From an uncultured Alphaproteobacteria bacterium (GTDB lineage: Bacteria; Pseudomonadota; Alphaproteobacteria; RF32; CAG-239), in assembly GCA_944391375.1 (NCBI GenBank), contig CALXTJ010000002.1, positions 82 through 64,081 on the forward strand: a stretch of DNA of 64,000 nucleotides. Reading direction: 5' to 3'. The notes under the pieces were generated by a model. That model was not told where the DNA came from and did not search any database. It saw nothing but the letters and a program-made list of their open reading frames with translations. How positions within the stretch are numbered: the first letter of the stretch is position 1; the number at the start of each line of letters is the position of its first letter. Shown here piece by piece: positions 1-64,000 of the stretch. A program made the translations under genes and the position numbers.

Positions 1-1359
1 GATGAAGAAGTTTATACTTTGCCGCGTAAGACGACTGCTTTGCCGCCGGTCGTCATCGGCAGCGGACCGGCGGGTATGATGGCCGGATTAGCTCTTTCTG
101 AGGCCGGCTTAAAACCGATTATTTTGGAAAGGGGCAAGGAGGTAGAAAAGCGTAAACAAGATGTAGATGTTTTTTGGCAGACCGGCAAGCTGGATATTGT
201 TTCCAATGTGCAATTCGGGGAAGGCGGAGCCGGAACTTTTTCAGACGGCAAGTTGATGACCGGCATTAAAAAAGACCAATATGTAAGAAAAGTGCTGGAA
301 GAGTTTGTTTTGGCAGGTGCCCCGGAAGAGATATTGTATTTAGCAAAACCCCACATCGGTACCGATAATCTGGTAAAAATGGTTAAAAATATTCGCAAAA
401 AAATTGAAAGTTTGGGTGGAGAATACCGCTTTGAGCACCGTGTCAATAAGCTGATTGTTAAAGATGAAAAAATTATCGGCGTTGAAGTTGTCAAATCTGA
501 CGGAAGTAAAGATGAAATCGCCTCAGATACGGTAGTTTTAGCCATAGGCCATTCGGCACGCGATACCTTTGAAATGCTTTATCGGGAAAAAATCCCCATA
601 ACTCAAAAGCCGTTTTCGGTCGGAGCACGAATAGAACATTTACAAAAAAATATCAATAAGGCTCAATACGGTCAGGAACATATCAAAGGATTGGGTGCGG
701 CCGATTATAAGTTGGCCGTACATCTTGCGGGCGGGGCTTCGGCTTATACCTTTTGTATGTGTCCGGGAGGAAGTGTGGTAGCCGCTGCCAGTGAAGAGGG
801 AAGAGTTGTAACAAACGGTATGAGTGAATATGCCCGCAATAAGGAAAACGCCAATGCCGCCTTGCTTATAGGTGTGGATGAAACCGATTTTCAGTCCAAG
901 CACCCCTTGGCAGGTATGTATTTTCAAAGAAAAATAGAAGAACAGGCTTTCAAACTCGGCGGTTGTGATTATAAGGCTCCGGCTCAGCTTGTCGGCGACT
1001 TTTTGCAAAATAAAGAAAGTAAAAAGCTTGGCGAGGTTAAGCCAAGCTATACTCCGGGAGTAAACTTAAGCTCAATAAATGCGGTTTTGCCGCCAAAAAT
1101 TGTGGCGGTTATGCAAAAAGCCATTACGGAAATGGATAAAAAACTCAAAGGCTTTGCCCAATATGATGCCTTATTAACCGCACCTGAAACCCGAAGTTCT
1201 TCCCCGATACGCATTTTACGCGATGAAACTTTGCAAAGTGAGGTTAAAGGCCTGTATCCTTGCGGTGAGGGAGCAGGTTACGCCGGAGGTATTACTTCGG
1301 CGGCGGCCGATGGTTTGAAAGTTGCGGAGAGTATAGTCTTAAAATTGTCCATAAAGTAA
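1..1359 (+). CDS. FAD-dependent oxidoreductase (COG2509-like NAD(FAD)-utilizing dehydrogenase); 5' end probably outside window
   Basis: N-terminal dinucleotide-binding motif VVIGSGPAGMMAG. The frame is open from base 1, so the annotated TTG at 19 is probably not the true start. Confidence 0.6.
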   Translation, partial: DEEVYTLPRKTTALPPVVIGSGPAGMMAGLALSEAGLKPIILERGKEVEKRKQDVDVFWQTGKLDIVSNVQFGEGGAGTFSDGKLMTGIKKDQYVRKVLEEFVLAGAPEEILYLAKPHIGTDNLVKMVKNIRKKIESLGGEYRFEHRVNKLIVKDEKIIGVEVVKSDGSKDEIASDTVVLAIGHSARDTFEMLYREKIPITQKPFSVGARIEHLQKNINKAQYGQEHIKGLGAADYKLAVHLAGGASAYTFCMCPGGSVVAAASEEGRVVTNGMSEYARNKENANAALLIGVDETDFQSKHPLAGMYFQRKIEEQAFKLGGCDYKAPAQLVGDFLQNKESKKLGEVKPSYTPGVNLSSINAVLPPKIVAVMQKAITEMDKKLKGFAQYDALLTAPETRSSSPIRILRDETLQSEVKGLYPCGEGAGYAGGITSAAADGLKVAESIVLKLSIK

Positions 1360-1418
1360 GATATTGACTTGCGAAAGTATAAACATCGGTTAAAAATAGA
1401 GCTTAAAGGAGATGTAAA

Positions 1419-2753
1419 ATGTCGCTTGATTGGTTAATTAGCGGAGCATTGTTGATTATAGGTTTGGGCGGCTTGGGAGCTTGGCTTTTAAGTTTTAAAA
1501 AAGTTCGTCATGCCGATTTGTTGCAAGCTCAAAATACGGTTTTACTGCAAGAAAAAGATAAAAAAATCGCCGAATTAAACAGCCGCTGCCATACCTTGGA
1601 AGAAGATAATTTTAAGCTCGTTGCCGAAAATACCAAGGCTAAATCGGATATTGAAAATCAGACTAAATTTATGAATGAAAAGTTGGCCGATATTGAAAAA
1701 AACAAAGAAGATATGCTCTTAAGGTTCAAAAATCTTTCCAATGAAATTTTACAGGCTCAAAATCAGCAGTTTACCGAAGAACAAAAAAATACTTTTTCCC
1801 TGCTGTTAAAGCCGTTTCAACAGCAAATGGCCGATTTTAAGAGCAAGGTTGAAGCCGCCCATGAAGACAGTATCAAAAATAAATCGTCGTTTGACGAGCA
1901 GTTAAATAAACTGTTCAGCTTAAATCAAAATTTAAGCAAGGATGCCCAAGACTTGAGCTCGGCTCTTAAGGGCAATAAAAAAATACAAGGTAACTGGGGT
2001 GAGTTTCAATTAGAGCGGATTTTGGAAATATCGGGCTTGCAAAAAGGCATTAACTACATTACGCAGGAAACTTTCCGTAATGAAGAAAATCAGATGCTTC
2101 GTCCCGATGTTATCATCAAGCTTCCCAACGACAGAAATGTGATTGTGGATTCCAAAGTATCGTTAAACGACTATGTCAATTATGTAAATTGTGAAGATGA
2201 AACCTTAAAACAAGTGTATCTTAAAAAGCACATTCAGTGCATAAGGGGACATATAGACGAGCTGGCCGGTAAAGATTACCAAAAATTGATAAAAAATAAT
2301 GCTCTTGATTATGTGGTAATTTTTATTCCGGTGGAAAGTGCCTATGTTGAGGCGGTAAGAGCCGATAACAATTTATACGATTATGCTTATAAAAAGAACA
2401 TAGCTATTACCACGTCGTCATCTTTATTGCCGATATTGCGTACCATAGAAAATTTATGGCAGATAGAAAAGCAAAACAAAAATGTGGCAAGCATTGCCGA
2501 ACTCGGCGGTTCTTTATACGATAAAATAGCCGGCTTTGTTGATGATATGCAAAAAATTGACAAGTCTTTAGATGCAGCCAAAAAAAATTATGATTTAGCC
2601 ATGAATAAGCTCTCAAACGGTAAGGGTAATGCCCTATCTTTGGCCGAAAGATTAAAAGGGTACGGAGCCAAAGCCGCCAAAGTAATCTCCGTTGAGAGCA
2701 GGGATAATTTACAACTTTTGGAAAATAACCATAAAGAGAATGATGATGAGTAA
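1419..2753 (+). CDS. rmuC: DNA recombination protein RmuC
   Basis: N-terminal TM helix, long coiled-coil region, then a conserved RmuC C-terminal domain. RBS AAGGAG upstream. Confidence 0.8.
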   Translation: MSLDWLISGALLIIGLGGLGAWLLSFKKVRHADLLQAQNTVLLQEKDKKIAELNSRCHTLEEDNFKLVAENTKAKSDIENQTKFMNEKLADIEKNKEDMLLRFKNLSNEILQAQNQQFTEEQKNTFSLLLKPFQQQMADFKSKVEAAHEDSIKNKSSFDEQLNKLFSLNQNLSKDAQDLSSALKGNKKIQGNWGEFQLERILEISGLQKGINYITQETFRNEENQMLRPDVIIKLPNDRNVIVDSKVSLNDYVNYVNCEDETLKQVYLKKHIQCIRGHIDELAGKDYQKLIKNNALDYVVIFIPVESAYVEAVRADNNLYDYAYKKNIAITTSSSLLPILRTIENLWQIEKQNKNVASIAELGGSLYDKIAGFVDDMQKIDKSLDAAKKNYDLAMNKLSNGKGNALSLAERLKGYGAKAAKVISVESRDNLQLLENNHKENDDE

Positions 2754-3840
2754 AAAAATAATTTTCACCGGCGGGGGATCGGCCGGTCATGTAACCTTAA
2801 ATTTAGCCTTAATGCCGTTGTTTTTGGAACAGGGTTGGAAAGTTGTGTACATTGGTTCTTACCATGGTATAGAAAAGGATTTAATTTCAAAATTACCTGA
2901 TGTTAAGTATTACGGTATAGCTACCGGTAAATTACGTCGATATTTTTCCTGGCAGAATTTTGTAGATGTGATAAAAATTCCTTTAGGCATATTGCAGGCG
3001 ACATGGATAGTTTTCAGGCAAAAACCGGATATTATTTTTTCCAAAGGCGGGTTTGTATCTTTTCCGGTGGTATTAGCCGGTAAAATCAACGGTTGTCCGG
3101 TGGTTATGCATGAATCGGATGTAACTCCGGGACTGGCCAATAAAATGTCCTTACCGTTTGTTTCCAAGTTTTTCACTACATTTTCTGATACCGTAAAGTA
3201 TGTTAAAGATAAGAATAAGGTTTTGCACCTCGGACCTGTGTTATCTGATAGATTTAAGGGCGGAAGCAAAGAAAGAGCCTGTGTTATATGCGGATTTAGT
3301 GCCGAAAAACCGATTATTATGGTAATCGGCGGTTCCTTGGGTGCCAAAAGCCTAAATCAGGCGGTAAGGGATAATCTGCCGACTTTGTTAAAAGAGTATC
3401 AGATTATTCATATTTGCGGTAAAGGGCAAATGGAAGAAGGTGCCGATTGCTTGGGCTATAAGCAGTTTGAATATGTGGATGAGGAGCTCAAAGACTTTAT
3501 GAAAGCCGCCGATGTGGTAATATCGCGAGCCGGATCCAATTCTATTTTTGAGTTATTGAGTTTACACAAACCGATGGTTTTGGTACCTCTGCCGACCGGT
3601 TCCAGTCGCGGTGAGCAAATGTTAAATGCTCGTTCTTTTGAAGCTAAAGGTTATTGTGAGATTGTGGCTGATGAAGAGCTTGCAGATGCAGATAAGTTTT
3701 TATCTACCGTTAAAAAAGTATATGATAATCGTAATGAGTATGTTAAAAATATGCAAAAAAGCAAAATAGTGGCAACCGATAATAAGGAATTGGCCAAAAC
3801 AATTATGTCATTTTGTAAAAACAACAATAAGGAAAAGTAA
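2740..3840 (+). CDS. murG: MurG-family (GT28) UDP-GlcNAc glycosyltransferase
   Basis: N-terminal GGGSAGHV glycine loop and C-terminal IGGSLGA...RAGSNSIFEL match the MurG/GT28 two-domain pattern. The start is more likely ATG 2740 than the track's 2692, which overlaps rmuC. Confidence 0.55.
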   Translation: MMMSKKIIFTGGGSAGHVTLNLALMPLFLEQGWKVVYIGSYHGIEKDLISKLPDVKYYGIATGKLRRYFSWQNFVDVIKIPLGILQATWIVFRQKPDIIFSKGGFVSFPVVLAGKINGCPVVMHESDVTPGLANKMSLPFVSKFFTTFSDTVKYVKDKNKVLHLGPVLSDRFKGGSKERACVICGFSAEKPIIMVIGGSLGAKSLNQAVRDNLPTLLKEYQIIHICGKGQMEEGADCLGYKQFEYVDEELKDFMKAADVVISRAGSNSIFELLSLHKPMVLVPLPTGSSRGEQMLNARSFEAKGYCEIVADEELADADKFLSTVKKVYDNRNEYVKNMQKSKIVATDNKELAKTIMSFCKNNNKEK

Positions 3841-3841
3841 A

Positions 3842-4927
3842 ATGAAAGTATTGGTAGGATTAAGCGGCGGGGTAGATTCGGCTGCGGCGGCATATTTATT
3901 AAAAAGAAGCGGTCATGAGGTAATCGGGGCAACCATGTCCATTTGGGATAAAGATACCGATTTTGGGGCAAGCCTAAAAGCCAAAGGCTGTTTCAGCCCG
4001 CACCAGGAGCAAGACATAGAAGCGGCCAGGAAAGTGGCCGAAACTTTAGATATTCCGTACTATGTATTTGATTGCAGTGAAGAATATAAAAAGATTGTAC
4101 TGGCCGATTTCAAAAAAGAATATTTGGCAGGCCGCACGCCTAATCCGTGTGTGGTATGTAATTCTACCATAAAGTTTGATGCTCTGCCGCGTACGGCTAA
4201 AGCCCAAGGCTTGGAGTTTGATAAGTTTGCCACCGGCCATTATGCACGTGTGGCTCAAAGCAAGGGCAGCGGTCGTTTTCAGCTTTTCAGAGGAATAGAA
4301 AAAAAGCGGGATCAGTCGTATTTTTTGTATCGCTTGACGCAAGAGCAGTTAAGCAGTGTTTTAATGCCGTTGGGACAATATGTTAAAAATGAGGTGAGAG
4401 TTTTTGCCCAAAAGGCCGGATTGGAAATTTTTGATAAAAAAGACAGTCAGGATTTTTACTCCGGTGATATTAACGATATTTTGCACCAAGAAGCCAAGCC
4501 CGGCAATTTTGTAACATTAAGCGGCGAAGTTTTGGGCCAACATGAAGGAATATGGAATTACACCATAGGTCAGCGTCGGGGAATGGGCATATCGGCCGAG
4601 CGTCCGTTGTATGTTATAGAAATAAGACAAGCTACCAACGAGGTAGTGGTGGGTTTTGATGAGGAAGGCGGATGCAAAGGGTTGGTGGCCGATAATTTGT
4701 GTTGGTCTTCCATAGAAGGCATTGATGAACCCTCGGAAGTAACAATTAAGGTGCGTTCTGCCCAGGAGCCGTTTAAGGCCCATATTGTGCCAATGGAAAA
4801 TGGCAAGATGAAAGTTGAGTTTTTAACTGAACAAAGGGCCATAGCAAGCGGACAGTCGGTAGTATTTTACGGCGGAGATATGGTTTTGGGCGGAGGTATA
4901 ATTACCGAAACCTTCAAAAGTTATTAA
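3842..4927 (+). CDS. mnmA: tRNA-specific 2-thiouridylase MnmA
   Basis: PP-loop SGGVDSAAAAYLL and conserved MnmA core over the full length. Confidence 0.85.
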   Translation: MKVLVGLSGGVDSAAAAYLLKRSGHEVIGATMSIWDKDTDFGASLKAKGCFSPHQEQDIEAARKVAETLDIPYYVFDCSEEYKKIVLADFKKEYLAGRTPNPCVVCNSTIKFDALPRTAKAQGLEFDKFATGHYARVAQSKGSGRFQLFRGIEKKRDQSYFLYRLTQEQLSSVLMPLGQYVKNEVRVFAQKAGLEIFDKKDSQDFYSGDINDILHQEAKPGNFVTLSGEVLGQHEGIWNYTIGQRRGMGISAERPLYVIEIRQATNEVVVGFDEEGGCKGLVADNLCWSSIEGIDEPSEVTIKVRSAQEPFKAHIVPMENGKMKVEFLTEQRAIASGQSVVFYGGDMVLGGGIITETFKSY

Positions 4928-4998
4928 GACAAAAAAATATTGTTTGACAAATAAAAAAAATATGGTGTAGTTTATAAAAAAAACAACGGAGAACTATA

Positions 4999-5517
4999 AT
5001 GCTCGGAAGATACCAATATACGGCAAGTACCTTAACCCCGGGAGAGGAAATTGAACTGGTGGGAAGGCTTCACTATTTTGCTTTGATTATCCCCTGCTTT
5101 TTAACCACGGCTTCATTTGCTGCCGTATTTATGGCTTTGGGATATACTTCGGTGTTGGTGCGGTATAATCAACCAATTTACTATTTGGCTGTGTGGCTTC
5201 CGGTTATTGCTTTGTTAATATTTACCGTCGTTTCATGGCTGAAAAGAAGTTTAATTGAAATGGTTTGTACCAATAAAAGAGTGGTAAAAAGAACGGGTAT
5301 TATCAATGTTACTACCGAAGAGTTAAACAGGGAACGTATTGAGTCGGTAGAGATTCGTCAAAGTATTTTCGGTCGTCTGTTTAACTACGGTGATATCTTG
5401 TTTTCCGGTACCGGTACATCCAAGGTAGTGTTTAACTTTATCAATCAACCACGGTTAATGAAGCAGATTATAGACGCCGTAATTACCCGCCCGCTTGATT
5501 TACGGCCGGATGTTTAA
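4999..5517 (+). CDS. bPH_2 (YdbS/YdbT-like) membrane protein
   Basis: Two TM helices followed by a bacterial PH-like segment (VVKRTGIIN...ESVEIRQSIFGRLFNYGDI). Confidence 0.45.
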   Translation: MLGRYQYTASTLTPGEEIELVGRLHYFALIIPCFLTTASFAAVFMALGYTSVLVRYNQPIYYLAVWLPVIALLIFTVVSWLKRSLIEMVCTNKRVVKRTGIINVTTEELNRERIESVEIRQSIFGRLFNYGDILFSGTGTSKVVFNFINQPRLMKQIIDAVITRPLDLRPDV

Positions 5518-5577
5518 TTTTTGACAGTAACTTTTTTCAAATAAAAACTTATTAGTGCATTGTTTACGAGATTTTGC

Positions 5578-5606
5578 TTGACTTAAATCAAGTGCGATGG
5601 TAGTAC
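5578..5606 (+). promoter_or_regulatory. putative sigma70 promoter TTGACT-N17-TAGTAC upstream of metK
   Basis: Hexamer spacing read directly from the sequence; the -10 box is weak. Confidence 0.25.
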
Positions 5607-5675
5607 GATGTTGTAAAAGTGTGGATTTAACCGAATTGTCCGGCACTATAAACGGACTAAACAGGAGATTATAAA

Positions 5676-6680
5676 ATGTTAAAAACAGCAGAATTCGTAT
5701 CTTTAGGCCATCCTGATAAAACGGCCGATTACATTACCAGCCATATTTTAGATAAAATGCTGGAGCAAGACAGCTCCGTGCGTTACGCTTTGGAAGTTAT
5801 GGTAAAAGGAAATACCGTAATTTTGGGCGGAGAAGTAGGAGGTCACGTAAGCTTGAAAGCAATAGATGATTATGTCGTTGAGGCCGTAAGCAACATCGGC
5901 TATAATGCAAGATATGCCAAAATCTGGCAAGATAATGCCATAGATGTTAATAAGCTTAAAATCGTAAAACTTATCAGCAGACAGTCAAATGAAATTTATC
6001 AAGGTGTTAAAAACGGCGGCTGGGGGGATCAAGGCGTGTTTGTGGGCTATGCCTGTAAAGGTAAGGGTAATATGCCTCAAGAGCTGTATCTGGCCAAAAA
6101 GTTAAATAGGACTATTTATGAAAAGGCTTTATTAAGTGATAATTGGGGCTTAGATATTAAAACGCAGATTACTTTGGATAATAACGGAAAAGTAACCACG
6201 GCCATTGTCGCCGTACCGATGCTCAAACACGAAGATTTAGAAGAGTTTGTGGTCAATACTTTGCAAGCGGAGCCGGAAAAGTTAATAATTAACGGTACCG
6301 GAGACTATGTAATGCATTCTTCGGTTGCCGATTGCGGCATTACGGGACGAAAACTGGCTTGTGATTTTTATTCTACGGCTTGTGCCGTGGGCGGAGGTTC
6401 GCCTTGGGGCAAAGATGCCGGTAAAGCCGATGTCAGCTTAAATATTTTGGCACGACTTATGGCGGTGGAAAACCTACAAGATAATGATGAAGTGTTTGTA
6501 TACCTGTCATCTTGTATCGGAAAAGCAGATTTACCCAGTGCCGTGGTAAAGAGCATAAAAGACGGTAAAGTAAGTATCCGTAATTTGGAAGGCGATTTTT
6601 CACCTCATGCGGTAATTGAAAAACTGGGCTTAAACAAGCCGGTATTTGCCAAGCTTTGCAAGGAAGGCATAGTCCGTTAA
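5676..6680 (+). CDS. metK: S-adenosylmethionine synthetase, short divergent form
   Basis: MetK motifs GHPDK, GDQGVFVGYA and DCGITGRK...GGGSPWGKD are present, but the protein is only 334 aa and the C-terminal domain is shortened. Confidence 0.6.
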   Translation: MLKTAEFVSLGHPDKTADYITSHILDKMLEQDSSVRYALEVMVKGNTVILGGEVGGHVSLKAIDDYVVEAVSNIGYNARYAKIWQDNAIDVNKLKIVKLISRQSNEIYQGVKNGGWGDQGVFVGYACKGKGNMPQELYLAKKLNRTIYEKALLSDNWGLDIKTQITLDNNGKVTTAIVAVPMLKHEDLEEFVVNTLQAEPEKLIINGTGDYVMHSSVADCGITGRKLACDFYSTACAVGGGSPWGKDAGKADVSLNILARLMAVENLQDNDEVFVYLSSCIGKADLPSAVVKSIKDGKVSIRNLEGDFSPHAVIEKLGLNKPVFAKLCKEGIVR

Positions 6681-6748
6681 AAAACTTGACATTTTAGGCA
6701 TTAAGCAATACCTTGAAGCCAAGTTTTTTAATAAAGAAGGAATAAAAA

Positions 6749-9016
6749 TTGTTAAAACCCGAATTATTGGCTCCCGCCGGAGACATTGAAGCCGGATATG
6801 CGGCACTGTACTATGGTGCAGATGCCGTTTATTTAGGCTTGCAAAAATTTTCCGCCCGAGCTACCGCTACCAATTTTAATGAGCAAAATTTAAATGAATT
6901 TACGGCTTATGCCCATCATTTGGGTAAAAAGGTGTATGCGGCTATCAATACGGTAGTTGAGGAAGATGAACTGAGTGAATTGATAGAAAGTTTGGATATT
7001 TGCTCTCGTTGCCGGGTGGATGCGGTAATTATTCAAGATTTGGGTGTGGCTCGGGTTATAAGAGAAAGTTATCCCGAACTTGAAATGCATGCCAGTACGC
7101 AAATGGCAGTGCATAATAAGGAAGGAGCTCAGTTTTTAAAAAGTTTGGGCTTTAGCCGCGTAGTGGTAGCAAGAGAATTAACTTTGCCGGAAATAAAAGA
7201 AATTGCCTCCGTAAAAGATTTGGAAATTGAGGCTTTTATTCACGGAGCTTTGTGCTATTGTTACAGCGGATTGTGCCAGTTTTCGGCCTTGGAAAGCGGA
7301 CGCAGTGCCAACCGCGGCAAATGCTTGTATCCTTGTCGCTCCGAATTTAAGACATCTAATGGTAAAGAGCATATCTTTTCCATGAAGGATATGGCACTAA
7401 CCAAAGATATTTTAAAAATGCCGGTAGCTTCGCTTAAAATAGAGGGCCGCAAAAAAAGTGCACTGTATGTGGCGGCGGTTACCGATTACTATCGCCGTAT
7501 TTTGGACGGCAAAAACCCTGATATTAACTTGGAAGAAAATATTAAGCAGATATTTTCGCGCCCGTGGTGTAAATTTCATTTTAACGGTAAAGATAAAAAT
7601 GTTACCGATAAAGATTTTATTGGGCACCGCGGATTATTGATAGGTAAAATAGCCAACTGCTCCAAAGGATGGATTTCATTTAAGACCAATCATGAAATCG
7701 GCCGCTTTGACGGTTTGCAGATAGATGTTAGGGGCCTGGAAAAACCGTTTGGATTTTCGGTGCAGGATATGAAGTCGGCAGGAAGAAAAGTCATTATTGC
7801 CAATAAGGGTGAATATATTGATGTAAAATTGCCGGCCGATTATCCGTTTTTAAGCAAAGGGGCCGATGTCTATTTAGCTTCTTCAAGCAAAGTCAAAGGG
7901 ATGTATGACTATAAAAAGCCCAAACCTCAAGAATTTATCAATACTTGCGATATTGATGTGGTCGTTGATGTAAAAAGCGATAAGGTTACGGCTCAAAGCG
8001 GTAAGTATACATCGGAAATTATCGGAAAATTTGCCAAGGCAGATAATGCCGAAAAAATAAGCGAGGCTTTTAAAGGCTCGTTTAACAAGACCGGAGGTAC
8101 GGCCTTAAAGCTTAACAAATTAACGGTAAACAATCCGCAAGAGCTGTTCGTGCCGGTGTCGGAAATCAATAAGCTCCGCCGCAGTTTGTACGAAAAGATA
8201 GAAGTTTTACATAAAAAAGGCGTGTTGCCGCAAGTTGATAAAGCTAACTCAAGTAGTTTCCGGGGTTGGATGGTAAAAATTGACGATACTGATTATATTA
8301 AAGCCTTAAATGTGGCAGATTTCAGTGAAATTATTTACCTTGTCAATCCGAAAACGAACATAGAGCAAATAAGAGAACTGCCTAAAGAAAAAGTTCGTAT
8401 AAGCCTACCGACGGTATGCCGTAATCCGCAAGTGTTTGCCAAACTTATTAAAGAGGCGGTAGAAGAGGGGTATAACAAATGGGAAGTCGGCAACTATTGG
8501 GCAATTGAAATGCTAAAACCCTATAATGTGGATATAAGCTTTGATACTCCGCTTTATATGTTTAATTCCGAGGCTGTACAAGAGGCCAAAAGTATGAGAG
8601 CTTCAAAAATAAGCTTTGCTTTGGAAGACACTCTGGAAAATATTGAAAAATTGTCAATAATTTCGCCTTTGGAAACGGTTTTTGTGGTTTATCAAGATGT
8701 ACCGCTGTTTACCAGTGCCGTATGCATAAGAGATAACGATTGTGCCGATTGCACCCGCAAAAAGAAATGGCTGGAATTAAATAAGGACGGTAAAAAATAT
8801 GATGCTTTATCGGAAGAGTGCCAAATAATGCTGTTTGATAAGCGTCCGTTGTGTCTGGCCATGGAAGCCAAACAAGTAAATTGCAACTTTTACCGAGCCG
8901 ATTTTTGCCATAAAAAATATTCGCTGCCGCAAATAAAACGGGTTCTTGATAAAATTATGCAGTTTCAGGATATTGAAAATCCGCTAAAAGGAAATATCAA
9001 TAATCAAAAAATATAA
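6749..9016 (+). CDS. U32 family peptidase (collagenase-like, with C-terminal extension)
   Basis: U32-like N-terminus ELLAPAGD...YYGADAVYLG and a Cys-rich mid-region. TTG start preceded by AAGGA. Confidence 0.7.
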   Translation: MLKPELLAPAGDIEAGYAALYYGADAVYLGLQKFSARATATNFNEQNLNEFTAYAHHLGKKVYAAINTVVEEDELSELIESLDICSRCRVDAVIIQDLGVARVIRESYPELEMHASTQMAVHNKEGAQFLKSLGFSRVVVARELTLPEIKEIASVKDLEIEAFIHGALCYCYSGLCQFSALESGRSANRGKCLYPCRSEFKTSNGKEHIFSMKDMALTKDILKMPVASLKIEGRKKSALYVAAVTDYYRRILDGKNPDINLEENIKQIFSRPWCKFHFNGKDKNVTDKDFIGHRGLLIGKIANCSKGWISFKTNHEIGRFDGLQIDVRGLEKPFGFSVQDMKSAGRKVIIANKGEYIDVKLPADYPFLSKGADVYLASSSKVKGMYDYKKPKPQEFINTCDIDVVVDVKSDKVTAQSGKYTSEIIGKFAKADNAEKISEAFKGSFNKTGGTALKLNKLTVNNPQELFVPVSEINKLRRSLYEKIEVLHKKGVLPQVDKANSSSFRGWMVKIDDTDYIKALNVADFSEIIYLVNPKTNIEQIRELPKEKVRISLPTVCRNPQVFAKLIKEAVEEGYNKWEVGNYWAIEMLKPYNVDISFDTPLYMFNSEAVQEAKSMRASKISFALEDTLENIEKLSIISPLETVFVVYQDVPLFTSAVCIRDNDCADCTRKKKWLELNKDGKKYDALSEECQIMLFDKRPLCLAMEAKQVNCNFYRADFCHKKYSLPQIKRVLDKIMQFQDIENPLKGNINNQKI

Positions 9017-9084
9017 AAAATAGTACTTGCTATCATAAAATAAAAGTTTAATATAACGCCGAAAAGATAAACAGGAATATCAAA

Positions 9085-9825
9085 ATGTTGGAAGAAAATA
9101 AAAAAGACGGTTGGGGTGAAACCATAAAAACCATAATCTATGCGGTACTCATTGCCGTAGTTATCAGAAGTTTTTTGTTTGAACCGTTCCGAATCCCCTC
9201 AGGTTCCATGTATCCGACTTTGGAAGTTGGAGATTATCTGTTTGTATCTAAATATACCTACGGTTACTCGCGTTATTCTTTTCCGGGGGGTATAATTCCG
9301 TTTGAAGGACGCATCTGGGCCGATATGCCCAAGCGAGGAGATATCGTGGTATTTAAATTTCCGGTAGATAATAAAACCGATTTTATTAAAAGAGTAATCG
9401 GCCTTCCGGGGGATACCATTGAGGTAAAAAGAGGCCGCTTGTATATTAACAATCAAATGGTAGAAAGAGAAGAAGTCGGTGACTATACGGTAGATGAGTT
9501 TGTTATTAGGCCCGAAAATTATACCGAATATACCGAAACCTTGCCGGAAGGATTTAAGCACAATATTTTGGAAGTTTCCGATTACGAACCGCAGGTAGAT
9601 AACACTACTAAAGTAACGGTTCCCGAAGGGCATATTTTTGTTATGGGCGATAATCGCGACCGCTCTGATGACAGCCGTGTCAGCGTCGGTTTTGTTCCGG
9701 TTGAAAACTTAGTCGGCAAAGCCCGCTTCTTGTTCTTTTCACATAATGACAAAGGTGCTTGGTATAAGCCTTGGACCTGGCCTAAACTTATAAGATGGTC
9801 CAAGATTTTTAATACATTGCATTAA
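9085..9825 (+). CDS. lepB: signal peptidase I
   Basis: TM anchor, SGSMYPTL serine box, GDNRDRSDDSR box. Lies in the lepB-rnc-era order. Confidence 0.8.
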   Translation: MLEENKKDGWGETIKTIIYAVLIAVVIRSFLFEPFRIPSGSMYPTLEVGDYLFVSKYTYGYSRYSFPGGIIPFEGRIWADMPKRGDIVVFKFPVDNKTDFIKRVIGLPGDTIEVKRGRLYINNQMVEREEVGDYTVDEFVIRPENYTEYTETLPEGFKHNILEVSDYEPQVDNTTKVTVPEGHIFVMGDNRDRSDDSRVSVGFVPVENLVGKARFLFFSHNDKGAWYKPWTWPKLIRWSKIFNTLH

Positions 9826-9834
9826 GGATAAGCC

Positions 9835-10491
9835 ATGGAAGAATTGGAAAAAAACTTAGGTTATTGCTTTAAGAATAAAAAACTTTTAAGTCAAGCTTTA
9901 ACACACCGTAGTTATTCTAATGATATTACGCAAAATTATGAGCGTTTGGAGTTTTTGGGTGACAGAGTTTTAGGCGTAGCCATGGCTCATTTATTGTATA
10001 ATTTGTTCCCGAGTGAACCGGAGGGCGATTTATCGCCCCGTTTTACGCGTCTGGTGCGTAAAGAAACGGTAGCCGAAGTTGCTTTAGAATTGGGGCTTGA
10101 TAAATATATTAAAGTTGATAATCCGGAACTCTGCCGCAATGAAAATGTGCTGTGTGATGTTGCCGAAGCGGTTATCGGAGCTATTTGCATAGAAGCCGGT
10201 TTTACCACGGCCATAGAGTTTGTAGACAGACATTGGCGGCACTTAATCAATAAAAGTTCGGAACCCGTAAAAGATAGTAAAACTTTGTTGCAGGAATTAA
10301 CTCATCACTTAAAACTAGGCACACCGGAATATCGCTTGCTTAAAAAAGAGGGTAGCGAACACGAGCCGTATTTTCATATTGAGGCGGTTATAGGTAAATA
10401 CAGTGCCGTAGGTTTTGGTAAAAGCAAAAAGTTGGCCGAACAAGATGCAGCCGCCAAGTTAATTGCCGTTTTGGAACAAAAACATGACTGA
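9835..10491 (+). CDS. rnc: ribonuclease III
   Basis: RNase III signature ERLEFLGD and a C-terminal dsRBD. Confidence 0.85.
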   Translation: MEELEKNLGYCFKNKKLLSQALTHRSYSNDITQNYERLEFLGDRVLGVAMAHLLYNLFPSEPEGDLSPRFTRLVRKETVAEVALELGLDKYIKVDNPELCRNENVLCDVAEAVIGAICIEAGFTTAIEFVDRHWRHLINKSSEPVKDSKTLLQELTHHLKLGTPEYRLLKKEGSEHEPYFHIEAVIGKYSAVGFGKSKKLAEQDAAAKLIAVLEQKHD

Positions 10492-11389
10492 AGAAATTAA
10501 AACCCGAGCCGGATTTGTCAGCCTTATCGGAGCTCCCAATGCCGGAAAATCCACAATTACCAACAATTTTGTCGGCTCTAAAGTATCTATTGTTTCACCC
10601 AAAGCTCAAACCACACGCACGGTTATTAAGGGGATTGGAATTTACGAAAATACGCAAATTATTTTTTTAGACAGTCCCGGTATATTTAAGCCCAAACGCC
10701 GCCTTGACCGAGCTATGGTAGCTTCGGCCTGGGAAGGAATAGCCGATGCCGATATCGTGGTATTTGTGGTGGATGCCAAAAAGGGCTTTGATGAGGAAAG
10801 CAAAGCCATTGTTGAAAAGCTAAACCAAGATAAAATTTCGGCCGTGTTGGTCTTAAATAAAGTAGACTTAATTCAAAAAGAAAAGCTGCTTTCTTTAAGT
10901 GCCGAAATAAATAAAGCCGGACATTTTAAGGAAACTTTTATGATATCAGCCTTAACCGGGCAAAATATTGATGATTTTTATAAATATTTGGCCGATAATT
11001 TACCGGAAAGTCCGTGGTATTACCCGGAAGAGCAGATGTCGGATATGCCGCTTAAATTACTGGCTGCCGAAATCGTCAGAGAAAAATTGTTTTTGTATTT
11101 AAGACAGGAAATTCCTTACGCTTTAACGGTTGAACCGGAAGTATGGGAAAGAAGAGAAGATGATTCGGTAAGAGCGGAAATGACCATTTATGTGCAAAAA
11201 GATAATCAAAAAATTATCGTCTTGGGTAAAAACGGCAGTATGATAAAAAAAATCGGGCAGGCGGCAAGACAAGAATTGGAAAGAGAGCTTGACTGCCGTA
11301 TTCATCTATTCTTATTTGTAAAAGTCCGCGAAAACTGGATAGATGATCCGGAGCGTTATACTTCTTGGAATTTAAATTTTAACAGTTAA
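10484..11389 (+). CDS. era: GTPase Era
   Basis: G1 GAPNAGKST, G3 DSPG, NKVD, and a C-terminal KH domain. The start ATG at 10484 overlaps the rnc stop. Confidence 0.85.
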   Translation: MTEEIKTRAGFVSLIGAPNAGKSTITNNFVGSKVSIVSPKAQTTRTVIKGIGIYENTQIIFLDSPGIFKPKRRLDRAMVASAWEGIADADIVVFVVDAKKGFDEESKAIVEKLNQDKISAVLVLNKVDLIQKEKLLSLSAEINKAGHFKETFMISALTGQNIDDFYKYLADNLPESPWYYPEEQMSDMPLKLLAAEIVREKLFLYLRQEIPYALTVEPEVWERREDDSVRAEMTIYVQKDNQKIIVLGKNGSMIKKIGQAARQELERELDCRIHLFLFVKVRENWIDDPERYTSWNLNFNS

Positions 11390-11417
11390 TTGAAAGTTGG
11401 AAAAAAGTGCATATATA
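11390..11417 (+). promoter_or_regulatory. putative sigma70 promoter TTGAAA-N16-TATATA
   Basis: Good hexamers and spacing ahead of the small ORF at 11452. Confidence 0.35.
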
Positions 11418-11451
11418 CCCTTAAGTTTTATACTTTACGGGAGGTAGAATC

Positions 11452-11781
11452 ATGGAAGTGTTTTTGTTTATTGCACTGTTTTTTATTTACTTGTTAATGG
11501 CCTTTAGTGTTCCGGCTACTATTTTAAAAAGGGTGTGGATATTGGGCTTTATTATAGCCTTTGCGGTAACTGCGGTTGCCATTATGCTGGTAAGCACCGG
11601 CAAACAAACCGTATTGATGCAGGAAAGTGAAGTAAACTGGTATTACTTTTTGTATTTGTTCGGTTCATTATCGGTTATGCTTGGTTTGATAAATATCTGG
11701 ATATACCGCAAGGCGTTATACCATATTTTTACTGCGGAAGATGAGGAAACTTCCGATAATACAACAACAAAAAAAGACTAG
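11452..11781 (+). CDS. small membrane protein (3 TM), unknown function
   Basis: ORF with hydrophobic helices and GGAGG-like RBS GGGAGGTAG upstream. Confidence 0.3.
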   Translation: MEVFLFIALFFIYLLMAFSVPATILKRVWILGFIIAFAVTAVAIMLVSTGKQTVLMQESEVNWYYFLYLFGSLSVMLGLINIWIYRKALYHIFTAEDEETSDNTTTKKD

Positions 11782-14432
11782 ATTTTAAAATTATCCAAGA
11801 TTTGCTCCAACTCGCTGTCGGTCATAAAATCGGGAAGCCGTAGTCCGTTGAGAGTATTAAAGTTATACATTATGTACAAAGGCAGACGGTGAGTATCGTA
11901 ATATTGCATGTATTCGGCAACTTCCGGACTGCCTTTGGTTATATTAAAAGGAATGTATTCCAGATTGTAAAGCTCTTGCCACCGTTTAAGATTATTGGCA
12001 TTGAAGGTAAGATAATCGTTAAATCGGCAAACAATGCACCACGGCGGGGTCAGAGCCACAATTACGGTTTTGCCGGCAGAGATTTTTTGATCAATCAATT
12101 GGGAGGAAATAATTGTTGCAGTATCTGTAAAACGGTAGCTTCCCAGCCGATTAGCGATGAATGATGCCCCCAATACAGCCGCAGCTATTATAATATAGAT
12201 AACATGTTCGGTTATCTGTTTTTGATTTTTAGGTAAGTCGGTTTGGTAAAGAGCCTGTAAAAAGTTAAAGGCATATTTAAGTAACAGCCATACGGCAATA
12301 ATGATTAAAAGCCATTTTAAGATATCCATAAATGATAATTGCACGATAATTATGCCGATAATCCGCAACATAAATACGGCAAGGCTCAAAACCGCCGCTA
12401 TCAGGCATAAAGCTTGAATTTTAGGAGACATGCTCGGAGATTTGGCAAAATATAAAATCACAGCCGTAATAAGGTAGGGTAAAGCTATACAAACGGCCAG
12501 AATATTAAGCAATATCAGTTGGGTGGTATAAGGAACTGACATAAGTTTATCAAACAGAGTGTCCGAATATTTAACGGCGGCCCAAGGTATAATCCAGGCC
12601 GTAAAAAGCCCCCAAACAAAACCTGATAAATTTGTATGTTTGTAAAAAGATTTCAGTTTATAATTAAGAGCAGAGATTGAGGCAATAGCCATTATTACCA
12701 TAAAGGTTAAAAGACCGATGCCAAGGTATTGTTCTCCGAAAATAAAATGCTTACCTTGCAAGAGTTTTAGAGCAATGGTAAATGCGTTGCAACCGACAAA
12801 AACACCACAGGCAGAAGCTATTAAACTTGGTAGTTTTTTGCGGTTTGCCAGATGATAGATTTTGAAAAAGAACAGAGCCAATCCGCAAGAGCTTATCCAA
12901 AATAACAAACCGACATAAACGGCGGTCAGATATCCGGCAGAAGGCTGAGAAGTATGATTGTTTGTATTTTGAAGCTCATTTAGGTTAAATGAACGATTGA
13001 GGCTGGTATACTGATTAAGTCTGGCGGTAAGTTGTATTTTGGTATTGCTGTTGTATTGCAGATTATGAGCCTTAACCGATGCTTTTATTTGGTGCCGCCC
13101 GATAACTATTTGCGGAGCGTCAAAATAGGTATTATCGGAACTTTCCAAAAATAATGCAAAGTTATTGACTTTGCCATCAAACTCAAAAGTAAAATCCAGA
13201 CGGTCAATCATATCGGGATTATCGGCATTAAACAGCGGAATAATTTGGGTTACGGTAAAATCTTCACAGTCTGTCTGCGGCAGATTATATAAACTCTGTT
13301 TTATAAAATTTTGCATTCCGGAAGATATATTGTCCTCTCCGTGTTCCACAACAAGCTCCGGATAAAACACATAAGGCTTGCATATCATACGGCTGTCGCA
13401 GGCCTCAAAAGAAAATTTTGCTTTTAAGGTTATCGGTAAATCGGGATTTTCGGTTTCAATCGTAATCGGGAAGGCCGGATCGCCGGCATAAGCGGCAATC
13501 ATTTTTTCATCGGTAAATTTAACGGGAAGCGGGTAAAAAAAGTTGTAACTTTTAATATTTTCGGAAGTAACAATTTCAAATTGCGGCTTTGATAAGCCGG
13601 GGAGGTTGTTGGCCAATATAAAAAGATGAGAAGGTATATCAACATGAACGGCCAAAGTAAATTGAGATAAGGAATTGATATTGGCCATTTCGGATATAAG
13701 GCGAACTTTAAATCCGTCTTTATTTTGCCAAGGGCCGACACCGGCATTACCAACTAAAGGATTAGGTAAAGAAACACCGTAAAAAGGCAACTTGGAAAAT
13801 TCCAGTTTAGCGACCATGGATTTAAATTTATCAAAATCGGTTTTCTGCTTTTTGGAATCAGCCAGCCTTTGTTGATAAGCCTCGCGAGCTTTAACATCTC
13901 GGGGGTTGGAACCGTAAGAAAGAACTTTTGTAAAATCTTCCACAAGAACGAATTTACCGTCTTCGGTTTCAAGATAGCGATAATTTTGCGGTTGATCAAA
14001 ATCATTTTCATCGGCCATAATCGGAGGTTCTTCAGGTACCAAAAAAGAGGCCTTAATATCGGCATATTTTTGTTTGCCCCAACGATAAAGTCTTACGGCA
14101 TTACGAATAAGCTTGGTTTGGTCGTAAACTTCCTGAGGGGATAATTCGGGAAATATAACGGCAACATCGGCGGAAAAATCGCGGTTGATTAAATCTCCGG
14201 GGTATTTTTCATCAAAATATTTGCCGAGTATTATAAGTTTACCGACGGAACTGTCGGTACTTTGGTTAATAAAATCACGCATAGATAAAGCATGAGGCAA
14301 ATCAAGCCTACCCGAAACGGGAACAATTTCTGCGGGATCCGGTTTAATATCAAGAGTAACATCGGCTGCCGATACCGTGGTTATATTGACAGCGAAGATA
14401 AAAATAACTATATATTTAAGTAAGGTCAGCAT
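11778..14432 (-). CDS. DsbD/ScsB-family thiol:disulfide interchange protein (long periplasmic N-domain, TM core, C-terminal thioredoxin)
   Basis: Signal peptide, ~480-aa periplasmic domain with a Cys pair, a multi-TM core with conserved Cys (SSCGL, ACGVFVGC), and a C-terminal WCIVC thioredoxin motif. Confidence 0.55.
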   Translation of the reverse strand: MLTLLKYIVIFIFAVNITTVSAADVTLDIKPDPAEIVPVSGRLDLPHALSMRDFINQSTDSSVGKLIILGKYFDEKYPGDLINRDFSADVAVIFPELSPQEVYDQTKLIRNAVRLYRWGKQKYADIKASFLVPEEPPIMADENDFDQPQNYRYLETEDGKFVLVEDFTKVLSYGSNPRDVKAREAYQQRLADSKKQKTDFDKFKSMVAKLEFSKLPFYGVSLPNPLVGNAGVGPWQNKDGFKVRLISEMANINSLSQFTLAVHVDIPSHLFILANNLPGLSKPQFEIVTSENIKSYNFFYPLPVKFTDEKMIAAYAGDPAFPITIETENPDLPITLKAKFSFEACDSRMICKPYVFYPELVVEHGEDNISSGMQNFIKQSLYNLPQTDCEDFTVTQIIPLFNADNPDMIDRLDFTFEFDGKVNNFALFLESSDNTYFDAPQIVIGRHQIKASVKAHNLQYNSNTKIQLTARLNQYTSLNRSFNLNELQNTNNHTSQPSAGYLTAVYVGLLFWISSCGLALFFFKIYHLANRKKLPSLIASACGVFVGCNAFTIALKLLQGKHFIFGEQYLGIGLLTFMVIMAIASISALNYKLKSFYKHTNLSGFVWGLFTAWIIPWAAVKYSDTLFDKLMSVPYTTQLILLNILAVCIALPYLITAVILYFAKSPSMSPKIQALCLIAAVLSLAVFMLRIIGIIIVQLSFMDILKWLLIIIAVWLLLKYAFNFLQALYQTDLPKNQKQITEHVIYIIIAAAVLGASFIANRLGSYRFTDTATIISSQLIDQKISAGKTVIVALTPPWCIVCRFNDYLTFNANNLKRWQELYNLEYIPFNITKGSPEVAEYMQYYDTHRLPLYIMYNFNTLNGLRLPDFMTDSELEQILDNFKI

Positions 14433-14523
14433 ATCAACTTACAAAAGGGTTTTCTTTTTAATAAGGATATGGTACACTAAAGAAGTTAAACAGACAAATA
14501 CAATTTTAGGATATATACAATAA

Positions 14524-15093
14524 ATGGGAGCTATTGATAACAACTTTTTAATCGGCAAATTTTTGGTATCCATGCCGGATATGGATGATGATCGTTTTAA
14601 GGAAACGGTCGTTTACATGTGCACGCATGGCAAAGATGGTGCGGTAGGTTTGATTATCAATAAAAAACTGACGGATATATCATTTTTTGATTTGGCGGTA
14701 CCGTTAGATATAAAGCCGCGGCCTGATTTGGAGAGCTTAGGTTTATATCAGGGAGGGCCACTGGATAAAATACGGGGTTTTGTTTTGCACAGCAGCGAAT
14801 ACTTCAAGCCCGGTACATTTAGGATAGATAAGGACATAGCGGTTTCTTCAAGTGTGGATATACTAACCGATATAGCCAAAGGGCAGGGCCCGAAGCAAAA
14901 TTTGATAGCCTTAGGCTATGCCGGATGGGAGCCCAAGCAGTTAGAATATGAGTTAATGGACAACAGATGGTTGGTAGTTCCGTCCGATAAGGATTTGATA
15001 TTTAATACGCCCGATGAATTTAAGTGGGAAAAGGCCATAGAGGAGTCCAATATAGATTTAAGCCGAATGATAATGCGTACCGGACATGCTTAA
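14524..15093 (+). CDS. YqgE/AlgH family protein (UPF0301)
   Basis: Characteristic N-terminus LIGKFLVSMPDMDDDRFKETVVYMCTHGKDGAVGLIINK. Confidence 0.7.
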   Translation: MGAIDNNFLIGKFLVSMPDMDDDRFKETVVYMCTHGKDGAVGLIINKKLTDISFFDLAVPLDIKPRPDLESLGLYQGGPLDKIRGFVLHSSEYFKPGTFRIDKDIAVSSSVDILTDIAKGQGPKQNLIALGYAGWEPKQLEYELMDNRWLVVPSDKDLIFNTPDEFKWEKAIEESNIDLSRMIMRTGHA

Positions 15094-15189
15094 AAAGTCG
15101 TAAGCTTTTTTTTATAAATAGTCAAGACCTCTTCCAACCGCCTTGTATCATTTGATATAAATTAACGGCAAATCCGGCAATTTTAGCTT

Positions 15190-15345
15190 TGATTTTATCT
15201 AAGCCGTCCGCTTGCACTCACTGCGTTTGTTTTTCCTAACATCTATATTCTCCTTATGAAGTCTAAAACATTTCTCATATATTAAAACACATATATAAGG
15301 ATATAAACAAGCTCAAAAGTGTCCGAAGATGTCCGAAAGTGTCCG
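15190..15345 (-). repeat. decayed inverted copy of the 33700-33900 element (leader, 3 x GTGTCCGAA-type 10-bp units, and a truncated MLGKTN... 5' gene fragment)
   Basis: The reverse complement aligns with 33729-33900: CGGACA units, TTGTTTAT...CCTTATAT block, RBS AAGGAGAA, then ATGTTAGGAAAAACAAAC... (MLGKTNAVSASGRLR*). Confidence 0.6.
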
Positions 15346-15460
15346 ATTGTATGAATTTGGGCTAAGAGGTATTATACTGATTTGTTATAATTTTAGAATT
15401 TTGTAGGAAAGAACATTAAATTTCATTTTCATGGGTTTAAATCCCACACGGGCTTTAAGC

Positions 15461-15496
15461 ACAAAAAAACCTTCCCCAAAAGGGAAAGGTTTTTAT
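15461..15496. terminator. bidirectional intrinsic terminator hairpin (AAACCTTCCC-loop-GGGAAAGGTTT) flanked by A and T runs
   Basis: Perfect stem with A-run on one side and T-run on the other, immediately 3' of tRNA-Lys. Confidence 0.5.
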
Positions 15497-15572
15497 TGGT
15501 GAGCCCGACGGGATTCGAACCCATGACCCTTTGATTAAAAGTCAAATGCTCTACCGACTGAGCTACGAGCCC
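15497..15572 (-). tRNA. tRNA-Lys (anticodon UUU)
   Basis: Reverse complement GGGCTCGTAGCTCAGTCGGTAGAGCATTTGACTTTTAATCAAAGGGTCATGGGTTCGAATCCCGTCGGGCTCACCA folds as a cloverleaf with TTT anticodon, GTTCGAATCC T-loop and encoded CCA. Confidence 0.85.
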
Positions 15573-15729
15573 TCACGCAATGAGCTAGTATATAGAGTAT
15601 AAAATTTTACCTGTCAACAGAAAAAATAAAAAAAAGTTCAAAAAAATAATTTTAGTGTTTATTTCTTAATAATTATGTGTTACCTTAACCGCAAATGTTA
15701 TGATAATATATGTATAAATGAGGTTAAAA

Positions 15730-16053
15730 ATGGCTGAAAATCAAATTGTTGCCGATGATAAAAGCAGATATGATATCTTACAAAACGATAAGGGTGAAAT
15801 CTTGATTATTCTTCAACAACGTAGCGGCGGACCGGAAAATCCTTTGTTTGTGTATGACGGCTCTCCGTACGCTCTCCTCTATCGCAGCCATGAAAGTACT
15901 GTCTATTTTGATGATATAGTTGAGGGAGCCAGAAGTGCCTTGAAGGCCGTTACTTCAATGCAAGTCGTGGAAATTGACAATGATGACGAAGTGGTGCGTG
16001 AATATAAAGTTCCGTTGCGTATCGTCAAAGATGTTAAAGCCTTGATGGATTAA
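15730..16053 (+). CDS. hypothetical protein
   Basis: ORF with GAGG RBS, followed by an intrinsic terminator at 16066-16090. Confidence 0.35.
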   Translation: MAENQIVADDKSRYDILQNDKGEILIILQQRSGGPENPLFVYDGSPYALLYRSHESTVYFDDIVEGARSALKAVTSMQVVEIDNDDEVVREYKVPLRIVKDVKALMD

Positions 16054-16065
16054 ATTTTTCTAGTC

Positions 16066-16090
16066 ATAAAGGGCTTTACGGCCCTTTTTT
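16066..16090 (+). terminator. intrinsic terminator (AAAGGGC TTTAC GGCCCTTTTTT)
   Basis: GC stem plus T6. Confidence 0.5.
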
Positions 16091-16097
16091 AGTAAGG

Positions 16098-17774
16098 TTG
16101 TGCATGATAGCTCAAATTGTTACTTCTCTTGCTCTTGTTTGTTTTGCGTCTTTGTGGAAAACCAAAGCTCGTTATGATACTCTCTTTTCTCTGTTATTGA
16201 CCTTAATCTTTGCATCGGCATTCGGATTTTATGCCGACGCTTGGCAGTCGGGATACGAAAGTACTTATTCTATCCTTTGGGATAGTACTCGCAGCGGGGA
16301 TGTTTCCTTAAGCATCAATTCTGATTTGGCTGTTTATACACAAGTCTTTCCTTTTTTTGCCATCTCTTTAATAGCTCTCTTTAATAACTTTCTGTTTCGT
16401 TACGAAACTAAAAAGAAAAATCTTGCCGTATTTATCATTTTAAATTTTATATCGCTGGTAATGCTTATTACTTCACAAAATTTTATCCAACTCATCACCT
16501 TTGTCTTTATTATTGATATGCTAAGCCAGTTCTTAATACGCGATATCAATGCCGGACGCCGCTATGCCATGTATAACCTTACGGCCGATATGGGCCTCTT
16601 TTTGGCTTTTGCCGTACTTCGCGGTAATATGCTTAACCTTAACTTGTCGGCACTCGGCGAATCTGTGGTACCTTTTCATAACTTTGTGGCCGTGGTTATC
16701 CTTCTTAGTCTGTGTATAAAATTCGGCTTCTTTATCTTCCATAGCTTTTTATTGGACTTAAAAAGTGCCAAATTTCATAGATTCTTTCTGGTGTTTTACC
16801 TCTCTTCGCCGATGACGGCTCTTATTCTTACTGCCAAACTGCTCCCCGTGTTGCGGCAATTTGAACCTCTTTACCTGATTATCAATATTATTATAGCCTT
16901 AAGCCTGATATGGGGCACAATCGGAGCGATTCTGATTCGTGATTTAAAAGAAAAAACCGTCTACCTTAATATGATGCTGTTTTCTTTATTGTTTAAACTT
17001 TTAACATATCCCGATTTTATATGGGATGAAAGCTTTTCTTGTATAATCATTGCCGCCTTTATGTTTAACTTGTGCCTGTATTATATTCATTACTTTTGGT
17101 TTAGGGAAACTAATGCTCTGATTGTCAATAAAGTACATTATGTAAATCCGCTCCCGCTTTATCTGCTTTTGGCAATTTGGATGGCCTTATGGGCCGTAGT
17201 TGCCATGCTGTTGTTTGCTTATACGGATAGGTATACGGCCTTTATTATGACTTTTATGGTTTTGTTTTCCTTAGCGGGAGCTTGGGTGTTTATTCAAGCT
17301 TTGCAATCTGATAACATTATTAAAAGTCTGAGAACGGATTATGATCATCGTCCGCTGTGGATTTTGGCGGCAGTTTTGACTTCGGGTATGGGCATAATGT
17401 TTTGGCAAAACTTATATTGGTATGCGGCGTTACCGGCATTGGCCTTGTTTTTAATGTTTTTTATTTTATCCCCCATAGGATTTATCTTAAATACGAATAC
17501 AACTTCGCTTAAATGGCAACATGCCGATGTCTTTAAAAATATTTATGATAAAATACTGGCCAGACCTTTGCAAATTATCGGCAAATCTCTGACTATTTTT
17601 GTTGATTTTATGTTTTTTGAAAAAACATTGATACTAATTATAAATACTTTTAGCGGCTTAACCGTCCGTATTTTTCGCCGTATCAGTCGTGAAAATGCTT
17701 TACGTTATTTGCTTTCCGTGCTGATAACCGTGTTTTTACTGTTTTGGTTTTTGACAAGGGGGCTTAATGGCTGA
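16098..17774 (+). CDS. NuoL/MrpA-like antiporter-type membrane subunit, highly divergent
   Basis: About 16 TM helices. The pattern around SILWDSTRSGDVSLSINSDLAV and DMGLFLAFAVL resembles NuoL (WTWMSVGDFNIGFNLVLDGLS / GDVFLAFALFIL). Confidence 0.45.
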   Translation: MCMIAQIVTSLALVCFASLWKTKARYDTLFSLLLTLIFASAFGFYADAWQSGYESTYSILWDSTRSGDVSLSINSDLAVYTQVFPFFAISLIALFNNFLFRYETKKKNLAVFIILNFISLVMLITSQNFIQLITFVFIIDMLSQFLIRDINAGRRYAMYNLTADMGLFLAFAVLRGNMLNLNLSALGESVVPFHNFVAVVILLSLCIKFGFFIFHSFLLDLKSAKFHRFFLVFYLSSPMTALILTAKLLPVLRQFEPLYLIINIIIALSLIWGTIGAILIRDLKEKTVYLNMMLFSLLFKLLTYPDFIWDESFSCIIIAAFMFNLCLYYIHYFWFRETNALIVNKVHYVNPLPLYLLLAIWMALWAVVAMLLFAYTDRYTAFIMTFMVLFSLAGAWVFIQALQSDNIIKSLRTDYDHRPLWILAAVLTSGMGIMFWQNLYWYAALPALALFLMFFILSPIGFILNTNTTSLKWQHADVFKNIYDKILARPLQIIGKSLTIFVDFMFFEKTLILIINTFSGLTVRIFRRISRENALRYLLSVLITVFLLFWFLTRGLNG

Positions 17775-19185
17775 AAATTTGTTGTTAATGATTATCTTTC
17801 TGCCTCTGTTCGGAAGTTTGTTTGTGGCTTTGTCACGCGATAATAACGGTACGGGAATTTCCGTAAATGCGGCGGCCGTTGCCGTTTGGACTTTGCTGTT
17901 TAATATTGCTCTTATCCTGGTCTTGTTTTCCCAAATGAATACGGAAAGTGATAATATTCAATATGTTACCACATTTAAATGGTTGCTGCCTCAAACCTTG
18001 AGTATATCCTTTGGGGTAGATGTTTTTGCTCTGATTATGATATTGGGTATTAACCTGGCATTACTGATAGGTATATTAAGTCTAAGATCGCATTTTAAAA
18101 ATCAAAAATTTCAAATAGGCTTTTCGTTGCTGTTTCTGTGTGCTTATACCGGGCTGTTTTCCGCTCTTGATTTGATGTCTTTTTATGTATTTTTTGTTAT
18201 TATGATACCTCCTTTGTTTATGCAAATCGGTATGGATGCCGATAATCGGATACCCGGACGCTTTTTGTTGTATAATTTTTTGGGTACATTTTTGTTGTTG
18301 TTTGCCGTTGTTATGCTCTATTGCTCTGAGCCAAATAATATTCTTATTGCTAATATTTCCGATATTAAACTTGACGGGCAATCCGGAATTTGGGTTTGGA
18401 GTTGCATATTTATGGGCTTTATGTTTCGGATTCCTGTTTGGCCATTTCATTATTGGATAAGCTCGGTTAATACGGTTATCCGCAATCCGTTGACTTTTAT
18501 TTGTGCTAATATGCTGCCCATTTCCGGATTATTCGGATTTTTGCGGTTTTGGCCGGCGGCAATTCCGGAACAAATTTCCTCTTTAACGCCGGTATTTGCC
18601 ATATTTTGTGCCGCTACCATGTTGTATTTAGCCTTTCGCGGATATAGCCTTAACAACGCTCGTGACAAGCTTTTTTCTTACATATTTATTTACTACTTGC
18701 TTTATTTGTTGGGTATATTGGCTCCGACCGATATTTTACAACGCAACATTGCTTATTCTTTATTTGCGTTTCTTTTGGTGTTTTCCGGGCTCTCCATGGT
18801 GGCTTTCCATCTGGAAAAAGAAAATAATAAATCTCCGGGAAGCTTAAACGGAATATTGTGCATATTACCCAAAGCTTCGTTTGCTTACTCTTTGTTGATA
18901 TCGGTAGCCATCGGTTTTCCGGTTTCGGCATTGTTCTGGAATAATTTTATTATAGTTTCTCAGGTCCTTTATACCAATGTTTATATAGGTGTTACTGCTG
19001 TTTTAACGCTCCTTTTAGCGGCAGCCTTTTTATTGCAACACTTATATTCGCTTAAAGATAATGAGTGCATGCTGCCGACAAAGGATACCCTAAGAGATGT
19101 TGATAATGTTCAGTTCGGTATGTGCCTTGCGGTAATGAGCATTTTGTTTTTGTCTTTTATTAAACCGTTATGGTTTGTTTATTAA
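17767..19185 (+). CDS. NuoM-like antiporter-type membrane subunit, highly divergent
   Basis: Aligns by eye with NuoM: WLLPQTLSISFGVDVFALIMILG vs WIPRFGISIHLAIDGLSLLMVVL; FYVFFVIMIPP vs FFFFWEMMLVP; RIPVWPFHYWI vs KMPVVPLHGWLPDAH. Confidence 0.5.
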   Translation: MAENLLLMIIFLPLFGSLFVALSRDNNGTGISVNAAAVAVWTLLFNIALILVLFSQMNTESDNIQYVTTFKWLLPQTLSISFGVDVFALIMILGINLALLIGILSLRSHFKNQKFQIGFSLLFLCAYTGLFSALDLMSFYVFFVIMIPPLFMQIGMDADNRIPGRFLLYNFLGTFLLLFAVVMLYCSEPNNILIANISDIKLDGQSGIWVWSCIFMGFMFRIPVWPFHYWISSVNTVIRNPLTFICANMLPISGLFGFLRFWPAAIPEQISSLTPVFAIFCAATMLYLAFRGYSLNNARDKLFSYIFIYYLLYLLGILAPTDILQRNIAYSLFAFLLVFSGLSMVAFHLEKENNKSPGSLNGILCILPKASFAYSLLISVAIGFPVSALFWNNFIIVSQVLYTNVYIGVTAVLTLLLAAAFLLQHLYSLKDNECMLPTKDTLRDVDNVQFGMCLAVMSILFLSFIKPLWFVY

Positions 19186-20605
19186 GGAAAAATCAATGGA
19201 AATATTGGCCGGATATGTTAATGTTTTTTTTCTGCTGGCAGGGGTTTTAGTGCTTTCGGTTCGTCGTATTTGGAGCGATGAATCGGCCAAAGGTTATATT
19301 GCCGTTGCCAAGCTGTTTATTGTGGCCGATTTATTATCTTTAATCTTTTTTTATGATAAAAATATTTGGCCGGAGTATATGTCTAATGACGCTTTTTCGC
19401 TTGCTGTCTATATCTTAACCGCTCTGATGATGTATGTGTGGTTAAGTTTGTCATTAAAATGGTTTACGGCTTCCGGACTTCCTTCGTGTTGGTTTTGTGT
19501 TTTGGCCTTATTGTTGTTGTTTTGCTTTAAAATATTGGTTGCCACGGTTAATTTAGGAATAATGGCGGCAATTTTAACGGCCATTTTACTGTTACAATAT
19601 ATGTTATTACGGTTTAGTCAGGAAAATGAAGAGTTTCATAACATAAGCGGAAAATATCTTATAAATACGGCTCTTTGTATAGTATTATTGGGAGTTTCTT
19701 TATATTTATTTGCCCCTAAAAATTGGTCTTTGGCAAACGCTTTTGCTTTTATACAAACCTTGCCCATGCCGCAAATTTTTATAACTATAGGCGGCTTATT
19801 AGTGGTTTTATTGTTTATGATGGGTATTGCTCCGCTGCATTTTGGCATAACCGATATTGTCGGTCCGGCAGTTTTACCGGTGGCAGCTTATTTTACTTTT
19901 GTGCCGGTTATGGCTTTATGGACAACTTTTATCAAACTTAATGTAAAAGTGTTTGCCTCGTTAAGTACTAGGCTTGAATCTTTTTATGTATGTCTGGGCA
20001 TAATCTGTATTATTATCGGGGCAATAGGGGCTAACAGCAGTCGTAATCTGCGACGGATATTTGCTTTTATGGCTTTGTTTAATTTAGGTATTCTTTTAAT
20101 GGTTATTGCACCGTTTAATTATCAGTCGGTTGTGTATGTTGTTTGCGGCCTATTGTTTTATGTTTTGACATGCTTGGGAGTTTATACCGTATTTTATGGT
20201 TTTAAAAGCCAAGGTGAGTATTTAAGCACTTTAAATACTCTGTACGGTTTTTTCAAAGTTCGTCCCTTTATGGCCTTGACACTGTTTTTTTTCCTATTGT
20301 CGGTTACCAATGTGGCTCCGTTATGGGGATTTTTAAATTTATGGGAATTGTTACACCGTATTGTTGCCGATAAAAATTATTTGTTAATGATTGTTGTGTT
20401 CGGAACCGCTTTATTGCTGTTATCTGCCTTATTTCAAGTTTCGCGAACCATATTTTTTACCAAAAAAAGTACCAATTTTGATCGCGGAGAATTTAGTGTT
20501 TATTTATTTTTAGCATTAAATCTGTTATTACAAATGTGGCTTATGCTCAATGCCGGAGCACTTTCGGAGACGGTCAATAATTTGTTATCGGAAATGGTAA
20601 GCTGA
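19175..20605 (+). CDS. NuoN-like antiporter-type membrane subunit, highly divergent
   Basis: Multi-TM protein. GIAPLHFGITDIVGPAVLPVAAYFTFVP parallels the NuoN motif [27 protein letters not shown]. Confidence 0.45.
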   Translation: MFIKEKSMEILAGYVNVFFLLAGVLVLSVRRIWSDESAKGYIAVAKLFIVADLLSLIFFYDKNIWPEYMSNDAFSLAVYILTALMMYVWLSLSLKWFTASGLPSCWFCVLALLLLFCFKILVATVNLGIMAAILTAILLLQYMLLRFSQENEEFHNISGKYLINTALCIVLLGVSLYLFAPKNWSLANAFAFIQTLPMPQIFITIGGLLVVLLFMMGIAPLHFGITDIVGPAVLPVAAYFTFVPVMALWTTFIKLNVKVFASLSTRLESFYVCLGIICIIIGAIGANSSRNLRRIFAFMALFNLGILLMVIAPFNYQSVVYVVCGLLFYVLTCLGVYTVFYGFKSQGEYLSTLNTLYGFFKVRPFMALTLFFFLLSVTNVAPLWGFLNLWELLHRIVADKNYLLMIVVFGTALLLLSALFQVSRTIFFTKKSTNFDRGEFSVYLFLALNLLLQMWLMLNAGALSETVNNLLSEMVS

Positions 20606-20606
20606 T

Positions 20607-21341
20607 ATGGAAAATATAAATTCATGGTTATGGAAAGATGTGGAGATTGTAGACAGCACCAATAATGCCGTCTTTGAATTATGCAAGCAAATAAAAAAGC
20701 CTTGTATAATTACGGCCCGAGAACAAAACAAGGGTAAGGGGAGGCGAGGCCGAAGCTGGATAGGTTATAAAGATAATTTGTTTATGTCTTTGGCTTTTTA
20801 TCTGCCGCTTGATAAGTTAGGGCAAACGGTTATTTTAAGCGGATTGGCAGTTTTAAATACGGTAAAATATTTTTGCCCTAAGGTGGATATTAAAGTTAAG
20901 TGGCCCAATGATGTTTTAGTAGGCGGAGCCAAAATATCGGGAATTTTATTTGAAAAAGGTCCGGATGATTTTTGGATTATGGGTATAGGCGTTAATATTG
21001 TGGCACATCCTAAGCAAAATCAGACCGGATATACAACGACCGGATTAAATTATTTGGGAGCCAATACGGATCGTTTAGCCGTATTAAAGCGGTTTGTGGA
21101 GATTTGGGATACCATGACGGAAGATTATAATCGTTGCGGATTTGCAAAATTTAAGCAAGCCTGGCTTGACAACGCATTTAAATTAGGCCAAAAAATAATA
21201 ATAAAACAGGAAAATCGGGAACAGGAAGGTGTATTTAGAGGTATAGATGACAATGGCAGCCTGATTTTAGAACAGAACAATCGGAATATTAAGGTGTTGG
21301 CCGGCGATTTATTTGATATCAGAGATAAAAAGGGAGAGTAA
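20607..21341 (+). CDS. birA: biotin--[acetyl-CoA-carboxylase] ligase (catalytic domain only, no HTH)
   Basis: BPL motif QNKGKGRRGRSW (cf. GRGRRGR), KWPNDV, and a C-terminal SH3-like domain. Confidence 0.75.
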   Translation: MENINSWLWKDVEIVDSTNNAVFELCKQIKKPCIITAREQNKGKGRRGRSWIGYKDNLFMSLAFYLPLDKLGQTVILSGLAVLNTVKYFCPKVDIKVKWPNDVLVGGAKISGILFEKGPDDFWIMGIGVNIVAHPKQNQTGYTTTGLNYLGANTDRLAVLKRFVEIWDTMTEDYNRCGFAKFKQAWLDNAFKLGQKIIIKQENREQEGVFRGIDDNGSLILEQNNRNIKVLAGDLFDIRDKKGE

Positions 21342-21342
21342 T

Positions 21343-23031
21343 TTGCAAAAGGAAGGAATATATTTTTTACCGTTGGGCGGAGCCGATGAAATCGGTATGA
21401 ATATGTATGCTTATTCAGTGAACAGTAAGTGGATTGTGGTAGATACAGGATACGGATTTTTAAATGATGATTATCCGGGAATGGATATGTGTTATGCATC
21501 ACCTGCATTTTTGGAAGAAATTAAAGATAAAGTTGAGGGTATATTTATTACTCACGCACATGAAGATCATATGGGAGCTATTGCTCAAGTTTGGCCATCT
21601 TTGCAAGCTCCGGTATATGCCACGGCCTTTGCTGCTTGTTTAATAAAGAGCAGATTAAAAGAATATAAAATGGAAAATCTGGTGCCGATTAAAGAGGTAA
21701 AACCAGGAGATGTGGTAGATTTAGCGGAATTTAGGGTAGAGTTTGTTCCTCTTGTTCACTCGGTACCGGAAACCTGCGGTTTGTTTATAAAAACGGCATA
21801 CGGTAACATTTTTCATGCCACGGATTGGCGTTTTGATGACGGACGGCTTGATATGCTGCCGACCGGTATGGATTCATTAAAAAGAGCCGGCAAGGAAGGA
21901 GTAATGATGTTTGTTTGCGATTCAACAAATGTCATGCTGGATAAAATTCAGGCCAGTGAAGCAAAAATTCGTAAAAATCTGGAGGAGTTGATACCCGGTA
22001 TTAAGGGAGGGTTGATAGTAACCTGTTTTGCGTCCAATTTAATGCGTTTGGAAAGTTTGGTATTAGCTGCCCAAAAAGCCGGCCGCACGCCGATTTTATT
22101 GGGCAAAAGCTTATGGACAAACATAAAAGCGGCCAAAGAATGCGGCTATTTTGCCGATTTACCGCCGGTTTATACTCCCGAAGAAGTTCAGGGCATAACT
22201 TCGGATAAAGCTTTATATATTTGCACCGGCTCGCAGGCCAATTATCGCAGTGCTTTGAGTGTGATTGCCAAGGGTGAGAGCAAATATGTTAAACTCGGTC
22301 CCGATGATACGATTATTTTTTCCTCAAAAATCATTCCCGGTAACGAGGAAAAAATTGAAAAAATGCAAGAGAAAATGATAGATTTGGGAGTAAAAGTAAT
22401 TACCGAGGAAACGGCGGCAGTTCATACTTCGGGACACCCTTCCAAAGAAGAACTCAAAAAAATGTACAAACTTTTAAAACCGCAGATTGTTTTTCCGGTG
22501 CATGGGGATAAACGATTTATCAGGGAGCATAAAAGGTTTGCACTAAAGTGCGGAGTTAAGGAGGTTTGTTCAGGGCAAAACGGTGATTTATTTTGGTTAA
22601 AAGACGGTAATATAATGAAAGAAGAGGAAGTTTTTTCCGATATTATGGGTGTTGACAGAGGTCGGCAGGTATCATTATCGTCCGATTTAATCAAAAATCG
22701 CCGCCGCATAGCGTATAATTGCAGTTTGTTTGTGAGTTGCATTATTTCTGCTGACAATAAAGTAGCCGATTTGGAAATATCCTCCATAGATATTTTGGAA
22801 GAAAAAGATTGGGAAATATTAAGCCAAGAAATAAAAGAAACGGTTATTCCTTTAATTGAGGCTCGTTTAAGCGAACACGGCGGGCTTGATAACTCCACCA
22901 AAGACTTTATTCGTGGGCAGATACGCAAAAGAGTTTATAAAGCAACCGATATTAAACCGGTTACATTTTTTCATATTTATCAGGAAAATAAGCATAATGA
23001 CGAAAATAAGGAGGAAGAGCAATGTCAATAA
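21343..23031 (+). CDS. rnj: ribonuclease J (metallo-beta-lactamase / beta-CASP RNase)
   Basis: LPLGGADEIGMN plus THAHEDHMGA (HxHxDH). A TTG at 21343 with RBS AAAGGGAGAG fits better than the ATG at 21313, which overlaps birA; either is possible. Confidence 0.7.
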   Translation: MQKEGIYFLPLGGADEIGMNMYAYSVNSKWIVVDTGYGFLNDDYPGMDMCYASPAFLEEIKDKVEGIFITHAHEDHMGAIAQVWPSLQAPVYATAFAACLIKSRLKEYKMENLVPIKEVKPGDVVDLAEFRVEFVPLVHSVPETCGLFIKTAYGNIFHATDWRFDDGRLDMLPTGMDSLKRAGKEGVMMFVCDSTNVMLDKIQASEAKIRKNLEELIPGIKGGLIVTCFASNLMRLESLVLAAQKAGRTPILLGKSLWTNIKAAKECGYFADLPPVYTPEEVQGITSDKALYICTGSQANYRSALSVIAKGESKYVKLGPDDTIIFSSKIIPGNEEKIEKMQEKMIDLGVKVITEETAAVHTSGHPSKEELKKMYKLLKPQIVFPVHGDKRFIREHKRFALKCGVKEVCSGQNGDLFWLKDGNIMKEEEVFSDIMGVDRGRQVSLSSDLIKNRRRIAYNCSLFVSCIISADNKVADLEISSIDILEEKDWEILSQEIKETVIPLIEARLSEHGGLDNSTKDFIRGQIRKRVYKATDIKPVTFFHIYQENKHNDENKEEEQCQ

Positions 23032-23999
23032 TACCTGCAAAATTAAAAAAAGGCGATAAAGTTATGATAATAGCTCCGTCGCGGGGCTTAAAACTTATAG
23101 GGGCCGATTGTCGTAAAATTGCCGAAGAACGTTTAAAAAGCTGGGGTTTGGAAGTAGTATTTGCTCCCAATACCACGGATGAAAATTTTGACATGGAAGG
23201 TTCGGCAACGGTAGCAAAAAGGGTAGCCGATATCCATACGGCATTTGCCGATAAATCGGTAAAAGGTATTTTTACGGTAATAGGCGGGTTTAATTCAAAC
23301 CAATTGGTAAAACACCTTGATTATGATTTAATTGCTCAAAACCCCAAAATTTTTTCGGGCTTTTCGGATATTACGGCCTTACATGCAGCCATATATGCTC
23401 AAACCAAAATGGTAACTTATTATGGACCCCATTACAGCTCGTTGGGTATGTTGAAAGGTTGTGATTATACTTTAAGTAATGCTCATAATATATTGTTTGA
23501 GGATGATAATTTTGAATTGAAAGCTTCTGGCGAGTGGGCCGATGATGCATGGTACATCAATCAAGAAGAACGTGAATTTATCAAGAACGAAGGCTGGTGG
23601 CAGATTAGCAAAGGTGAGGCCGAAGGCACAATTATCGGGGGTAACTTGTGTACCTTTAACTTGCATCTAGGAACCAAGTATCGTCCGCAGTTTGAAAAAA
23701 ACACCATATTGTTTATTGAAGATGATGAGGAAACCAATATGGTCAACTTTGAACGCAATTTGCAAGCTTTATTAAATCAGGAAGATTTTGTAAATGTAAA
23801 AGGTTTGGTTATCGGTCGTTTTCAGAAAGCTTCCAAAGTTGACAGGAAAGCTTTGGAATTTATTTTGGATAAGCCGGAACTAAAAGATATGCCGATTATA
23901 GCCAATATTGATATGGGGCACACTACGCCGATAGCGACCATTCCGCTGGGCGGCAAATGTAAGATAAAAGACGGCAGGATATTTATATCTGAAAGATAG
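23022..23999 (+). CDS. ldcA: LD-carboxypeptidase (S66 family)
   Basis: IIAPSRGL, the nucleophile motif SGFSDITALH, and C-terminal His/Glu region. Confidence 0.7.
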   Translation: MSIIPAKLKKGDKVMIIAPSRGLKLIGADCRKIAEERLKSWGLEVVFAPNTTDENFDMEGSATVAKRVADIHTAFADKSVKGIFTVIGGFNSNQLVKHLDYDLIAQNPKIFSGFSDITALHAAIYAQTKMVTYYGPHYSSLGMLKGCDYTLSNAHNILFEDDNFELKASGEWADDAWYINQEEREFIKNEGWWQISKGEAEGTIIGGNLCTFNLHLGTKYRPQFEKNTILFIEDDEETNMVNFERNLQALLNQEDFVNVKGLVIGRFQKASKVDRKALEFILDKPELKDMPIIANIDMGHTTPIATIPLGGKCKIKDGRIFISER

Positions 24000-24017
24000 A
24001 ATAATCTTGCCACAAAA

Positions 24018-24047
24018 AACGGTGCTTGAGTTTAAGCACCGTTTTTT
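24018..24047 (+). terminator. intrinsic terminator (AACGGTGCTT-loop-AAGCACCGTTTTTT)
   Basis: 10-bp perfect stem plus T-run. Confidence 0.55.
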
Positions 24048-24212
24048 GTACGATTGTTATAATAAAAAGGCTATTCTCTTCCGCCTTTTCCGGCCATATA
24101 GGTGGTAATGGGTTATTTTTGCCGTAAGGCTTAAAATTGCTTGCTTTTTAAAAAGTTAGTTGCTATAAGATAAAAAGTTTTGAATTTTATATATTGAAAG
24201 GTAGATAATCCG

Positions 24213-25667
24213 ATGCTTGCAGCCAAAAATAATGTTTCAGCCATACGGTTTGAAGTGTTAAGTAAAGTCGCCGAAAGTTTTTTGAAAAATAATTTTGCAG
24301 ATATAAATGATTTGCCGCAAATTTTAGCCGGTGATAAAGCCCTCCGCGGCTCCGTTGCCAAAGATGTGCGGGTCTTAAAAGAACAAATCATTTCGGTGTT
24401 GGGCTTTACTCCCGAAAATGAAGATTTGAACCGCTCTTTAACTGATTTTGCCCAATCGGCACTGGCAAGGAAATCTGCTCCTTTAGCTACCATGTCGGTT
24501 TTACCTTCGGCTTGTGCCGCCTGTATGAAAACTCGCTTTACCGTAACCGATATGTGTCGCGGTTGTGTGGCTCGTCCTTGCGAATTAAACTGCCCTAAAA
24601 AGACCATTACGGTGGCAGATAAAGCTTTTATTCATCAGGAAAATTGCATTAAATGCGGCATGTGTGCCAATGTTTGTCCTTACGGGGCCATCAATAAAGC
24701 TCCGGTTCCGTGTGAAGATGCTTGTCCGGTAGGGGCCATAAATAAGGATGAAAACGGTTTTGAACATATTGATTACAACAAATGCGTATCTTGCGGAAAA
24801 TGCTTGGTATCCTGTCCGTTCGGAGCTATTGTTTATAATTCGCAGATGATTGATGTTTTAAATCAAATAAAATCTTCCGGTAAAAAAGTTGTTGCCATGT
24901 TGGCTCCGGCTATTGTCGGCCAGTTCGGCAACGATATCGGTAAAGTAATTACGGCCTTAAAGAAAATCGGCTTTGCCGAAGTTGTTGAAGTTGCCGAAGG
25001 TGCCGATGTTACTACTTTAAAAGAAGCCGCCGAATTTATTGAAAGAATGGAGCAAGGTGAGCCTTTCATGACTACTTCTTGCTGTTCGGCTTGGTTCAAA
25101 TCTACCGAAACCTTGGTTCCTGAGTTAGCTCACTATGTATCCAGCACCAAAACTCCGATGTACTATATTGCCGAAATCGTTAAAAACAAAATGCCGGATT
25201 GTCTTACGGTATTTGTCGGACCTTGTTTGGCAAAACGGATTGAGGCGGAAAAAAATCCTAATGTTGATTATGTTTGGGTTTTTGAAGAATTAGCCGCCGT
25301 TTTGGCCGGTTCCGGTATTGATGTCAATACTTGCGAAGCTTCGGGCTTTGAGCATGTGGCTTCGGCTCAGGGACGAATTTATCCCGTAACCGGAGGTGTG
25401 GCCGGAGCCGTGGCTCATATTATAGGCGATAAAATTCCCTGTAAACGCGAAGCTATTGACGGCTTAAATAAAGAAGCTTTTCGTAAATTAAAAATGTATG
25501 CCGCCAAAAAAAGTGCCGGTGAATTTAATTTGATTGAGGTAATGTGCTGCGAAGGCGGATGTGTCGGCGGTCCGGGATGTGTGGTTACTCCCAAAAAGTC
25601 GGCGGTTATGGTTGAAAATTATGTAAAGGCCAGTCCGGATTTGAAGGATATGCAAGGCAATAAGTAA
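24213..25667 (+). CDS. [FeFe]-hydrogenase-like protein (two 4Fe-4S ferredoxin motifs plus H-cluster-type domain)
   Basis: Motifs CIKCGMCANVCP and CVSCGKCLVSCP, then H-cluster-like TTSCCSAWF (L1), GPCLAKRIE (L2) and EVMCCEGGCVGGPG (L3). Confidence 0.55.
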   Translation: MLAAKNNVSAIRFEVLSKVAESFLKNNFADINDLPQILAGDKALRGSVAKDVRVLKEQIISVLGFTPENEDLNRSLTDFAQSALARKSAPLATMSVLPSACAACMKTRFTVTDMCRGCVARPCELNCPKKTITVADKAFIHQENCIKCGMCANVCPYGAINKAPVPCEDACPVGAINKDENGFEHIDYNKCVSCGKCLVSCPFGAIVYNSQMIDVLNQIKSSGKKVVAMLAPAIVGQFGNDIGKVITALKKIGFAEVVEVAEGADVTTLKEAAEFIERMEQGEPFMTTSCCSAWFKSTETLVPELAHYVSSTKTPMYYIAEIVKNKMPDCLTVFVGPCLAKRIEAEKNPNVDYVWVFEELAAVLAGSGIDVNTCEASGFEHVASAQGRIYPVTGGVAGAVAHIIGDKIPCKREAIDGLNKEAFRKLKMYAAKKSAGEFNLIEVMCCEGGCVGGPGCVVTPKKSAVMVENYVKASPDLKDMQGNK

Positions 25668-26995
25668 TGCAACCGCTCAGTTCTTCAAAAATAGCCAAAA
25701 TCGTAGGCTCCCGTTCAAAGGTTATATCGGTAGAAATATCAGGCGTTTCTACCGATAGCCGCCGATGTGGTTCGCATGATGTCTTTATTGCCCTAAAGGG
25801 CGAAAAGTTTGACGGGCACAATTTTGCGGCCTCAGTCATCAATGCCGGATGTCCGTTGGTGATTGTTGACCACTTAATTGACGGTATAAATCCCGAAAAA
25901 CAAATTGTCGTGCCTGATACTTTACATGCTTACGGCCTGATAGGTGCCTATAATCGCTCGCTTTTTAAAGGCAAAGTCATCGGCCTGACCGGAAGTTCCG
26001 GTAAAACCACCACTAAGGAAGAATTGAAGTTTATATTATCTTTTTTCGGCAAAACTTACGGCAGTTTCGGTAATCATAACAATCAAGTAGGTGTTCCCGA
26101 AAGTTTGTGCAATCTGGATATGAGTGCCGATTATGCGGTTATAGAAATGGGAATGAGTTCCAAAGGTGAAATTTCCAAGCTTACATCTTATGTTAAGCCG
26201 GATGTTGCTTTAGTTACCAATGTTTATCCGATGCATATAGAATTTTTCAATAATTTTGAGGAAATAGCCTATGCTAAGGCCGAAATTTTTGAAGGCTTAA
26301 GTGCTGATGGTACGGCAGTTATCAATGCCGATACCAACTTTGCCGACATTTTGGCAAAGCAGGCCGCTAAATATACTTTTCATATAGTAAAATTCGGCAA
26401 AGATTATCTTCCTAAAGCAAATTTTACCACTCAGGAGGAAGGAGAACACTATCTTTATAATGCCTGGGCCGTATTAAAAGTTGTACAGGTTTTAGGCCTT
26501 GATGTGCAAAAGGCGGCAAGTCACATTAAAGATTTTGGTGCTTTGGAAGGACGCGGTAAACATTATCGGTTGCAACTGCCGGATAATAAAGGAACATACA
26601 CTTTAATTGATGACAGTTATTCCGGTCAGCCCGAAGCCATGAAGTTGGCCATAACCTCATTAGATAAAATGTCGTGTTCGGGCCGTAAAATTGCCGTTTT
26701 GGGTAAAATGGCCGAACTTGGCAAACTATCTAAAGAAAAACATACAGAAATCGGTAAGTACATTGCTAATACTTCAATAGACATAGTTATCGGGGTTTGT
26801 CCCGAGATGCAGGATATGTTAAACGAGTTATCGGTAGATCAAGAGCATTACTATTTTGCCGATTATGAAAAAGTTGCCGATTTCCTGTTAAATAAACTCT
26901 TGCAAAAAGATGATATTGTCCTTATAAAAGGAGCAAGATATTCTTCATGCTTGTACAAAGTGGCAGAAGAATTGAAAGAAAAGGGAAGCAAATAA
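25667..26995 (+). CDS. murF: UDP-N-acetylmuramoyl-tripeptide--D-alanyl-D-alanine ligase
   Basis: Mur ligase P-loop [13 protein letters not shown] plus conserved central and C-terminal domains. Confidence 0.8.
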
Positions 26996-27492
26996 TGAAG
27001 TGTCCGTTTTGCGGTTGTGACGATACCATAGTTAAAGATTCGCGAAATGCCGATGATGATACGGCGATTCGCCGTCGTCGGGAATGTCCGGAATGCGGCT
27101 CGCGTTTTACGACTTTTGAAAGAGTCCAGCTACGGGAATTGATAGTAATCAAAAAAAACGGAGAGAGAACATTTTTTGATCGTGACAAATTATATCGTTC
27201 CATAGAACTGGCGGTTCGCAAGCGTCCGATTTCCGCCGAGCGGGTTGAAAAAATAGTCAATTCCCTTCAACGAGGGTTTGAAAGCTCCGGTGAAAGCGAA
27301 ATTACTACCGAGGCTATCGGCGAAGCGGTAATGGATGCCTTGTCGCGTTTGGATAATATAGCTTACATAAGGTTTGCCTCCGTTTATAAAGATTTTAAAG
27401 AGATAAAAGATTTTGAAGATTTTGTTGAAACCATAGACAGACTGGCTAAACCGGCAAGTGAAATAAAAACAGAGGAAAGTAATCATGACTAA
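26995..27492 (+). CDS. nrdR: transcriptional repressor NrdR
   Basis: Zinc ribbon MKCPFCG...CPECG followed by an ATP-cone. The start ATG overlaps the murF stop by 1 nt. Confidence 0.85.
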
Positions 27493-27973
27493 GTTTGTAT
27501 CAAGAAAAATTCGTCGTAAATCGGGAGCCCGTCTGGCTGCGGTTCAGGCAACATATATGATAGCTTATGGCCAACTTCCGGTAGATGAGGTAATCAAAGA
27601 CTTTACGGAAGGTAAAGTCGGCCGCTATGTAATAGAGGAAGATAATATCTCGGAAAGTGAGGAACTAATAGAAATATCACCGATAGATAAAGAGTATTTT
27701 GAACATTTGGTCAGAGGCGTACATTCCAAAAAACAGGAATTGGAAAAATCTTTATCGCACTATCTGAAAGGCGACTGGACCTTAGACCGCATGGACGGAA
27801 CGATGCAATCGTTGTTATTGTGTGCGGTTTATGAACTGAGCAACACCTTGGATGTTGATACCAAAGTGCTTATTCAGGAATATGTTGATTTAGCTTATGC
27901 TTTTTATACCAAGAATGAACCGAAAATGGTCAATGCATTGCTTGATCAAATAGCTCATGCCATAAGAGAGTAA
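27485..27973 (+). CDS. nusB: transcription antitermination factor NusB
   Basis: [11 protein letters not shown]-terminus and [19 protein letters not shown] core, typical of NusB. Confidence 0.75.
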
Positions 27974-27991
27974 TCAACACGGGAGAAGGTC

Positions 27992-28540
27992 ATGAGTATC
28001 TTGAAATTATACGAATATCCGCATCCGATATTGCACCAAAAAGCCGAAAGAGTGCTTAAGGTTGATGACGAAATCCGTAAATTATTGGATGATATGCTGG
28101 AAACCATGTATGCCGACAAAGGGGTAGGGTTAGCCGCTCCGCAAGTCGGGGTTTCCAAACGCATAATAGTTATAGATACCGAACAACGCGACGAAGAAGG
28201 TAATTACAAACCCGGAAAGCCGATGTATTTAATCAATCCGGAAATTATTTATAAGTCGGAAGAAAAAATACTTTTTTGCGAAGGATGTTTGTCGGTTCCG
28301 GGCCAAAGTGCCGAAGTTGAAAGGCATGAAAGCGTAAAAGTCAGATATACGGATTATAACGGCAAGGAACAAGAATTGGAAGCATCTGACTACCGAGCGG
28401 TTGTTTTGCAACATGAAATAGACCATTTGGACGGGATTTTATATATTGACAGGCTAAGCCGCTTAAAAAGAAATATGTTGCTAAAAAAACTTGAAAAATA
28501 CCGTGCTTCGGAAGCTCCTGAAAATAATTTTGAAGAGTAA
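27992..28540 (+). CDS. def: peptide deformylase
   Basis: Motifs GVGLAAPQVG, EGCLSVPG and HEIDHLDG. Confidence 0.85.
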   Translation: MSILKLYEYPHPILHQKAERVLKVDDEIRKLLDDMLETMYADKGVGLAAPQVGVSKRIIVIDTEQRDEEGNYKPGKPMYLINPEIIYKSEEKILFCEGCLSVPGQSAEVERHESVKVRYTDYNGKEQELEASDYRAVVLQHEIDHLDGILYIDRLSRLKRNMLLKKLEKYRASEAPENNFEE

Positions 28541-28649
28541 AATATAAAAGTTATCCCCTTGTAAAAAAATCAAAGCTTTACTATTTATAAGTTCATGCTT
28601 ATCTTAAGTATTGTAAAAAGAAAAAATAACCTATAAAGGATATTATTAA

Positions 28650-28868
28650 ATGACTAAGAATGCACAGAACGATTTTTTAAATGATATTAAAGAAAATAAA
28701 ATAGCGGTTACCGTATTTTTAATTAACGGTGTTAAGCTGCAAGGAGTGATTACCTGGTTTGATGAGGGATCATTACTTTTAAGAAGAGACGGCCATACGC
28801 AATTGGTATATAAACATGCGGTGTCCACAATTATGCCGAGTACGGCGGTTGATGTTGTAGAAGATTAG
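28650..28868 (+). CDS. hfq: RNA chaperone Hfq
   Basis: Sm1/Sm2 motifs: [19 protein letters not shown]...[10 protein letters not shown]. Confidence 0.85.
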
Positions 28869-28871
28869 ACC

Positions 28872-30554
28872 TTGGCCGAAGAAGTTCGTTTGCATCCGAC
28901 CAAAGTTTGTGTGGTTTGTCCGCTTATTATCAATCAAAAAAAGTTAATGTCGGCAGAGAGCCGTTTAGCTGAGGCTATGGGTTTGTCGGCGGCCATAGGT
29001 CTGGATGTTGTCATAGTTCGCAATCCTAAATTACGAGAAATAAAACCCGCCACCTTTTTCAGCAATTCATTTATTACCGATTTACGAAGCGAATTGGAAG
29101 ATAAAGAGGTATCGCTGGTAGTTGTAGATGCCTCACTAACTCCCGTACAACAAAGAAATTTGGAAAACAGTTTAAATGCCAAAGTAATTGACCGGACGGC
29201 TCTGATTTTGGAAATTTTCGGAGAAAGGGCTCAGACCAATGAAGGTAAATTGCAAGTTGCTTTGGCCCATTTGACTTATCAACGTTCACGCTTGGTAAGG
29301 AGCTGGACACATTTAGAGCGTCAACGCGGCGGTGCCGGATTTTTAGGCGGACCCGGTGAAAAACAAATAGAATTGGATCGCCGTATAATTGATGAAAAAA
29401 TCTTAAAAATCAAAAAAGAGTTAGAAAAAGTAAAAAACACCCGTGAATTACAAAGAGGTAATCGTCGTAAAGTTCCGTATCCGATAGTGGCTTTGGTGGG
29501 TTATACCAATGCCGGTAAGTCATCGCTCTTTAACAAATTATCGGGAAGCACGGTAATGGCTAAAGATATGCTTTTTGCAACTTTGGACCCGACTTTAAGA
29601 AAAGTTAAGTTACCTTCGGGGCGGGAAGTTATTTTTTCTGATACCGTAGGTTTTATCTCCGATTTGCCTATAAATATTGATGATGATACTTATAATGTCC
29701 ATTTGACAGTCAAAGAAGATGATAAAGGTAATTTTTTCTGGGACGCACAGGTAAATGAAGAAGCCCGTCGGACGGTCTCGGCTACAAATCCGAGTGTTGG
29801 CGGGCTTACTTCTGAAATATCAGAAGATGCTTTAAATATAACACCAATTAAAGGAAATGTCAAGCTGGATTATCAAAACAAACCGCAACCCAAAGGTTTA
29901 TATGACGCCAACCGCAATTTGATTAAAATCTTTGAAAGTGCGGATTTTTCTACTTTGCCGCATGAATTGGCACATTATTGGCTTAATAACATGTGGAATT
30001 ATACCCGCAGTGGCAATGCCAGCGAAAGATACCGCCAGCGTTGGAACGTGATTGCCAACTGGCTGGGGATTACGCCGGAACAAACGCTTATTACCCGCCG
30101 CCAGCAGGAAAAATTTGCCCGCGGCTATGAACAGTATCTCTTGAACGGCAATTTGCCGACGCCGATTATCAAAGGGGCTTTTGATGATTATGACCGTTGG
30201 TTAAAACGGGTTTATGGCGATATGAACAATCTCAACGTGCGTTTAAGCGATGATGAAAAAAATATTTTAAGGCAAAAAGTTCTAAAACAAAATAAAGCAA
30301 TTATATTACTATCGGCAGCAACCGGACAGGGTTGTGACAATTTACTGTCCGTAATTGATAAAAAATTATCTGCCGGGGAGCAGAATGTAAGCTTGCAAGT
30401 TAAAAAAGAGGACGGAAAATTACAATCTTGGCTTTATGAAAACAGTGAGGTTAAATCCAAGACAGTACATGATGAGTATATAGAGTTTAACATAAAAATA
30501 GCCAATGCGGATTTGGCCAGATTGAGTAAAAAGTTTGATATTAAAATAGGATAA
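28872..30554 (+). CDS. hflX: GTPase HflX, carrying a ~130-aa extra segment between G3 and G5
   Basis: HflX N-domain, G1 GYTNAGKSSLFN, G3 DTVGF and G5 LSAATGQG are present. About 225 aa separate G3 from G5, versus about 95 in typical HflX, and no canonical NKxD is seen. Confidence 0.65.
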   Translation: MAEEVRLHPTKVCVVCPLIINQKKLMSAESRLAEAMGLSAAIGLDVVIVRNPKLREIKPATFFSNSFITDLRSELEDKEVSLVVVDASLTPVQQRNLENSLNAKVIDRTALILEIFGERAQTNEGKLQVALAHLTYQRSRLVRSWTHLERQRGGAGFLGGPGEKQIELDRRIIDEKILKIKKELEKVKNTRELQRGNRRKVPYPIVALVGYTNAGKSSLFNKLSGSTVMAKDMLFATLDPTLRKVKLPSGREVIFSDTVGFISDLPINIDDDTYNVHLTVKEDDKGNFFWDAQVNEEARRTVSATNPSVGGLTSEISEDALNITPIKGNVKLDYQNKPQPKGLYDANRNLIKIFESADFSTLPHELAHYWLNNMWNYTRSGNASERYRQRWNVIANWLGITPEQTLITRRQQEKFARGYEQYLLNGNLPTPIIKGAFDDYDRWLKRVYGDMNNLNVRLSDDEKNILRQKVLKQNKAIILLSAATGQGCDNLLSVIDKKLSAGEQNVSLQVKKEDGKLQSWLYENSEVKSKTVHDEYIEFNIKIANADLARLSKKFDIKIG

Positions 30555-30557
30555 GAT

Positions 30558-30932
30558 ATGAAAAAGATATTGTATATTTTATTGCTGTTAATATGCGGGT
30601 GCACAACTACCACAGAAAATGATAGTTACAATCAAAAGCTGGCAATATGGTTAGGAAAACCGCAGGAGATGCTGTACAAGTATTGGGGTGAGCCCGATGA
30701 ACAATTTATTATTGATGCCGACACTTATGAGGTGGAATACAGCAAAGTTTATAAATCTCCTTCATTTAACAGAGAAGAGGTATATGCACGGGAATTAAGT
30801 GACGAGATTATGGACATCGGCCCCGAATACGGGCAGTCTCAAGAAGCAGCCATATACTATTGTAAAACCAATTTTACGATACAAGACGGAGTGGTAGTGG
30901 ATTACGGTTTTAACGGAGACAACTGCATATAG
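30558..30932 (+). CDS. putative lipoprotein, unknown function
   Basis: Signal peptide with Cys cluster LLLICGCTT. Confidence 0.4.
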   Translation: MKKILYILLLLICGCTTTTENDSYNQKLAIWLGKPQEMLYKYWGEPDEQFIIDADTYEVEYSKVYKSPSFNREEVYARELSDEIMDIGPEYGQSQEAAIYYCKTNFTIQDGVVVDYGFNGDNCI

Positions 30933-30985
30933 CAAGCTACAGAAAAGAAAATATTCATCATAACGATGAGGGCCATAATCTTTTA

Positions 30986-31705
30986 TTATTGTCCGTAAAA
31001 GAAATCATACATATGCAAGTATACAACTATCTGAAAAACGGTAAGCAGAGCATGTAAGCAGGATAAAACAAAAAGCGATGTATTAACTCCGATGGCACTT
31101 ATCAATAAGGGAAAAATGCAGAACATAAGCAGGCATACCATCAGCACTTTTATGTAGTTGCCTCCAACTTTATAATAAGCTGTCAGAACGGAATTATCAC
31201 GATTATTGATAGTTGAAATCCACGCAAAACCAGGAATAAAGAAGGAAAATGTAAGCAGGGTAATAATTCCGGCAAAAATCAAAATTTTAGCATAAGGATT
31301 GAGAGCCAAAAAGATATAAGTTTCCCTCAAAAATGAGTATATATCGGGAAATCCTATCAAATAACGACTACAGTATCTTAATATGCCTATTGCCAAATGT
31401 CCGCATAGCAATACAAAAAAAGAAAAGGCAAAAATGCAAATCAATTTTATAACGGAATCTACAAATTTTTCTTTGGTAAGCAAAGGCTTTTGTCCAAAGT
31501 ATAAGCTTACAAAGAAAAAGTAAAAGAAGTATATGTACAAAGCATATACCAAAAAGGCCAACCGATTGGCATATACACCAAAGTTTTTACCGCAATAAGA
31601 ACCGATAAAAGAAAAAATTGTCAATACGCCGAGCAAGGGGATATTATTGCCAATAAAACCCAAGGAATCAATAAAAAGCTGACGAATTGACAATTTTTTT
31701 AACAT
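30986..31705 (-). CDS. hypothetical polytopic membrane protein
   Basis: ORF with about 6 TM helices. Confidence 0.35.
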   Translation of the reverse strand: MLKKLSIRQLFIDSLGFIGNNIPLLGVLTIFSFIGSYCGKNFGVYANRLAFLVYALYIYFFYFFFVSLYFGQKPLLTKEKFVDSVIKLICIFAFSFFVLLCGHLAIGILRYCSRYLIGFPDIYSFLRETYIFLALNPYAKILIFAGIITLLTFSFFIPGFAWISTINNRDNSVLTAYYKVGGNYIKVLMVCLLMFCIFPLLISAIGVNTSLFVLSCLHALLTVFQIVVYLHMYDFFYGQ

Positions 31706-31717
31706 AAAAGACCTTTT

Positions 31718-33067
31718 TTATTTTTTCTGTTGTTTTTCCATAAACTGTTCCAACCAGTGAATATTATACTGTCCGTCAATGAAATCGGCCTGAGATATAA
31801 TTTCCTGATGCAACGGTATGGTGGTTTTAACACCGATAATAACAAACTCTTCCAAAGCTCTACGCAAACGCATTAAAGCAGCGTTACGAGTTTTACCGTG
31901 AATAATGAGTTTGGCAATCATACTGTCATAATACGGAGGAATGGTGTAGCCGGAATATACTTCCGAATCTACCCTTACGCCCAATCCGCCCGGAGCATGC
32001 CACTCGGTAATTTTACCGGGGCAGGGAGCAAAAGTTTCGGGATCTTCGGCGTTAATACGGCATTCAATGGCATGTCCGTTAAAGGTTATATCATCCTGAG
32101 TATATCCCAGAGCAGCACCACTGGCGATTCTGATTTGTTCACGAACAATATCAATATCGGTTATAGCCTCGGTAATCGGGTGTTCAACCTGTAAACGGGT
32201 ATTCATTTCCATAAAGTAGAATTTTCCGTCTTCGTACAAAAACTCCAAAGTTCCGGCATTCTGATAACCGATTTTTTCAATTGCCTTACGAACAATATCA
32301 CCAATCTGTTTGCGTTGACTGTCGTTAAGAGCCGGAGAAGGACATTCCTCAATAACTTTTTGATTATTGCGTTGAATTGAACAATCGCGTTCTCCCAAAT
32401 GGACGACATGTCCGTACTTATCTGCCAAAATTTGCATTTCAATATGGCGAGGCTTTTGCAAATATTTTTCCATATACACCACATCACTGGTAAATGCAGC
32501 CTTAGCTTCGGCCCGAGCCATGGTGTAAGCCTCAGTCATTTCGGCATCATTAAAGGCAATTTTCATACCTTTACCGCCACCGCCGTCTTTGGCCTTAACA
32601 ATAACCGGATATCCGATTTTATTGGCCCAGGCAATGGCATCTTCAACACTCTCTAAGGCCGGAGAGCCCGGAGTAATAGGCAATCCTGCTTCAACTGCGG
32701 CTTTTCGGGCCATAATTTTATCGCCCATTAAACGCATTTGTGCCGAAGTAGGGCCTATAAAAGTAATACCGTGTTTTTCAACCATTTCCGCAAAATCGGC
32801 ATTCTCCGATAAAAAACCGAAACCGGGATGAATGGCATCGGCTCCGGTTATGAGTGCGGCTGATATAATTGCCGGTTTGTTTAAGTATGAATCGGCAGAA
32901 CGAGCCGGGCCTATACATACCGCTTCATCAGCTAATCTGACATGCATGGCGTTAGCATCGGCTTCGGAGTGCACGGCTACAGTGCGAATACCCATTTCTC
33001 GGCAAGCTCTGTGGATTCGTAAAGCAACTTCACCGCGATTTGCTATTAAAACTTTTCCAAACATCAA
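31718..33067 (-). CDS. accC: acetyl-CoA carboxylase biotin carboxylase subunit
   Basis: ATP-grasp motifs and highly conserved AccC sequence over the full length. Confidence 0.9.
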   Translation of the reverse strand: MMFGKVLIANRGEVALRIHRACREMGIRTVAVHSEADANAMHVRLADEAVCIGPARSADSYLNKPAIISAALITGADAIHPGFGFLSENADFAEMVEKHGITFIGPTSAQMRLMGDKIMARKAAVEAGLPITPGSPALESVEDAIAWANKIGYPVIVKAKDGGGGKGMKIAFNDAEMTEAYTMARAEAKAAFTSDVVYMEKYLQKPRHIEMQILADKYGHVVHLGERDCSIQRNNQKVIEECPSPALNDSQRKQIGDIVRKAIEKIGYQNAGTLEFLYEDGKFYFMEMNTRLQVEHPITEAITDIDIVREQIRIASGAALGYTQDDITFNGHAIECRINAEDPETFAPCPGKITEWHAPGGLGVRVDSEVYSGYTIPPYYDSMIAKLIIHGKTRNAALMRLRRALEEFVIIGVKTTIPLHQEIISQADFIDGQYNIHWLEQFMEKQQKK

Positions 33068-33083
33068 AAATCCTTATTTTTTA

Positions 33084-33566
33084 TTATTCAATAACTACCA
33101 AAGGAGCACCATATTCTACCGGATCGCCGCTTTCTACCAAAATTTTGGTAACGCGTCCGCCCTTGTGGGCTTTAACCGGATTAAAAGTCTTCATGGCTTC
33201 AATTAAGCAAACTGTATCACCGGCAGCTACCGTATCGCCGACATTAACATAGTTTGCCGAGTTCGGATCACTTGACAGATAAACCACACCGACCATCGGC
33301 GATTTTACGGCGTCCGGACTGTTAGAATAATCATTTTCCGTAACCTTGGGAGTTTCTTTTTCCGGATCTGCCGGAGTCGGCAACGGAGCTGCCTGAGGAG
33401 CTACCGCTTGCGGAGCCGGAACATAAGCTGCGGCACTTACTCCGCCGATTTGACGCGATAATGTAATTCGGCAGCCTTCATCTTCATACTCAAGTTCGGT
33501 TAAATTAGTTCTATCCAATATTTCAGCCAATTTGCTGATAACTTTTGTATCAATGGGATTTGACAT
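33084..33566 (-). CDS. accB: biotin carboxyl carrier protein
   Basis: Biotinyl motif EAMKTFN, Pro/Ala-rich linker; lies upstream of accC. Confidence 0.85.
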   Translation of the reverse strand: MSNPIDTKVISKLAEILDRTNLTELEYEDEGCRITLSRQIGGVSAAAYVPAPQAVAPQAAPLPTPADPEKETPKVTENDYSNSPDAVKSPMVGVVYLSSDPNSANYVNVGDTVAAGDTVCLIEAMKTFNPVKAHKGGRVTKILVESGDPVEYGAPLVVIE

Positions 33567-33699
33567 TATTTATTCTCTCTATAAGTTTACAAAATCACTC
33601 TCAATTCATATTACCAAATCAAACAAAAAACAACAAAAATAAGCAAAAATGTGCAAAAAATACACAATTTTTACCCGTTTTTTTATAAAATCAGACATT

Positions 33700-33803
33700 T
33701 TTAGCGTTTTTTAATAATATAAAACAATCGGACACTTTCGGACACTTTCGGACATTTTCGGACACATTTAAGCTTGTTTATCGCCTTATATGTATTTTAA
33801 TAT
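33700..33803 (+). promoter_or_regulatory. regulatory element: leader TTTTTTAATAATATAAAACAAT + 4 tandem 10-bp units (CGGACACTTT x2, CGGACATTTT, CGGACACATT) + putative promoter TTGTTT-N18-TAATAT
   Basis: Units at 33729-33768. The -35-like hexamer starts 5 bp after the array, the same geometry as the cassette promoters at 42976 and 47502. Confidence 0.5.
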
Positions 33804-33844
33804 ATGAATAAAAGTGTTTTTAATTTTTGTAAGGAGAAAATTTT

Positions 33845-35764
33845 ATGTTAGGTAAAACAAATGCAATAAACAAGTTCGTTAGCGGCGGAAGCGGAGATGT
33901 CGTTCAAGCCGTAAATCTTACCGGCAATTTGATAAATGCCGGTGATAAGGTATGGATAAATCAAAATACACAAATCGCAGGGAGTAATTTTCAAGTTAAA
34001 ACTACTAATAGTACTGCTATTAACTCTTACGGATTTGTTATTGATCCGACCGGTACCAGAGCTTGGACTTATAATATAGTCTACGATATATCCTCATCTG
34101 AGGCTACACAAATCAGTACCACAACTAATGCACAAGTTGATGTTGTACGATACGGTAAAAACGGGGAAATGTTTTTTAACAATGTACGGTGCGATGCCGG
34201 GGCATATTACCAATTTTCCAATACAAGCTCTCGTTATGTTGGCGATAATTATAAAACCAATCCGACCAAAATTGGTGTTGACGAATTTGATTTGAATACC
34301 GGAGCGGTTTTAAACACCTATTTGAGTACCAATACTTGGGAATCCAAAAACAACTATTTAAGTATGATAATGAGGAACGGTAAGTTTTATTATTTTAATA
34401 CATTAACAAATGGTGGCGGTATTTATGAAATAACTGATAATGAATTTGTAAAAACAAATGACATATCAGGGTGTGATAAAAGTTTTTATATTATAGGTTT
34501 AACATCAGATGATAAATATTTAATTTATTCTACATCACCCATACCTGCACAACGTTCGGGAAGAATTTATTTGGCCGAATTTGTTGATGATTATACAATA
34601 AGAACCTTGAGTGATGATGAATTGCCGATAGATTTGCAACCTTATTTCTTGGATAGTTGTACACCAACATTCAATCCCAACAACAATGTTTTATGTATTG
34701 GAGCAAACGGAAGCTATATGTTTTTACAATATGCCAATAATAATTGGACTAAACTTAATATTGATATTCCCACGAGCAATATATATAGGACATTATCTAT
34801 TTCACAAGATTTAAGCAAAGTTGGAGTGGGTAATTTCAACGGTAGTTCCGGAATTGTCTACAATATTACGGCTCAGGACGGATATGTATTGCAGAGCTAT
34901 TCGCCGACCAGAATTTCTGCCAATTCGCTAACCGGATTTGCCAATGCCGATATTGCCAATTTTGCAACTGGTGAGATAAATACAGCCTTAAAAGCTCATG
35001 TCTCTTATCCCGAACCTGAGCCTGAACCAGGTACCGAACAGTACGAAATTAACCAAGATACCCAAGGAGGTATAGTTTTCGTCGGTGATTTACAAACAGT
35101 GGCCGGTCCTTACGGTAATACGGTTGCTCAAATAACCGATACGACTCGTCTGACTTTGGGCAATGACGGGGCAAATATTTTTGCGGGAATGTTTGCTGAT
35201 ACTCAAACTGCCGACTGTTTTCGAATAAAATTTAAAATGCCGCGTAAAGGCATAAGTTCAGGAGGAACTTGGTACGCCTTATCGGATAGTTTGTCGCAAA
35301 ATGTGGACAATCCCACAGACGGTTGTGTCCGTTTTGGTTTTACGGCTTCCTGGGATGAACAAAATTCTGAAATTGATAGTCAATTAGTATCTTTTATAAT
35401 GGAAAGATATTCTTCCGAACAGGGTTGGGAAACCCCAATGAGAGTTGTCATGCCTGATTTTAAGCTGAACACATGGTATGATGTTATGTATTATTACGGA
35501 AAATATGCTGATTGGGAAATTGAAGAAAACGGTAATAGCGGATATTGCCTGCTCATAAATGTATATAATGAGGGAGGAGAGCTTATAGGAAGAGAAGTAT
35601 ATGATAATTATCCCAATGGCAGTATAGTTTCAACCGAAAATGTCCAAATCGGATATCCGATATATGCAACATCATATTTTTATATTGATGTAGATTTATC
35701 ACAAACCGGTTTTCAATTACTTGACAGTTGGGTATGGCGTCCGGTTAAGGAAATCAACAAATGA
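33845..35764 (+). CDS. large N/T/S/Y-rich hypothetical protein (possible phage tail-fiber/receptor-binding-like or surface protein)
   Basis: 639-aa ORF with strong RBS AAGGAGAAAA. It shares its upstream element with the cassette locus; a decayed copy of its 5' end lies near tRNA-Lys. Confidence 0.4.
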   Translation: MLGKTNAINKFVSGGSGDVVQAVNLTGNLINAGDKVWINQNTQIAGSNFQVKTTNSTAINSYGFVIDPTGTRAWTYNIVYDISSSEATQISTTTNAQVDVVRYGKNGEMFFNNVRCDAGAYYQFSNTSSRYVGDNYKTNPTKIGVDEFDLNTGAVLNTYLSTNTWESKNNYLSMIMRNGKFYYFNTLTNGGGIYEITDNEFVKTNDISGCDKSFYIIGLTSDDKYLIYSTSPIPAQRSGRIYLAEFVDDYTIRTLSDDELPIDLQPYFLDSCTPTFNPNNNVLCIGANGSYMFLQYANNNWTKLNIDIPTSNIYRTLSISQDLSKVGVGNFNGSSGIVYNITAQDGYVLQSYSPTRISANSLTGFANADIANFATGEINTALKAHVSYPEPEPEPGTEQYEINQDTQGGIVFVGDLQTVAGPYGNTVAQITDTTRLTLGNDGANIFAGMFADTQTADCFRIKFKMPRKGISSGGTWYALSDSLSQNVDNPTDGCVRFGFTASWDEQNSEIDSQLVSFIMERYSSEQGWETPMRVVMPDFKLNTWYDVMYYYGKYADWEIEENGNSGYCLLINVYNEGGELIGREVYDNYPNGSIVSTENVQIGYPIYATSYFYIDVDLSQTGFQLLDSWVWRPVKEINK

Positions 35765-36048
35765 TAAAAATTTGCGGTGTAATTTTCGGCATTTTGGCAG
35801 TATTGTGCGTTTACCTTAATTTTAGAGTAGATGCACTCAAAGCACAAAATAAGCGGTTGATAACATACAACAATGCTCTAAAGATAAACTCCGAAAGGTT
35901 GGTGAAAAATGAGAACGAATACCGTATACAAGTTAAAACGCTTCAAGAGGAAATTAAAAAGGATGAGAGCGGTTTTGATTGGAATTATAATCTCAGTCGT
36001 AATCCCGTTCGTTTGCGGGTGTCAAAGGAATGTTTATCCTGTGATTGA
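35761..36048 (+). CDS. putative i-spanin (Rz-like): N-terminal TM plus coiled coil
   Basis: MIKICGVIFGILAVLCVYL TM helix then a charged helical region. Start overlaps the upstream stop (ATGA). An out-of-frame ORF is embedded. Confidence 0.3.
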   Translation: MIKICGVIFGILAVLCVYLNFRVDALKAQNKRLITYNNALKINSERLVKNENEYRIQVKTLQEEIKKDESGFDWNYNLSRNPVRLRVSKECLSCD

Positions 36049-36160
36049 GCCGATAAACTGTCTAAAAGAATGGACAACTCCCGAAGAGCTTTTATATTGT
36101 GCCAAAGAGTATGATATAAAGTACAATTCTTTAAGGCAAATACAAAATAATATCCGGTAA
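35963..36160 (+). CDS. putative o-spanin (Rz1-like) lipoprotein embedded out of frame in and extending past the Rz-like gene
   Basis: Internal Met followed by hydrophobic signal MRAVLIGIIISVVIPFVCGC with lipobox-like Cys, +1 frame relative to 35761..36048. Confidence 0.2.
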   Translation: MRAVLIGIIISVVIPFVCGCQRNVYPVIEPINCLKEWTTPEELLYCAKEYDIKYNSLRQIQNNIR

Positions 36161-36246
36161 GATGTTTTTTTATGTAACTTGCCTGAAAAAACAAGCTCCC
36201 GTGTTAGTCACCGGAGCTTGTTTTAATTGATTAACCGATAAAGGAA

Positions 36247-36699
36247 CTATTTGCCAATTAACTCATTTTTGACCATGTCGCCGATTTTAATATTATTTTT
36301 GGCTATATCACCGCCGTTCAGTTCAATTACCGCTCCCAAAGGCTCGGTAATTTCGGGGCGGATAAGCGTCGTAGACAAGGGTTCGGCATTTTCATATACG
36401 GCAATAATTTTGCCCTGTTGATTCAAAAACAGTATATCTAACGGAATATAAGTATCTTTCATCCACATGGCTATATCTTGCTGACCTTGCAGAATAAAAA
36501 TCATTCCGGAATCGGCTCTCAATTCTTTTCTGTTCATCAATCCTTCAGACATCTGCTCTTTGGTGAGTGCTGTTTCAACATAATAGGTCACGGGTCCGGT
36601 TGAGGTTTCAACAACAACTTCCGACAGACCTTCGTTTTTATTTCCGCATGAAACAATAAGCAAGGTTATGGCAAATAATTTAATAACTTTAGAAAACAT
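36247..36699 (-). CDS. DUF192 (COG1430) family lipoprotein
   Basis: LIVSCG lipobox. EGLMNR...MIF...MWMKDTYIPLDILFL...GKIIAV matches the DUF192 pattern. Confidence 0.6.
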   Translation of the reverse strand: MFSKVIKLFAITLLIVSCGNKNEGLSEVVVETSTGPVTYYVETALTKEQMSEGLMNRKELRADSGMIFILQGQQDIAMWMKDTYIPLDILFLNQQGKIIAVYENAEPLSTTLIRPEITEPLGAVIELNGGDIAKNNIKIGDMVKNELIGK

Positions 36700-36856
36700 G
36701 GCTATTCTCCCGTCAAATATCTTACTTAAAAGAGTCTATTACTTTTTATTTTATTTTGCAACCGAAAAATTTTTTTAATAAAAAAATACTTTTGTACCTT
36801 GTTTTATTTGTGTAAATATTGTATTCAACAAGTATGTTTTTATAATATTCGGGTAG

Positions 36857-38623
36857 ATGATGATAAATTTTGAAGACAGTAAATCAATAGGCGGCAACAT
36901 TTGGGTAAAGACGCCAATCAATGAACGGCAGGCCGAAGCTTTGGCTCAATCGGGTAATTTGCCGTATATCGTGGCCGGAATTTTGGCTTCAAGAGGTATC
37001 GGCAGTGAATCTTTAGAAGCCTTTATTAACCCCAAGTTGCAAAACTTGATGCCTAATCCGTCGTGTCTTAAGGGTATGGATGTTGCTGCCAAGCGTTTGG
37101 CCGAAGCCGTAACCAATAATGAAGCAGTGGGCATTATCGGCGATTATGATGTTGACGGAGCCACCTCCAGTTCGGTTTTACGCAAATTTTTAGAATTCTT
37201 CGGCTTAAAAGTTATTGTTCATATTCCCGATCGTGAAGAAGGTTACGGCCCCAGTACTCAGGCTTTTGCCGAATTTAAAACGGAGAATATTAAACTTGTA
37301 GTAACTACCGACTGCGGCACCACGGCTTTTGATGTTTTAGACAAGGCCGCTGAGGATGGCTTTGAGGTTATTGTACTTGACCACCATGAAGCGGAAACCA
37401 GACTTCCTGAGGTGTTGGCAGTAGTTAATCCGAAGCGTTTGGATGAAGATAACGACTATCCGTATTTAAAATATTTAGCAGCTGTGGGTGTGGTGTTTTT
37501 AACCGTGGTTGCCGTTAATCGGGAACTTAAGAACAGCGGATTTTATACCTCTCGTCCGGCTCCCGATTTATTAAAATTTTTAGATATGGTAGCCTTAGGC
37601 ACGGTTTGTGATGTTGTTCCGTTGTTGGGGTTAAATCGGGCTTATGTTAAACAAGGCCTTAAAATTATGTCTCTGCGACAAAATTTAGGTATTAAAGCTT
37701 TAAGCGATGTTGCCGGTCTTTCCGAAGCTCCGACGGCGTTTCATTTGGGTTATGTATTAGGTCCACGCATTAACGCCGGCGGCAGAGTAGGCGATTCCTC
37801 CATAGGTAACAAGCTGTTATGTGCCAAAACCGATGATGAAGCCCGAAAGTTGGCTGAAGCTCTTAATCAGTTTAATCTGGAAAGAAAGGATATTGAATCT
37901 TATGTGTTATTGCAGGCCATTGAAATACTTGAAGGACAGCCTCAGGAGTATCCGATAGCTTTTGTTTTTGGCAATGATTGGCATCAGGGAGTTATCGGTA
38001 TTGTGGCCGGAAAGCTCAAAGAGCGTTATAATGTCCCGGCATTTGTTATGTCCATAGAAGCCGATGAGGTAAAGGGTTCGGCTCGTTCCGTTCCCGGGGT
38101 GGATTTGGGAGCTTTGGTTATGGCTGCCAAAGAGCAAGGACTGCTTACCAAAGGCGGAGGACATACCATGGCGGCGGGTTTTTCGTTAAATGAGGATAAA
38201 ATTGCCGATTTTAAAAAGTTTGCCGGAGAGTTTGTTAAGCAAAAATTGGGTGATGAACGATTAGTGCCGATTATTGAATATGACGGGCTGATTTCTCTTA
38301 AAGGTGCCACTTTGGATTTGGCTGAAAAATTGCAACTCTTGGAACCTTTCGGAGCCGGAAATCCCGAGCCCAAAATCGTAATTGAAAATGTTAAATTTTC
38401 TAGAGCCTCAATTATCGGTAACGGTCATGTTAAATGCTTTTTAACATCGGATACGGGAGGCTCTCTTAAGGCTATTTCTTTCCGGTGTGCCGATACCGAA
38501 GTGGGTAAAACCATACTCAACGCCAGAGGTGAAAAATTTAATATTATAGGCGTTTTACATAAAGATGTTTGGCAGGGCAATTCCTCGGTGCAGTTTATTA
38601 TTGAAGATATTGCCAAAATTTAA
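36857..38623 (+). CDS. recJ: single-stranded-DNA-specific exonuclease RecJ
   Basis: DHH motifs GDYDVDGATS and LDHHE, plus a DHHA1 region with GGHTMAAG. Confidence 0.85.
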   Translation: MMINFEDSKSIGGNIWVKTPINERQAEALAQSGNLPYIVAGILASRGIGSESLEAFINPKLQNLMPNPSCLKGMDVAAKRLAEAVTNNEAVGIIGDYDVDGATSSSVLRKFLEFFGLKVIVHIPDREEGYGPSTQAFAEFKTENIKLVVTTDCGTTAFDVLDKAAEDGFEVIVLDHHEAETRLPEVLAVVNPKRLDEDNDYPYLKYLAAVGVVFLTVVAVNRELKNSGFYTSRPAPDLLKFLDMVALGTVCDVVPLLGLNRAYVKQGLKIMSLRQNLGIKALSDVAGLSEAPTAFHLGYVLGPRINAGGRVGDSSIGNKLLCAKTDDEARKLAEALNQFNLERKDIESYVLLQAIEILEGQPQEYPIAFVFGNDWHQGVIGIVAGKLKERYNVPAFVMSIEADEVKGSARSVPGVDLGALVMAAKEQGLLTKGGGHTMAAGFSLNEDKIADFKKFAGEFVKQKLGDERLVPIIEYDGLISLKGATLDLAEKLQLLEPFGAGNPEPKIVIENVKFSRASIIGNGHVKCFLTSDTGGSLKAISFRCADTEVGKTILNARGEKFNIIGVLHKDVWQGNSSVQFIIEDIAKI

Positions 38624-39261
38624 AAGTACCCTTTACGGTCCATTAAGCTTAATATAATTACCAGTAAGTATAAACCGCTTAATATGCCCACCGTTATCCA
38701 TAAAATTTGCTTATCGGTTAATACATGACTGATAGAGGTAACACCCAGAGCCGCTCCGGTAATTTTGAAATCGTCGGCCGGTTTTTCATGCAAAATGGTA
38801 ACGGCTATTTGGTCGCCGGGGTTTAAAAAATCAAACCCGATTATAATGTCTCCGCGGTATAAACTCAATTTGACATCTATGGCCGAAGAAGTTAATTGCT
38901 TATCAAGAGTGTAGTGCACCATTTGAGCATCTTTAGGAACAATAATACGAATAGGATCATGGTCAATGCGGGAAACATCGGAACCGGCCAGCGGTTGTTG
39001 TCCGTTATTTTGTAAAATAACTACACTTTGATATAAATCTCCGTACTCTTTATCCTCCACCACAACCTTAAATTTGTTGTTGTTTTGTGATGATATAAAA
39101 CTGTGGGTATTGGTATCGTATTCTAAAATCGGACGATTGATGTAAAATTGATAAATACCTATGATAAGTGCCGAAAAACCGATAAAAAAAGCTCCGACAT
39201 TTCCGGTTAAAAAATTCCAGGTTTTACGAGAAACTTTTTTAATTACGCCTGTATGAAACAT
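38620..39261 (-). CDS. hypothetical membrane-anchored protein (N- and C-terminal TM)
   Basis: ORF with hydrophobic termini. Confidence 0.35.
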   Translation of the reverse strand: MFHTGVIKKVSRKTWNFLTGNVGAFFIGFSALIIGIYQFYINRPILEYDTNTHSFISSQNNNKFKVVVEDKEYGDLYQSVVILQNNGQQPLAGSDVSRIDHDPIRIIVPKDAQMVHYTLDKQLTSSAIDVKLSLYRGDIIIGFDFLNPGDQIAVTILHEKPADDFKITGAALGVTSISHVLTDKQILWITVGILSGLYLLVIILSLMDRKGYF

Positions 39262-39325
39262 TTTTCTTCTCCTTACTTGCTGCTATATATGCCGTAAAAT
39301 AAGTTTTTAAAGGAGAAGCAATCTT

Positions 39326-40339
39326 TTATCGGCAGTTTTGCACTTTTGATAACCGAACAGAATTGCCGTTAAGGTTTTCCATGGCGGCAATTGTTTCAGG
39401 CTTTACTTTCAGCACATCGGCAATAAAATTTAAATCTTTACCCATTTTTTGGGCTGCCGGTTTAAAAGTAATATTCCAAGGAGTTTGAGCTTGAAGCTCT
39501 TGCTTTAAGGCTAACAGTTCGGCATTGTTATGATTTAACAGTTGTGAGGCCAAATACCATGTTGCCAGCCATTCATGAGGGTAACGATAATCACTTTGAG
39601 CATTGCGTCCGTCTTCAAGGCGGAATTCTCCGCTATAATTTCCATAATTTTTTAAGGCTTCAAACAAAGGCATTTTAATAAAGCGAGCGGCTTCGGAATT
39701 ATGTTCGTGGCGATTGATATCGGCAGAATTTGCAACTAAGCGGTTTAGTAAATCTTCTGGGGTTTTGAGTAAATGGCAATAGGGAGTAATGGCCCAGGCC
39801 ATACCTTTGCCGTTCCAACGATTGATAATAAAATTGTCATCTTTAATATCCGGCATTCCGACAAGCTGCATTTTTTCAAAAGGAATATCATAATCGTATA
39901 TACCCAGATTATTTAGCTCTTCACGAGTTTCCCGTATAACATTATTTTTACGGATAACATTGATGTCATCGGTTATAACAACATTTCCGTCTTTTAATAT
40001 GACATCATCTTTATAATCAAGGAGTTGATGCTTTTTATGATCCGGAAGCAAGTTAAAATAGTCTTTATCCGTTCTCTCGGATAGTCCGCCCAAAGCACCG
40101 ATACCGTCAGGTTCAGCTGTTTTGGCATTTAAGCGGGAGATAAGACCGACATACACATTTTTAAACTGTTCGGAAAAATTTTTACCGCCTGTAATATCCC
40201 CGCAATACAAAGTAACATTTGCTCCCGAACTTTTGATTAAATTACGATTTTTAAGATCTGCCAAAATTTGTTGACGAGCTTGACCTTTAGGGGCGTTTTT
40301 AAGGGCGTCTAAGACTTCTTGTGCTGACGAATATAACAT
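39326..40339 (-). CDS. hypothetical protein
   Basis: 337-aa ORF. The imperfect Nudix-like stretch IRETREELNNLGI is insufficient for assignment. Confidence 0.35.
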   Translation of the reverse strand: MLYSSAQEVLDALKNAPKGQARQQILADLKNRNLIKSSGANVTLYCGDITGGKNFSEQFKNVYVGLISRLNAKTAEPDGIGALGGLSERTDKDYFNLLPDHKKHQLLDYKDDVILKDGNVVITDDINVIRKNNVIRETREELNNLGIYDYDIPFEKMQLVGMPDIKDDNFIINRWNGKGMAWAITPYCHLLKTPEDLLNRLVANSADINRHEHNSEAARFIKMPLFEALKNYGNYSGEFRLEDGRNAQSDYRYPHEWLATWYLASQLLNHNNAELLALKQELQAQTPWNITFKPAAQKMGKDLNFIADVLKVKPETIAAMENLNGNSVRLSKVQNCR

Positions 40340-40447
40340 AAAAGTTTCCTTTACATTGGGGCCATAAATTATTTGCGATTATAGCTAAAATTTAAAAAAA
40401 AGAAAGGGGAAAAAGTATCTCCCCTTAATTAAATTTAAGCTCGTAAT

Positions 40448-40993
40448 TTATTTTACGGTACGGCGGAAATAAACATATTCCATAATGGCCAGTACTCCGA
40501 ATAAAACGATATATAAACCCAAAATGGTAGTTATGGCAATAGCTCCAAGTCCGGGATAAGTTAGCATTAAAAAGCCGAATATAATGCCGGCCAGTCCCAA
40601 GACCATGCTTAATTGCCAAGGAAGCATAAATTTTTTCAAACGGTAGGAACTTACCAGTTGAGCCGCACCGATAGCCAAAATCCACAAAGCCAGGAAGATA
40701 GGCAAGGTAGCAGCAGTTACACCCAAATTGGCAACAAAAATAATACCCAAGATGATATCAATTAAGCCGACAAACATATGCCAACCCGAGGCAAAGTCTA
40801 AAGATACGGCGACATAGCCGATACCCGCCAAAATTAAGCCGACACCAATGTATAAGCTTAAAGCCATGAGGCTGGCCATAGGATTAAACCATACCATTAA
40901 ACCTAAAGCTACAAGTAATATTCCCGAAAACAAGTGCCACAAACCGACACGGGGAGAATTTAATTCTTGTATTTTTACTTCAAACATTTTCAA
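40448..40993 (-). CDS. HdeD/DUF308-like acid-resistance-type membrane protein
   Basis: Repeated GxxLxxxG TM-pair pattern: GILLVALGLMVWFNP...LYIGVGLILAGIGYV. Confidence 0.5.
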   Translation of the reverse strand: MKMFEVKIQELNSPRVGLWHLFSGILLVALGLMVWFNPMASLMALSLYIGVGLILAGIGYVAVSLDFASGWHMFVGLIDIILGIIFVANLGVTAATLPIFLALWILAIGAAQLVSSYRLKKFMLPWQLSMVLGLAGIIFGFLMLTYPGLGAIAITTILGLYIVLFGVLAIMEYVYFRRTVK

Positions 40994-41140
40994 CTCCTTT
41001 TTTATTTATCACATATAATTATGTAGTGTTTGTTTTTGTAATTTTCTATAGTTCTAAAAAACTTTAAGAGAAACATCTTCAAAAAACTAAAACGATAATT
41101 ATCTTTTTTAAGGCCAACTTTTTTAATAAGGAGAAGATAA

Positions 41141-41530
41141 ATGAACAAAAAACTTTTAGCTTTAACAACGGCTTTAACGGTAGCTGTTTCAGGTGCGGCA
41201 TTTGCCAAGTGCGATTATGAAGATTGTATGAAAATGATGCATCGTGACATGGGTGGATTTGTACAATCACAGGCCGATATTTCAACTGTCAAGCAAGCTA
41301 TGGAAATGCCTGATGACGCAATAGTTACCTTAAAAGGCAATATTGAAAAGCAGGTTAAAAAAGACAAATATATTTTTAAGGATGCCACAGGAGAAATGAC
41401 GGTTGAAATCGGTAAAAAAATTTGGGCCGGACAAACCGTAAGCCCGAGTGATACGGTAGTTATAACCGGTGAAATTGATAAAGACTTTGAACATAGAAAA
41501 TTAGATGTTGAAAGATTAACCAAAGAATAA
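41141..41530 (+). CDS. YgiW/YdeI (BOF, OB-fold) periplasmic stress protein
   Basis: Signal peptide, then DDAIVTLKGNIEK...DKYIFKDATGEMTVEIGKKIW...VVITGEIDKDFEHRKLDVERL. Confidence 0.65.
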   Translation: MNKKLLALTTALTVAVSGAAFAKCDYEDCMKMMHRDMGGFVQSQADISTVKQAMEMPDDAIVTLKGNIEKQVKKDKYIFKDATGEMTVEIGKKIWAGQTVSPSDTVVITGEIDKDFEHRKLDVERLTKE

Positions 41531-41567
41531 ACCATTTATAATCAGACCATTATTTGTCAAGAAAAAA

Positions 41568-41600
41568 GATACCCGGCGTAAAACGTCGGATATCTTTTTT
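41568..41600 (+). terminator. intrinsic terminator (AGATACCCGGCG-loop-CGTCGGATATCT + T6) immediately before RBS of 41623 gene
   Basis: Imperfect 12-bp stem plus T-run. Confidence 0.45.
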
Positions 41601-41622
41601 AATTTAATGAAAGGAAAAAATT

Positions 41623-42171
41623 ATGACAAATAAAAAATATAATCCATTTGCGGATATGTATAACTTCAATGCTAACAGCAGTAACTGGGTACAAAGGTTA
41701 GGGCATAATGCGGACTTTTATAATAATCCGCTGGGTTACAACAGCTCACCCACCCCCAGACCTTATGACAACACAACTGCCTCTGGTATAAATAACAGCT
41801 TTAATATCAATAACCGGCAGCCGTCTTCAAGCGGATTGGAAAGTTACAATCAACCTCAAAAGCAGCAGTATACTAGCCCTAAAGTAAAACCCTTTACTTC
41901 ATGGGATATTGCTTTATCAGCTCTTGAAGGATTTGGAGAGGGAGCAGTCGGCGGAATAGAACGAGATCTAAATACATCATCAAAAGGATTATATGATTTG
42001 GGTAGTGATCTTTTTTTTGACGGAAGCTATGAAAAAAGGCAAAAAGAACTTGAAAAACTGGCTCACGAAGCAAATTTGGATAAATTATACAAATATTCAA
42101 ACTATATTATAGATAACTCAATTGAGTATTTAATAAAATATATGTTTATAAAAAATCTGGGAATTTTCTGA
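41623..42171 (+). CDS. cassette protein A: conserved 48-aa N-terminal module (MTNKKYNPFADMYNFNANSSNWVQRLG...) plus variable C-terminal domain
   Basis: N-terminal 48 aa about 98% identical to the 47657 gene. Residues ~70-105 (SGLESYNQPQK...SALEGFGEG) are shared with the 46159 ORF. Confidence 0.5.
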   Translation: MTNKKYNPFADMYNFNANSSNWVQRLGHNADFYNNPLGYNSSPTPRPYDNTTASGINNSFNINNRQPSSSGLESYNQPQKQQYTSPKVKPFTSWDIALSALEGFGEGAVGGIERDLNTSSKGLYDLGSDLFFDGSYEKRQKELEKLAHEANLDKLYKYSNYIIDNSIEYLIKYMFIKNLGIF

Positions 42172-42249
42172 AATAATTTGCCTTGACATTGATTATCATA
42201 TTTTTTAAATCTGAAGATTATAGTAGGGTAAGTTTTATGGAGAATGTTG

Positions 42250-42783
42250 ATGAAAAAAATTACTGTATCAGATATTAACACCTGTATTTGGGGTGAAAGT
42301 CCGTTATCTTTTTATTTTTCCTTTGATGGAGTTTTTAATCGCTTGCAGTTTTTCGGAAGCATTGCTACATTAAACATTATCCTAAATATTATAAATGCTG
42401 CAGGAATATATATTTTGACGATGTTTGGTTATGCATTATGTCTTTATGCAATGCTGGCAGCAGCTCAAAAGCGTATGCATGATATGAATAGGCAAGGCAG
42501 TGCACTGATTTTGTTACTCTCTGTTAGTTGTATTTTAACAGGGGCTACGGCTCAATTGCATTTTTTGGGAGAAGTTGACATTGCCGAGAATATATACCTC
42601 AAAAACATTTTCGGAATATCGTTTTTAGTATATTTAGTTTTGCAAGCATTTTTATTGTTCATGCCCGGAGCAAAGAAGAAGGATATGAGCAAAAGAAGTC
42701 CGTTATTAAAAAATCCTCCGTTGTATTTTTTAATATGCGTGATAATTTATGCCATAGTCGCCTATTTTATCAGAGATTTATAG
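42250..42783 (+). CDS. DUF805-like inner-membrane protein (candidate cognate/immunity-like gene)
   Basis: YFSFDGVFNRLQFF and YAMLAAAQKRMHDMNRQGS resemble DUF805 motifs. The C-terminal 39 aa are identical to the 44135 protein. Confidence 0.45.
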   Translation: MKKITVSDINTCIWGESPLSFYFSFDGVFNRLQFFGSIATLNIILNIINAAGIYILTMFGYALCLYAMLAAAQKRMHDMNRQGSALILLLSVSCILTGATAQLHFLGEVDIAENIYLKNIFGISFLVYLVLQAFLLFMPGAKKKDMSKRSPLLKNPPLYFLICVIIYAIVAYFIRDL

Positions 42784-42802
42784 CCTGTAAGAGATTACCA
42801 AA

Positions 42803-42834
42803 GAGGGGGTAAAAGCTCCCTCTGTGGTATTTTA
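42803..42834 (+). terminator. terminator hairpin AGAGGGGG-TAAAA-GCTCCCTCT plus T-run (cassette boundary element, copy 1)
   Basis: Repeated at 44690 and 47326. Confidence 0.45.
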
Positions 42835-42845
42835 AAAGCAGACAA

Positions 42846-42970
42846 GGGAGAGGGAAATCGCTCTCAAAACGGACAAAAATGGCTTTTTTAATGACAAAAT
42901 CGGACACTTTCGGACGGTTCCGGACACTTTCGGACAGTTTCGGACAGTTTCGGACACTTTCGGACTGGAC
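42846..42970 (+). repeat. conserved leader (GGGAAATCGCTCTCAAAACGGACAAAAATGGCTTTTTTAATGACAAAAT) plus 7 phased 10-bp tandem units CGGAC(A/G)NTTT
   Basis: Units at 42901-42970: CGGACACTTT, CGGACGGTTC, CGGACACTTT, CGGACAGTTT, CGGACAGTTT, CGGACACTTT, CGGACTGGAC. Confidence 0.7.
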
Positions 42971-42975
42971 ATTTT

Positions 42976-43006
42976 TTGTAAAAAAAGGCTATAAAAAAGC
43001 TATAAT
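42976..43006 (+). promoter_or_regulatory. sigma70-like promoter TTGTAA-N19-TATAAT directly downstream of the 10-bp array
   Basis: Identical copy at 47502-47532. Confidence 0.45.
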
Positions 43007-43147
43007 CGTGAGAAGTTGTGCAAGCTGCTTTAAAAGAAAAGAGTGATGTTAAAAATGGTCGCAATACTATTGACAGTAGTTTAAGTGATAACTATGCTAA
43101 CGAAATAGGACGGCTGTTAGGAACAAAATATCGCAAAGGAGATTGTG

Positions 43148-43273
43148 ATGCTCTCATCCAACAATACATTAACAAAAATTGGTAAGTGGCTTATTGTATC
43201 TTTTGTTTTCGTTGCGGGGCTTGTGCTTACTGCCCTTATTAGTTTGAGCTGTGTCTACATCTTCAGCTTGTAA
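43148..43273 (+). CDS. small hydrophobic peptide (41 aa, one TM) downstream of cassette promoter
   Basis: MLSSNNTLTKIGKWLIVSFVFVAGLVLTALISLSCVYIFSL; below the 60-aa ORF-track cutoff. Confidence 0.2.
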   Translation: MLSSNNTLTKIGKWLIVSFVFVAGLVLTALISLSCVYIFSL

Positions 43274-43314
43274 CAGGTCTATAAAATTGTTTGAGTAAAA
43301 CAAGGAGATTGCTG

Positions 43315-44106
43315 ATGAAAAAGGCTCTGTACATTCTTTTAGAGGTCTTGTTTATATTTTTGATTGTAAATAATCGGGAATATTGGCTTGTTGCCGACCA
43401 AGCAGTCCGGGTAAGCGGAGTTTATGTATGGCTTATCTTAACGGCTTATTCTGTCCTTAAAACATACGGAGCCTTTAATTGGAAACTTACCATAAAACCT
43501 GTTTTTGTAATATGTGAACTATTGTTGTTTATATTATCGGGTTGCGTTTTGGAATTATACACCCAAAGTTTGGCAATAACCCCACAAATACACACTGTAT
43601 TTTTACCCTTAATTTTTTATGTTTTGGTATTGGGGACGGGATGGTATATACTGCCTAAAAACAACCCGACAATAAACGATTTTACCACCCATTGTCAACA
43701 GCATTCCAAACGTTATCTTGCTTTGATTTGGTTTTTGGCTGCCTTGTTTATATGTCCGCCGATTTTAACCGTTGTTTACAGCAAGGTATGGTTTGTGCTG
43801 ATACTGATGGGAATATACGTGTTTTTGCCGTATAAAATAAGTACTTTGTTGCTCAAAGATTTATCGTTAAACAAATTCTTTTCATTAGGAAAAGTAATTC
43901 CCGTAATGTTGATAATTTTTGTTCAGATAAATCTGGAAGCGATACTCAGTGGTTTTTGTTTTTACGGATCTTGGTTGGATGCTTATAGGTTGGTAAAATA
44001 CATAATAATTATTGCCGTTTTGCGGTGTATTATTTGCAGCTTAATATTATGCGTATTAGATTACAAACAAACCAAAGGATTATTTATAACAGCCAAAACA
44101 AAATAA
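43315..44106 (+). CDS. hypothetical polytopic membrane protein (cassette gene)
   Basis: About 8 TM helices. RBS AAGGAG 8 nt before ATG 43315. Confidence 0.4.
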   Translation: MKKALYILLEVLFIFLIVNNREYWLVADQAVRVSGVYVWLILTAYSVLKTYGAFNWKLTIKPVFVICELLLFILSGCVLELYTQSLAITPQIHTVFLPLIFYVLVLGTGWYILPKNNPTINDFTTHCQQHSKRYLALIWFLAALFICPPILTVVYSKVWFVLILMGIYVFLPYKISTLLLKDLSLNKFFSLGKVIPVMLIIFVQINLEAILSGFCFYGSWLDAYRLVKYIIIIAVLRCIICSLILCVLDYKQTKGLFITAKTK

Positions 44107-44134
44107 ATAAGGTTAATCATATAAGAGGTGATTT

Positions 44135-44671
44135 ATGGAAGAAGGAACAAAAAAGCCGGAAGAAGATGACGCATTGTTCAAAGAGGATGCCAAGACCATA
44201 TATTTTTCATTTGAAGGGGTATTCGGTCGCATACAATTTTTTATAGTAGCGGTTACCCTCGGTGGTTTTATGGATTTGATGAGTACGGGAAATAATATAG
44301 TACTCGTAGCCATAGGCACAGCCATAGTATTTTATGCGATGCTGGCAGCGATTCAAAAACGCAGTCGTGATATGAATATTGGCGGTAGTTTGTTTATTTT
44401 ATTGTATTCTCTGAGTTTTCCGATAAGTCGGATGATGTTATACGGTAGGGATACTGGAAATCCGATAATTATCCATAACGACATAATTCGGACCAGTTTT
44501 TACGGAGCGTTAATAGGATATTTGATAGTATCATTGCTTTTAGTGCTTATACCCGGAGCAAAGAAGAAGGATATGAGCAAAAGAAGTCCGTTATTAAAAA
44601 ATCCTCCGCTGTATTTTTTAATATGCGTAATAATTTATGCCATAGTCGCCTACTTTATCAGAGATTTATAG
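44135..44671 (+). CDS. DUF805-like inner-membrane protein, paralog of 42250..42783
   Basis: YFSFEGVFGRIQFF, YAMLAAIQKRSRDMNIGGS, and an identical C-terminal 39 aa. Confidence 0.45.
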   Translation: MEEGTKKPEEDDALFKEDAKTIYFSFEGVFGRIQFFIVAVTLGGFMDLMSTGNNIVLVAIGTAIVFYAMLAAIQKRSRDMNIGGSLFILLYSLSFPISRMMLYGRDTGNPIIIHNDIIRTSFYGALIGYLIVSLLLVLIPGAKKKDMSKRSPLLKNPPLYFLICVIIYAIVAYFIRDL

Positions 44672-44689
44672 TCTGTAAGAGATTACCAA

Positions 44690-44720
44690 AGAGGGGGTAA
44701 AAGCTCCCTCTTTAGTGTTT
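44690..44720 (+). terminator. cassette boundary terminator hairpin, copy 2
   Basis: AGAGGGGGTAAAAGCTCCCTCT plus TTAGTGTTTT. Confidence 0.45.
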
Positions 44721-44773
44721 TAAAAGCAGACACAATATATAGTAATTTTGTAACAAATATATTATGCACAAGT

Positions 44774-44800
44774 GCCGAAGCTCATAACTTCGGTATTTTT
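44774..44800 (+). terminator. conserved stem-loop GCCGAAG-CTCATAA-CTTCGGT plus T-run, copy 1 (just before RBS)
   Basis: Same element at 47602 and 48959. Confidence 0.45.
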
Positions 44801-44823
44801 TATATAAAAGAAAGGAAAAAATT

Positions 44824-44940
44824 ATGACAAATAAACTAATTACCATGGCTGGTAAATATGCAGTTAAAAAAGTTCGTAATAAAACCGTTAATAAGGCCAT
44901 GGAAAAAATAAGCGAGCCATATGAAAAATTCAAAAAATAG
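44824..44940 (+). CDS. small ORF (38 aa) starting MTNK..., possible decayed remnant of the conserved N-terminal module
   Basis: First 12 nt (ATGACAAATAAA) identical to the 41623 and 47657 genes. Preceded by the conserved stem-loop plus RBS. Confidence 0.2.
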   Translation: MTNKLITMAGKYAVKKVRNKTVNKAMEKISEPYEKFKK

Positions 44941-45145
44941 GTTTTCGGCATAAAACCTCTAAATGTTGGGGAAAGAGAAACCATAAAATGTTTACAAAAT
45001 CGTCATAATACCTTAGATTATTGTAAGAATATAGGAAACAAGGCAAGGAAAGCTTATCAAAAATCCGTAAAATATAGGTAACTTTTTATTAAAACCAAAA
45101 TACGCATCAACACGGACAATATGCACTGTATAACGGGAAGATAAT

Positions 45146-45406
45146 ATGAAAAAGATAATACTGTTTATAATTGGTCTTATGTGTATACCGCCGATATTGG
45201 GTTATTTGACGACATATGTAAGTAACAATCCGGAATATGAAATATACACCGGATTTTGGGGAGTCCTGTATCTATTTATTTATATTCTTTTTCCTTTGTT
45301 ATATAAAGGGAAAATAAAACAAGCTATGAATAGATATGCTTTTTATGCCTTGTTGTACGGCATTTTGTTTCTGATAATAAATATATTGCTCATTTGCTTT
45401 AATTAA
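45146..45406 (+). CDS. small membrane protein (3 TM), hypothetical
   Basis: ORF with hydrophobic helices. Confidence 0.3.
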   Translation: MKKIILFIIGLMCIPPILGYLTTYVSNNPEYEIYTGFWGVLYLFIYILFPLLYKGKIKQAMNRYAFYALLYGILFLIINILLICFN

Positions 45407-45464
45407 ATATGATGAAGCTGTAAAAAGCAGCAAGATTATAATGGTAAATAGAAAGGATAGAGAA

Positions 45465-45965
45465 ATGAAGAATATAATATTTTTACTGTTGGCAGTACTA
45501 ATTCCGACATTGAGTTTGGCAGCAGAAGAAAAGTCAATATTTACATATGAAGCAGAAAAATGTTCCGGTGAAGAAGATGTATTTATACGAGGTTTAGAGG
45601 AAGAATTAGCTAATTGTAAAATTCAAATGCCGGATAATCCATCTACGGTAGATATGAATGAAACTTATTACAAAGTCGGCGATTGCTCTATTGCTGTAGC
45701 CAATAAACTTTTTGATAGAAATTACAAAAAGTATAATGAGCAGGTAAAACAGGATTTTGATGCACTTGTCAAAGCATTTTATGCAAATGCTCATGATATG
45801 GTTCAACATAGCGATTTTGGACTTTTAAGAGGAGGAACTATGTACAATACGGAAGCCATTGCTACGGGGGCTTTTTGGATTAGAGATGTGGTAAAAGAAT
45901 ACCTTTATCAAGCACGAATGGAATGCGATGATAAGGCAGGATTTGATTCACTGGATATAGAATAG
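45465..45965 (+). CDS. secreted hypothetical protein (signal peptide)
   Basis: MKNIIFLLLAVLIPTLSLAAEEK signal; RBS AGGATAGAGA. Confidence 0.35.
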   Translation: MKNIIFLLLAVLIPTLSLAAEEKSIFTYEAEKCSGEEDVFIRGLEEELANCKIQMPDNPSTVDMNETYYKVGDCSIAVANKLFDRNYKKYNEQVKQDFDALVKAFYANAHDMVQHSDFGLLRGGTMYNTEAIATGAFWIRDVVKEYLYQARMECDDKAGFDSLDIE

Positions 45966-46062
45966 ATTATTTTAATCAAACAATGAAAAAGAGACTTGTA
46001 AAAGTCTCTTTTTTGTGCTTTTAAAGAAAGGAAAAATAAGTTAGGCTAGATAAAATGATATG

Positions 46063-46180
46063 GAAATCGCTCTCAAAACGGACAAAAACGGCGTATTTAA
46101 TGACAAAACCGAACAAAATTGAACAATTCTGAACAAAATTAAACAAAAGTGAACATTTTTGAACAAAATTGAACAATCTT
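46063..46180 (+). repeat. conserved leader plus variant phased 10-bp array (GAACAAAATT-type x7)
   Basis: Leader GGAAATCGCTCTCAAAACGGACAAAAACGGCGTATTTAATGACAAAACC. Units at 46111-46180: GAACAAAATT, GAACAATTCT, GAACAAAATT, AAACAAAAGT, GAACATTTTT, GAACAAAATT, GAACAATCTT. Confidence 0.65.
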
Positions 46181-46788
46181 TAAGCGGATTGGAAAGTTAC
46201 AATCAACCTCAAAAGAAGCAGTATACTAACCCTAAAGTAAAACCCTTTACTTCATGGGATATTGCTTTATCAGCTCTTGAAGGATTTGGAGAGGGTATTA
46301 TTGCTGTTCCTAATAGATCTTTTGAAATACTAAAAAACAGTCCTGATCGCCTATCTTCTCTGACAGATACGATGTATAATTTAGTTACAAATTCAAAAAA
46401 TTTATTTAATAATGAGCAAGAATATAAAACTAGAGATCCTGTTTCAACAAATCAATCTACCTTGGAAAATGTTATAAATTATTTGAAACAATACCAATTA
46501 GATAGAGAAATACAACTTTCAGATATTAACAAGCATCAACATATGAGCTGTTTATCAGGAAAGGATGGATTGAGTTTAGGTCTTTTAGGCTTAACAGTGG
46601 GTGCAGGAAAGGAAATAGCGGAGTTTTTCAAAAAATCTTTCAGTCCACAACAAAGAAAAGCATATGGTGGTATTAGCGGTATACTTGCAGACGGTATTAA
46701 AGATATGAATAATAATGTCAAAGGATTTAAACATTCTTATGTTGATGGTAAGGAATGTTATCCACTATTAAAAGAACCATTGCCATAA
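46159..46788 (+). CDS. orphan 5'-truncated cassette C-terminal module (shares a 113-bp junction region with the 41623 gene, then a distinct C-terminus)
   Basis: 46182-46294 is nearly identical to 41829-41943 (...SGLESYNQPQKKQYTNPKVKPFTSWDIALSALEGFGEG). The annotated start lies inside the repeat array, so the N-terminal module is missing. Confidence 0.4.
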   Translation: MNKIEQSLSGLESYNQPQKKQYTNPKVKPFTSWDIALSALEGFGEGIIAVPNRSFEILKNSPDRLSSLTDTMYNLVTNSKNLFNNEQEYKTRDPVSTNQSTLENVINYLKQYQLDREIQLSDINKHQHMSCLSGKDGLSLGLLGLTVGAGKEIAEFFKKSFSPQQRKAYGGISGILADGIKDMNNNVKGFKHSYVDGKECYPLLKEPLP

Positions 46789-46855
46789 TACTTTACAAAG
46801 CACATAAAAAGATTAAATATATAAGGAGGGTTATAATTGTTGGGAAATGTAATAA

Positions 46856-47314
46856 ATGATCATTAAACTGCAGAATGTTTTGTTTGTATTGGGAGTTACT
46901 TTTGTTATACAACTGCTATATATGTTGTTGATGTTTATAATTTTTTTATTAAATAACAATCTAGCAGTTAATAATGAAGAGCTTTTTTTATTTGTTTTGG
47001 ACAATGTTTTATTTGTATCCATAGCCTTAGGAGCCATTAACCTATTTAGTAATAGGTTGTCTTTATATATTTACGAAAAAAGTATAAAAAAAATACCTAA
47101 TTTACGGTGGTATTGTATGTTCTTTAGCTGGACTGTCATTATCCAAAAATTCATACCCGAATTTGAAATCTTTTATGCTGTTTTAATAAGTTGTATAGTT
47201 GGTGCATTGTGTTATCCTGATCGTACCTGGAAACAAAGAGTTAGATATTCATTGATATTTGTTGCTATTTTATTGATGTATTTCTTGGGAGGTTTTACCG
47301 ATTTTGAAAATTAA
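46856..47314 (+). CDS. small polytopic membrane protein (candidate cognate/immunity-like gene of orphan module)
   Basis: 4 TM helices, immediately downstream of 46159..46788. Confidence 0.35.
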   Translation: MIIKLQNVLFVLGVTFVIQLLYMLLMFIIFLLNNNLAVNNEELFLFVLDNVLFVSIALGAINLFSNRLSLYIYEKSIKKIPNLRWYCMFFSWTVIIQKFIPEFEIFYAVLISCIVGALCYPDRTWKQRVRYSLIFVAILLMYFLGGFTDFEN

Positions 47315-47325
47315 CATCATACCAA

Positions 47326-47360
47326 AGAGGGAGGATAAAAACTCCCTCTTTAGTGTTTTA
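47326..47360 (+). terminator. cassette boundary terminator hairpin, copy 3
   Basis: AGAGGGAGGATAAAAACTCCCTCT plus TTAGTGTTTT. Confidence 0.45.
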
Positions 47361-47371
47361 AAAGCAGACAA

Positions 47372-47496
47372 GGGATAGGGAAACCGCTCTCAAAGCGGAC
47401 AAAAACGGCGTATTTAATGACAAAATCGGACACTTTCGGACGGTTCCGGACACTTTCGGACATAATCGGACAGTTTCGGACACTTTCGGACTGGAC
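47372..47496 (+). repeat. conserved leader plus 7 phased 10-bp tandem units CGGACNNTTT, copy 3
   Basis: Units at 47427-47496: CGGACACTTT, CGGACGGTTC, CGGACACTTT, CGGACATAAT, CGGACAGTTT, CGGACACTTT, CGGACTGGAC. Confidence 0.7.
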
Positions 47497-47501
47497 ATTT
47501 T

Positions 47502-47532
47502 TTGTAAAAAAAGGCTATAAAAAAGCTATAAT
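47502..47532 (+). promoter_or_regulatory. sigma70-like promoter TTGTAA-N19-TATAAT, copy 2
   Basis: Identical to 42976-43006; lies 5 bp after the array. Confidence 0.45.
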
Positions 47533-47567
47533 CGTGAGAATTTGTGCAAACTACAAAATCTCACGAT
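47531..47567 (+). promoter_or_regulatory. perfect 9-bp inverted repeat ATCGTGAGA-N19-TCTCACGAT overlapping the -10/+1 region (operator-like)
   Basis: Read directly from the sequence. Only the left half-site is present in copy 1 (43005-43013). Confidence 0.4.
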
Positions 47568-47601
47568 TATATTTTAACTTAAACTAAAATTTTAACAACA
47601 A

Positions 47602-47632
47602 ATACCGAAGCTCATAACTTCGGTATTTTTTT
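47602..47632 (+). terminator. conserved stem-loop ATACCGAAG-CTCATAA-CTTCGGTAT plus T7, copy 2 (attenuator/terminator-like, directly before RBS of 47657)
   Basis: Perfect 9-bp stem plus T-run, between the promoter and the gene. Confidence 0.5.
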
Positions 47633-47656
47633 ATTTAAAAGAAAGGAAAATAAATC

Positions 47657-48379
47657 ATGACAAATAAAAAATATAATCCATTTGCGGATATGTATAACTT
47701 CAATGCCAACAGCAGTAACTGGGTGCAAAGGTTAGGATATAATGCGGATTTTTATAATAATCCGCTGGGCTATAACAGCTCTCCCACCCCCAGACCTTAT
47801 AAAATCGCCAGTAATGATATACCAGTGGTAAATAACAATAAAAAAGTTGATTACTCAGCTTATGGAGAGGGTTTTAGTAAAGAATTTATTGATAAGATGC
47901 TTGATGATAAACGTTTCAATAATATCATGAACAGTAGAGTAATAAATAACGAAGGTGGATACGTTAATCATCCTAATGATTTAGGAGGTGAAACAAAATA
48001 TGGGATTACTAGTAGATGGTATCCTAATGAAGATATAAAAAACCTAACAAGAGAAAGGGCTAATGCTATTTTATACAGAGACTATTGGCAAAAAACAAAT
48101 ATTCATCAACTTCCCGATGAATTTGCCGATATTGTTTTTGATGACAGCATTGTTCAAGGACAGCCAACAGCTATTAGAAATTTACAAAAAGCTTTGGGTG
48201 TTAATGATGATGGTATCATCGGTCCCAAAACATTAAAAGCATTTCAGCACCAAAATCACAATATTATACGAACAAAATTTATAAAAAATGTTAATGATGT
48301 TGAAAATGAAAATATAAAGAACAACCCTTCTCAAAAAGTTTTTGAAAAGGGTCATAGAAACAGATTTAACGCTTATTAG
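47657..48379 (+). CDS. cassette protein with conserved N-terminal module plus GH108-like lysozyme domain and PG_binding_3-like domain
   Basis: N-terminal 48 aa shared with 41623. GGYVNHPNDLGGETKYGIT resembles the GH108 signature (EGGYVNDPxDxGGxTxxGIT). C-terminal ...ALGVNDDGIIGPKT resembles a peptidoglycan-binding domain. Confidence 0.6.
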   Translation: MTNKKYNPFADMYNFNANSSNWVQRLGYNADFYNNPLGYNSSPTPRPYKIASNDIPVVNNNKKVDYSAYGEGFSKEFIDKMLDDKRFNNIMNSRVINNEGGYVNHPNDLGGETKYGITSRWYPNEDIKNLTRERANAILYRDYWQKTNIHQLPDEFADIVFDDSIVQGQPTAIRNLQKALGVNDDGIIGPKTLKAFQHQNHNIIRTKFIKNVNDVENENIKNNPSQKVFEKGHRNRFNAY

Positions 48380-48837
48380 TTTCTAGCTAATATTGACCTA
48401 ATTATAGTTGATATATAATTTTTTAGTGCTTCAGTTGTGGCGTATTCGCTATATAAATAAGGTGAAACGCCACAATTATTTTTACGGCAATAGTTAGTTT
48501 CATTATATACAAATAAATAGTTGTCATACATATAATTATCATACTGATTAAGGCGTTCCCTTGCTTCTCTGTCAGATAAATTATAGTATTCTGTTATAAT
48601 TATTTCACCTACATCTTTATAGCAATCTCTGGTTTTATGATGTAAATCAATTAAAAAGTTATAACATTTCATACTCCAAGTTTCAGGGCATGTTGTACTT
48701 TGTTTAGTAAATTCATCAGAACATTTTATAAAATCATCATCTAATTTATTTATAGAGGATGATATTTCAGCACTAACACTGGTTGCAGACATTAAAAAGC
48801 TCAAAAGAGAAATAATGTATATTTTTTTCATAATCAA
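48376..48837 (-). CDS. secreted Cys-rich periplasmic protein, convergent with GH108 gene (candidate immunity protein)
   Basis: Signal peptide MIMKKIYIISLLSFLMSATSVSA, 8 Cys residues, RBS AAGGA. Its stop overlaps the 47657 gene's stop. Confidence 0.4.
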   Translation of the reverse strand: MIMKKIYIISLLSFLMSATSVSAEISSSINKLDDDFIKCSDEFTKQSTTCPETWSMKCYNFLIDLHHKTRDCYKDVGEIIITEYYNLSDREARERLNQYDNYMYDNYLFVYNETNYCRKNNCGVSPYLYSEYATTEALKNYISTIIRSILARN

Positions 48838-48958
48838 TTATCCTTATGCATAAAACCGACGAAGAAAGTTTAGATTTAATCCATAATATAAGCAACAACT
48901 TTTATAGTTAAAGCACAAGAAAATAATATTTTAACTCAAACTAAAATTTTAACAACCA

Positions 48959-48989
48959 ATACCGAAGCTCATAACTTCGGTATTTTTTT
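48959..48989 (+). terminator. conserved stem-loop ATACCGAAG-CTCATAA-CTTCGGTAT plus T-run, copy 3, directly before RBS of portal gene
   Basis: Identical to the element at 47602. Preceded by the shared block TTAACTCAAACTAAAATTTTAACAACCAAT. Confidence 0.5.
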
Positions 48990-49008
48990 ATAATAAGAAA
49001 GGAAAATA

Positions 49009-50787
49009 ATGTTCGCATATACTCTTGAAAAAGAAAGCTTTATGTCAACGGGAAATCCCGATGATAAGCGGGCAGTAGTTCAAGATGTGGTGGATTTATT
49101 CACATCTTGGGATACTGTTCGTACCAAACAAAAAAATATTGCCGATAAGTTGCATTCGGAAATCTATCTGGATGACCGAAAAAAAACTTATGTCCCGGAA
49201 GATGACGAATGGAAATCGGATATCCATCTTAATAAAATCTATTCGTTATTCCAAACACATCAGGCCTACATTTGGGATAATATCTATTCTAATGTGGAAA
49301 ATATGTTTGATGTTGAAGGAATTGATGATCTTTCGGCACAAACGGCTTTGTTGCAAAAACAAAAACTGGTTAATACCTTTTATAATATCGGTATTCAACG
49401 CAAGCTGGATACCGCTATTGAGCATTTAGACAGTGTCGGTGAAATTTGTTTGTTTATCGGTTGGCAAAAAAAATATAAACAAATCCGCCGTCGTTTGGAT
49501 AAATTCAGCTCCTCTGCCGATAAGCCCTTGCTTACTCAAGGCTTGTTCGGGGTGTTTAATCAGGAAATTTATAACGGAGCCGATGTTGAGGCCATCAACC
49601 CGCTCAATTTGGTATTTGACCCCAGGGTTAATCCCGACGATAAGGAAAAATGGGATGCCTGTGGTAAAATTATTAAATCATGGGAAACTTATCAGTCGGT
49701 AGCTTCCAATAAATTGTATAATCTTAAAAAAGAAGAGCTTGATGATTTGCATAAAATGTTAAACTCTCCTTCCAAAGATGAAGATCGTTCGGAAACCGAT
49801 AAAACCGATGATGTGGTTGATAGCGATAGGGTTGAGGTTTTACAATATTGGGGGGATTATGTTACCCCCAAAGGCAATGTTTTAAAAAACTGGCATATCG
49901 TAGTTATCGGTCGTAAATATCTGGCGGTGTTTGAACCTAATCGCTGGGTAATTAACCCGATTATCAATATGGCTTTGTTTAGGGATATCAACAGTAAACG
50001 AGGTATTCCCGAATTATGGTCCATTTACGATATATGTAAGGAACAGGAAAATAAAGTAAACTTACAAAATGATGCTCAATCACTTAACCTAAATCCTCCG
50101 GCCTATGCTCCGGAGGGTTTTTTTAAGGAGGAAAAAGTAAAACTCTTCCCCGGTAAACAAGTGGAATACAAACAGGGTCTTGAAGATCCCGGAGCAATCA
50201 TCAAAATGCAGTTTCCGTTGTTCAGCAATGAAAATATTATTCAGTATTATGACAATACGGCTTCAAGCGTAAGCGGTATTTTTCCCAATATGCAGGGACA
50301 ACAGGAAATAAGCAAAGCCACGGCCACCGAAATAAGCATTAAGGTTCAGGGACAAACCACGCGTTTGGGTAAAACTTTGGATACCATCAAGCAAAATGTT
50401 ATTGTCCCGATGGTGCAAAAAGTTGCCGAACTTGAAGCTAATATGAAATTCGGCGATGAGGTTTTAAAGCTTAACATTTTGGGGTATCCGGTTACCAAAA
50501 CCATTGATGATGTGGTGCGTCAGGGCAATTATGAATATCGTTATACCGATAATACCGGTATTCAGAAAAAACTTAACACCAATCAAACGCTTATTCAGAT
50601 TTTTACGCAAATCTGGAATGATGAAAGCGTCCCCTTAAACAAACTGCAAATTGTTAAAGAAGTACTGCGTAATGCCGGCATAGAAAATACCGAAAAGTTT
50701 TTTCTAAGCCAAAATCAAATTCCGGCAGCCAATCAAAATACAGCGGCTGCCGGTGTCAACAATAATCTTTTACCCGTTCAAAAGTAG
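49009..50787 (+). CDS. putative phage portal (head-to-tail connector) protein
   Basis: 592-aa protein heading a module with scaffold-like and capsid-like genes in podovirus order. Assigned from size, position and composition only. Confidence 0.45.
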   Translation: MFAYTLEKESFMSTGNPDDKRAVVQDVVDLFTSWDTVRTKQKNIADKLHSEIYLDDRKKTYVPEDDEWKSDIHLNKIYSLFQTHQAYIWDNIYSNVENMFDVEGIDDLSAQTALLQKQKLVNTFYNIGIQRKLDTAIEHLDSVGEICLFIGWQKKYKQIRRRLDKFSSSADKPLLTQGLFGVFNQEIYNGADVEAINPLNLVFDPRVNPDDKEKWDACGKIIKSWETYQSVASNKLYNLKKEELDDLHKMLNSPSKDEDRSETDKTDDVVDSDRVEVLQYWGDYVTPKGNVLKNWHIVVIGRKYLAVFEPNRWVINPIINMALFRDINSKRGIPELWSIYDICKEQENKVNLQNDAQSLNLNPPAYAPEGFFKEEKVKLFPGKQVEYKQGLEDPGAIIKMQFPLFSNENIIQYYDNTASSVSGIFPNMQGQQEISKATATEISIKVQGQTTRLGKTLDTIKQNVIVPMVQKVAELEANMKFGDEVLKLNILGYPVTKTIDDVVRQGNYEYRYTDNTGIQKKLNTNQTLIQIFTQIWNDESVPLNKLQIVKEVLRNAGIENTEKFFLSQNQIPAANQNTAAAGVNNNLLPVQK

Positions 50788-50799
50788 AAAGTATTTATC

Positions 50800-51000
50800 G
50801 TGGATTTAATAGAACTTCGTGAACTGATGCGTTCCGAAAAGGGTCGGCTGTTGTTATGCTACCTTACGGATTTTATGGTTGAAGTTTCCACCCGCGGTAA
50901 TGCCAACGCCGAATGGATAAAAGGTATGGGCATGCTTATCAATCATTTAAAAGAAATTGATGAAATATGCCAAAAATTAAATGAAGAAAAAAGGAGATAA
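50800..51000 (+). CDS. small hypothetical phage protein
   Basis: Short ORF between the portal and scaffold genes; GTG start. Confidence 0.2.
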   Translation: MDLIELRELMRSEKGRLLLCYLTDFMVEVSTRGNANAEWIKGMGMLINHLKEIDEICQKLNEEKRR

Positions 51001-51002
51001 AA

Positions 51003-51992
51003 ATGACAATTAAAACTAAATCAACACCTTCACAGCGTTTGACGGATAACTCCTCTGATATATTTGTTGCGGATACCTCTCTAAAAGAGCCTGAAGCAGT
51101 ATATCAAGAGCCCGTAAGCGATGCTATGGAAGCTGATGTTAATGATAAAGCCTTGGAAGATGGCGGTCTTATCTTTGGTAAGTTTAAGACCATGGAAGAG
51201 GCTCAAAAAGGCTATAAAGAGGCGGAACGAGCCATCACGAGAGCCGCCGATTTGGAAAAAGAACTGCAAAACTACCAGTATCTTTCCAAAGCTTATGAAG
51301 AAGATGCCATAGCTAGGCAGAACGGTTATTCCGATCGTTTGGAAATGGCACTTAATCATGATGTAAAGCAACATGAACTTGACAGTTATGCCTTGGCGGC
51401 AAGCCATACATTACCGTATCAGGCTCAGTTGGAAGTTGCTCAATTGATAAATATGTGCCGTCTTGGCGGTACGGAAAAGGAATTCAACCTTTTACGGCAG
51501 TATTTTCCGCCGCAAGTGGTAGCATTGGTTTCCGAAGATGCGGCTTTATACAAAAATTCGCGTCAGGGCGAGTTTGATAATATCCGCAGTAACGATAAAG
51601 CCATTCGTTATGCTCGGAAATTGCATGAATTCCGCAATCAAAACGAGAGTTGGTTTGATTCTCCCTTAAAAGAAGACCTTATAAATCAGGCTCTGGAAGT
51701 CTCGGACGGCAGAGTAGATTTAAACGGGCTTAAAAAAATGGCCGATGCCGTAGTGGAAGAAGCTCTCAAAAAATATCAAACCGGTCAGGATACGGCGTAT
51801 CAAAATGCTCTGATGCAAGACAGTTTGCAAACTCCGGGCAATGATAACACGCGTATCAAAAACAAAAAATGGCTTACCAAGGATGAGTACTACAAACTCA
51901 CTCCGGCACAGGAAGCCGAAAAATATGATTTAATCGTGGAACAGGTTTTGCTTGAAAAACAAGGCAAGTTACCGCGTATGTTAACCAAATAA
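51003..51992 (+). CDS. putative capsid scaffolding/assembly protein
   Basis: Acidic, helix-rich, low-complexity 329-aa protein between portal and capsid. Confidence 0.4.
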   Translation: MTIKTKSTPSQRLTDNSSDIFVADTSLKEPEAVYQEPVSDAMEADVNDKALEDGGLIFGKFKTMEEAQKGYKEAERAITRAADLEKELQNYQYLSKAYEEDAIARQNGYSDRLEMALNHDVKQHELDSYALAASHTLPYQAQLEVAQLINMCRLGGTEKEFNLLRQYFPPQVVALVSEDAALYKNSRQGEFDNIRSNDKAIRYARKLHEFRNQNESWFDSPLKEDLINQALEVSDGRVDLNGLKKMADAVVEEALKKYQTGQDTAYQNALMQDSLQTPGNDNTRIKNKKWLTKDEYYKLTPAQEAEKYDLIVEQVLLEKQGKLPRMLTK

Positions 51993-52016
51993 TTTAATTT
52001 TTGAAAGGAAAAAACT

Positions 52017-52955
52017 ATGTCAACAAATGCAGAAACTTTAAACAGACAATTATCCGCCATTATTCCCGAAGTATGGAGTATGTCTTTAACCAAAGGTTTG
52101 GATAAATCCGGTGTGGGAATGAAGGTAGTTAATCGTATTCACGAAGCCGATACTCACGAATACGGCGATACCGTAAACATCGGTGAATTGGGTGATGTAA
52201 CTATTTCCGATTACTCGGAAGATGTATCCTCAGGCGGTGTAAATTACCAAAGAATTGATGCCAAAAATCAGCAATTAAAGCTTGATCAAAGCAAGGCTTT
52301 CGGTATTTTTGTTTCCGATATCAGCAACAAACAGGGCAACATTAAAGACTTGCAGTCTAAAATTGAAGCCAAAGCCAAAACGGCAATTGATTTGGCCAAA
52401 GATACCTATATTCTTTCGGCATTTTCGGAAATTCCTGAGGAAAACAAACTGGATAACATTACTTTAACTCCTGATAATGCTTATAAGTGCTTGGTATGGT
52501 TGTCTAAGACCTTAAAGAACAATAACGCCGTTCAACTTAAAAACGATCAGGTGTTTAAGTCCAATCAAGCCGGCGGCGATGCCATGCCGTATGTAATAAT
52601 CAATCCGGATGTTGAAGCAATTTTATTGCAATCACCCGATTTTATTCATGCTACCCAAGCCGGCGACAGAGTGTTGCGTGAGGGTTCAATCGGTACCATT
52701 GCCGGATTGGATGTTTTGGTATCCACCAACTTGCCGACAACCGAGAAAAAAGTCAACATTATGGCCGGTATCAATGATGCCATTGCCTTTGTGGGCAATA
52801 TTTCGCATATTGAAGCCATTCGTGATGAAAAATTCTTCGGCACCAATATCCGCGGCTTATATGTTTACGGTAAAAAAGTAGTTTTACCGAAAGCCTTAGC
52901 CGGTATGACGGTAGATGTAAGTGCTGCTGATTCCATTGTGGAAGCTGCAGCTTAA
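52017..52955 (+). CDS. putative major capsid protein
   Basis: 312-aa protein after the scaffold, strong RBS, followed by a strong terminator hairpin. Assigned by position and size. Confidence 0.45.
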   Translation: MSTNAETLNRQLSAIIPEVWSMSLTKGLDKSGVGMKVVNRIHEADTHEYGDTVNIGELGDVTISDYSEDVSSGGVNYQRIDAKNQQLKLDQSKAFGIFVSDISNKQGNIKDLQSKIEAKAKTAIDLAKDTYILSAFSEIPEENKLDNITLTPDNAYKCLVWLSKTLKNNNAVQLKNDQVFKSNQAGGDAMPYVIINPDVEAILLQSPDFIHATQAGDRVLREGSIGTIAGLDVLVSTNLPTTEKKVNIMAGINDAIAFVGNISHIEAIRDEKFFGTNIRGLYVYGKKVVLPKALAGMTVDVSAADSIVEAAA

Positions 52956-52995
52956 CATTAAAATAGAGTCATATAAATCCTTTCGTTATAAAAAA

Positions 52996-53030
52996 CAGAG
53001 GACGCAATGTAAATTGCGTCCTCTGCTGGT
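52996..53030 (+). terminator. intrinsic terminator after capsid gene (CAGAGGACGCAAT-loop-ATTGCGTCCTCTG)
   Basis: 13-bp perfect stem with a weak T-run. Confidence 0.5.
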
Positions 53031-53062
53031 TTAAAGGAAAAATGTTTTGAGGAGAAATAAAA

Positions 53063-53293
53063 ATGGCATCGGAAATTGCAGATAAAGTTTTAGGCAAAAA
53101 GACCGATAACTTTACAAAAAACGATAAATATCTGACCGCCGATTGCATATGGCAGGTTTATAAAACCGGCTGTGGCAATAGCCGCGTCAACGGGTTAATG
53201 GCAGCCGAAATGCTAAGTCCGGAAGGTAAGAAAAAAGCCAGAAGAGGCATTAAAAAAATTACTGACAAAGACTTTGTTTTTGAGCGGCAATAA
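53063..53293 (+). CDS. small hypothetical phage protein
   Basis: ORF with RBS GAGGAG. Confidence 0.25.
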   Translation: MASEIADKVLGKKTDNFTKNDKYLTADCIWQVYKTGCGNSRVNGLMAAEMLSPEGKKKARRGIKKITDKDFVFERQ

Positions 53294-53308
53294 TAAAAAG
53301 GAGGAAAG

Positions 53309-53974
53309 ATGAAAACCTATTTTGATATTATACGCGATGTATCCAATTTAAGATGGTCGGTAGTTGATACCGATCCTTCATCTTTTGCGGAAGTTCAAAA
53401 AGCCGTAAAGTTAGCAATACAACAGGCTAATAGCTATATTTGGGGATTGGATAATTTTCCGTTTAAGGTAAAAAAAGAGGCTTTTAAGATTAACAAAGGG
53501 CAGTCGGCATTACCGGCACCTAAAGGCAGTATTGTTAATATTTGGCTTGATGGTTCCAATACATATTTGGAAGAAATCAGTCAGGAAAAAGCCGATTTTC
53601 TTTCGGGAGAAGAGAAGGGTAAGCCGGTGTGTTTTTGGATAGAATTCGGAGATGATGGCGCCGAAGTGCATTTTTATCCCAAGGCTTCCGAAGACTGCAC
53701 CATGTTAATCCGTTATATAACTAACTGTAAGGCCAGAGCCCAAGACGGCACTTTAAAAGCCAACTTATCGGATATGGACGATGTATTAAACTTGCCTGAC
53801 GACAGTGTGATAGAGGACTTGTTTTTGCATTGTTTAAATACCAAGGCAATGGAGTATTTAATTGCCGATACCAATGATGAAAACTATCAGCCCTATCAGA
53901 AAGAATTTGCGGAAGCTTATTCGTCGTTATTATGTTTTAGCGGGGTTAAGCATAATCCTCGTTTAATAGTTTAG
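53309..53974 (+). CDS. virion structural protein, possibly tail tubular/adaptor-like
   Basis: Size and position match T7 gp11-type proteins; only weak pattern similarity. Confidence 0.3.
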   Translation: MKTYFDIIRDVSNLRWSVVDTDPSSFAEVQKAVKLAIQQANSYIWGLDNFPFKVKKEAFKINKGQSALPAPKGSIVNIWLDGSNTYLEEISQEKADFLSGEEKGKPVCFWIEFGDDGAEVHFYPKASEDCTMLIRYITNCKARAQDGTLKANLSDMDDVLNLPDDSVIEDLFLHCLNTKAMEYLIADTNDENYQPYQKEFAEAYSSLLCFSGVKHNPRLIV

Positions 53975-53984
53975 GGAGGCGGCC

Positions 53985-55574
53985 ATGCTAAACACACTGT
54001 TTATTGATAATTTTCGGGGAATTCGCAAATTTAATCCGGTGGCAGATTTGCTATCAAGCGGAGTGGTTTCGGCCTTAAACTGTCAAAATGTAGAGCTTAC
54101 CAATACCGAACACAGTAAAAATTTAGCCATTTTTACGGCCAAAGGCAACAAAGCGGTTAAAGATATCGGGCAAAAAGTTGTCGGACAGTTTGAAAGTATT
54201 CAAAACGGGACATCTTATTGGTTTATATATGCCACGGACGATACAAGAGGGTATCTTTACACTTTGGGAACCGATAATGAGCTGACGCTTTTAGATGTAA
54301 ATTTATCGGTAAGTGATGATTGTAACGGTATTACCATTGCCCAAGGTTATAACGACTGGTTTGTATTTACCAACGGTGTGGATGATTATTTGGGAGTTTG
54401 TATGTCGCAAGCAGCTCCTGAAGACCGTATTAAATTTTTGAATGCAACCGATGCCGAAGGGCGAGATATCAGAGGCTTAGGGCTTGAAGTTCAGGACGGA
54501 AGATTGGTAACCTTTTGCCAAAATCGGGTTCATTGGTCAGGACAATCCAACATTTTTGACTGGATATCAAGCGATGAAGAGTTGCTTACGGCTCCGGCAT
54601 ATCAGGAGTTTGATCGTGATGTAACGGCCATTACTCTTTACAATGATATGTTGATAGCCTTTACCGATGAGTATTCCACTTATTTTAAGGGCAATCCCGG
54701 AGATGCAAGTACCTTCACCCGAGGCGGAGCTTCTGGCGGAGGGTGTCCGTCGTTTCGTTCGGTAATCAAGTTTGATAACAAGCTTTTTTATTACGATAAC
54801 AAAGCCAAAAATGTTTTTGCTTATTACTTAATGGACAGCGGACAAACGCGTCCGAGTGAAGGGCTTGCCAATAATGTCATTTCTTATTTTGAAGAAATTG
54901 ATGAAAGTAAATTAAATAAAATAGAAATGGTAAGTTATATCCACGGTAATAAAAGTGAGATATGGCTTAAATTTCCCTCAACAGAGAGGAATGTAATTTT
55001 AATTTACGATTATTTGAACGGCGAATGGTGTGAACGTGTTGCTCAAGCCGATATTCACGGATTAAGCCTGATAAAGGGCGGATTATATTCACTGTCCGGA
55101 ACTAAGGTCTTAAAAGAATATGTCGGTTCTACATTTGATGGGGAATATATACCTTCGGAATATAAGACCAACATCATCAACCTGCAAAGCGACAGTAACA
55201 TCAAAGTGCCGAAAATGCCTTTGATTTTAACCTTGGATTTTGACTGTGAAAACGACTTTTATATGGAGTTTATCTACGATGATATGCCTAAAAAAAGCCG
55301 CACATTTCATATTGTTAAAATGATGAAAGGTTACTTGATTTGGGCAAACTCTACAGCAGATGAAAAAGGCGGTCTTTGGAGTTTGGATGCATCAGATGAA
55401 AACGGCGGCATGTGGGTAAGTTCGGATAAAAACACCGTAATGTTTAACTTGGCGGGAGTTTTACCGTTTAAGCAGTTGCAGATACGAATTTTTACCAAAG
55501 ACAGTCCGCAAGAGTTTGCCGTTAAACGGCTGGAATTCAAACGCGTCGGCTTAAAAACCAAAAGCCTGGGTTAA
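53985..55574 (+). CDS. large virion structural protein (tail/nozzle-like)
   Basis: 529-aa protein in the structural gene run. Confidence 0.3.
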   Translation: MLNTLFIDNFRGIRKFNPVADLLSSGVVSALNCQNVELTNTEHSKNLAIFTAKGNKAVKDIGQKVVGQFESIQNGTSYWFIYATDDTRGYLYTLGTDNELTLLDVNLSVSDDCNGITIAQGYNDWFVFTNGVDDYLGVCMSQAAPEDRIKFLNATDAEGRDIRGLGLEVQDGRLVTFCQNRVHWSGQSNIFDWISSDEELLTAPAYQEFDRDVTAITLYNDMLIAFTDEYSTYFKGNPGDASTFTRGGASGGGCPSFRSVIKFDNKLFYYDNKAKNVFAYYLMDSGQTRPSEGLANNVISYFEEIDESKLNKIEMVSYIHGNKSEIWLKFPSTERNVILIYDYLNGEWCERVAQADIHGLSLIKGGLYSLSGTKVLKEYVGSTFDGEYIPSEYKTNIINLQSDSNIKVPKMPLILTLDFDCENDFYMEFIYDDMPKKSRTFHIVKMMKGYLIWANSTADEKGGLWSLDASDENGGMWVSSDKNTVMFNLAGVLPFKQLQIRIFTKDSPQEFAVKRLEFKRVGLKTKSLG

Positions 55575-55597
55575 TTTTAAATAAAGAGGAGGCAATA

Positions 55598-55810
55598 ATG
55601 AAAAAAAAGGCAACCGGCAAAGTAAGTTATCAGCCTTCGGAAAGTTTTGAGCAGTTAAACAAGCTACAAGAAATGGCAATTTCGCAAGAAAATGTAAGTT
55701 TGGCATTAAAAGCGGAAGAGCTCAAAGGCAAGCTTGCCGGATTGTATAGCGATAAAAAAGAGGCTGAAGAAGTTGATACGACGCCTCTTGAGATAAAAAT
55801 CATCAAATAG
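55598..55810 (+). CDS. small hypothetical phage protein
   Basis: ORF with RBS AGGAGG. Confidence 0.25.
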   Translation: MKKKATGKVSYQPSESFEQLNKLQEMAISQENVSLALKAEELKGKLAGLYSDKKEAEEVDTTPLEIKIIK

Positions 55811-55822
55811 GAGGTTGGTAAA

Positions 55823-56224
55823 ATGGTAGTTTTAATAGAAAAAGACAGTCCTTTTTTTGAAAGGCAGAAAGCCAAAGAGCTATTTGAAGCCAATCGGGAA
55901 AATTTGGATGATGAAAACGGGTTTGAGGGCATATTAGCCAACAGCCGTTTTTTTAATGTCTATCAACACGGTTATATCGGCTCCGGGTTTGTATATCAGG
56001 GAGCCGACGATAATCGCAATTATTTGGGTGGATATATGCTGCGAAAACATCATAAAGAAGCGGTGGAGGCCATTAAGCAAATCTGTTCGCTTTTTGATGA
56101 AGTTTACGCCCATACCCGCCATGTAAATGCGGTTATAGCCTTAAAACGAGCAGGTTTTAAGTGGTATGATCGCAACAAAAAATTGTTAGTTAAGAAAAAC
56201 AAAATCAAGAAAGGAGAAAAATAA
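55823..56224 (+). CDS. hypothetical phage protein
   Basis: ORF with RBS GGAGG. Confidence 0.3.
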   Translation: MVVLIEKDSPFFERQKAKELFEANRENLDDENGFEGILANSRFFNVYQHGYIGSGFVYQGADDNRNYLGGYMLRKHHKEAVEAIKQICSLFDEVYAHTRHVNAVIALKRAGFKWYDRNKKLLVKKNKIKKGEK

Positions 56225-56916
56225 TGTCAAGTAATGTAAAAGCCAAACCGCAAACCTTTTCAAGTTCAGGTTTATACGGAACGGCAACCACCAATAAAAA
56301 CGGAACAACTTATAATCCGAGTAATTTTGAAAAACAGCTTGTGGGAATGACCACGCAGTATATTCCGCAGTATTTGCAGCAGCTGGTAAACCCGACATAT
56401 GACAGTGAGGTTTTTAAGGCCCAGACCACGCAAAGGAACAGACTTGCCAATCAAAGCTTTGAAAACAATTTAATAAATCCGCTGTCGCAAAGAGGTTTGA
56501 CCAGAGGTTCAAGCGTTAATCAGATGAGTAACCAGTTTGCCAACAAATTGGCTGATTTGGAGACAGATGCTATGGCCAATGAGGATACGCGTAATGCCAA
56601 TATGTTGAATAACTTGTTTAATTACTATCAAGTGCCATACGGTATAATGATGGGCATGTCCGATTTCAGCAATCAGCAATATCAGAGTGCCGTTCAAAAT
56701 GCCTTAAAACAGAATGAGTTAAATAATAAAGCATTAAAAACTTGGGCAACTTCATTGGGCAATATGTCGGGATTTGGAGCTGGTCAAGGAGACAACTCAT
56801 CCGGCATGGGCTGGGGAGGCTTAGTAGGCACCGGCCTTGGTTATGCACTCGGAGGTCCGGCAGGAGCATCAGTTGGTTCCATATTTGGCAATCAATTGGG
56901 CAATTTGTGGAAATAA
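56224..56916 (+). CDS. Q/N-rich protein with C-terminal glycine-zipper hydrophobic segment (internal virion/membrane-active protein?)
   Basis: C-terminus GWGGLVGTGLGYALGGPAGASVGSIFGNQLG carries a GxxxG repeat pattern. Confidence 0.35.
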   Translation: MSSNVKAKPQTFSSSGLYGTATTNKNGTTYNPSNFEKQLVGMTTQYIPQYLQQLVNPTYDSEVFKAQTTQRNRLANQSFENNLINPLSQRGLTRGSSVNQMSNQFANKLADLETDAMANEDTRNANMLNNLFNYYQVPYGIMMGMSDFSNQQYQSAVQNALKQNELNNKALKTWATSLGNMSGFGAGQGDNSSGMGWGGLVGTGLGYALGGPAGASVGSIFGNQLGNLWK

Positions 56917-56983
56917 CAGTAAAATTAAGAATAAAACTCCGCTTATTAAAAGCGGAGTTTTAAATTTTTAAAGGAGATAAAAA

Positions 56984-58096
56984 ATGGCAGATACCAATTT
57001 AGTGTATCCGTATGAGTTCCAGGGAGGAACAAAGGCTGTTGCATCGGAAGTAAATGCCAACTTTGAAGCGGTCAGAAACTTTGCCGGAGGTATCAATGCA
57101 ACGCTTGATGAATTGCGTAGTGCAATTGCGGATTTAAAGAATAAGCCGACACGGGAGATGTTTGATATTTATTACAGTTTTTCAAGTAACACTCCGGCCG
57201 GAGCATATCCGTTATGGACGGGGGAGACCATAACTCACTGTAAAAGTTTATATCCGGATTTTTGGAACAAATTAAACAATCTGGTAAGTTTGGGTAATGT
57301 TGTGAGTGTAACTCAAGAGGAATATGAAGAAAAGCTGGAGGAGTACGGGCAATGTGCCGGTTTTTACATAGATAGTTTAAACGGGCATGTCAGATTGCCG
57401 AAAATTACGCGTTTTATTTCAGGAATTGATGAGTTGAGTCAATTAGCAGCTGAGGAAAACGCAGTAAATACGGCTCATACACATAATTTAAAGGCCTATA
57501 CCGGATCTGGTAACCGCAATGCTTCAGAGGAAAGATATTTAGGCTCGGGGACCGATAACTCAAAATCGGATATGTTCTGGAGCGATACGACTGATGTTGA
57601 AAACACGGCAGCGGTCGTAAGCCAAGGCGAAGAAGAGGGGCATCCTAAAAATGTGCGTTTATGCCTGTATATTCAGGTTGCCAATAATTTAGGAGAGTTA
57701 TCAGAACTTGATACCAATGCTATTGCCAAGGAGCTTGAAAGCGGATTGATTGCCTTGGAAAATGCTTATAGTACATATAGCACCGAATTAAACAGCTTAT
57801 ATTCCAAGGTCAAGGCCGATATTTTAAATTCTTCGCCGGTAGTCAAAGATGTAAGTTTGACGGTAACACCGGAGATGTTTAAGAGCGACGATACATACAA
57901 GGACTATCCGTACAGTGCCGATATTGAGTTTGAAGATGCCTCATCCGAACTTATTCCGACGGTAAATTTTAATTTAGCAGAAAGTCAAAGTGATAATTAT
58001 GCACCTGTAGCGGAAAGTTTGGACGGGTTTGTCAGGATATATGCCAAGCAAATACCGGAACAAAGCTTTGAGATAGCTTCAATTGTACTGCAATAG
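56984..58096 (+). CDS. putative tail fiber/receptor-binding protein
   Basis: 370-aa protein at the end of the structural run, before the lysis genes. Confidence 0.3.
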   Translation: MADTNLVYPYEFQGGTKAVASEVNANFEAVRNFAGGINATLDELRSAIADLKNKPTREMFDIYYSFSSNTPAGAYPLWTGETITHCKSLYPDFWNKLNNLVSLGNVVSVTQEEYEEKLEEYGQCAGFYIDSLNGHVRLPKITRFISGIDELSQLAAEENAVNTAHTHNLKAYTGSGNRNASEERYLGSGTDNSKSDMFWSDTTDVENTAAVVSQGEEEGHPKNVRLCLYIQVANNLGELSELDTNAIAKELESGLIALENAYSTYSTELNSLYSKVKADILNSSPVVKDVSLTVTPEMFKSDDTYKDYPYSADIEFEDASSELIPTVNFNLAESQSDNYAPVAESLDGFVRIYAKQIPEQSFEIASIVLQ

Positions 58097-58099
58097 AGA

Positions 58100-58140
58100 T
58101 TATGCCGCATTTTAGCTAATGCGGCATAAGTTTTGTAAAA
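58100..58140 (+). terminator. intrinsic terminator (TTATGCCGCATT-loop-AATGCGGCATAA plus GTTTT)
   Basis: 12-bp perfect stem. Confidence 0.55.
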
Positions 58141-58151
58141 AGGAGAGAAAA

Positions 58152-58409
58152 ATGGATTTTTTAAACTTACTGGGAGCGATGTCGGGGTGTGCCTCAATCG
58201 TGTCTTTTTTGGCTTTAGTAATAAGGCTTGGGGAGTGGAAGGCCCGCCATGAAGAGCGATTGGCAAGCCAGGGCAAACGCATTGACGGGATAGAGATAAA
58301 GCAAGATTCTCTATCATTATTATTAAACAAAAACAACGAGATATTAGCAGAAATTAAAGTAAAAGTTGACTTAATGCACAAGGAAAAAAATAAAAGGAGC
58401 AAACAATGA
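58152..58409 (+). CDS. putative holin (single TM plus charged coiled-coil tail)
   Basis: MDFLNLLGAMSGCASIVSFLALVIRL TM helix, RBS AAAGGAGAGAAA, overlaps the endolysin start by 4 nt. Confidence 0.4.
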   Translation: MDFLNLLGAMSGCASIVSFLALVIRLGEWKARHEERLASQGKRIDGIEIKQDSLSLLLNKNNEILAEIKVKVDLMHKEKNKRSKQ

Positions 58410-58876
58410 TAGATGAAGAAGAAATCATAAGAAGATTGATATTACATGAAGGTATGAGATTGGAGGCGTACAAATGTTCCAACGGATATTTAACCATAGG
58501 CGTGGGCCGAAATTTAATAACCAATCCTTTAAGTAAAGAGGAACAAGAGCATATCGGAGACTGGAGCAAGGGAATAAGCCGAGAAGATGCAATATACTTG
58601 TTAAGGAATGATATTAAAAGACTGATAAGAGAGTGCCGAGAAAAAATAAGCTGTTGGAGAGGATTGGATGCGGAGCGAAAATATGCCCTTTTGGATATGG
58701 CGTTTAATTTAGGGATAACCGGCTTGTTAAAGTTTAAGAAGATGTTGCATGCGTTATCAATCGGTGATTACCGCGGAGCCGCCAAAGAATGTTTAAATTC
58801 CAAATACGCCAAGGATGTAGGAATAAGAGCGGTCAGAATAGCTCATACATTGGAAACGGGGAGGTTTGAAATATGA
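58406..58876 (+). CDS. phage lysozyme (GH24, T4/P22-type endolysin)
   Basis: EGMRLEAYKCSNGYLTIGVGRN matches T4L [21 protein letters not shown]. The catalytic Glu is present; the Asp20-equivalent is Cys. Confidence 0.7.
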   Translation: MIDEEEIIRRLILHEGMRLEAYKCSNGYLTIGVGRNLITNPLSKEEQEHIGDWSKGISREDAIYLLRNDIKRLIRECREKISCWRGLDAERKYALLDMAFNLGITGLLKFKKMLHALSIGDYRGAAKECLNSKYAKDVGIRAVRIAHTLETGRFEI

Positions 58877-59031
58877 TAAAGAAAAAAGAACATAGTTGTA
58901 AATATCAGTTACGAAGAGAAATTATTCATAAACTAAGTAGGTGGCAATTATTTTGGCTATGTGTGTTGTTTTTGGTGGTAATGGGAATAATCGGAGTTTT
59001 TGCCCCGAGTGCCATAATCGGAATTTTATAG
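58873..59031 (+). CDS. small TM peptide (52 aa) overlapping endolysin stop; possible lysis accessory (spanin/antiholin-like)
   Basis: MIKKKEHSCKYQLRREIIHKLSRWQLFWLCVLFLVVMGIIGVFAPSAIIGIL; below the ORF-track cutoff. Confidence 0.2.
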   Translation: MIKKKEHSCKYQLRREIIHKLSRWQLFWLCVLFLVVMGIIGVFAPSAIIGIL

Positions 59032-59121
59032 GTTGTGTAAGATTAAAAATAAGATTTACAAATCAAAAAATACATGATTTAATCACAACATATTCAGAAT
59101 ATTCCGAGAAGGGAAATAAAT

Positions 59122-59574
59122 ATGAAGATATTCTTGCAACAGGCTTGTGTGCTGGGAGGATTTTATTTTATTGCATCGGTCATTTTAGGCAAAATGCCGC
59201 AAGTTGATTTTGTGGTATGGCTGGAGTGGCTGCTTGTGGTAGCGTTAATTGCAATACTTATGGTTCTTGCTTTCAAAAAAAAGTTAGGATTTATGGAAAA
59301 ATTTGTCGGCAAATATGCAAAAATCAGCAATTATCTGGCAGCATTGGGCGTAGCGTCATATTTCGGATTTTTCTTCGGTTTTATTCCCGGAGCCATAGAC
59401 GGTTATTTTGCCGCTCAAGCAAGTTTTATGCAACAAATATATGTATCTCAGTTTGTCAGTTATTTACCGATTTTTACGGTTTTATACAGGGTGGTATTTT
59501 GGACGGCATTATTGCTGGCAACATACTTAAGCTTTATTAAGCCGTGGATTTACAAGGAAGATAACAAAAATTAA
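59122..59574 (+). CDS. 4-TM membrane protein, paralog 1
   Basis: Shares GGFYF and IPGAIDGY motifs with 59623..60171. Confidence 0.4.
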   Translation: MKIFLQQACVLGGFYFIASVILGKMPQVDFVVWLEWLLVVALIAILMVLAFKKKLGFMEKFVGKYAKISNYLAALGVASYFGFFFGFIPGAIDGYFAAQASFMQQIYVSQFVSYLPIFTVLYRVVFWTALLLATYLSFIKPWIYKEDNKN

Positions 59575-59622
59575 GGATTATGTACAACACTCAACCATTA
59601 ACTGTAAAAATAAGGAGGAAAT

Positions 59623-60171
59623 ATGCGACAGTTTATTAAAGAGTCTCTTTTGTTGGGAGGATTTTACTTTTTTATTTCATACATAGTATGTTATTTGGCC
59701 GGTAATGATGCATGGAAGTGGAGTTTGGCAATTATTACGATTTTATTGATTACGGTAATAATATTAGCTTTCAAGAAGTCTTTTGCCCCGTTGGCTAAGT
59801 TCTGGAAAAAGTATCCAAAAATTTCCACATATTTGGCAGGTCTGGGTGTCGTAAAATACTTTAGTATTGTTTTTGGGGGAATTCCGGGAGCGATTGATGG
59901 TTACTTAATGGTAACGGCAACAGATATTGCGTGGTATGAGGAATATTTTGCGGCATATATGCCGACCTTTATTTTTGTTTATTGGTTAGTATTTTGGTGT
60001 TGTTTGTTCGGTGCTACATATTTGGCGTTTTTCTCAGACATTAAGCTGGTTAAGATAATAGAAGTTCCGGTTAAAGCCGAGAGTAAAGATGTAGCAAAGA
60101 GTCAATCCAAGGCTCACAAAAAAGCCAATCACAAAAAAGCTAATCACAACAAAACAGCTAAAAAGAAATAA
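59623..60171 (+). CDS. 4-TM membrane protein, paralog 2, with Lys-rich C-terminal tail
   Basis: Tandem duplicate of 59122..59574; RBS AAGGAGG. Confidence 0.4.
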   Translation: MRQFIKESLLLGGFYFFISYIVCYLAGNDAWKWSLAIITILLITVIILAFKKSFAPLAKFWKKYPKISTYLAGLGVVKYFSIVFGGIPGAIDGYLMVTATDIAWYEEYFAAYMPTFIFVYWLVFWCCLFGATYLAFFSDIKLVKIIEVPVKAESKDVAKSQSKAHKKANHKKANHNKTAKKK

Positions 60172-60190
60172 ATTAAGTTAAAAACAAAAA

Positions 60191-60216
60191 ATCCCGCTTG
60201 ATGCGGGATTTTTTGT
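60191..60216. terminator. bidirectional intrinsic terminator (ATCCCGC-TTGAT-GCGGGAT flanked by A and T runs)
   Basis: Lies between the convergent 59623 gene and ugd. Confidence 0.55.
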
Positions 60217-60228
60217 GTGTGAAGAAAA

Positions 60229-61542
60229 TTATTGCACGCCGAGAGCATGAATTTCAAAGCCCAAAGAGCGAGCTTTATCACGATTGATAAGGTTGCGTAA
60301 ATCAACAATTTTAGGTGTTTTCATCAATTGCTTAGCCTTAGTTAAATCTAGAGATTTAAAATCTTCCCATTCGGTTAAAACAGCCAAGACATCGGCATTA
60401 GGTAAGGTTGCGTACATATCTTGAGCATAGGTTACCTTATCGCCCAGAATTTTTTTAGCATTATCCATGGCTTCGGGATCAAAAAGCGTAACGGAAGCAC
60501 CTTTTTCCAAAAGAACCTGAATAATTTGCATAGCCGGAGATTCACGGCAATCATCGGTACCTCCTTTAAATGCGGTTCCCAAGACGGCGACATGCGGATT
60601 ACGGACATTATCAACCGTTTCCAGTATGCGTTTAGCCATATTGATTTTGCGCTTATCATTACCATGGATGGTAGCTTCAATTAAGGACAAATCAACACCT
60701 TTGACGCGTCCCATATAGGCCATGGCGTTAGTATCTTTCGGAAAGCAAAAACCGCCGTATCCCGGACCTGGGTTTAAGAACTTGTTACCGATACGGGAAT
60801 CAAGGCCCATACCCTGAGCAACTTCATAAACATCGGCACCGGCCTTTTCGCAAAAATCAGCCATTTCGTTAATGTACTGAATTTTCATGGCTAAAAAGGC
60901 ATTGGAAGCGTATTTAATGGTTTCCGAAGAGCGGCGGTGAACATACAATATTTTAGTTTTGCCGGCAAAGGGTTCATAAAGTTTGGCAATAACATTTTTA
61001 GCCCGTTCGGTATTGGCCCCGACAATAATTCGGTCCGGATTAAAAAAGTCATGCACGGCAAAACCTTCGCGTAAGAATTCCGGTAAGGAAACAACATCAA
61101 ATTCGCCTTTGGGTTTTTGAGAGGCAATAATTTTTTCAACCTCATCGCCGGTATTAACCGGAACGGTAGATTTTACGGCAACAACGGTATATCCGCTGAT
61201 ATAATGAGCCAATTCTTCGGCAGCAGCGTAGATATATTTCATATCGGCTTCTTTGGTAATGGGATTAGGAGGGGTTCCCACGGCCAAGATTACCAAATCG
61301 GCATTTTGCACGGCTTCTTGCATGGAAGTAGTAAATTTAACTTTGCCGTTAGTGGTGTTTTTATTAAAGAGTTCTTCCAAGCCATATTCAAAAATAGTTA
61401 ATTTTCCGGATTTTAGGGAATTTATTTTATTTTCATCTTTATCAATACAGATTACATCATTACCAAGTTCGGCAAGTCCCACGCCCGTAGGTAGGCCGAC
61501 ATAGCCGGTTCCGACGACAGCAATTTTCATTTTAAACCTCAC
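60229..61542 (-). CDS. ugd: UDP-glucose 6-dehydrogenase
   Basis: N-terminal Rossmann motif VVGTGYVGLPTG, catalytic Cys region GFGGFCFPKD, and the UDPG_MGDP dehydrogenase C-terminal domain. Confidence 0.85.
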   Translation of the reverse strand: MRFKMKIAVVGTGYVGLPTGVGLAELGNDVICIDKDENKINSLKSGKLTIFEYGLEELFNKNTTNGKVKFTTSMQEAVQNADLVILAVGTPPNPITKEADMKYIYAAAEELAHYISGYTVVAVKSTVPVNTGDEVEKIIASQKPKGEFDVVSLPEFLREGFAVHDFFNPDRIIVGANTERAKNVIAKLYEPFAGKTKILYVHRRSSETIKYASNAFLAMKIQYINEMADFCEKAGADVYEVAQGMGLDSRIGNKFLNPGPGYGGFCFPKDTNAMAYMGRVKGVDLSLIEATIHGNDKRKINMAKRILETVDNVRNPHVAVLGTAFKGGTDDCRESPAMQIIQVLLEKGASVTLFDPEAMDNAKKILGDKVTYAQDMYATLPNADVLAVLTEWEDFKSLDLTKAKQLMKTPKIVDLRNLINRDKARSLGFEIHALGVQ

Positions 61543-61607
61543 AAAACATTATACTGACTTGAGTTTAATCATATGCGGATGAAAAGCAAGCAATTAAGAT
61601 TAGTTAT

Positions 61608-62534
61608 CTACTTGTGTTTGAATTGCGGATAGATAACAAACACAATTCCCAAAGAAATAACGGCAATACCGATAAGTTTAATAAAATCCGGGATTTGGTT
61701 AAGGAAGATGTAAGAGAAGAACATGGTAAAGATGGGCATGGTATAGTACAGAGATCCGGCGGCAACGGTGCCGATTTTGGGCACGGCGTTATCCCAGCAG
61801 AGGTAGGCCAAAAAGGAGTTAGCAAAACCCAAGATGAAGAGGATGGCCCAAGTTTGGTAATCAAGATTAAGAAAATCGGTTAGGGAAAACTGATAAACAA
61901 AGGCCGGAGTAAAGATAAGAGTACTTAATAAAATAGCGGCCAAGAGCAGGGAGGAAGAGTGGATATTATCGGGGAGTTTTCTTTGCGACAAAGAGTATAT
62001 GGCAAAGAGCAGGGCAGAACCGAGCATAAACACATCACCGGGGACAAAGTTAAAATCGGTCAGATTAGTAAAATTACCGTCCAAGATAATAAGGAGAACA
62101 CCGAAGACGGTAACGGATATGCCCAACATTTGGATAAAAGAGATAGCCTGAGCCGATAAGATAATAAGGAATATAGGTCCCAAGATGCTGATGAGGGCCA
62201 TATTGGTAGGTGAGGCGGTATATCCGGCATGATAGATAAAGTAGTTTATACCGCTGATACCGCTTAGGGCCATAATAAAAATCAAGAGCCAATGTTTTTT
62301 AAGATTTTGCCAATCGGTTTGAAGATTTTTAAAAAAGAAGGGGAGCATAATTATGGAAGCGATAAACCAGCGATAGAAAGATATTTGTACCGGGGTGAGG
62401 GCTCCGGCCAGATGGGAGGAATATATAAGATTAAGGCTCCACATCATGATAGTAAAAAAAGCAAGTAAGTAACCTTTAAGCATGAGAATGACTATCCTTG
62501 TTAAAGCAAAAAAATATAAAAAGGATATAATCAC
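61608..62534 (-). CDS. EamA/DMT superfamily transporter
   Basis: 10-TM protein with duplicated EamA-like halves. Confidence 0.65.
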   Translation of the reverse strand: MIISFLYFFALTRIVILMLKGYLLAFFTIMMWSLNLIYSSHLAGALTPVQISFYRWFIASIIMLPFFFKNLQTDWQNLKKHWLLIFIMALSGISGINYFIYHAGYTASPTNMALISILGPIFLIILSAQAISFIQMLGISVTVFGVLLIILDGNFTNLTDFNFVPGDVFMLGSALLFAIYSLSQRKLPDNIHSSSLLLAAILLSTLIFTPAFVYQFSLTDFLNLDYQTWAILFILGFANSFLAYLCWDNAVPKIGTVAAGSLYYTMPIFTMFFSYIFLNQIPDFIKLIGIAVISLGIVFVIYPQFKHK

Positions 62535-62603
62535 AAAAAAAATAAATTAAACATGAACTTTCTTTTAAAACTTTTCGTTATAGAGTAATGAAAGGAGGAA
62601 ACA

Positions 62604-62852
62604 ATGGAAGATATATCTGCCCTGATTAAGGAAGCCAAGCCGTTATACTTTGCCCGCAAGCGTCGCAATCGGATAATAAAGGGAGCGATGGGGGTTATGG
62701 CTTGTTTTTTCCTGATTAACATATCTTTATTAAAGCCGCAAGAGGAGCTTTACGATTCGTGGACACAGCAGTTATACATAACGGAAAGCGGATCGGTCAT
62801 TGAGGATATGGGACTTCCGGTAGATGAATACGGATTATTGATGGTAGGCTAA
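62604..62852 (+). CDS. small single-TM protein upstream of and translationally coupled to the ECF sigma factor
   Basis: TM AMGVMACFFLINISLL. Its stop overlaps the sigma factor ATG (TAATGA). Confidence 0.3.
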   Translation: MEDISALIKEAKPLYFARKRRNRIIKGAMGVMACFFLINISLLKPQEELYDSWTQQLYITESGSVIEDMGLPVDEYGLLMVG

Positions 62853-63346
62853 TGAAAGACATTATAGCAGATAACAAGAAGTATATCAAATCCGTAATCA
62901 GAAAATTTACGGGAACGGATAACGAAGACATAGAGCAAGAGGTTTACATCAAGACCTGGCAGAATTTGCCCAAATACCGTGAGGGTGGCAAATTCAAGCA
63001 ATGGATATGTACCTTAACGGCGAATGTCTGCCGGGATTATTTTCGTTCCAAGAGCTTTAAGAAAGCAAGGCAGGAAGTAGGGGAAGAAAATTTGGAAGAT
63101 ATATATCAGGAAGGGGTTACGCCTGAAGACAGAATAGATTCCAAGAAGCGTCAAAAGATTATATTAAGGGCGGTAGACAATTTACCGAAGATATATCGTG
63201 AAGTGGTAGTATTATTTGAGTTTGAGGAGTACAGCACGGAGGAAGTGGCCCAAAAGCTAAAAATACCCACAGGTACGGTAAAATCCAGGTTATCCAATGC
63301 TCGCAAGATATTAAGTAAAGAATTAAGTTTTTTGAAAGGAGAATAA
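62852..63346 (+). CDS. ECF-type RNA polymerase sigma-70 factor
   Basis: Region 2 (EDIEQEVYIKTWQNL) and region 4 (YSTEEVAQKLKIPTGTVKSRL). Confidence 0.75.
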   Translation: MKDIIADNKKYIKSVIRKFTGTDNEDIEQEVYIKTWQNLPKYREGGKFKQWICTLTANVCRDYFRSKSFKKARQEVGEENLEDIYQEGVTPEDRIDSKKRQKIILRAVDNLPKIYREVVVLFEFEEYSTEEVAQKLKIPTGTVKSRLSNARKILSKELSFLKGE

Positions 63347-63347
63347 G

Positions 63348-64000
63348 ATGAACAAGAAACTATTATCGGTAATGTTAGCCACGACCATTTTAGCGGCGGG
63401 AGCTTTACAAGCGGCGCCCAAGGACGAAAAGGGAGGAGAGATGGAAGCTCCGGTTAAGGTAGAAAAGGTAGAAAAGGCTCGTCGTTTGGGAAAGAAGCAT
63501 CATCAAGAGATGGCCGAGCGTATGGCCAAAGACTTAGGTTTAACGGCCGAACAGCGACAAAAGGCAGATGAGCTTCGCAAGAAGAGTCAGGAGAAGATAA
63601 AACCCTTAATGGACGAGATGAAGGATTTAAGGGAGAAGATAGATGCAGAGCGTAAAGCTAATATGGAAGAGTTTGAAGATATATTAACTCCGGAGCAAAA
63701 GCAAAAGTTTGAGGAAATAAAGGAGCGAGGAGCCAAAGATTTCAAGAAGCGTCGGGAAGAAGTGCGTGACATAATGCGAGGCCGGGGCGAAGGCAGAGAT
63801 TTTAGGCCGCCTCACGAGAGGGAGTATGAAAGGATGAGAGGTCACGGTCCGGAGCATGAGGGAGAGTTTTTACCGCCGCATCGCAGGGGAAAGTGGCATG
63901 AGGCTGAACACGAGGGAGACATATTACCTCCTCCGCCTCCTCCGGCAGATGACGAAGCTCCGATACCACCGATGCCGTTATTGGAAGATGAGGGTGTATT
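63348..64000 (+). CDS. LTXXQ-motif periplasmic protein (CpxP/Spy/ZraP-like), 3' end outside window
   Basis: Signal peptide, repeated LTAEQRQK and LTPEQKQK motifs, His/Pro-rich tail. The frame is open to the window end. Confidence 0.5.
   Translation, partial: MNKKLLSVMLATTILAAGALQAAPKDEKGGEMEAPVKVEKVEKARRLGKKHHQEMAERMAKDLGLTAEQRQKADELRKKSQEKIKPLMDEMKDLREKIDAERKANMEEFEDILTPEQKQKFEEIKERGAKDFKKRREEVRDIMRGRGEGRDFRPPHEREYERMRGHGPEHEGEFLPPHRRGKWHEAEHEGDILPPPPPPADDEAPIPPMPLLEDEGV

What the first reader, a model, noticed from the sequence alone, without database searches (positions are those of the whole stretch)
42846..43013. Recurring regulatory module: conserved leader, then 7 phased 10-bp tandem units (CGGACACTTT-type), then a promoter 5 bp later, then an operator-like inverted repeat
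Three near-identical copies occur at 42846-43013, 46063-46180 (here with a different unit family, GAACAAAATT x7) and 47372-47567.

Each begins with the leader GGAAATCGCTCTCAAAACGGACAAAAA-GGCG-TATTTAATGACAAAA. The units have an exact 10-bp period, one helical turn, and each ends in a T-tract, which predicts intrinsic curvature. The array ends 5 bp before a TTGTAA-N19-TATAAT promoter, so the arrays occupy the UP-element / activator position (-40 to -110).

A perfect 9-bp inverted repeat (ATCGTGAGA...TCTCACGAT) overlaps the -10/+1 region in copy 3; only the left half-site remains in copy 1. Two unit families behind the same leader suggest either two regulators or iteron-like variability.

The same element, with the same array-to-hexamer geometry, precedes the 33845 gene. 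It is not CRISPR: units are 10 bp with no spacers.
Basis: seen in the sequence. Interest (0 to 1): 0.75.

Follow-up and report, generated by a model that had tools for sequence, protein, structure and literature searches.

The report
Phased CGGAC decamer arrays before promoters
Runs of three to seven exactly 10-bp-spaced CGGAC motifs sit a fixed 15 bp in front of promoter-like sequences for phage-derived genes in an uncultured gut bacterium. They look like a docking platform for an unidentified protein that binds once per turn of the DNA helix, a known type of control element in a new sequence form.

Summary
CGGAC-type 10-bp arrays lie at 42900-42969 and 47426-47495 (7 units each), 33728-33767 (4 units) and 15316-15346 on the minus strand (3 units). 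A TGAACAAAAT-type array lies at 46103-46176.

- CGGAC is invariant in 45 of 45 units from three strains, while unit position 8 is almost free.
- At all four CGGAC arrays the last in-phase CGGAC starts exactly 15 bp before a TTGT(A/T)(A/T) hexamer. An A/T-rich -10-like hexamer follows 17 or 19 bp later.
- Downstream genes are a hypervariable beta-propeller protein and polymorphic effector genes. They lie in or near a terminase-less podovirus-like island of a probable alphaproteobacterium.

Best reading (about 0.5): a phased operator or upstream activating array for an oligomeric protein that binds one subunit per helical turn. MraZ boxes are the closest known architecture; half the units read AAAGTGT on the opposite strand. 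No candidate binder was found.

- The T-tract curvature argument fails for the CGGAC arrays.
- The inverted repeat is a 45-nt hairpin that contains the -10.
- The second unit family is an allele of a CGGAC array in another strain, in a truncated module.
- The modules coincide with recombination junctions of toxin-immunity cassette displacement.

CGGAC arrays in unrelated phages do not clearly exceed the base rate.

The parts
42802..42823 (+). Terminator-like hairpin of the upstream DUF805-like gene; start of the repeated segment shared by copies 1 and 3
   Evidence: Terminator scan; repeat family D2
42846..42899 (+). Copy 1 leader (GGGAAATCGCTCTCAAAACGGACAAAAATGGCTTTTTTAATGACAAAA). It contains degenerate in-phase units (TGGCT, ATGAC) and one CGGAC that is 1 bp out of phase
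42900..42969 (+). Copy 1 array: 7 decamers of type TCGGACNNTT. An extra TGGACA follows, 5 bp out of phase, at 42966-42971
   Evidence: TRF; pattern search; unit table
42976..43006 (+). Copy 1 promoter-like pair: TTGTAA (42976-42981), 19-nt spacer containing an 11-bp direct repeat AAAAAAG(G)CTAT, then TATAAT (43001-43006)
   Evidence: Sequence; TRF period 11; 0-1 differences in 41 nt between paralogous modules
43001..43024 (+). Left arm of the palindrome only. The recombination junction lies at 43024/43025, after which the displaced C-terminus of the old effector (ORF 43018-43185) follows
   Evidence: blastn of L259 against the window; alignments
46057..46102 (+). Copy 2 leader, preceded by an RBS-like remnant instead of the terminator hairpin
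46103..46176 (+). Copy 2 array: 7 decamers of type TGAACAAAAT with phased A4 tracts. It is allelic to a CGGAC array in strain L268. It ends exactly where homology to the middle of effector gene 41623 begins (46177)
   Evidence: TRF; (family D6)
47324..47351 (+). Terminator-like hairpin upstream of copy 3
47372..47425 (+). Copy 3 leader
47426..47495 (+). Copy 3 array: 7 CGGAC decamers
   Evidence: nearly identical in another sample, L250
47502..47532 (+). Copy 3 promoter-like pair: TTGTAA, 19-nt spacer, TATAAT
   Evidence: Sequence
47527..47571 (+). 45-nt palindrome or hairpin (13-bp outer stem plus inner stem) that includes the TATAAT and is followed by TTTT
   Evidence: RNA fold: -34.9 kcal/mol for 47527-47660, z = -7.8; outer stem invariant in 3 sequences
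47600..47635 (+). 'D5' terminator-like hairpin ATACCGAAGCTCATAACTTCGGTAT plus T7, directly before the RBS and ATG (47657) of the GH108 effector. The same hairpin precedes 44835 and the portal gene at 49009
   Evidence: Repeat family D5; terminator scan; fold
33620..33712 (+). Phased A5-6 tracts followed by T5-7 tracts (about 10-bp period) upstream of the 33.7k array; candidate intrinsically curved DNA
33728..33767 (+). 4-unit CGGAC array upstream of the hypervariable 639-aa gene (ATG at 33845). Strains L259 and L260 have 5 units
33774..33803 (+). Promoter-like pair: TTGTTT, 17-nt spacer, TTAATA (or 18 nt to TAATAT)
   Evidence: Sequence; conserved blocks in the paralog alignment
15316..15346 (-). 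3-unit CGGAC array downstream of tRNA-Lys, followed by TTGTTT, a 19-nt spacer, TTAATA, an RBS and a 15-codon remnant (MLGKTNAVSASGRLR*)

Best explanation
The CGGAC decamer arrays are cis-regulatory protein-binding platforms. An oligomeric DNA-binding protein recognises the pentamer or hexamer CGGAC(A), which reads TGTCCG on the other strand. It binds once per helical turn along one face of the DNA, immediately upstream of a weak sigma-70-like promoter (TTGTWW, 17-19 nt, TATAAT-like), and sets that promoter's activity.

The controlled genes are accessories of a degenerate, terminase-less podovirus-like island. They are a hypervariable beta-propeller protein, possibly receptor-binding, and polymorphic effector genes.

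In the effector modules the transcript would then meet a strong 45-nt hairpin and a terminator-like hairpin before the RBS. Expression there is probably also gated after initiation.

**Shown:** the arrays, the invariant core with free spacer positions, the fixed 15-bp offset to the hexamer, co-orientation with the genes, and stronger conservation of array plus promoter than of flanks.

**Inferred:** that a protein binds, that the hexamers are a promoter, and the sign of regulation.

The binder is unknown. The best architectural model is an MraZ/AbrB-type ring or filament with one subunit per 10-bp box. OmpR/PhoB-type tandem dimers or Xis/Cox-type filaments are alternatives.
For: **Core versus spacer.** In 45 units from the window and two other strains, positions 2-6 (CGGAC) are invariant at 2.0 bits each. 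Position 8 carries 0.55 bit. This is the pattern of a recognition core plus spacer, not of a recently slipped identical repeat.

**Phase.** The period is exactly 10 with no indels across 7 units. The 4-versus-5-unit polymorphism adds exactly one unit, which preserves phase.

**Geometry.** The offset from the last in-phase CGGAC to the TTGTWW hexamer is 15 bp at all four CGGAC arrays. This holds although sequences between array and gene differ between the MLGKTNA-type and effector-type loci.

**Orientation.** All five arrays are co-oriented with the next ORF.

**Conservation.** Among paralogous and orthologous modules, the array core shows 0 differences in 34-35 positions and the promoter-like part 0-1 in 41. 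The leader shows 1-9 in 48. The upstream segment shows 12-15 in 56-60 between paralogous copies 1 and 3, but only 1 in 56 between orthologous copies in the two strains.

**Precedent.** MraZ binds 3-4 direct GTG(G/T) boxes with 6-nt spacers, one subunit per box (PMC12957436, read; PMC8475190). The E. coli Pmra boxes AGTGGGAAAT / TGTGGGGCAA / AGTGGGAATA were read directly from the genome. The commonest unit here reads AAAGTGTCCG on the opposite strand. Box 2 of the M. genitalium probe is AAAGTGTCGC.
Against: - No candidate binding protein is encoded in the window or in the fetched loci. Pfam and PHROGs found no DNA-binding domain among the unassigned ORFs that were scanned in and around the island. 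phmmer with MraZ, AbrB and MazE found nothing.
- The promoter is only a consensus match with a 19-nt spacer in three of four cases and is not listed by the scan. No transcription data exist.
- In strain L268 one effector gene start has the array joined directly to the terminator-like hairpin and RBS, without the TTGTAA/TATAAT pair.
- Copies 1 and 3 could owe their similarity to duplication and gene conversion. The L268 m1 and m2 arrays are identical.
- The portal operon has the D5 hairpin but no array, so the arrays do not mark every promoter of the island.
- A distant homologue of the 639-aa gene has no array (L261).
- Only 22 of 45 units contain GTGT, and the invariant bases (TGTCCG) are not those of MraZ boxes.
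Confidence: 0.5

Rival explanations
1. Recombination-associated repeat. The array, with the adjoining palindrome, is mainly a hotspot or homology anchor for cassette exchange. It marks the conserved 5' edge of genes that are swapped between strains (effector-immunity cassettes and the hypervariable 639-aa gene). Any promoter activity is secondary.
For: - The window segment 41776-43024 (new effector C-terminus, DUF805-like gene and module copy 1) replaces 274 bp of strain L259. Its right junction falls in the loop of the palindrome.
- The copy 2 array ends exactly at the breakpoint with a 5'-truncated effector at 46176/46177.
- In L268 the array is fused directly to the D5 hairpin by a 95-bp deletion.
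- Arrays are homogenised within a strain: L268 m1 equals m2, although their leaders differ at 5 of 48 positions.
- The 639-aa gene keeps its array, first 41 codons and last 27 codons, but its centre is only about 30% identical between strains.
- Metagenome assemblies break at the modules.
Against: - Junction positions differ: 53 bp after the array, at its end, or inside its last unit. That fits fragile repeats better than a defined recombination site.
- No recombinase gene was found in the island.
- This reading does not explain the invariant pentamer with free spacers, or the fixed 15-bp offset to a promoter-like hexamer.
Confidence: 0.15
2. Functionless minisatellite. A decamer was amplified by replication slippage inside one promoter cassette. 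It was then copied around by segmental duplication and gene conversion, with no sequence-specific role.
For: - Copies 1 and 3 are 92% identical including flanks.
- Unit number is polymorphic, 4 versus 5.
- Ten-bp tandem arrays with arbitrary cores are common. Permuted-core controls gave 33 and 9 viral contigs, against 83 for CGGAC, and those 83 collapse into about 17 families.
- The leader has no true match outside this species; the three exact matches found in metagenome contigs are chance matches in unrelated sequence.
Against: - 45 of 45 units keep CGGAC while neighbouring positions vary. Random decay would also hit the core.
- The arrays at the MLGKTNA-type loci have different flanks but the same offset to the hexamer.
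- Array and promoter-like part are more conserved than the surrounding sequence.
Confidence: 0.2
3. Protein-independent architectural element. The phased repeats bend the DNA and act like an UP element or curved upstream activator.
For: - The period is exactly 10 bp and the position is upstream of -35.
- Genuinely phased A/T tracts exist just upstream of the 33.7k array and in the copy 2 array.
Against: - CGGAC units contain only T2-T3 runs. No A/T tract of 4 or more lies inside the arrays apart from one T4 in the 33.7k array and the T-run after the last unit of copies 1 and 3. From established knowledge, A-tract bending needs runs of about 4-6.
- The conserved part is the G+C-rich pentamer, not the T-run.
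- UP elements are A/T-rich.
Confidence: 0.05
4. Transcribed repeat or replication/partition site. The array acts either as RNA (a protein sponge or leader element) or as iterons or a centromere of the phage-like element.
For: - GGA-containing repeats recall CsrA sponges, a resemblance from memory only.
- In unrelated viral contigs, CGGAC arrays lie next to primase/helicase genes (L130, L148, L127, L128).
Against: - A terminator-like hairpin precedes copies 1 and 3, so read-through is not expected.
- The array RNA has no unusual fold, z = -1.6.
- No Rfam family matches.
- No rep, par or primase gene lies in the island.
- Those viral contigs share no sequence with the window.
- Arrays also occur at 33.7k and 15.3k, outside the island.
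Confidence: 0.05

Closest known systems
MraZ boxes (MraZ binding repeats) in mraZ/dcw promoters
   Same: - Three or more direct repeats with a strict 10-bp period, with a short conserved core plus a variable spacer.
- One protein subunit per box, and the protein forms rings or open filaments (PMC12957436).
- About half of the units here read AAAGTGT on the reverse strand. That matches the Mollicutes box AAAGTG[T/G] (PMC8475190) and resembles the E. coli box AAAGTGGG.
   Different: - The invariant bases here are TGTCCG, not GTG(G/T); only 22 of 45 units have GTGT.
- Up to 7 units, rather than 3-4.
- The arrays are upstream of -35 and on the strand opposite to the gene. The E. coli boxes lie downstream of the promoter on the gene strand.
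- They are not at an mraZ/dcw promoter, and no MraZ gene lies in the sequence held.
OmpR/PhoB-family response-regulator sites (OmpR F1-F3, TorR tor boxes, pho boxes, ToxR heptads at ctxAB)
   Same: From my knowledge of these systems:
- Tandem direct repeats with a 10-11 bp period abut or overlap -35, on one DNA face, over about -40 to -100.
- At ctxAB the unit number varies between strains.
- Tor boxes are decamers.
   Different: - Those sites are usually 2-6 units read as head-to-tail dimers, often with an 11-bp period.
- Their cores are A/T-rich, for example GTTACA, CTGTCA or TTTTGAT.
- No response-regulator gene was found nearby. The ECF sigma factor at 62852-63346 is unrelated in mechanism.
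Xis/Cox-type and ParR/omega-type filaments on short tandem repeats
   Same: From my knowledge: small winged-helix or ribbon-helix-helix proteins of phages and plasmids coat 4-10 phased short direct repeats next to a promoter and regulate it.
   Different: - No integrase, excisionase or partition genes lie in the island.
- The repeat sequences are unrelated.
- Arrays also occur outside the island.
Orphan toxin-immunity cassette arrays of polymorphic toxin loci (Rhs, CDI, MafB type)
   Same: - A new C-terminal domain plus immunity gene displaces the old C-terminus downstream as a 5'-truncated orphan.
- Shared sequence blocks permit recombination.
   Different: - This describes the context of the modules, not the arrays themselves.
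- Here each displaced cassette carries a decamer array and promoter-like module at its edge.
- The effectors share a short N-terminal domain and lie beside phage head and tail genes, rather than beside a secretion system.

Membership tests
CRISPR array | Repeats of about 23-50 bp separated by unique spacers of similar length | tested here: not met
   Units are contiguous 10-mers with no spacers.
MraZ boxes | Three or more direct repeats with a 10-bp centre-to-centre spacing | tested here: met
   Period 10 with 0% indels and 3-7 units. The E. coli reference boxes were read.
MraZ boxes | GTG(G/T) core conserved in every box | tested here: not met
   On the reverse strand 22 of 45 units read GTGT; the others read CTGT, CCGT, ATGT or CAGT. 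The invariant bases are GTCCG.
MraZ boxes | Located in the promoter or 5' region of mraZ and the dcw operon | tested here: not met
   Downstream genes are a beta-propeller protein and effector genes. No MraZ-like ORF occurs in the window or related loci. The organism's own mraZ promoter could not be fetched.
MraZ boxes | Bound by MraZ | not testable with these tools
   Needs EMSA or ChIP with this organism's MraZ.
OmpR/PhoB-type activator sites | Tandem direct repeats at 10-11 bp, adjacent to or overlapping -35 | tested here: met
   The last in-phase CGGAC starts 15 bp before the -35-like hexamer at four loci. The arrays span about -48 to -113 relative to the inferred start.
OmpR/PhoB-type activator sites | Cognate response regulator identified | tested here: not met
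   No response-regulator domain was found among the roughly 50 window ORFs scanned. The regulator could lie elsewhere in the genome.
Iterons of a plasmid or phage origin | Repeats, usually 17-22 bp, next to a rep/initiator gene and an A/T-rich unwinding region | tested here: not met
   Units are 10 bp. No rep, primase or helicase gene lies in the island.
UP element / phased A-tract curved DNA | A/T-rich sequence, or A/T tracts of 4 or more in helical phase | tested here: not met
   The CGGAC arrays contain no tract of 4 or more apart from one T4 in the 33.7k array and the T-run after the last unit of copies 1 and 3. The feature is met only by the copy 2 array and by 33620-33712.
Sigma-70-type promoter | -35 and -10 hexamers 16-18 nt apart | tested here: inconclusive
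   TATAAT is perfect and TTGTAA matches 4 of 6, but the spacer is 19 nt at copies 1 and 3 and at 15.3k, so the scan does not list them. The spacer is 17 nt at 33.7k. No transcription-start data exist.
MITE / REP-type mobile intergenic repeat | Terminal inverted repeats and target-site duplication; many dispersed copies | tested here: not met
   No terminal inverted repeats or duplications at the module edges. The leader occurs only 3 times in 64 kb. It has no true match in the viral or metagenome collections; three exact metagenome matches are chance.
Phase-variable simple-sequence contingency locus | Repeat-number changes that alter promoter spacing or reading frame | tested here: inconclusive
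   Unit number differs between strains, 4 versus 5. Whole 10-bp units upstream of -35 change neither spacing nor phase.

The most novel reading that the evidence does not exclude
The arrays are the operators of a dedicated ring- or filament-forming regulator, MraZ-like in architecture but specific for TGTCCG. This regulator would co-ordinate a domesticated, terminase-less podovirus-like particle in gut alphaproteobacteria. The particle's exchangeable receptor-binding protein and its polymorphic effectors, which share a short N-terminal domain, would be expressed from array-controlled, terminator-gated promoters. That would make a phage-derived toxin-delivery system whose cassettes are swapped at the array modules.
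Probability: 0.12. Interest if true: 0.8.

Novelty: new variant of a known kind. Interest (0 to 1): 0.45.

Why it matters
If a protein does read these arrays, they give a clean, testable handle on how an uncultured gut alphaproteobacterium controls a phage-derived gene set. A 5-base invariant core repeated once per helical turn is ideal for DNA pull-down.

It would also extend the 'one subunit per 10-bp box' mode of recognition, known from MraZ, to a new motif, to longer arrays and to a new class of targets.

The modules also mark where toxin-immunity cassettes and a hypervariable surface-binding gene are exchanged between strains. They are therefore useful landmarks for studying strain-level warfare and host-range variation. 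They also explain why metagenome assemblies break here.

Tried and rejected
**1. Genome-wide scan for (CGGACN5)x4 in 185,579 species genomes.**
- It did show (C)ACGGAC decamer arrays, often as inverted pairs, in many phyla. No MraZ-like ORF lies next to them.

**2. CGGAC arrays in viral contigs.**
- There were 83 hits. I first read this as evidence for a widespread phage motif.
- Two permuted-core controls gave 33 and 9 hits, and the 83 hits collapse into about 17 families.
- None shares sequence with the window, so I dropped that inference.

**3. Leader, D5 hairpin and promoter-like segment as exact patterns.** No true matches in viral or JGI metagenome contigs.

**4. Rfam.** Only tRNA-Lys at gathering threshold; only sub-threshold chance hits in 41.4-49.1 kb.

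**5. Search for a regulator gene.**
- Pfam and PHROGs on about 50 ORFs found no DNA-binding domain in or near the island.
- phmmer with MraZ, AbrB and MazE was negative.

**6. Related phage L251 (portal 62% identical).** It has no decamer arrays. The distant MLGKTNA homologue L261 and the phage-like locus L263 have none either.

**7. CGGAC as a restriction or methylation target.** There is no avoidance outside the arrays: 30 and 57 observed on the two strands against about 41 expected each.

**8. Covariation in the hairpin.** Three sequences are too few; no pair changes on both sides in the consensus structure.

**9. Structure of the 639-aa protein.** The model has mean pLDDT 61, with a beta-propeller at about residues 60-340. 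Matches are generic WD40 or propeller proteins. This suggests a binding protein but does not prove a tail fibre.

**10. Literature search for decamer arrays at phage promoters.** Nothing specific was found.
Full report
**1. What is in the sequence**

Tandem Repeats Finder reports period-10 arrays with no indels at four plus-strand sites:
- 42900-42965, 6.6 copies, consensus TCGGACACTT;
- 47426-47491, 6.6 copies;
- 46103-46176, 7.4 copies, a different unit (ACAAAACTGA register);
- 33728-33765, 3.8 copies.

These arrays are not chance:
- CGGACNNTTNCGGAC with up to 2 mismatches matches 20 times against 2.2 expected. None of 100 shuffles reaches 20.
- My own period-10 self-identity scan finds arrays only at these loci, although it did not flag the shorter 15.3k array or the more divergent copy 2 array. 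It finds none in 50 shuffles.
- The leader TCGCTCTCAAAACGGACAAAAA occurs three times against 0 expected.

Copies 1 and 3 are 92% identical over 225 nt (42802-43026 versus 47328-47552). The shared stretch starts with a terminator-like hairpin of the upstream gene. Copy 2 shares the leader and the seven-unit layout only.

One addition is the fifth array. One correction is that the '9-bp inverted repeat' is the core of a 45-nt hairpin or palindrome at 47527-47571, with a 13-bp outer stem that includes the TATAAT itself. Folding 47527-47660 gives -34.9 kcal/mol, z = -7.8.

**2. Anatomy of the units**

I collected 45 CGGAC-type units from the window and from two other strains of the same species (L259, L268).
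- Positions 2-6 (CGGAC) are invariant in all 45.
- Position 7 is A in 37.
- Position 8 is nearly free, at 0.55 bit.
- Positions 9-10 are mostly TT.

Among paralogous and orthologous modules:
- the array core shows 0 differences in 34-35 positions;
- the TTGTAA..TATAAT part shows 0-1 in 41;
- the leader shows 1-9 in 48;
- the upstream segment shows 12-15 in 56-60 between the paralogous copies, but only 1 in 56 between orthologous copies in the two strains.

The leader itself contains degenerate in-phase units (TGGCT or CGGCG, then ATGAC) and looks like an eroded extension of the array.

The CGGAC units carry only T2-T3 runs. Inside these arrays there is no A/T tract of 4 or more, apart from one T4 in the 33.7k array and the T-run after the last unit of copies 1 and 3. 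Truly phased A/T tracts exist in the copy 2 array and at 33620-33712, upstream of the 33.7k array.

**3. Geometry relative to genes**

All five arrays point the same way as the next ORF. At the four CGGAC arrays, the last in-phase CGGAC starts exactly 15 bp before a TTGT(A/T)(A/T) hexamer:

| Locus | Last in-phase CGGAC start | Hexamer start |
|---|---|---|
| Copy 1 | 42961 | 42976 |
| Copy 3 | 47487 | 47502 |
| 33.7k | 33759 | 33774 |
| 15.3k (minus strand) | 15325 | 15310 |

An A/T-rich -10-like hexamer follows after 19, 19, 17 and 19 nt respectively (read).

The sequences between array and start codon are homologous between 33.7k and 15.3k. They differ from those of the effector modules. 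The shared features across the two gene classes are thus the array, its offset and TTGT.

With the inferred start, the arrays cover about -48 to -113. The sigma-70 scan does not list the copy 1 and 3 pair because of the 19-nt spacer. No transcription data are available, so the promoter remains an inference.

**4. What lies downstream**

In copy 3 the putative transcript would run through three elements before the effector gene:
- the 45-nt hairpin, which is followed by UUUU;
- a second terminator-like hairpin, 'D5' (47600-47628 plus T7);
- the RBS and the ATG at 47657 of a 240-aa protein with a GH108 lysozyme domain.

The same D5 hairpin plus RBS precedes a truncated gene at 44835 and the portal gene at 49009. 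Neither of these has an array.

The 33.7k array precedes a 639-aa protein with no family match.
- Its model (mean pLDDT 61) has a beta-propeller at about residues 60-340.
- Between strains the central part of this gene is replaced (30% identity), while the array, the first 41 codons and the last 27 codons are kept.
- The 15.3k array precedes a 15-codon remnant of the same gene start, next to tRNA-Lys.

**5. Context**

The region 49009-60171 encodes a portal, a scaffold-like protein, a major head protein, tail-tube-like proteins and a lysozyme. It contains no terminase, integrase, replication or regulator gene.

The closest phage contig, L251 (portal 62% identical), has TerS, a homing endonuclease and TerL directly upstream of its portal. 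In the window that position is occupied by 7 kb of small genes:
- effectors sharing the N-terminus MTNKKYNPFADMYNF...;
- DUF805-like membrane proteins;
- 5'-truncated effector fragments.

Homologues in other samples carry other C-terminal domains, such as Tlde1-like and another GH108. This is a polymorphic effector locus.

The organism is probably an alphaproteobacterium. Its Hfq matches PDB 6gwk far better than any other Hfq (88.8 against 61 bits). From memory, 6gwk is the Caulobacter crescentus protein. Hfq is followed by hflX. All close relatives come from metagenome assemblies only.

**6. Strain comparison**

*L259 and L260* (same species) have five units at the 33.7k locus. The window, L255 and L256 have four.

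*L259* lacks copy 1 altogether. Window 41776-43024 holds a different effector C-terminus, a DUF805-like gene, a terminator, the leader, the array and the promoter-like part. This segment replaces 274 bp of L259. Homology resumes at 43025, in the loop of the palindrome and inside what in L259 is the intact effector gene. ORF 43018-43185 is therefore the displaced old C-terminus.

*L268* spans the whole region and has three modules. At the locus of copy 2, between flanks that are 97-99% identical, it carries a normal CGGAC array. That array is fused to the D5 hairpin, the RBS and a full effector gene start. The TTGTAA..TATAAT..palindrome segment is deleted there, a loss of 95 bp.

*The window's copy 2* has TGAAC-type units and runs straight into codon ~68 of the effector (46176/46177; family D6).
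- The two alleles differ at 29 of about 70 array positions.
- Almost all differences are G/C in L268 against A/T in the window, and they are the same in each unit (CGGAC against TGAAC).
- I cannot polarise this change. The L268 m2 array is identical to the L268 m1 array, which suggests gene conversion.
- The 'second unit family' is thus an allele in a module that has lost its promoter-like part and its gene start. This weakens the two-regulator idea without excluding it.

The modules also break short-read assemblies.

**7. Searches elsewhere, and a caution**

- The leader, the D5 hairpin and the promoter-like segment have no true matches in IMG/VR or JGI metagenome contigs.
- CGGACNNTTN x3 hits 83 viral contigs with G+C from 26 to 64%, several next to primase/helicase genes. 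I considered a widespread phage motif.
- Two controls with permuted cores gave 33 and 9 contigs. The 83 hits fall into about 17 families, and none is related to the window. The excess is modest, so I do not build on it.
- The genome scan was saturated by G+C-rich repeats and did not find the source species.

**8. Mechanism**

Four features together are what is expected of a protein-binding platform read once per helical turn:
- an invariant pentamer with free spacer positions;
- a strict 10-bp phase that is kept when a unit is gained;
- a fixed 15-bp offset to a promoter-like hexamer at two gene classes;
- conservation higher than in the flanks.

The closest documented architecture is the MraZ operator.
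[quoted passage not shown] Each is bound by one subunit of a ring that opens into a filament (PMC12957436; Mollicutes consensus AAAGTG[T/G], PMC8475190; B. subtilis GTGG[A/T]G repeats, bioRxiv 10.1101/2022.02.09.479790).
- I read the E. coli boxes directly: AGTGGGAAAT, TGTGGGGCAA, AGTGGGAATA.
- The commonest unit here is AAAGTGTCCG on the opposite strand. That is one base from box 2 of the M. genitalium probe, AAAGTGTCGC.

As a membership claim this fails. Only 22 of 45 units contain GTGT. The invariant bases are TGTCCG. The arrays are upstream of -35, on the non-gene strand, and not at a dcw promoter.

I therefore state that the element works like an MraZ-type phased operator, not that it is one. 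OmpR/PhoB-type tandem sites and Xis/Cox-type filaments are alternative models, from my knowledge of those systems. No binder gene was found.

Whether the protein activates or represses is open. Two features fit activation: the 19-nt spacer and the upstream curved DNA at 33.7k. The two hairpins before the effector RBS suggest additional control after initiation. The L268 m2 arrangement (array but no -35/-10 pair) and the array-less portal operon argue for caution.

**9. Rivals**

- *Recombination-related role (0.15).* It is supported by the junctions at or near the arrays and the palindrome, by homogenisation of arrays within strains, and by the fact that every array-linked gene is a swapped or hypervariable gene. 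It is weakened by the scatter of junction positions and the absence of a recombinase.
- *Functionless minisatellite (0.20).* It fits the duplication history and the base rate of decamer arrays. It does not fit the 45-of-45 core conservation or the fixed offset at non-homologous loci.
- *Pure curvature (0.05).* It fails on the composition of the units.
- *RNA or origin/partition roles (0.05).* These lack any supporting feature.

**10. Verdict**

This is a real, non-random and conserved element. Its most likely function is a phased protein-binding array at promoters of phage-derived accessory genes, which makes it a new sequence variant of a known regulatory architecture. The binder is unidentified and the promoter function is untested.

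Interest is moderate. The surrounding biology is the more unusual part and deserves its own follow-up: a terminase-less podovirus-like island, a polymorphic effector locus, and cassette displacement at the modules.

Noticed in passing
window 49009-60171 (with 41623-48837): This is a podovirus-like head and tail gene set (portal, scaffold-like protein, major head protein, tail-tube-like proteins, lysozyme) with no terminase, integrase, replication or regulator genes. It is 98.7% conserved in another strain (L268). The nearest phage contig, L251, has TerS, a homing endonuclease and TerL exactly where the window has effector and immunity genes. It may be a domesticated particle.
   Followed up: partly
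window 41623-42171, 46159-46788, 47657-48379, 43018-43185, 44835-44950: Polymorphic effector family sharing the N-terminus MTNKKYNPFADMYNFNANSSNWVQRLG... and, in some members, a central SGLESYNQPQK...EGFGEG block. C-terminal domains vary (GH108 lysozyme here; Tlde1-like in homologue P0018). Displaced 5'-truncated orphans and DUF805-like putative immunity genes accompany them.
   Followed up: partly
window 29669-30245, inside hflX (28872-30554): HflX is 560 aa here but 434 aa in strain L259. A 577-bp segment replaces 199 bp in frame and encodes a stretch with an HELAH (HExxH-like) motif.
   Followed up: no
window 33970-35684: The central part of the 639-aa gene is replaced between strains (about 30% identity) while both ends and the flanks stay 99% identical. 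The model shows a beta-propeller. Shorter homologues are followed by a DUF1353 gene. It may be an exchangeable receptor-binding protein.
   Followed up: partly
window 62553-63346: An ECF sigma factor (Sigma70_r2 / r4_2, 164 aa) lies behind a small ORF. Upstream is an EcfG-like promoter match, TGAAC-N17-CGTT. It sits 2.7 kb from the island, and many metagenome contigs end just downstream of it.
   Followed up: no
window 44770-44798, 47600-47628, 48958-48984: The same terminator-like hairpin (ACCGAAGCTCATAACTTCGGT plus a T-run) occurs three times, each about 20 nt before an RBS. One of these precedes the portal gene. This suggests attenuation or antitermination control of the island genes.
   Followed up: partly
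loci L001-L120 (genome scan), e.g. L064, L042, L029, L046: Many unrelated phyla (Acidobacteriota, Lentisphaerae, Verrucomicrobiota, Hydrogenedentota and others) carry four or more ACACGGACNN decamers, often followed by the inverted copy. Together these form long hairpin-capable palindromes. No MraZ-like ORF lies nearby.
   Followed up: partly
L130:11210-11410; L148, L127, L128: In unrelated viral contigs, CGGACA decamers in both orientations cluster at the 3' end of primase/helicase genes. These may be origin or operator sites of those phages. The L130 units (CGGACACTTT, CGGACAGTTT) are identical to those of the window, but the contig shares no other sequence with it.
   Followed up: partly
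window 60114-60161: A 15-bp tandem repeat (TCACAAAAAAGCTAA, about 3 copies) lies at the 3' end of ORF 59623-60171. It is a coding lysine-rich repeat just before a terminator-like hairpin.
   Followed up: no
window 15241-15572 (minus strand): tRNA-Lys is followed by a terminator, a 3-unit array and a 15-codon remnant of the MLGKTNA gene, which abuts algH on the other strand. This is a relic of a second copy of the array-controlled gene.
   Followed up: partly

Follow-up and report, generated by a model that had tools for sequence, protein, structure and literature searches.

Hairpin modules joined to Shine-Dalgarno sequences as putative terminator gates of toxin-like cargo genes and a portal operon in an alphaproteobacterial particle cluster

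The hairpin module and its terminator character

In a 64-kb window (the whole stretch of DNA analyzed) from an uncultured alphaproteobacterium, a stem-loop with the look of a transcription terminator stands directly upstream of cassette genes and of the portal gene, which raises the question of what such a structure does just before a start codon. The module consists of a 25-nt hairpin, a T6-7 run and a AAGAAAGGAAAA Shine-Dalgarno (SD) sequence, and starts at 44772, 47602 and 48959 (Table 1). The preliminary description had located the last two copies correctly; its start for copy 1 (44774) is corrected here to 44772. Exact matches to ATACCGAAG-CTCATAA-CTTCGGTAT lie at 47602-47626 and 48959-48983, and copy 1 (44772-44796) differs from this form by two mismatches (GTGCCGAAG...). 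The three-copy element was confirmed, the hairpin motif giving 0 matches in 100 dinucleotide shuffles (n=100). The block TTTTAACT(T/C)AAACTAAAATTTTAACAAC, described earlier as preceding two copies, is present upstream of copies 2 and 3. Upstream of copy 2 it includes UUUAACAA and reads TTGTTA-N16-TAAAAT on the - strand.

Judged by its sequence features, the repeated stem-loop is a textbook intrinsic (Rho-independent) terminator on the + strand, and all the sequence features behind its terminator look are present. The stems span 10-11 bp with folding energies of -11.8 to -16.5 kcal/mol, a stability that no shuffle out of 200 reached, and the T6-8 run follows immediately 3′ of the stem on the + strand. 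We infer from these features that transcription terminates at the hairpin in vivo. Among the hairpin copies and variants 100% of cells are paired, with no double compensatory changes among the copies of the family. In copy 1, two A-to-G changes turn A-U into G.U pairs on the + strand only, so that the fold is kept on this strand (-12.7 kcal/mol) vs. a weakened - strand (-9.4 kcal/mol); a variant in a relative (L005:3022; L numbers denote related loci) differs in its loop and has a lengthened stem. The shape CCGAAG-N7-CTTCGGTATTTTT occurs also in unrelated metagenome contigs, matched on hairpin shape alone, where the opposite side often carries an A-run, as in two-way terminators. In all three copies the T-run is followed by the ATG after merely 19-24 nt, so a promoter 3′ of the T-run does not fit.

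Table 1. Features of the hairpin modules and their surroundings (positions in the window)
Feature	Position	Strand	Details
Fourth, diverged module	41565..41625	+	Hairpin AAAGAUACCCGGCG-UAAAA-CGUCGGAUAUCUUU, T6, AATGAAAGGAAAA, ATG of 182-aa cargo gene; -15.5 kcal/mol
Second promoter block copy	42966..43026	+	Truncated leader, no hairpin
Copy 1 hairpin + T6 run	44770..44801	+	AAGTGCCGAAG-CTCATAA-CTTCGGTATTT; -12.7 kcal/mol, z -4.8
Copy 1 flanks			T6 44796-44801; SD AAAGAAAGGAAAA 44807-44819; ATG 44824
SD AAAGAAAGGAAAA + ATG of 38-codon remnant	44807..44826	+	Nonsense-truncated 85-codon gene
Orphan terminator + SD remnant	45990-46035		
Seven 10-bp phased repeats	47416..47491	+	TCGGACAYTT; DnaA-box-like, candidate activator sites
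Conserved promoter block	47492..47539	+	TGGACA (-35), N18, TATAAA (-10, 47516-47521), 5 bp, TATAAT (-10-like, 47527-47532), CGTGAGA
Leader stem-loop 1	47527..47571	+	AUAAUCGUGAGA...UCUCACGAUUAU; 5′ arm overlaps -10-like element
Linker block 5′ of copy 2	47572..47599	+	G-less, AU-rich; TTTTAACTTAAACTAAAATTTTAACAAC
Copy 2 terminator hairpin + T7 run	47600..47632	+	-12.7 kcal/mol, z -8.1
Copy 2 flanks			T7 47626-47632; SD AAAGAAAGGAAAA 47638-47650; ATG 47657
SD + 240-aa cargo protein	47638..48379	+	Behind copy 2
Linker block 5′ of copy 3	48929..48956	+	Adjoins start of divergent - strand gene 48837<-48376
Copy 3 terminator hairpin + T7 run	48958..48989	+	-11.8 kcal/mol, z -6.9
Copy 3 flanks			T7 48983-48989; SD AAGAAAGGAAAA 48995-49006; ATG 49009
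SD + podovirus-like structural/lysis operon	48995..60171	+	Behind copy 3; portal 49009-50787; major capsid 52017-52955; tail genes; lysozyme 58406-58876
Bidirectional terminator	60190..60213	.	Closes structural operon

Promoter block and leader of copy 2

A conserved promoter-like block lies about 70 nt upstream of copy 2, which upholds the earlier view that this copy sits between a promoter and the start codon. The composite promoter pattern has 2 matches in the 64-kb window, at the 47492 and 42966 blocks, and no others; the corresponding regular expression is conserved in L049, L055, L057/58, L074 and L075, against 0.145 matches per 64 kb expected by chance. A relaxed form followed by CGnGAGA occurs 11 times in at least 6 lineages (about 1.2 expected in 513 kb), every time on the + strand and 5′ of cassettes or portal. 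In Q-type units, the pause element that defines them is a -10-like NANNNT placed about 5 bp past the -10 (10.1101/2024.11.20.624540, sect. 8). Variant sets of the phased repeats were found at 42880-42965, 46095-46170 and 33712-33760 and in L003, L005, L055 and L075. No promoter of their own was seen directly 5′ of copies 1 and 3.

The whole copy 2 leader folds at -34.2 kcal/mol (z -10) into two independent hairpins, and the L075 leader has a stem analogous to stem-loop 1 with a different sequence. No competing antiterminator pairing appeared in the folding. A riboswitch-like form of the regulated attenuator suggested before is not supported on these grounds, and a protein-dependent mechanism is favored because the leader lacks an alternative antiterminator pairing.

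Conservation of the architecture in related lineages

At least six related lineages of gut Alphaproteobacteria have the promoter/terminator/SD architecture, with hairpins unrelated in sequence. In L055 the order is repeats, promoter, a different hairpin with U8, SD and portal, and L075 has three times the series of repeats, promoter, stem-loop 1, linker, a different terminator, SD and toxin. L046 carries its own hairpin-U7-SD module 5′ of at least six cargo genes and the portal, and a like pattern is seen in L048, L049/57, L050 and L074. Two or three strong terminators stand in series 5′ of the portal in L046 and L074.

In true phage relatives TerL abuts the portal, with no variable cassette genes between them, and the late promoters 5′ of TerS carry the -10/-10-like pair and then terminators (L051:8034, L066:3484; L053 by eye). 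L051 and L053 encode DnaA_C-HTH and DUF6456 proteins, which are annotations of GafY/GafA-type gene transfer agent (GTA) regulators (PMC9638019); GafZ is an antiterminator (PMC11150451).

Genes downstream of the modules

The 38-codon ORF behind copy 1 differs by a GAG-to-TAG change from an 85-codon gene of a 98%-identical relative (L005:5513). The 240-aa cargo protein behind copy 2 carries, after a shared N-terminal domain (MTNKKYNPF...), a GH108 lysozyme and a peptidoglycan-binding domain. In the operon behind copy 3 there are no + strand intrinsic terminators between the genes, and a 329-aa ORF (51003-51992) with no family match occupies the scaffold gene position. This portal operon is under strong purifying selection (pN/pS 0.074 for 8 structural genes vs. 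the 98%-identical relative). Since it is so constrained and leaves no promoter space downstream of the hairpin, RNA polymerase must pass copy 3.

A proposed terminator gate bypassed by antitermination

On balance, and with moderate confidence, we read the element as a tR′-like terminator gate on late units that is bypassed by processive antitermination. The toxin-like cargo genes and the first capsid gene would probably be switched on only with terminator-resistant RNA polymerase. The architecture is best read as that of Q/BrrG/GafZ-type late promoter-terminator units. The tandem -10/-10-like arrangement is typical of Q-type antitermination units; we infer both the dependence of read-through on a factor and the identity of that factor.

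In this scheme, a Rho-independent terminator fused to a strong SD/start region would gate the 5′ end of each late unit, that is, of the toxin-like cargo genes and the portal operon. When the factor is absent, transcripts from the 47492 promoter would stop at the copy 2 U-run, giving a leader RNA about 100 nt long, and constitutive immunity-gene transcripts would be halted before the next toxin gene or the virion/lysis genes, the element also insulating the late genes from constitutive immunity-gene promoters. Upon induction, a promoter-loaded processive antiterminator (Q/BrrG/GafZ-like), presumably encoded outside the window, would make RNA polymerase insensitive to copies 2 and 3 and the other cassette terminators, and the GH108 cargo gene would be expressed jointly with the portal-to-lysis operon. 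The co-regulation of cassette and virion genes proposed earlier is plausible, as a single transcription path from the 47492 promoter runs through the GH108 gene and the portal operon, and copies 2 and 3 would be consecutive gates along it. Copies 1 and 3, each of which lacks its own promoter block, could be plain insulators.

The 64-kb window yielded no antiterminator, GafYZ, DUF6362 or Q-like gene, and PHROGs gave no recognizable one of these in the relatives. The predicted structure of DUF6362 was an unusable model (pLDDT 35), and profile comparison of DUF6362 with DUF6456 gave no similarity.

Alternative explanations

A possible, though doubtful, alternative is that the hairpins are plain terminators or insulators ending upstream units without dedicated regulation, the downstream genes being expressed by constitutive leak-through and the identical copies being by-products of homologous recombination that reassorts cassettes at a shared 5′ boundary. 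Homology does break at the hairpin edges (to the left of copy 1, in L004 13 nt upstream, at L005:871 right behind T7), and one and the same intergenic region with its hairpin precedes the portal in the window and a toxin gene in the relative. The lack of an own promoter at copies 1 and 3 fits as well, as does the non-significant enrichment of terminators close 5′ of start codons in the island (4/27 vs. 2/43, p=0.15, within the window). However, copy 2 and the analogous L055 and L075 hairpins follow a conserved promoter and not a gene, the gene preceding the copy 2 region ending in its own terminator at 47324. The serial terminators of L046 and L074 would let hardly any transcription leak through, although purifying selection acts on the operon, and the -10/-10-like signature is left unexplained.

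It is improbable that the element is a stabilizer of mRNA 5′ ends, a translation enhancer or an RNA-processing site, even though the short spacing from hairpin to strong SD is fixed and the region is AU-rich and unstructured. As in T7, the hairpins lie between genes of a podovirus-type cluster, right 5′ of ribosome-binding sites. RNase III needs roughly two helical turns, whereas the stems here, at 9-12 bp, are too short, and they are perfectly paired and followed by a U-run; the T7-type RNase III site put forward earlier is therefore not supported. The constant U6-8 run is unnecessary for a stabilizer or a processing site, L005:871 has hairpin and U-run but no SD, and no σ70-type promoter was recognized directly 5′ of the hairpin on the + strand. 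A T7-type RNA polymerase gene was not seen in the cluster or its relatives.

We regard as very unlikely that the hairpin is the 3′ end of a trans-acting sRNA gene, although the promoter, stem-loop 1, G-less linker and terminator with U7 have the shape of an Hfq-type sRNA of about 100 nt. The L055 transcript would be merely about 45 nt, nearly the terminator alone; an SD and a gene lie directly downstream, the promoter is missing at copies 1 and 3, and there is no Rfam match. An sRNA does not exclude the terminator gate. The phage lambda late promoter also yields a short terminated leader RNA.

A DNA-level recombination site for cassette insertion (an integron attC-like or Xer/dif-like palindrome) would account for the 9-11 bp arms with a 7-bp center, the coincidence of hairpins with cassette junctions and the varying cassette content of 98%-identical relatives, but has very little probability given that no recombinase was among the window ORFs scanned, that the center varies between copies (CTCATAA vs. 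TCTTT), that other lineages share the stem, U-run and SD only, that copy 1 pairing is kept only as + strand RNA, and that the flanking homologies of 88-240 nt are long enough for homologous recombination.

Comparison with known systems

The terminator gate proposed here resembles the late unit of lambda, P21 and phi80 (pR′, -10-like pause element, tR′, Q), which likewise has a σ70-type promoter with a -10-like hexamer 4-6 bp on, a strong intrinsic terminator shortly downstream, before the first late gene, and a late operon with virion and lysis genes. In contrast to it, neither a Q gene nor a Q-binding element was identified here, the promoter has 10-bp phased upstream repeats, the terminator is directly fused to the downstream gene's SD, and several copies stand before toxin cassettes. 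The cluster belongs to an uncultured alphaproteobacterium and encodes a podovirus (SU10/T7)-like particle. A gate set among toxin cassettes and a podovirus-like particle cluster is unusual.

Bartonella BaGTA (PbgtA-K/BrrG) and Caulobacter CcGTA (GafY-GafZ with terGTA) are likewise phage-derived particle clusters fixed in alphaproteobacterial chromosomes; they are expressed only with a processive antiterminator that overrides post-promoter terminators, and their regulators may sit at other loci (10.1101/2024.11.20.624540; PMC11150451). BaGTA also has a -10-like element 5 bp past the -10 (10.1101/2024.11.20.624540), and the DnaA_C-HTH and DUF6456 proteins of the true phage relatives recall GafY/GafA (PMC9638019). 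The GTAs differ in having leaders of 864 bp or 150-bp GC-rich repeat terminators vs. the compact 25-nt hairpin-SD fusion here, in lacking toxin cassettes and in capsid lineage; no GafYZ or BrrG homologue was detected in this window.

Phage morons are independently expressed genes inserted in late operons (PMC2629481), and they resemble the cassettes as variable genes with their own signals, here between TerL and portal, and in terminators that stop them from driving late genes. Unlike in morons, the terminator here is 5′ of the toxin gene, between promoter and gene, and it looks as if the toxin itself is late-regulated and only the immunity genes are autonomous. The MuF polymorphic toxins of temperate phages (PMC5576092) similarly join a shared N-terminal part to variable C-terminal toxin domains and are encoded in the packaging/head region of gut-bacterial prophages. 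Here, however, there is no MuF domain but a lineage-specific shared N-terminus of about 50 aa (MTNKKYNPF..., MSNKN..., MNNLFQ...), and the hosts are Alphaproteobacteria vs. Firmicutes; a regulatory leader of the gate kind is not described for MuF toxins.

Partial and diverged modules

Since the locus in the window has no terminase and shows decay, namely a nonsense codon and truncated toxin genes, part of the cassette array may be non-functional. The promoter block at 42966-43026 lacks a hairpin because its truncated leader runs into the 3′ fragment of a toxin gene and immunity genes. In the diverged module at 41565, homology to copy 2 starts within the 3′ arm of the hairpin.

A hairpin and T-run module precedes cargo genes and the portal gene

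The 25-mer ATACCGAAGCTCATAACTTCGGTAT occurs exactly at 47602 (copy 2, before the GH108 cargo gene) and 48959 (copy 3, before the portal operon) and with 2 mismatches at 44772 (copy 1), and 0 matches to it were obtained in 100 dinucleotide-preserving shuffles. Each hairpin is followed on its 3′ side by T6-7, 5-6 A/T bases, (A)AAGAAAGGAAAA and an ATG (44824, 47657, 49009), and the block TTTTAACT(T/C)AAACTAAAATTTTAACAAC stands 5′ of copies 2 and 3. The three-copy stem-loop, U-tract and ribosome-binding-site element of the preliminary description, and the block shared by two of its copies, were thus confirmed.

Folded as RNA, the three copies form 10-11 bp stems of -11.8 to -12.7 kcal/mol (z -4.8 to -8.1), and 0 of 200 shuffles were as stable. 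With the variant of a 98%-identical relative included (L005:3022; other loop, 11-bp stem, -16.5 kcal/mol) the range is -11.8 to -16.5 kcal/mol, with 4 G-C pairs in the stems. In all copies the + strand has T6-T8 immediately after the stem, and the tail on the - strand is weak (TTGTTGTT). The earlier impression of an intrinsic terminator agrees with both sequence features, a stable GC-containing stem-loop and a U-run of at least 5-6 nt on the transcribed strand, and a simple terminator scan detected all hairpin copies. The two substitutions of copy 1 turn A-U into G.U pairs; the + strand fold is kept at -12.7 kcal/mol and the - strand fold is down to -9.4. Nine within-family copies, too alike for covariation to be informative, showed every cell paired and 0 double compensatory changes.

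The exact hairpin was found in one public genome only, a MAG labelled uncultured Alphaproteobacteria, which contains five exact copies and one variant. A metagenome scan with CCGAAG-N7-CTTCGGTATTTTT returned 40 unrelated loci, which serve as a shape control only: by shape they are generic terminators, many with an A-run on the opposite side and reading as two-way terminators. No match was obtained in viral contigs scanned for the hairpin and for the leader block, nor was there an Rfam family match for the hairpin at gathering and E-value thresholds, which gave only a tRNA elsewhere and sub-threshold sRNA-terminator noise.

Gene setting of the modules

The window derives from the chromosome of a low-GC organism and contains housekeeping genes for RNase J, HflX, RecJ, NusB, NrdR and Mrp. 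Proteins of its toxin-type array (Table) have the common N-terminus MTNKKYNPFADMYNF... (shared form MTNKKYNPFADMYNFNANSSNWVQRLG.NADFYNNPLGYNSSPTPRPY) and varying C-termini, GH108 plus a peptidoglycan-binding domain at 47657 and no identified type at 41623; Tlde1/YkuD-type toxin domains take the position of this array in relatives. Small membrane or signal-peptide proteins encoded 3′ of array modules (DUF805-like at 42244 and 44135) look like immunity proteins. The gene behind copy 1 is a 38-codon remnant because TAG at 44938-44940 stands in place of GAG in the relative's 85-codon gene (L005:5513).

Table. Features of the window and pre-portal hairpins of related loci
Feature	Position	Strand	Composition or match
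Diverged fourth module	41565-41625		related but different hairpin, T6, AATGAAAGGAAAA, ATG
Mosaic polymorphic-toxin-type array	41623-48379		
Truncated duplicate of promoter block	42966-43006		TGGACA-18-TATAAA-5-TATAAT
5′-truncated orphan modules in array	43025-43185, 46159-46788		
Orphan terminator plus SD remnant	45990-46035		
Promoter block	47492-47539	+	TGGACA-N18-TATAAA-AAAGC-TATAAT-CGTGAGA
Compact podovirus-like module	49009-60171		family/profile matches
Portal, first gene of module			phrog_332/1216, weak Head-tail_con
329-aa ORF of module			scaffold-gene position, no family match
Major capsid			phrog_267
Tail proteins	within module		
Lysozyme			PF00959
Bidirectional terminator closing structural operon	60190		
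Hairpin before portal, L046/47			GGTCTTAAAAGG...CCTTTTAAGGCC
Hairpin before portal, L048			GGTCGTGA...TCACGGCC; before identical portal protein
Hairpin before portal, L050			CGGCATT...AATGCCG
Hairpin before portal, L055			AAAGCACCAT...ATGGTGCTTT
Hairpins before portal, L049/57			own sequences
Hairpins before portal, L074			three in series
Hairpin before portal, L075			own sequence

No terminase was found in the window, and there is no terminase, repressor or integrase near the structural cluster. The cluster end adjoins a UDP-glucose dehydrogenase gene in the window, L001, L049 and L058; this suggests vertical inheritance, i.e. domestication, of the cluster. The cluster of L055 likewise opens with the portal, right after host genes, and in L049, L057 and L075 an S24 repressor-DUF6362-TerL arrangement lies upstream. 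The locus also shows decay, with a nonsense codon in the gene behind copy 1.

A divergent signal-peptide protein is encoded on the - strand at 48376-48837, convergent with the GH108 toxin gene, and probably serves the GH108 cargo as periplasmic immunity protein. At 62604-63346 an 82-aa ORF is followed by the gene of an ECF-type sigma factor (Sigma70_r2 plus r4, 164 aa), 2.7 kb past the particle cluster, and no link between this factor and the promoter blocks could be made.

Promoter and leader of copy 2

That the element sits between a promoter and the start codon in copy 2 was borne out. The promoter has σ70-type -35 and -10 hexamers and, as described for Q-type promoters (10.1101/2024.11.20.624540), a -10-like NANNNT about 4-6 bp further downstream; the terminator lies between this promoter and the first late gene, ~70 nt 3′ of the -10-like element. 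Seven 10-bp phased repeats (TCGGACAYTT) are found 5′ of the promoter block. A strict composite search (-35 hexamer at ≥5/6 positions, 16-18 nt, -10, 4-6 nt, -10-like hexamer) gave two matches in the window, the 47492 block and its 42966 duplicate, with ~1.3 expected by chance; the count alone is within chance, and it is the placement of the matches that is informative. The relaxed pattern plus nGnGA gave 11 matches in 513 kb of related loci vs. ~1.2 expected, all on the + strand and upstream of cassettes or portal (L049, L055, L057/58, L074 and, three times, L075). Promoter-terminator arrangements analogous to that of copy 2 are present in L055, L075, L051 and L066, and in the latter two, true phage relatives, the -10/-10-like layout also precedes TerS.

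If transcription starts near 47528, the leader RNA forms two hairpins independent of each other (-34.2 kcal/mol, z -10): first a 5′ stem-loop that overlaps TATAAT with its 5′ arm and then, beyond a 28-nt linker devoid of G, the terminator.

Other readings of the upstream motifs were rejected: no σ70 promoter was seen inside the TTTTAAC block on the + strand, the block reading as a promoter on the - strand only, and spacing did not fit an ECF-σ promoter made of repeats plus CGT motif or CtrA boxes made of TTAAC repeats. On the - strand, the leader block contains TTGTTA-N16-TAAAAT, with a second site, TTAACT-N17-TATTAT, nearer the gene (48883-48955); both are possible promoters of the divergent 48376-48837 gene. 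The upstream 10-mers (TTTYGRACA) match 7-8/9 positions of the DnaA-box consensus TTWTNCACA and would fit a DnaA-like HTH activator. The 8-mer UUUAACAA stands in the linker just 5′ of the terminator (47591-47598, 48948-48955) and matches the boxA consensus (NusB/NusE site) GCUCUUUAACAA in its 3′ part; with 13 occurrences in the window, it may be there by chance. TTTTAACAAC also precedes a different terminator in L075 (8520-8535).

Passage of transcription into the portal operon

The distance from U-run to ATG is 19-24 nt at each copy and is mostly occupied by the SD. For the eight structural genes, comparison of the window with its relative gave 85.5 synonymous and 24.5 non-synonymous differences (pN/pS 0.074), which indicates that the structural operon is functional. 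Since the gap holds little besides the SD and the operon is functional, transcription must pass the hairpin. Copies 1 and 3 have no promoter of their own, and copy 3 lies directly before the portal. We found no + strand intrinsic terminators between the structural operon genes and one closing terminator at their end, so copy 3 is the single gate at the operon head.

Two further hairpins were observed in this region. One (50093-50125) is terminator-like, carries T7 (ATCCTCCGGCCTATGCTCCGGAGGGTTTTTTT) and falls within the portal ORF, where it codes for the conserved motif NPPAYAPEGFF; it is seen again in most lineages and has probably arisen as a side effect of coding constraint. The other is a strong 12-bp hairpin (7 G-C pairs) between the major capsid and the next gene (52995-53026), with a T-run on the - strand only.

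Conservation of the architecture across lineages

In true phage relatives (IMG/VR loci, L051, L053) the portal ATG directly follows the TerL stop codon, without a hairpin. Wherever the two genes are kept apart by cassettes or host genes, 1-3 terminator hairpins precede the portal in every such lineage, each with a U-run and then an SD of the (A)GAAAGGAAAA type, and the hairpin sequences are unrelated between lineages. In L055 a complete set (repeats, TGGACA-17-TATTAA-6-TATAAT, hairpin, SD) stands immediately 5′ of the portal. In L075 three such sets precede a toxin family particular to that lineage (MNNLFQNNY...), each running from repeats and promoter through stem-loop 1, UUUUAACA linker and terminator to the SD. 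The module of L046 is again its own and is found 5′ of at least 6 cargo genes, of the portal and of a tail-fibre-like gene. The modules are homogenised within genomes, with architecture alone kept between genomes.

One divergent-gene intergenic region with its hairpin stands before the portal in the window and before a toxin gene in the relative. The repeated leader and shared N-terminal coding region would provide homology for cassette exchange before the portal gene. In L046, whose cluster is heavily rearranged, a Tlde1 toxin gene is inserted 3′ of the major capsid gene, and a tRNA-like sequence (- strand, recognised by eye) lies within the cassette array (6553-6829).

Search for an antitermination factor

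GafA homologues are annotated DUF6456, often with a small DnaA-like gene just before (PMC9638019), and L051 and L053 resemble such loci in encoding a DnaA_C-type HTH protein and a DUF6456 protein. Late promoters precede TerS in the true phage relatives: TTGACT-17-TATAAA-4-TACAAT in L051 and TTGACA-17-TAAAAA-4-TACAAT in L066, each followed by a terminator and TerS, and TTGAAA-17-TACCTT-6-TATGAT with two terminators in L053, which was read by eye, its -10 being below the threshold of the composite search. A protein of 128 aa encoded 5′ of the late promoter in L051 was rejected as the factor, as it is not conserved at that position.

Among the window ORFs scanned, no Q/BrrG/GafZ-like antiterminator gene was recognised, nor was a cognate binding element identified, and PHROGs gave no antiterminator among ten proteins that occupy regulator positions in relatives; such a gene may be present at another place in the genome. 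A search upstream of TerL for the nearest relative returned TerL fragments only, from an unrelated higher-GC lineage with an integrase insertion. In the reduced relatives L049, L057 and L075 the S24 repressor is divergent from the DUF6362 gene, which in L075 is found immediately 5′ of the first promoter-terminator block, and because of this position we consider DUF6362 a candidate antitermination factor. DUF6362 had no match among PDB sequences, its homologue search returned itself alone, its single-sequence AlphaFold model had a pLDDT of 35, too low for use, and hhalign gave no signal against DUF6456. The DUF6456 proteins of the relatives are candidates only.

Probable antitermination and alternative explanations

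Antitermination control is established for lambdoid phages. Recently it was also shown for the gene transfer agents (GTAs) of Caulobacter (PMC11150451) and Bartonella (10.1101/2024.11.20.624540). In Caulobacter, GafY is a transcription activator and GafZ makes RNA polymerase bypass terminators within the GTA cluster (PMC11150451). In Bartonella, a leader terminator attenuates a constitutive promoter, and the -10-like NANNNT ~5 bp 3′ of the -10, a pause element required for Q-type antitermination, is essential for BrrG-dependent GTA expression (10.1101/2024.11.20.624540). Copy 2 resembles lambda pR′-tR′ and BaGTA PbgtA-K in having a promoter with a -10-like element and then a terminator before the first late gene.

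Three regulatory roles had been suggested for the element, and this interpretation was supported in part. With its promoter, -10-like element and terminator before the gene, it is likely an antitermination target; the RNase III-type site and structure-switching attenuator were not supported. The hairpin would act as a tR′-like terminator. In uninduced cells the 47492 promoter would give a short leader RNA only, and transcripts of immunity-like genes, two of which have promoter-like sites with a good -35 upstream (TTGACA-17-TATGCT at 43070, TTGACA at 42184), would be halted short of the following toxin gene or of the genes for virion and lysis. Upon induction, a polymerase modified at the promoter would run on through copy 2 and the GH108 gene and then through copy 3 and the structural operon. 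Such a gate would explain why one element precedes both cargo gene and portal, why terminators stand at the 5′ side of toxin genes, and why architecture, not sequence, is conserved.

A serious rival is that the hairpins are plain insulators without dedicated regulation. The antitermination reading is weakened by several points: terminators close 5′ of start codons are not significantly enriched within the window (p=0.15), no antiterminator gene was recognised there, copies 1 and 3 have no promoter of their own, and the locus, which has no terminase, is partly decayed. Plain insulation leaves the promoter with its -10-like element unaccounted for. RNase III, riboswitch, recombination-site and sRNA readings are weaker than plain insulation. 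T7-type RNase III sites are long, irregular hairpins (at least ~20 bp) that contain an internal loop and lack a U-run, and the present stems are perfect, 9-12 bp long, with a 5-10 nt loop and U6-8 following. A structure-switching attenuator or riboswitch was rejected because the leader fold offers no alternative pairing that competes with the terminator stem; there was also no Rfam family match. Integron attC or Xer sites have a cognate tyrosine recombinase nearby and a conserved core or central region with extrahelical bases; such a site was dismissed, with no recombinase domain in the window ORFs scanned, perfect stems, and a centre that varies between copies and lineages.

As the probable promoter-proximal terminator of an antitermination-controlled late unit, the element is itself of a known kind; the newer part is its surroundings, in which a putatively domesticated, podovirus-like cluster of uncultured gut Alphaproteobacteria carries polymorphic toxin cassettes gated by terminators. 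If the antitermination reading is correct, such control extends to a third, unrelated particle lineage, podovirus-like, in abundant, uncultured hosts. The compact logic would be legible from the sequence: a 5′ terminator gates toxins, immunity genes are self-promoted, and virion and lysis genes lie behind the same gate. Promoter, -10-like element and hairpin offer a handle for finding the missing regulator and for testing the carriage of protein toxins by particles, and the multi-copy leader would account for cassette exchange before the portal gene.

A wider reading, which we regard as rather unlikely, sees in the hairpin modules the controlling framework of an undescribed SU10/T7-like particle system, domesticated in uncultured gut Alphaproteobacteria, in which antiterminator-triggered, self-sacrificing cells would release a toxin-loaded capsid-based delivery device, not a DNA-transferring GTA. 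Polymorphic peptidoglycan-attacking toxins (GH108 in the window, Tlde1/YkuD in relatives) would then bear a common N-terminal tag and be held silent by 5′-end terminators until an antiterminator turned them on jointly with capsid, tail and lysis genes. The window locus, as noted, has no terminase.

In this wider reading, additional tail-fibre-like genes at other loci share the upstream repeats of the cassettes, pointing to a single regulon. At 33712-33760 the window has four TCGGACAYTT repeats, 10-mers that also occur in the promoter blocks of the cassettes, with no hairpin there. The gene downstream of them (33845-35764; 639 aa, starting MLGKTNAINK), ~8 kb from the array, matches at its N-terminus the L046 genes 5350 and 17413, both with hairpin-SD modules, and may be an extra tail-fibre-like gene of the cassette regulon.

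Follow-up and report, generated by a model that had tools for sequence, protein, structure and literature searches.

A candidate orphan toxin/immunity module, probably cut off from its promoter by one deletion, in an island of phage origin from an uncultured gut bacterium

The window analysed here (the whole stretch of DNA, 64,000 nucleotides in length) carries at 45986-46788 a beheaded copy of a small, putative toxin gene, whose promoter, start and first ~68 codons are gone and which lies next to an intact putative immunity gene. We consider it likely that this orphan is a promoter-less toxin/immunity module that arose from one deletion and was re-partnered through a coding segment shared with its paralogues, the immunity gene being kept. 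Among related contigs the record is unusually clear, with an intact allele in place, many lesions of the same putative toxin and one scar that is found with two toxin ends.

Results

An island of small genes with a common N-terminal domain

Between 41.6 and 48.8 kb, the window holds a row of small genes that have an N-terminal domain in common (MTNKKYNPF...NPLGYNSSPTPRPY...GFGEG) and differ at their C-termini (CT), each followed by a gene for a small membrane or secreted protein. The elements of this island that surround the orphan are as follows; related contigs are designated by L numbers and their proteins by P numbers.

41623-42171, plus strand: paralogue B, full-length, 182 aa, with the N-terminal domain, a shared segment at 41824-41942 and another CT
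42855-43024, plus strand: GGACA-type leader, array, promoter and left hairpin arm, cut at 43024/43025 (a second scar)
43018-43185, plus strand: D', a 55-aa remnant of a putative 195-aa SAA-domain toxin whose full-length form is present in L003, L009, L010, L011 and L012
45441-45965: gene H, the upstream neighbour of the orphan cassette
46856-47314, plus strand: J, a 152-aa multi-pass membrane protein and putative cognate immunity protein, intact in every arrangement examined
47379-47656, plus strand: complete regulatory cassette, the only one in the window, with leader, array, boxes, hairpin, stem-loop and RBS
47657-48379, plus strand: K, the common N-terminal domain with a GH108 lysozyme domain and PG_binding_3 (Pfam, PHROGs)

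The family looks toxin-like, as suggested by the GH108 and PG_binding_3 domains of K, by the SAA domain of D, which in the full-length protein scores above the Pfam threshold, and by the small membrane or secreted partner genes. Pfam and PHROGs searches returned no family for CT(I) (the C-terminal domain of the orphan), for J or for the N-terminal domain, and a second protein search sorted the N-terminal domain family into 6 clusters, all of them unnamed and all from ENA metagenomes.

The island adjoins phage head genes, with a portal or adaptor at 49009 and a major head protein at 52017. The head proteins are 98-99.7% identical to those of a prophage in the GTDB representative MAG that carries L012 and L013; this is the only MAG among the GTDB representative genomes to hold such loci, and both of its loci are GAACA-type. 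The repressor and terminase arm of that prophage is absent from the window, which has RecJ and other apparently non-phage genes instead. Megablast of 41.5-48.9 kb against the INPHARED phages gave no match, and the capsid protein is <35% identical to that of any deposited phage. The host is an uncultured gut bacterium, labelled Alphaproteobacteria by its submitters.

Two array types and a single complete regulatory cassette

A complete cassette of this island consists, in order, of a terminator, a leader, six to seven 10-bp repeats, a promoter, a 5′ hairpin, a terminator-like stem-loop, an RBS and the coding part. The coding part in turn comprises a conserved N-terminal domain (~107 codons, ending GFGEG), a variable C-terminal putative toxin domain and a putative immunity gene. 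Every array of the island is preceded by the conserved leader. Tandem Repeats Finder placed canonical TCGGACACTT arrays at 42900-42965 and 47426-47491, and GRACA-N5-GRACA-N5-GRACA was counted 9 times in the window, compared with 0 in 100 shuffles.

The cassette at 47379-47656 contains six to seven GGACA units (47426-47491), TGGACA-N17-TATAAA / TATAAT boxes, a 5′ hairpin at 47533-47565, a terminator-like stem-loop at 47600-47628 and an RBS, and can be viewed as a display of what the orphan copy has lost. An earlier note on this DNA had credited the other array copies in general with a promoter, an inverted repeat and a stem-loop. This is true of the 47426 copy only; the 42900 copy, too, has been cut short, at 43024/43025, beyond which lies the 55-aa toxin remnant D'.

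Array typing covered the window and the loci of each contig, with the L017 and L023 arrays assigned by reading. Eleven contigs carry GGACA arrays only (the window, L002, L004-L007, L011 and L014-L017, the orphan array of the window and L007 excepted), and six carry GAACA arrays only (L003, L009, L010, L012, L013 and L023). Behind arrays of either type, the same promoter boxes and stem-loop normally come at a constant spacing, and the sole mixed case is the GAACA orphan array of the window and L007. Since that array is the only exception to type and has no promoter after it, we read it as a foreign-type relic with nothing to regulate, the GAACA array being the normal form of a sister lineage. 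An Rfam search of 41-49.2 kb, which includes the 5′UTR elements absent from the orphan, produced eight low-scoring hits, none of them near its gathering threshold.

The orphan copy joins an array directly to the interior of a gene

Read from 5′ to 3′, the orphan is composed of a leader, a variant array, a 119-bp shared segment and a different C-terminal domain, after which comes J. Its features are:

45986-46013, plus strand: hairpin and T-run, a palindromic stem followed by TTTTTT, directly 3′ of gene H
46062-46108, plus strand: conserved leader GGAAATCGCTCTCAAAACGGACAAAAACGGCGTATTTAATGACAAAA, aligned with the 42855 and 47379 copies, L003, L002 and L014
46103-46176, plus strand: variant 10-bp array, GAACA-type, 7.4 units (Tandem Repeats Finder and per-contig array typing)
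46159-46788, plus strand: called ORF of 209 aa (gene finders), with its start inside the array
46176-46177, plus strand: deletion scar, where the end of the array meets codon ~68 of the putative toxin gene
46177-46295, plus strand: shared coding segment (..SGLESYNQPQKKQYTNPKVKPFTSWDIALSALEGFGEG), 97.5% identical to 41824-41942 over 119 nt (BLAST and alignment)
46296-46788, plus strand: putative C-terminal toxin domain CT(I), reading frame open

The units of the variant array are TGAACAAAAT-like, in contrast to the canonical TCGGACACTT. That no promoter, inverted repeat or stem-loop attends this array, as the earlier note had observed, agrees with our reading of the sequence and with array typing of the window, which found no promoter box, inverted repeat or stem-loop 3′ of 46176. 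The same note had the interior of the 41623 gene resume directly after the array at 46181; the homology is indeed immediate, but it starts four bases before that position, at 46177. The shared segment corresponds to codons ~68-107 of the 41623 gene, and identity to that gene stops exactly past the GFGEG codons. Upstream, the hairpin at 45986-46013 probably insulates the orphan from transcription arriving from that side; the terminator scan puts this hairpin on the minus strand, and its assignment to the plus strand is our own reading.

The start of the called ORF had been described as an ATG at 46159 inside the array, and while it does lie inside the array, the codon is TTG. An in-frame TGA is found at 46150, 9 nt upstream, and the first in-frame ATG comes ~72 codons further downstream. 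On reading the sequence we found no Shine-Dalgarno for the 46159 TTG, whereas real genes of the island have AAAGGAAA 7-9 nt before their ATG, and a promoter scan showed no excess of promoter-like sites over shuffled sequence. CT(I) itself has an open frame and differs by 1 residue from the intact 270-aa alleles described below. The contig index has no exact match to the 209-aa ORF, and an AlphaFold2 model of the intact 270-aa toxin, built on an 8-sequence alignment, had a mean pLDDT of 33.7, too low for use. CT(I) also gave a weak BLASTP match to the SAA-domain toxin D (E = 0.01), centred on a KHxxxxC motif, from which we draw no conclusion.

Related contigs carry an intact allele at the orphan position

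A protein search with the 209-aa ORF retrieved the same C-terminal domain on longer proteins, including four 270-aa variants with a complete N-terminal domain (P0012, P0017, P0019 and P0022), which are encoded in L014-L019. In L014, the position of the orphan is occupied by a complete cassette with a 270-aa gene, and the gene order is otherwise that of the window: H, terminator, leader, GGACA array, promoter, hairpin, stem-loop, RBS, ATG, 270-aa toxin, J, K, L and portal. The flanks of the window and L014 are 94-100% identical, and the array region is only 74% identical. Intact 270-aa alleles are also present in L015-L019. The locus is therefore not arranged identically in all related genomes; alternatives of the kind that the earlier note had envisaged were found on comparison, namely the intact L014 allele and the CT(8) versions in L020 and L019 considered below.

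The array/gene boundary has the features of a deletion scar

The proposal that a real break falls at the array/gene boundary, and that what lies beyond it is an orphan module without start signals, was supported. As judged from alignments, the boundary is the scar of a single illegitimate deletion, and we reject its interpretation as a point of homologous exchange. In three-way alignments, the parents share ~1 nt of microhomology at the 46176/46177 join. The left side is the end of a GAACA array, and the last 37 nt of this array match the one at L003 10573-10642 without a difference; the L003 array runs on into a promoter, unlike the orphan array. The right side starts with TCTTTAAGCGG at 46177 and matches ..CAGCCGTCTTTAAGCGG of full-length genes. 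Pairwise alignment with the intact L014 allele revealed 361 nt absent from the window, with L014 carrying insertions of 105+256 nt after window positions 46164/46176, and the sequence lost in these 361 nt includes the promoter, the 5′ hairpin, the terminator-like stem-loop, the RBS, the ATG and the N-terminal codons.

The 22-mer that spans the junction occurs in 4 contigs of different assemblies, the window, L007 (ERZ28613582), L019 (ERZ24773421) and L020 (ERZ28613962), and the scar is identical in all of them. L007 matches the window at 100% over 7,396 bp, junction included. A search of IMG/VR with the junction 22-mer found nothing. The JGI metagenomes yielded one match, in L022, which on reading proved to be unrelated sequence and a chance match. 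We also considered and discarded a TTTAA motif at deletion endpoints, a post hoc candidate that is found just 3′ of both window scars and is missing from 5 other junctions in related contigs.

One scar is attached to two C-terminal ends

The earlier note had further suggested that the arrays and the conserved coding segment both act as recombination handles. Our comparisons uphold this for the coding segment but not for the array edge: the 119-bp segment is a genuine substrate for recombination, through which C-terminal modules change partners, whereas the array edge offers only one inherited scar with ~1 nt of microhomology. A single 119-bp haplotype, present in 13 copies, is linked to four CT types, and cassettes with different CTs are 95.6% identical in the shared segment versus 88.9% in the 119 nt directly upstream.

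In the window and L007, the scar and shared segment are followed by CT(I)-J, but in L020 and L019 they are followed by CT(8). L020 is 100% identical to window 45939-46299, a stretch that runs from the last part of H through terminator, leader, complete variant array and scar to the shared segment. Past GFGEG, L020 has CT(8) and then sequence 99.9% identical to window 44111-45993 (F, an 85-aa ORF, G and H), the whole forming a 2,481-bp unit whose 55-bp terminal overlap indicates a circle or a tandem repeat. In L019, the intact 270-aa gene and J come first, and then a mosaic leader, the scar behind an array shortened by 50 bp, and CT(8); the 50 bp missing from this array lie between 17-bp direct repeats. 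The arrays are part of a repeated regulatory cassette, within which exchange is seen only in the leader, as the L019 mosaic, and the array shows internal contraction only.

In L023, CT(8)-F stands as a native pair, full-length and preceded by a GAACA-type cassette, which explains the array type of the scar. Partner genes travel with their C-termini: F lies behind CT(8) in the two loci whose sequence reaches beyond the CT(8) stop (L020 and L023), and J follows CT(I) in 17 of the 17 loci carrying CT(I). Elsewhere in the island, the first position after the BOF-domain gene (41141-41530) is held by CT(B), CT(6) or the D remnant, depending on the contig. One scar attached to two toxin ends constitutes a direct record of C-terminal module exchange via the 119-bp segment.

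Toxin lesions and the retained partner gene J

Besides the window scar, the putative CT(I) toxin has at least six further independent lesions in related contigs, making at least seven in all:

L002: 13-bp deletion and promoter loss
L001, L003 and L008-L010: 5′ truncation at NPLGYNSS, fused to a membrane ORF
L005: 5-nt gap
L004 and L006: deletion of the window-equivalent of 45437-46530
L011 and the fusion protein P0007: deletion of 44388-46670
P0021: frameshift

J is intact beside the first five of these lesions, a conservation that is in part a matter of ascertainment, as L002-L011 were retrieved by the exact J sequence. The ratio pN/pS is 0.73 for the toxin versus 0.25 for J, a weak contrast that is built on few differences and in which J is itself the retrieval key. 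Other putative toxins of the island are damaged as well, with D reduced to the 55-aa remnant in the window and bearing an internal out-of-frame deletion in L004, and B bearing an in-frame deletion in L002. The pattern favours the loss of toxins and the retention of their partner genes.

The toxin fragment is most likely silent in the window, and we infer that the element kept is the downstream putative immunity gene J. Decay of the module itself is not borne out by the open CT(I) frame, which is equally compatible with a maintained silent reservoir. It counts against a silent toxin kept for its immunity gene that the toxin promoter is gone, so that transcription of J in the window would need another source; the orphan may be transcribed by read-through past the H terminator or from an internal promoter. 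It is plausible, by analogy with the Rhs orphans (PMC3967940), that expression of the orphan requires recombination into a full-length gene, and the 41623 gene is a potential partner for this.

Discussion

A proposed history and its alternatives

In the history that we propose, one illegitimate deletion would have removed the promoter, the 5′UTR, the start codon and the first ~68 codons, so that the array end came to abut the coding segment. The GAACA array is native to the sister lineage, and for this reason the scar probably first arose in a GAACA-type cassette carrying CT(8) and immunity F, an order of events that comes from the array type only. A later homologous crossover in the 119-bp segment would then have placed the scar before CT(I)-J, and a crossover in the leader would be needed only for the separate place of the scar after J in L019.

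The orphan might instead be a silent cassette held in reserve, from which a RecA-dependent crossover with an expressed gene such as 41623 would graft CT(I)-J onto a promoter and N-terminus and so switch the toxin. Several features would suit such a reservoir: the open CT ORF hardly differs from the intact alleles, the orphan and the 41623 gene are co-oriented, 4.35 kb apart and have 119 bp in common at 97.5%, of which ~64 bp (counted by eye) at the 3′ end agree without interruption, and CTs are swapped behind a fixed 5′ context in the population, both at the scar, with CT(I) or CT(8), and at the position after the BOF-domain gene. Precedents also exist, in PMC3150448 and in the Salmonella Rhs orphans, where crossover through 522 bp of 95% identity re-expresses the orphan (PMC3967940). 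However, the predicted product, a 41623 N-terminus joined to CT(I)-J, was found in no contig, most population variants of the CT(I) toxin are destructive lesions, and the crossover would remove six intervening genes, putative immunities among them; 119 bp is also short next to the Rhs case. We therefore regard a reservoir as unlikely. We are somewhat more doubtful that the island is an actively shuffling, phage-borne cassette system, and no graveyard, in which scar-sharing modules would be re-partnered via the 119-bp segment and the leader. Promoter-less modules may be duplicated and looped out; L020, whose two sides match the window at 99.9-100%, may have caught this under way, and a hypothetical activator with two allelic specificities, for GGACA and GAACA arrays, may set cassette expression. 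If this were true, a foreign-type array would keep an acquired module silent until recombination supplied a cognate cassette.

It is very improbable that the 46159 ORF is translated independently into a protein that lacks the N-terminus and has a separate function, for instance in an intracellular toxin-antitoxin-like pair with J. Gene finders do predict the 209-aa ORF, as well as its counterparts of 126 and 129 aa in L020 and L019, the frame is intact, and Rhs orphan pairs are reported to behave as type II TA-like modules (PMC7043789). Yet its TTG lacks a Shine-Dalgarno, the region shows no promoter-like excess and has a hairpin and T-run upstream, and the array that contains the start is shortened in L019, where an ATG in the leader is called, so that the start is not conserved. 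Programmed site-specific shuffling, with the 10-bp arrays as recombination sites in the manner of a shufflon or integron, would fit the arrays that flank every cassette, the deletions that end in or beside arrays or the promoter (L002 9056, L011 2968 and L004 9519) and the assembly of L020 as a circle or tandem unit. We hold it to be extremely unlikely nonetheless: no recombinase domain was found in the ten ORF products scanned from 41.6-48.8 kb (the 85- and 86-aa ORFs at 44824-45078 and 45146-45406 left out), the array/gene join is one identical scar in all carriers, with no recurrent joins, the other deletion endpoints have no common motif, and the arrays are direct repeats at a fixed distance upstream of a promoter, as expected of a regulatory site. 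A chimeric contig, joined across repeated cassette sequence, is a natural concern in metagenomic assemblies with a locus full of 100-500-bp repeats, and L020 bears witness to the difficulty for the assembler. We reject such an artefact, to which we attach almost no probability, because the same junction 22-mer with its flanks recurs in L007, L019 and L020, from different assemblies; in addition, L007 is unbroken in its identity through the junction, and the GAACA array is unique in the window, leaving no repeat to collapse across. A module beheaded by one deletion and re-partnered through the shared segment remains our preferred reading.

Comparison with known systems

Orphan cdiA-CT/cdiI and rhs-CT/rhsI modules are described in Poole et al. 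2011 (PMC3150448) and Koskiniemi et al. 2014 (PMC3967940). Taken as sequence, the window module has the makings of an orphan toxin-CT/immunity module as defined in PMC3150448, its toxicity and neutralisation being putative. It contains a 3′ toxin fragment that includes the conserved pre-CT stretch (46177-46295, compared with 41824-41942), it has no initiation signals and lacks the N-terminal ~68 codons, a linked small gene directly downstream travels with the CT (J with CT(I), F with CT(8)), and full-length genes with the same CT are found in other strains (the 270-aa proteins of L014-L019). The likeness to CDI/Rhs orphans thus takes in the conserved pre-CT stretch, which could be used for homologous recombination, the missing initiation signals, the immunity gene directly after, the position downstream of and co-oriented with a full-length paralogue, and the full-length versions of the same CT elsewhere.

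There are differences too. The full-length proteins here are small (182-427 aa) and have an unrelated, lineage-restricted N-terminal domain; searches of them for CdiA/Rhs features with Pfam found no VENN, two-partner secretion, haemagglutinin or YD repeats or DPxGL, and the boundary motif is GFGEG. Each gene normally has its own promoter cassette, which makes the island a row of independent genes, unlike the main gene plus orphans of CDI/Rhs loci. The window orphan also retains a dead array of another lineage's type, the location is phage-derived, and the homology is only 119 bp. The cassette architecture, with its two lineage-specific 10-bp array types, its promoter and its 5′UTR with a terminator-like hairpin, is in our view the more original subject.

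Maf loci have a conserved N-terminal domain and promoter-less alternative 3′ cassettes in genomic islands, and the window has the same features. A polymorphic CT and a downstream immunity gene are likewise common to the window and to MafB of Neisseria (Jamet et al. 2015, PMC4287609). Unlike MafB, the proteins of the window have no DUF1020 N-terminal match in Pfam, and host, regulation and phage context differ. SitA cassettes of Myxococcus ride on prophage-like Mx-alpha elements and spread horizontally. They resemble the island in being polymorphic toxin/immunity cassettes (Vassallo et al. 2017, PMC5562445). The SitA toxins are lipoproteins and depend on outer-membrane exchange for their delivery, whereas no signal peptide or lipobox was found on reading the window proteins. 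The pilS loci of Neisseria are promoter-less, 5′-truncated copies that have short segments in common with the expressed pilE, to which they can donate variable sequence. The window orphan is similarly promoter-less and 5′-truncated, with a short segment common to a full-length gene; unlike pilS/pilE, it shows no sign of directed high-frequency gene conversion or of a G4 or sRNA initiator, and the variation is between strains or samples.

Orphan toxin/immunity modules are thought to serve both as immunity repertoires and as reservoirs of toxin diversity. Here the phenomenon is met in an undescribed family of putative small toxins, in a phage-derived element of an uncultured human-gut bacterium, and the window orphan is a fresh example of the known CDI/Rhs/MafB-like type of orphan module.

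Two array types share one promoter arrangement

The 10-bp arrays of the toxin/immunity cassettes fall into two types: 11 contigs have GGACA arrays and 6 have GAACA arrays (window, L002-L017 and L023, the L numbers denoting related loci from other assemblies). Each contig is uniform in type, apart from the GAACA-type orphan, an array joined directly to a beheaded toxin C-terminal module. The window's island carries three:

42900-42965, 10-bp array
47426-47491, 10-bp array
46103-46176, 10-bp array (orphan)

As a rule, identical promoter boxes lie at a fixed spacing 3′ of the arrays, in GGACA and GAACA types alike, and the -35-like box, TGGACA, 17 nt 5′ of TATAAA (47515-47520), is itself similar to the array unit. 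From sequence, the two array types look like allelic specificities of a putative DNA-binding activator.

Short GGACA arrays also occur outside the island, among housekeeping genes:

33730-33769, + strand, short GGACA array
15315-15344, - strand, short GGACA array

Conserved sequence of another kind, AGCTTGTTTAT..CCTTATAT..TTTTAATATATGA, lies 3′ of both. The first array precedes a 639-aa gene (33845-35764) that has no family match, and the second precedes a 15-codon remnant of that gene's start (MLGKTNA...), which adjoins tRNA-Lys (15497-15572).

Cassettes lose their regulatory regions repeatedly

The window bears a second scar, at 43024/43025, where the 42855 cassette runs from its promoter and left hairpin arm straight into the final 55 codons of a toxin (43018-43185). 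The source of this remnant is an SAA-domain toxin, 195 aa at full length in L003 and L009-L012. The motif TTTAA lies directly 3′ of both window scars, but its placement is probably chance, because five further junctions left by deletions in related contigs lack it at that position. Independent deletions within regulatory cassettes were found in L002 (9056), L011 (2968) and L004 (9519); in these, the array or leader is joined directly to the stem-loop, such that the promoter is lost and the gene kept. The regulatory cassette is either prone to deletion or frequently silenced.

The cassette 5′UTR (47533-47660), which has no match in Rfam, folds into a 5′ hairpin and a terminator-like hairpin immediately 5′ of the RBS (-28.4 kcal/mol, z = -5.8). 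Similar stem-loops occur elsewhere in the window:

44752-44835, stem-loop similar to the 47533-47660 5′UTR
48923-49006, stem-loop similar to the 47533-47660 5′UTR

The portal gene has the cassette's stem-loop in front of it, and together with the hairpin pair this suggests control by attenuation or antitermination.

Toxin and immunity modules vary in copy and partnership

The ends of L020 (2,536 bp, ENA ERZ28613962) overlap exactly over 55 bp; the contig represents either an excised circle or a tandem duplication of 2,481 bp, made up of the C-terminal toxin module CT(8), F, the 85-aa ORF, G, H, leader, array and scar, with 99.9-100% identity to the window on both sides. The island gene F (44135-44671) is 49% identical to C (42244-42783), both being DUF805-like membrane proteins. 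Because F partners CT(8) in L020 and L023, yet in the window directly follows E with no toxin between, F is an orphan immunity-like gene there.

Some toxins have two tandem copies of the N-terminal module, with ..NFNANSSNWVQRLGHNADFYNNPLGYNSSPT.. repeated, which brings their length to 278-427 aa, while the window's K (240 aa) has one copy. Those with the tandem module are:

L014, 6309-7304
L012, 9689-10972
L013, 10001-
P0035, protein
P0040, protein

The neighboring phage element resembles a prophage

In the window, the phage genes for head and tail share 98-99.7% protein identity with a prophage whose left arm holds an S24 repressor, terminase and three or four further genes. Window 36857-41530 was compared with L012 1-5551 and L003 1-9239. 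Since RecJ, a BOF-domain gene and others replace this arm, with its repressor and terminase, in the window, L002, L004, L006, L007 and L021, the window's element may be a defective or domesticated prophage.
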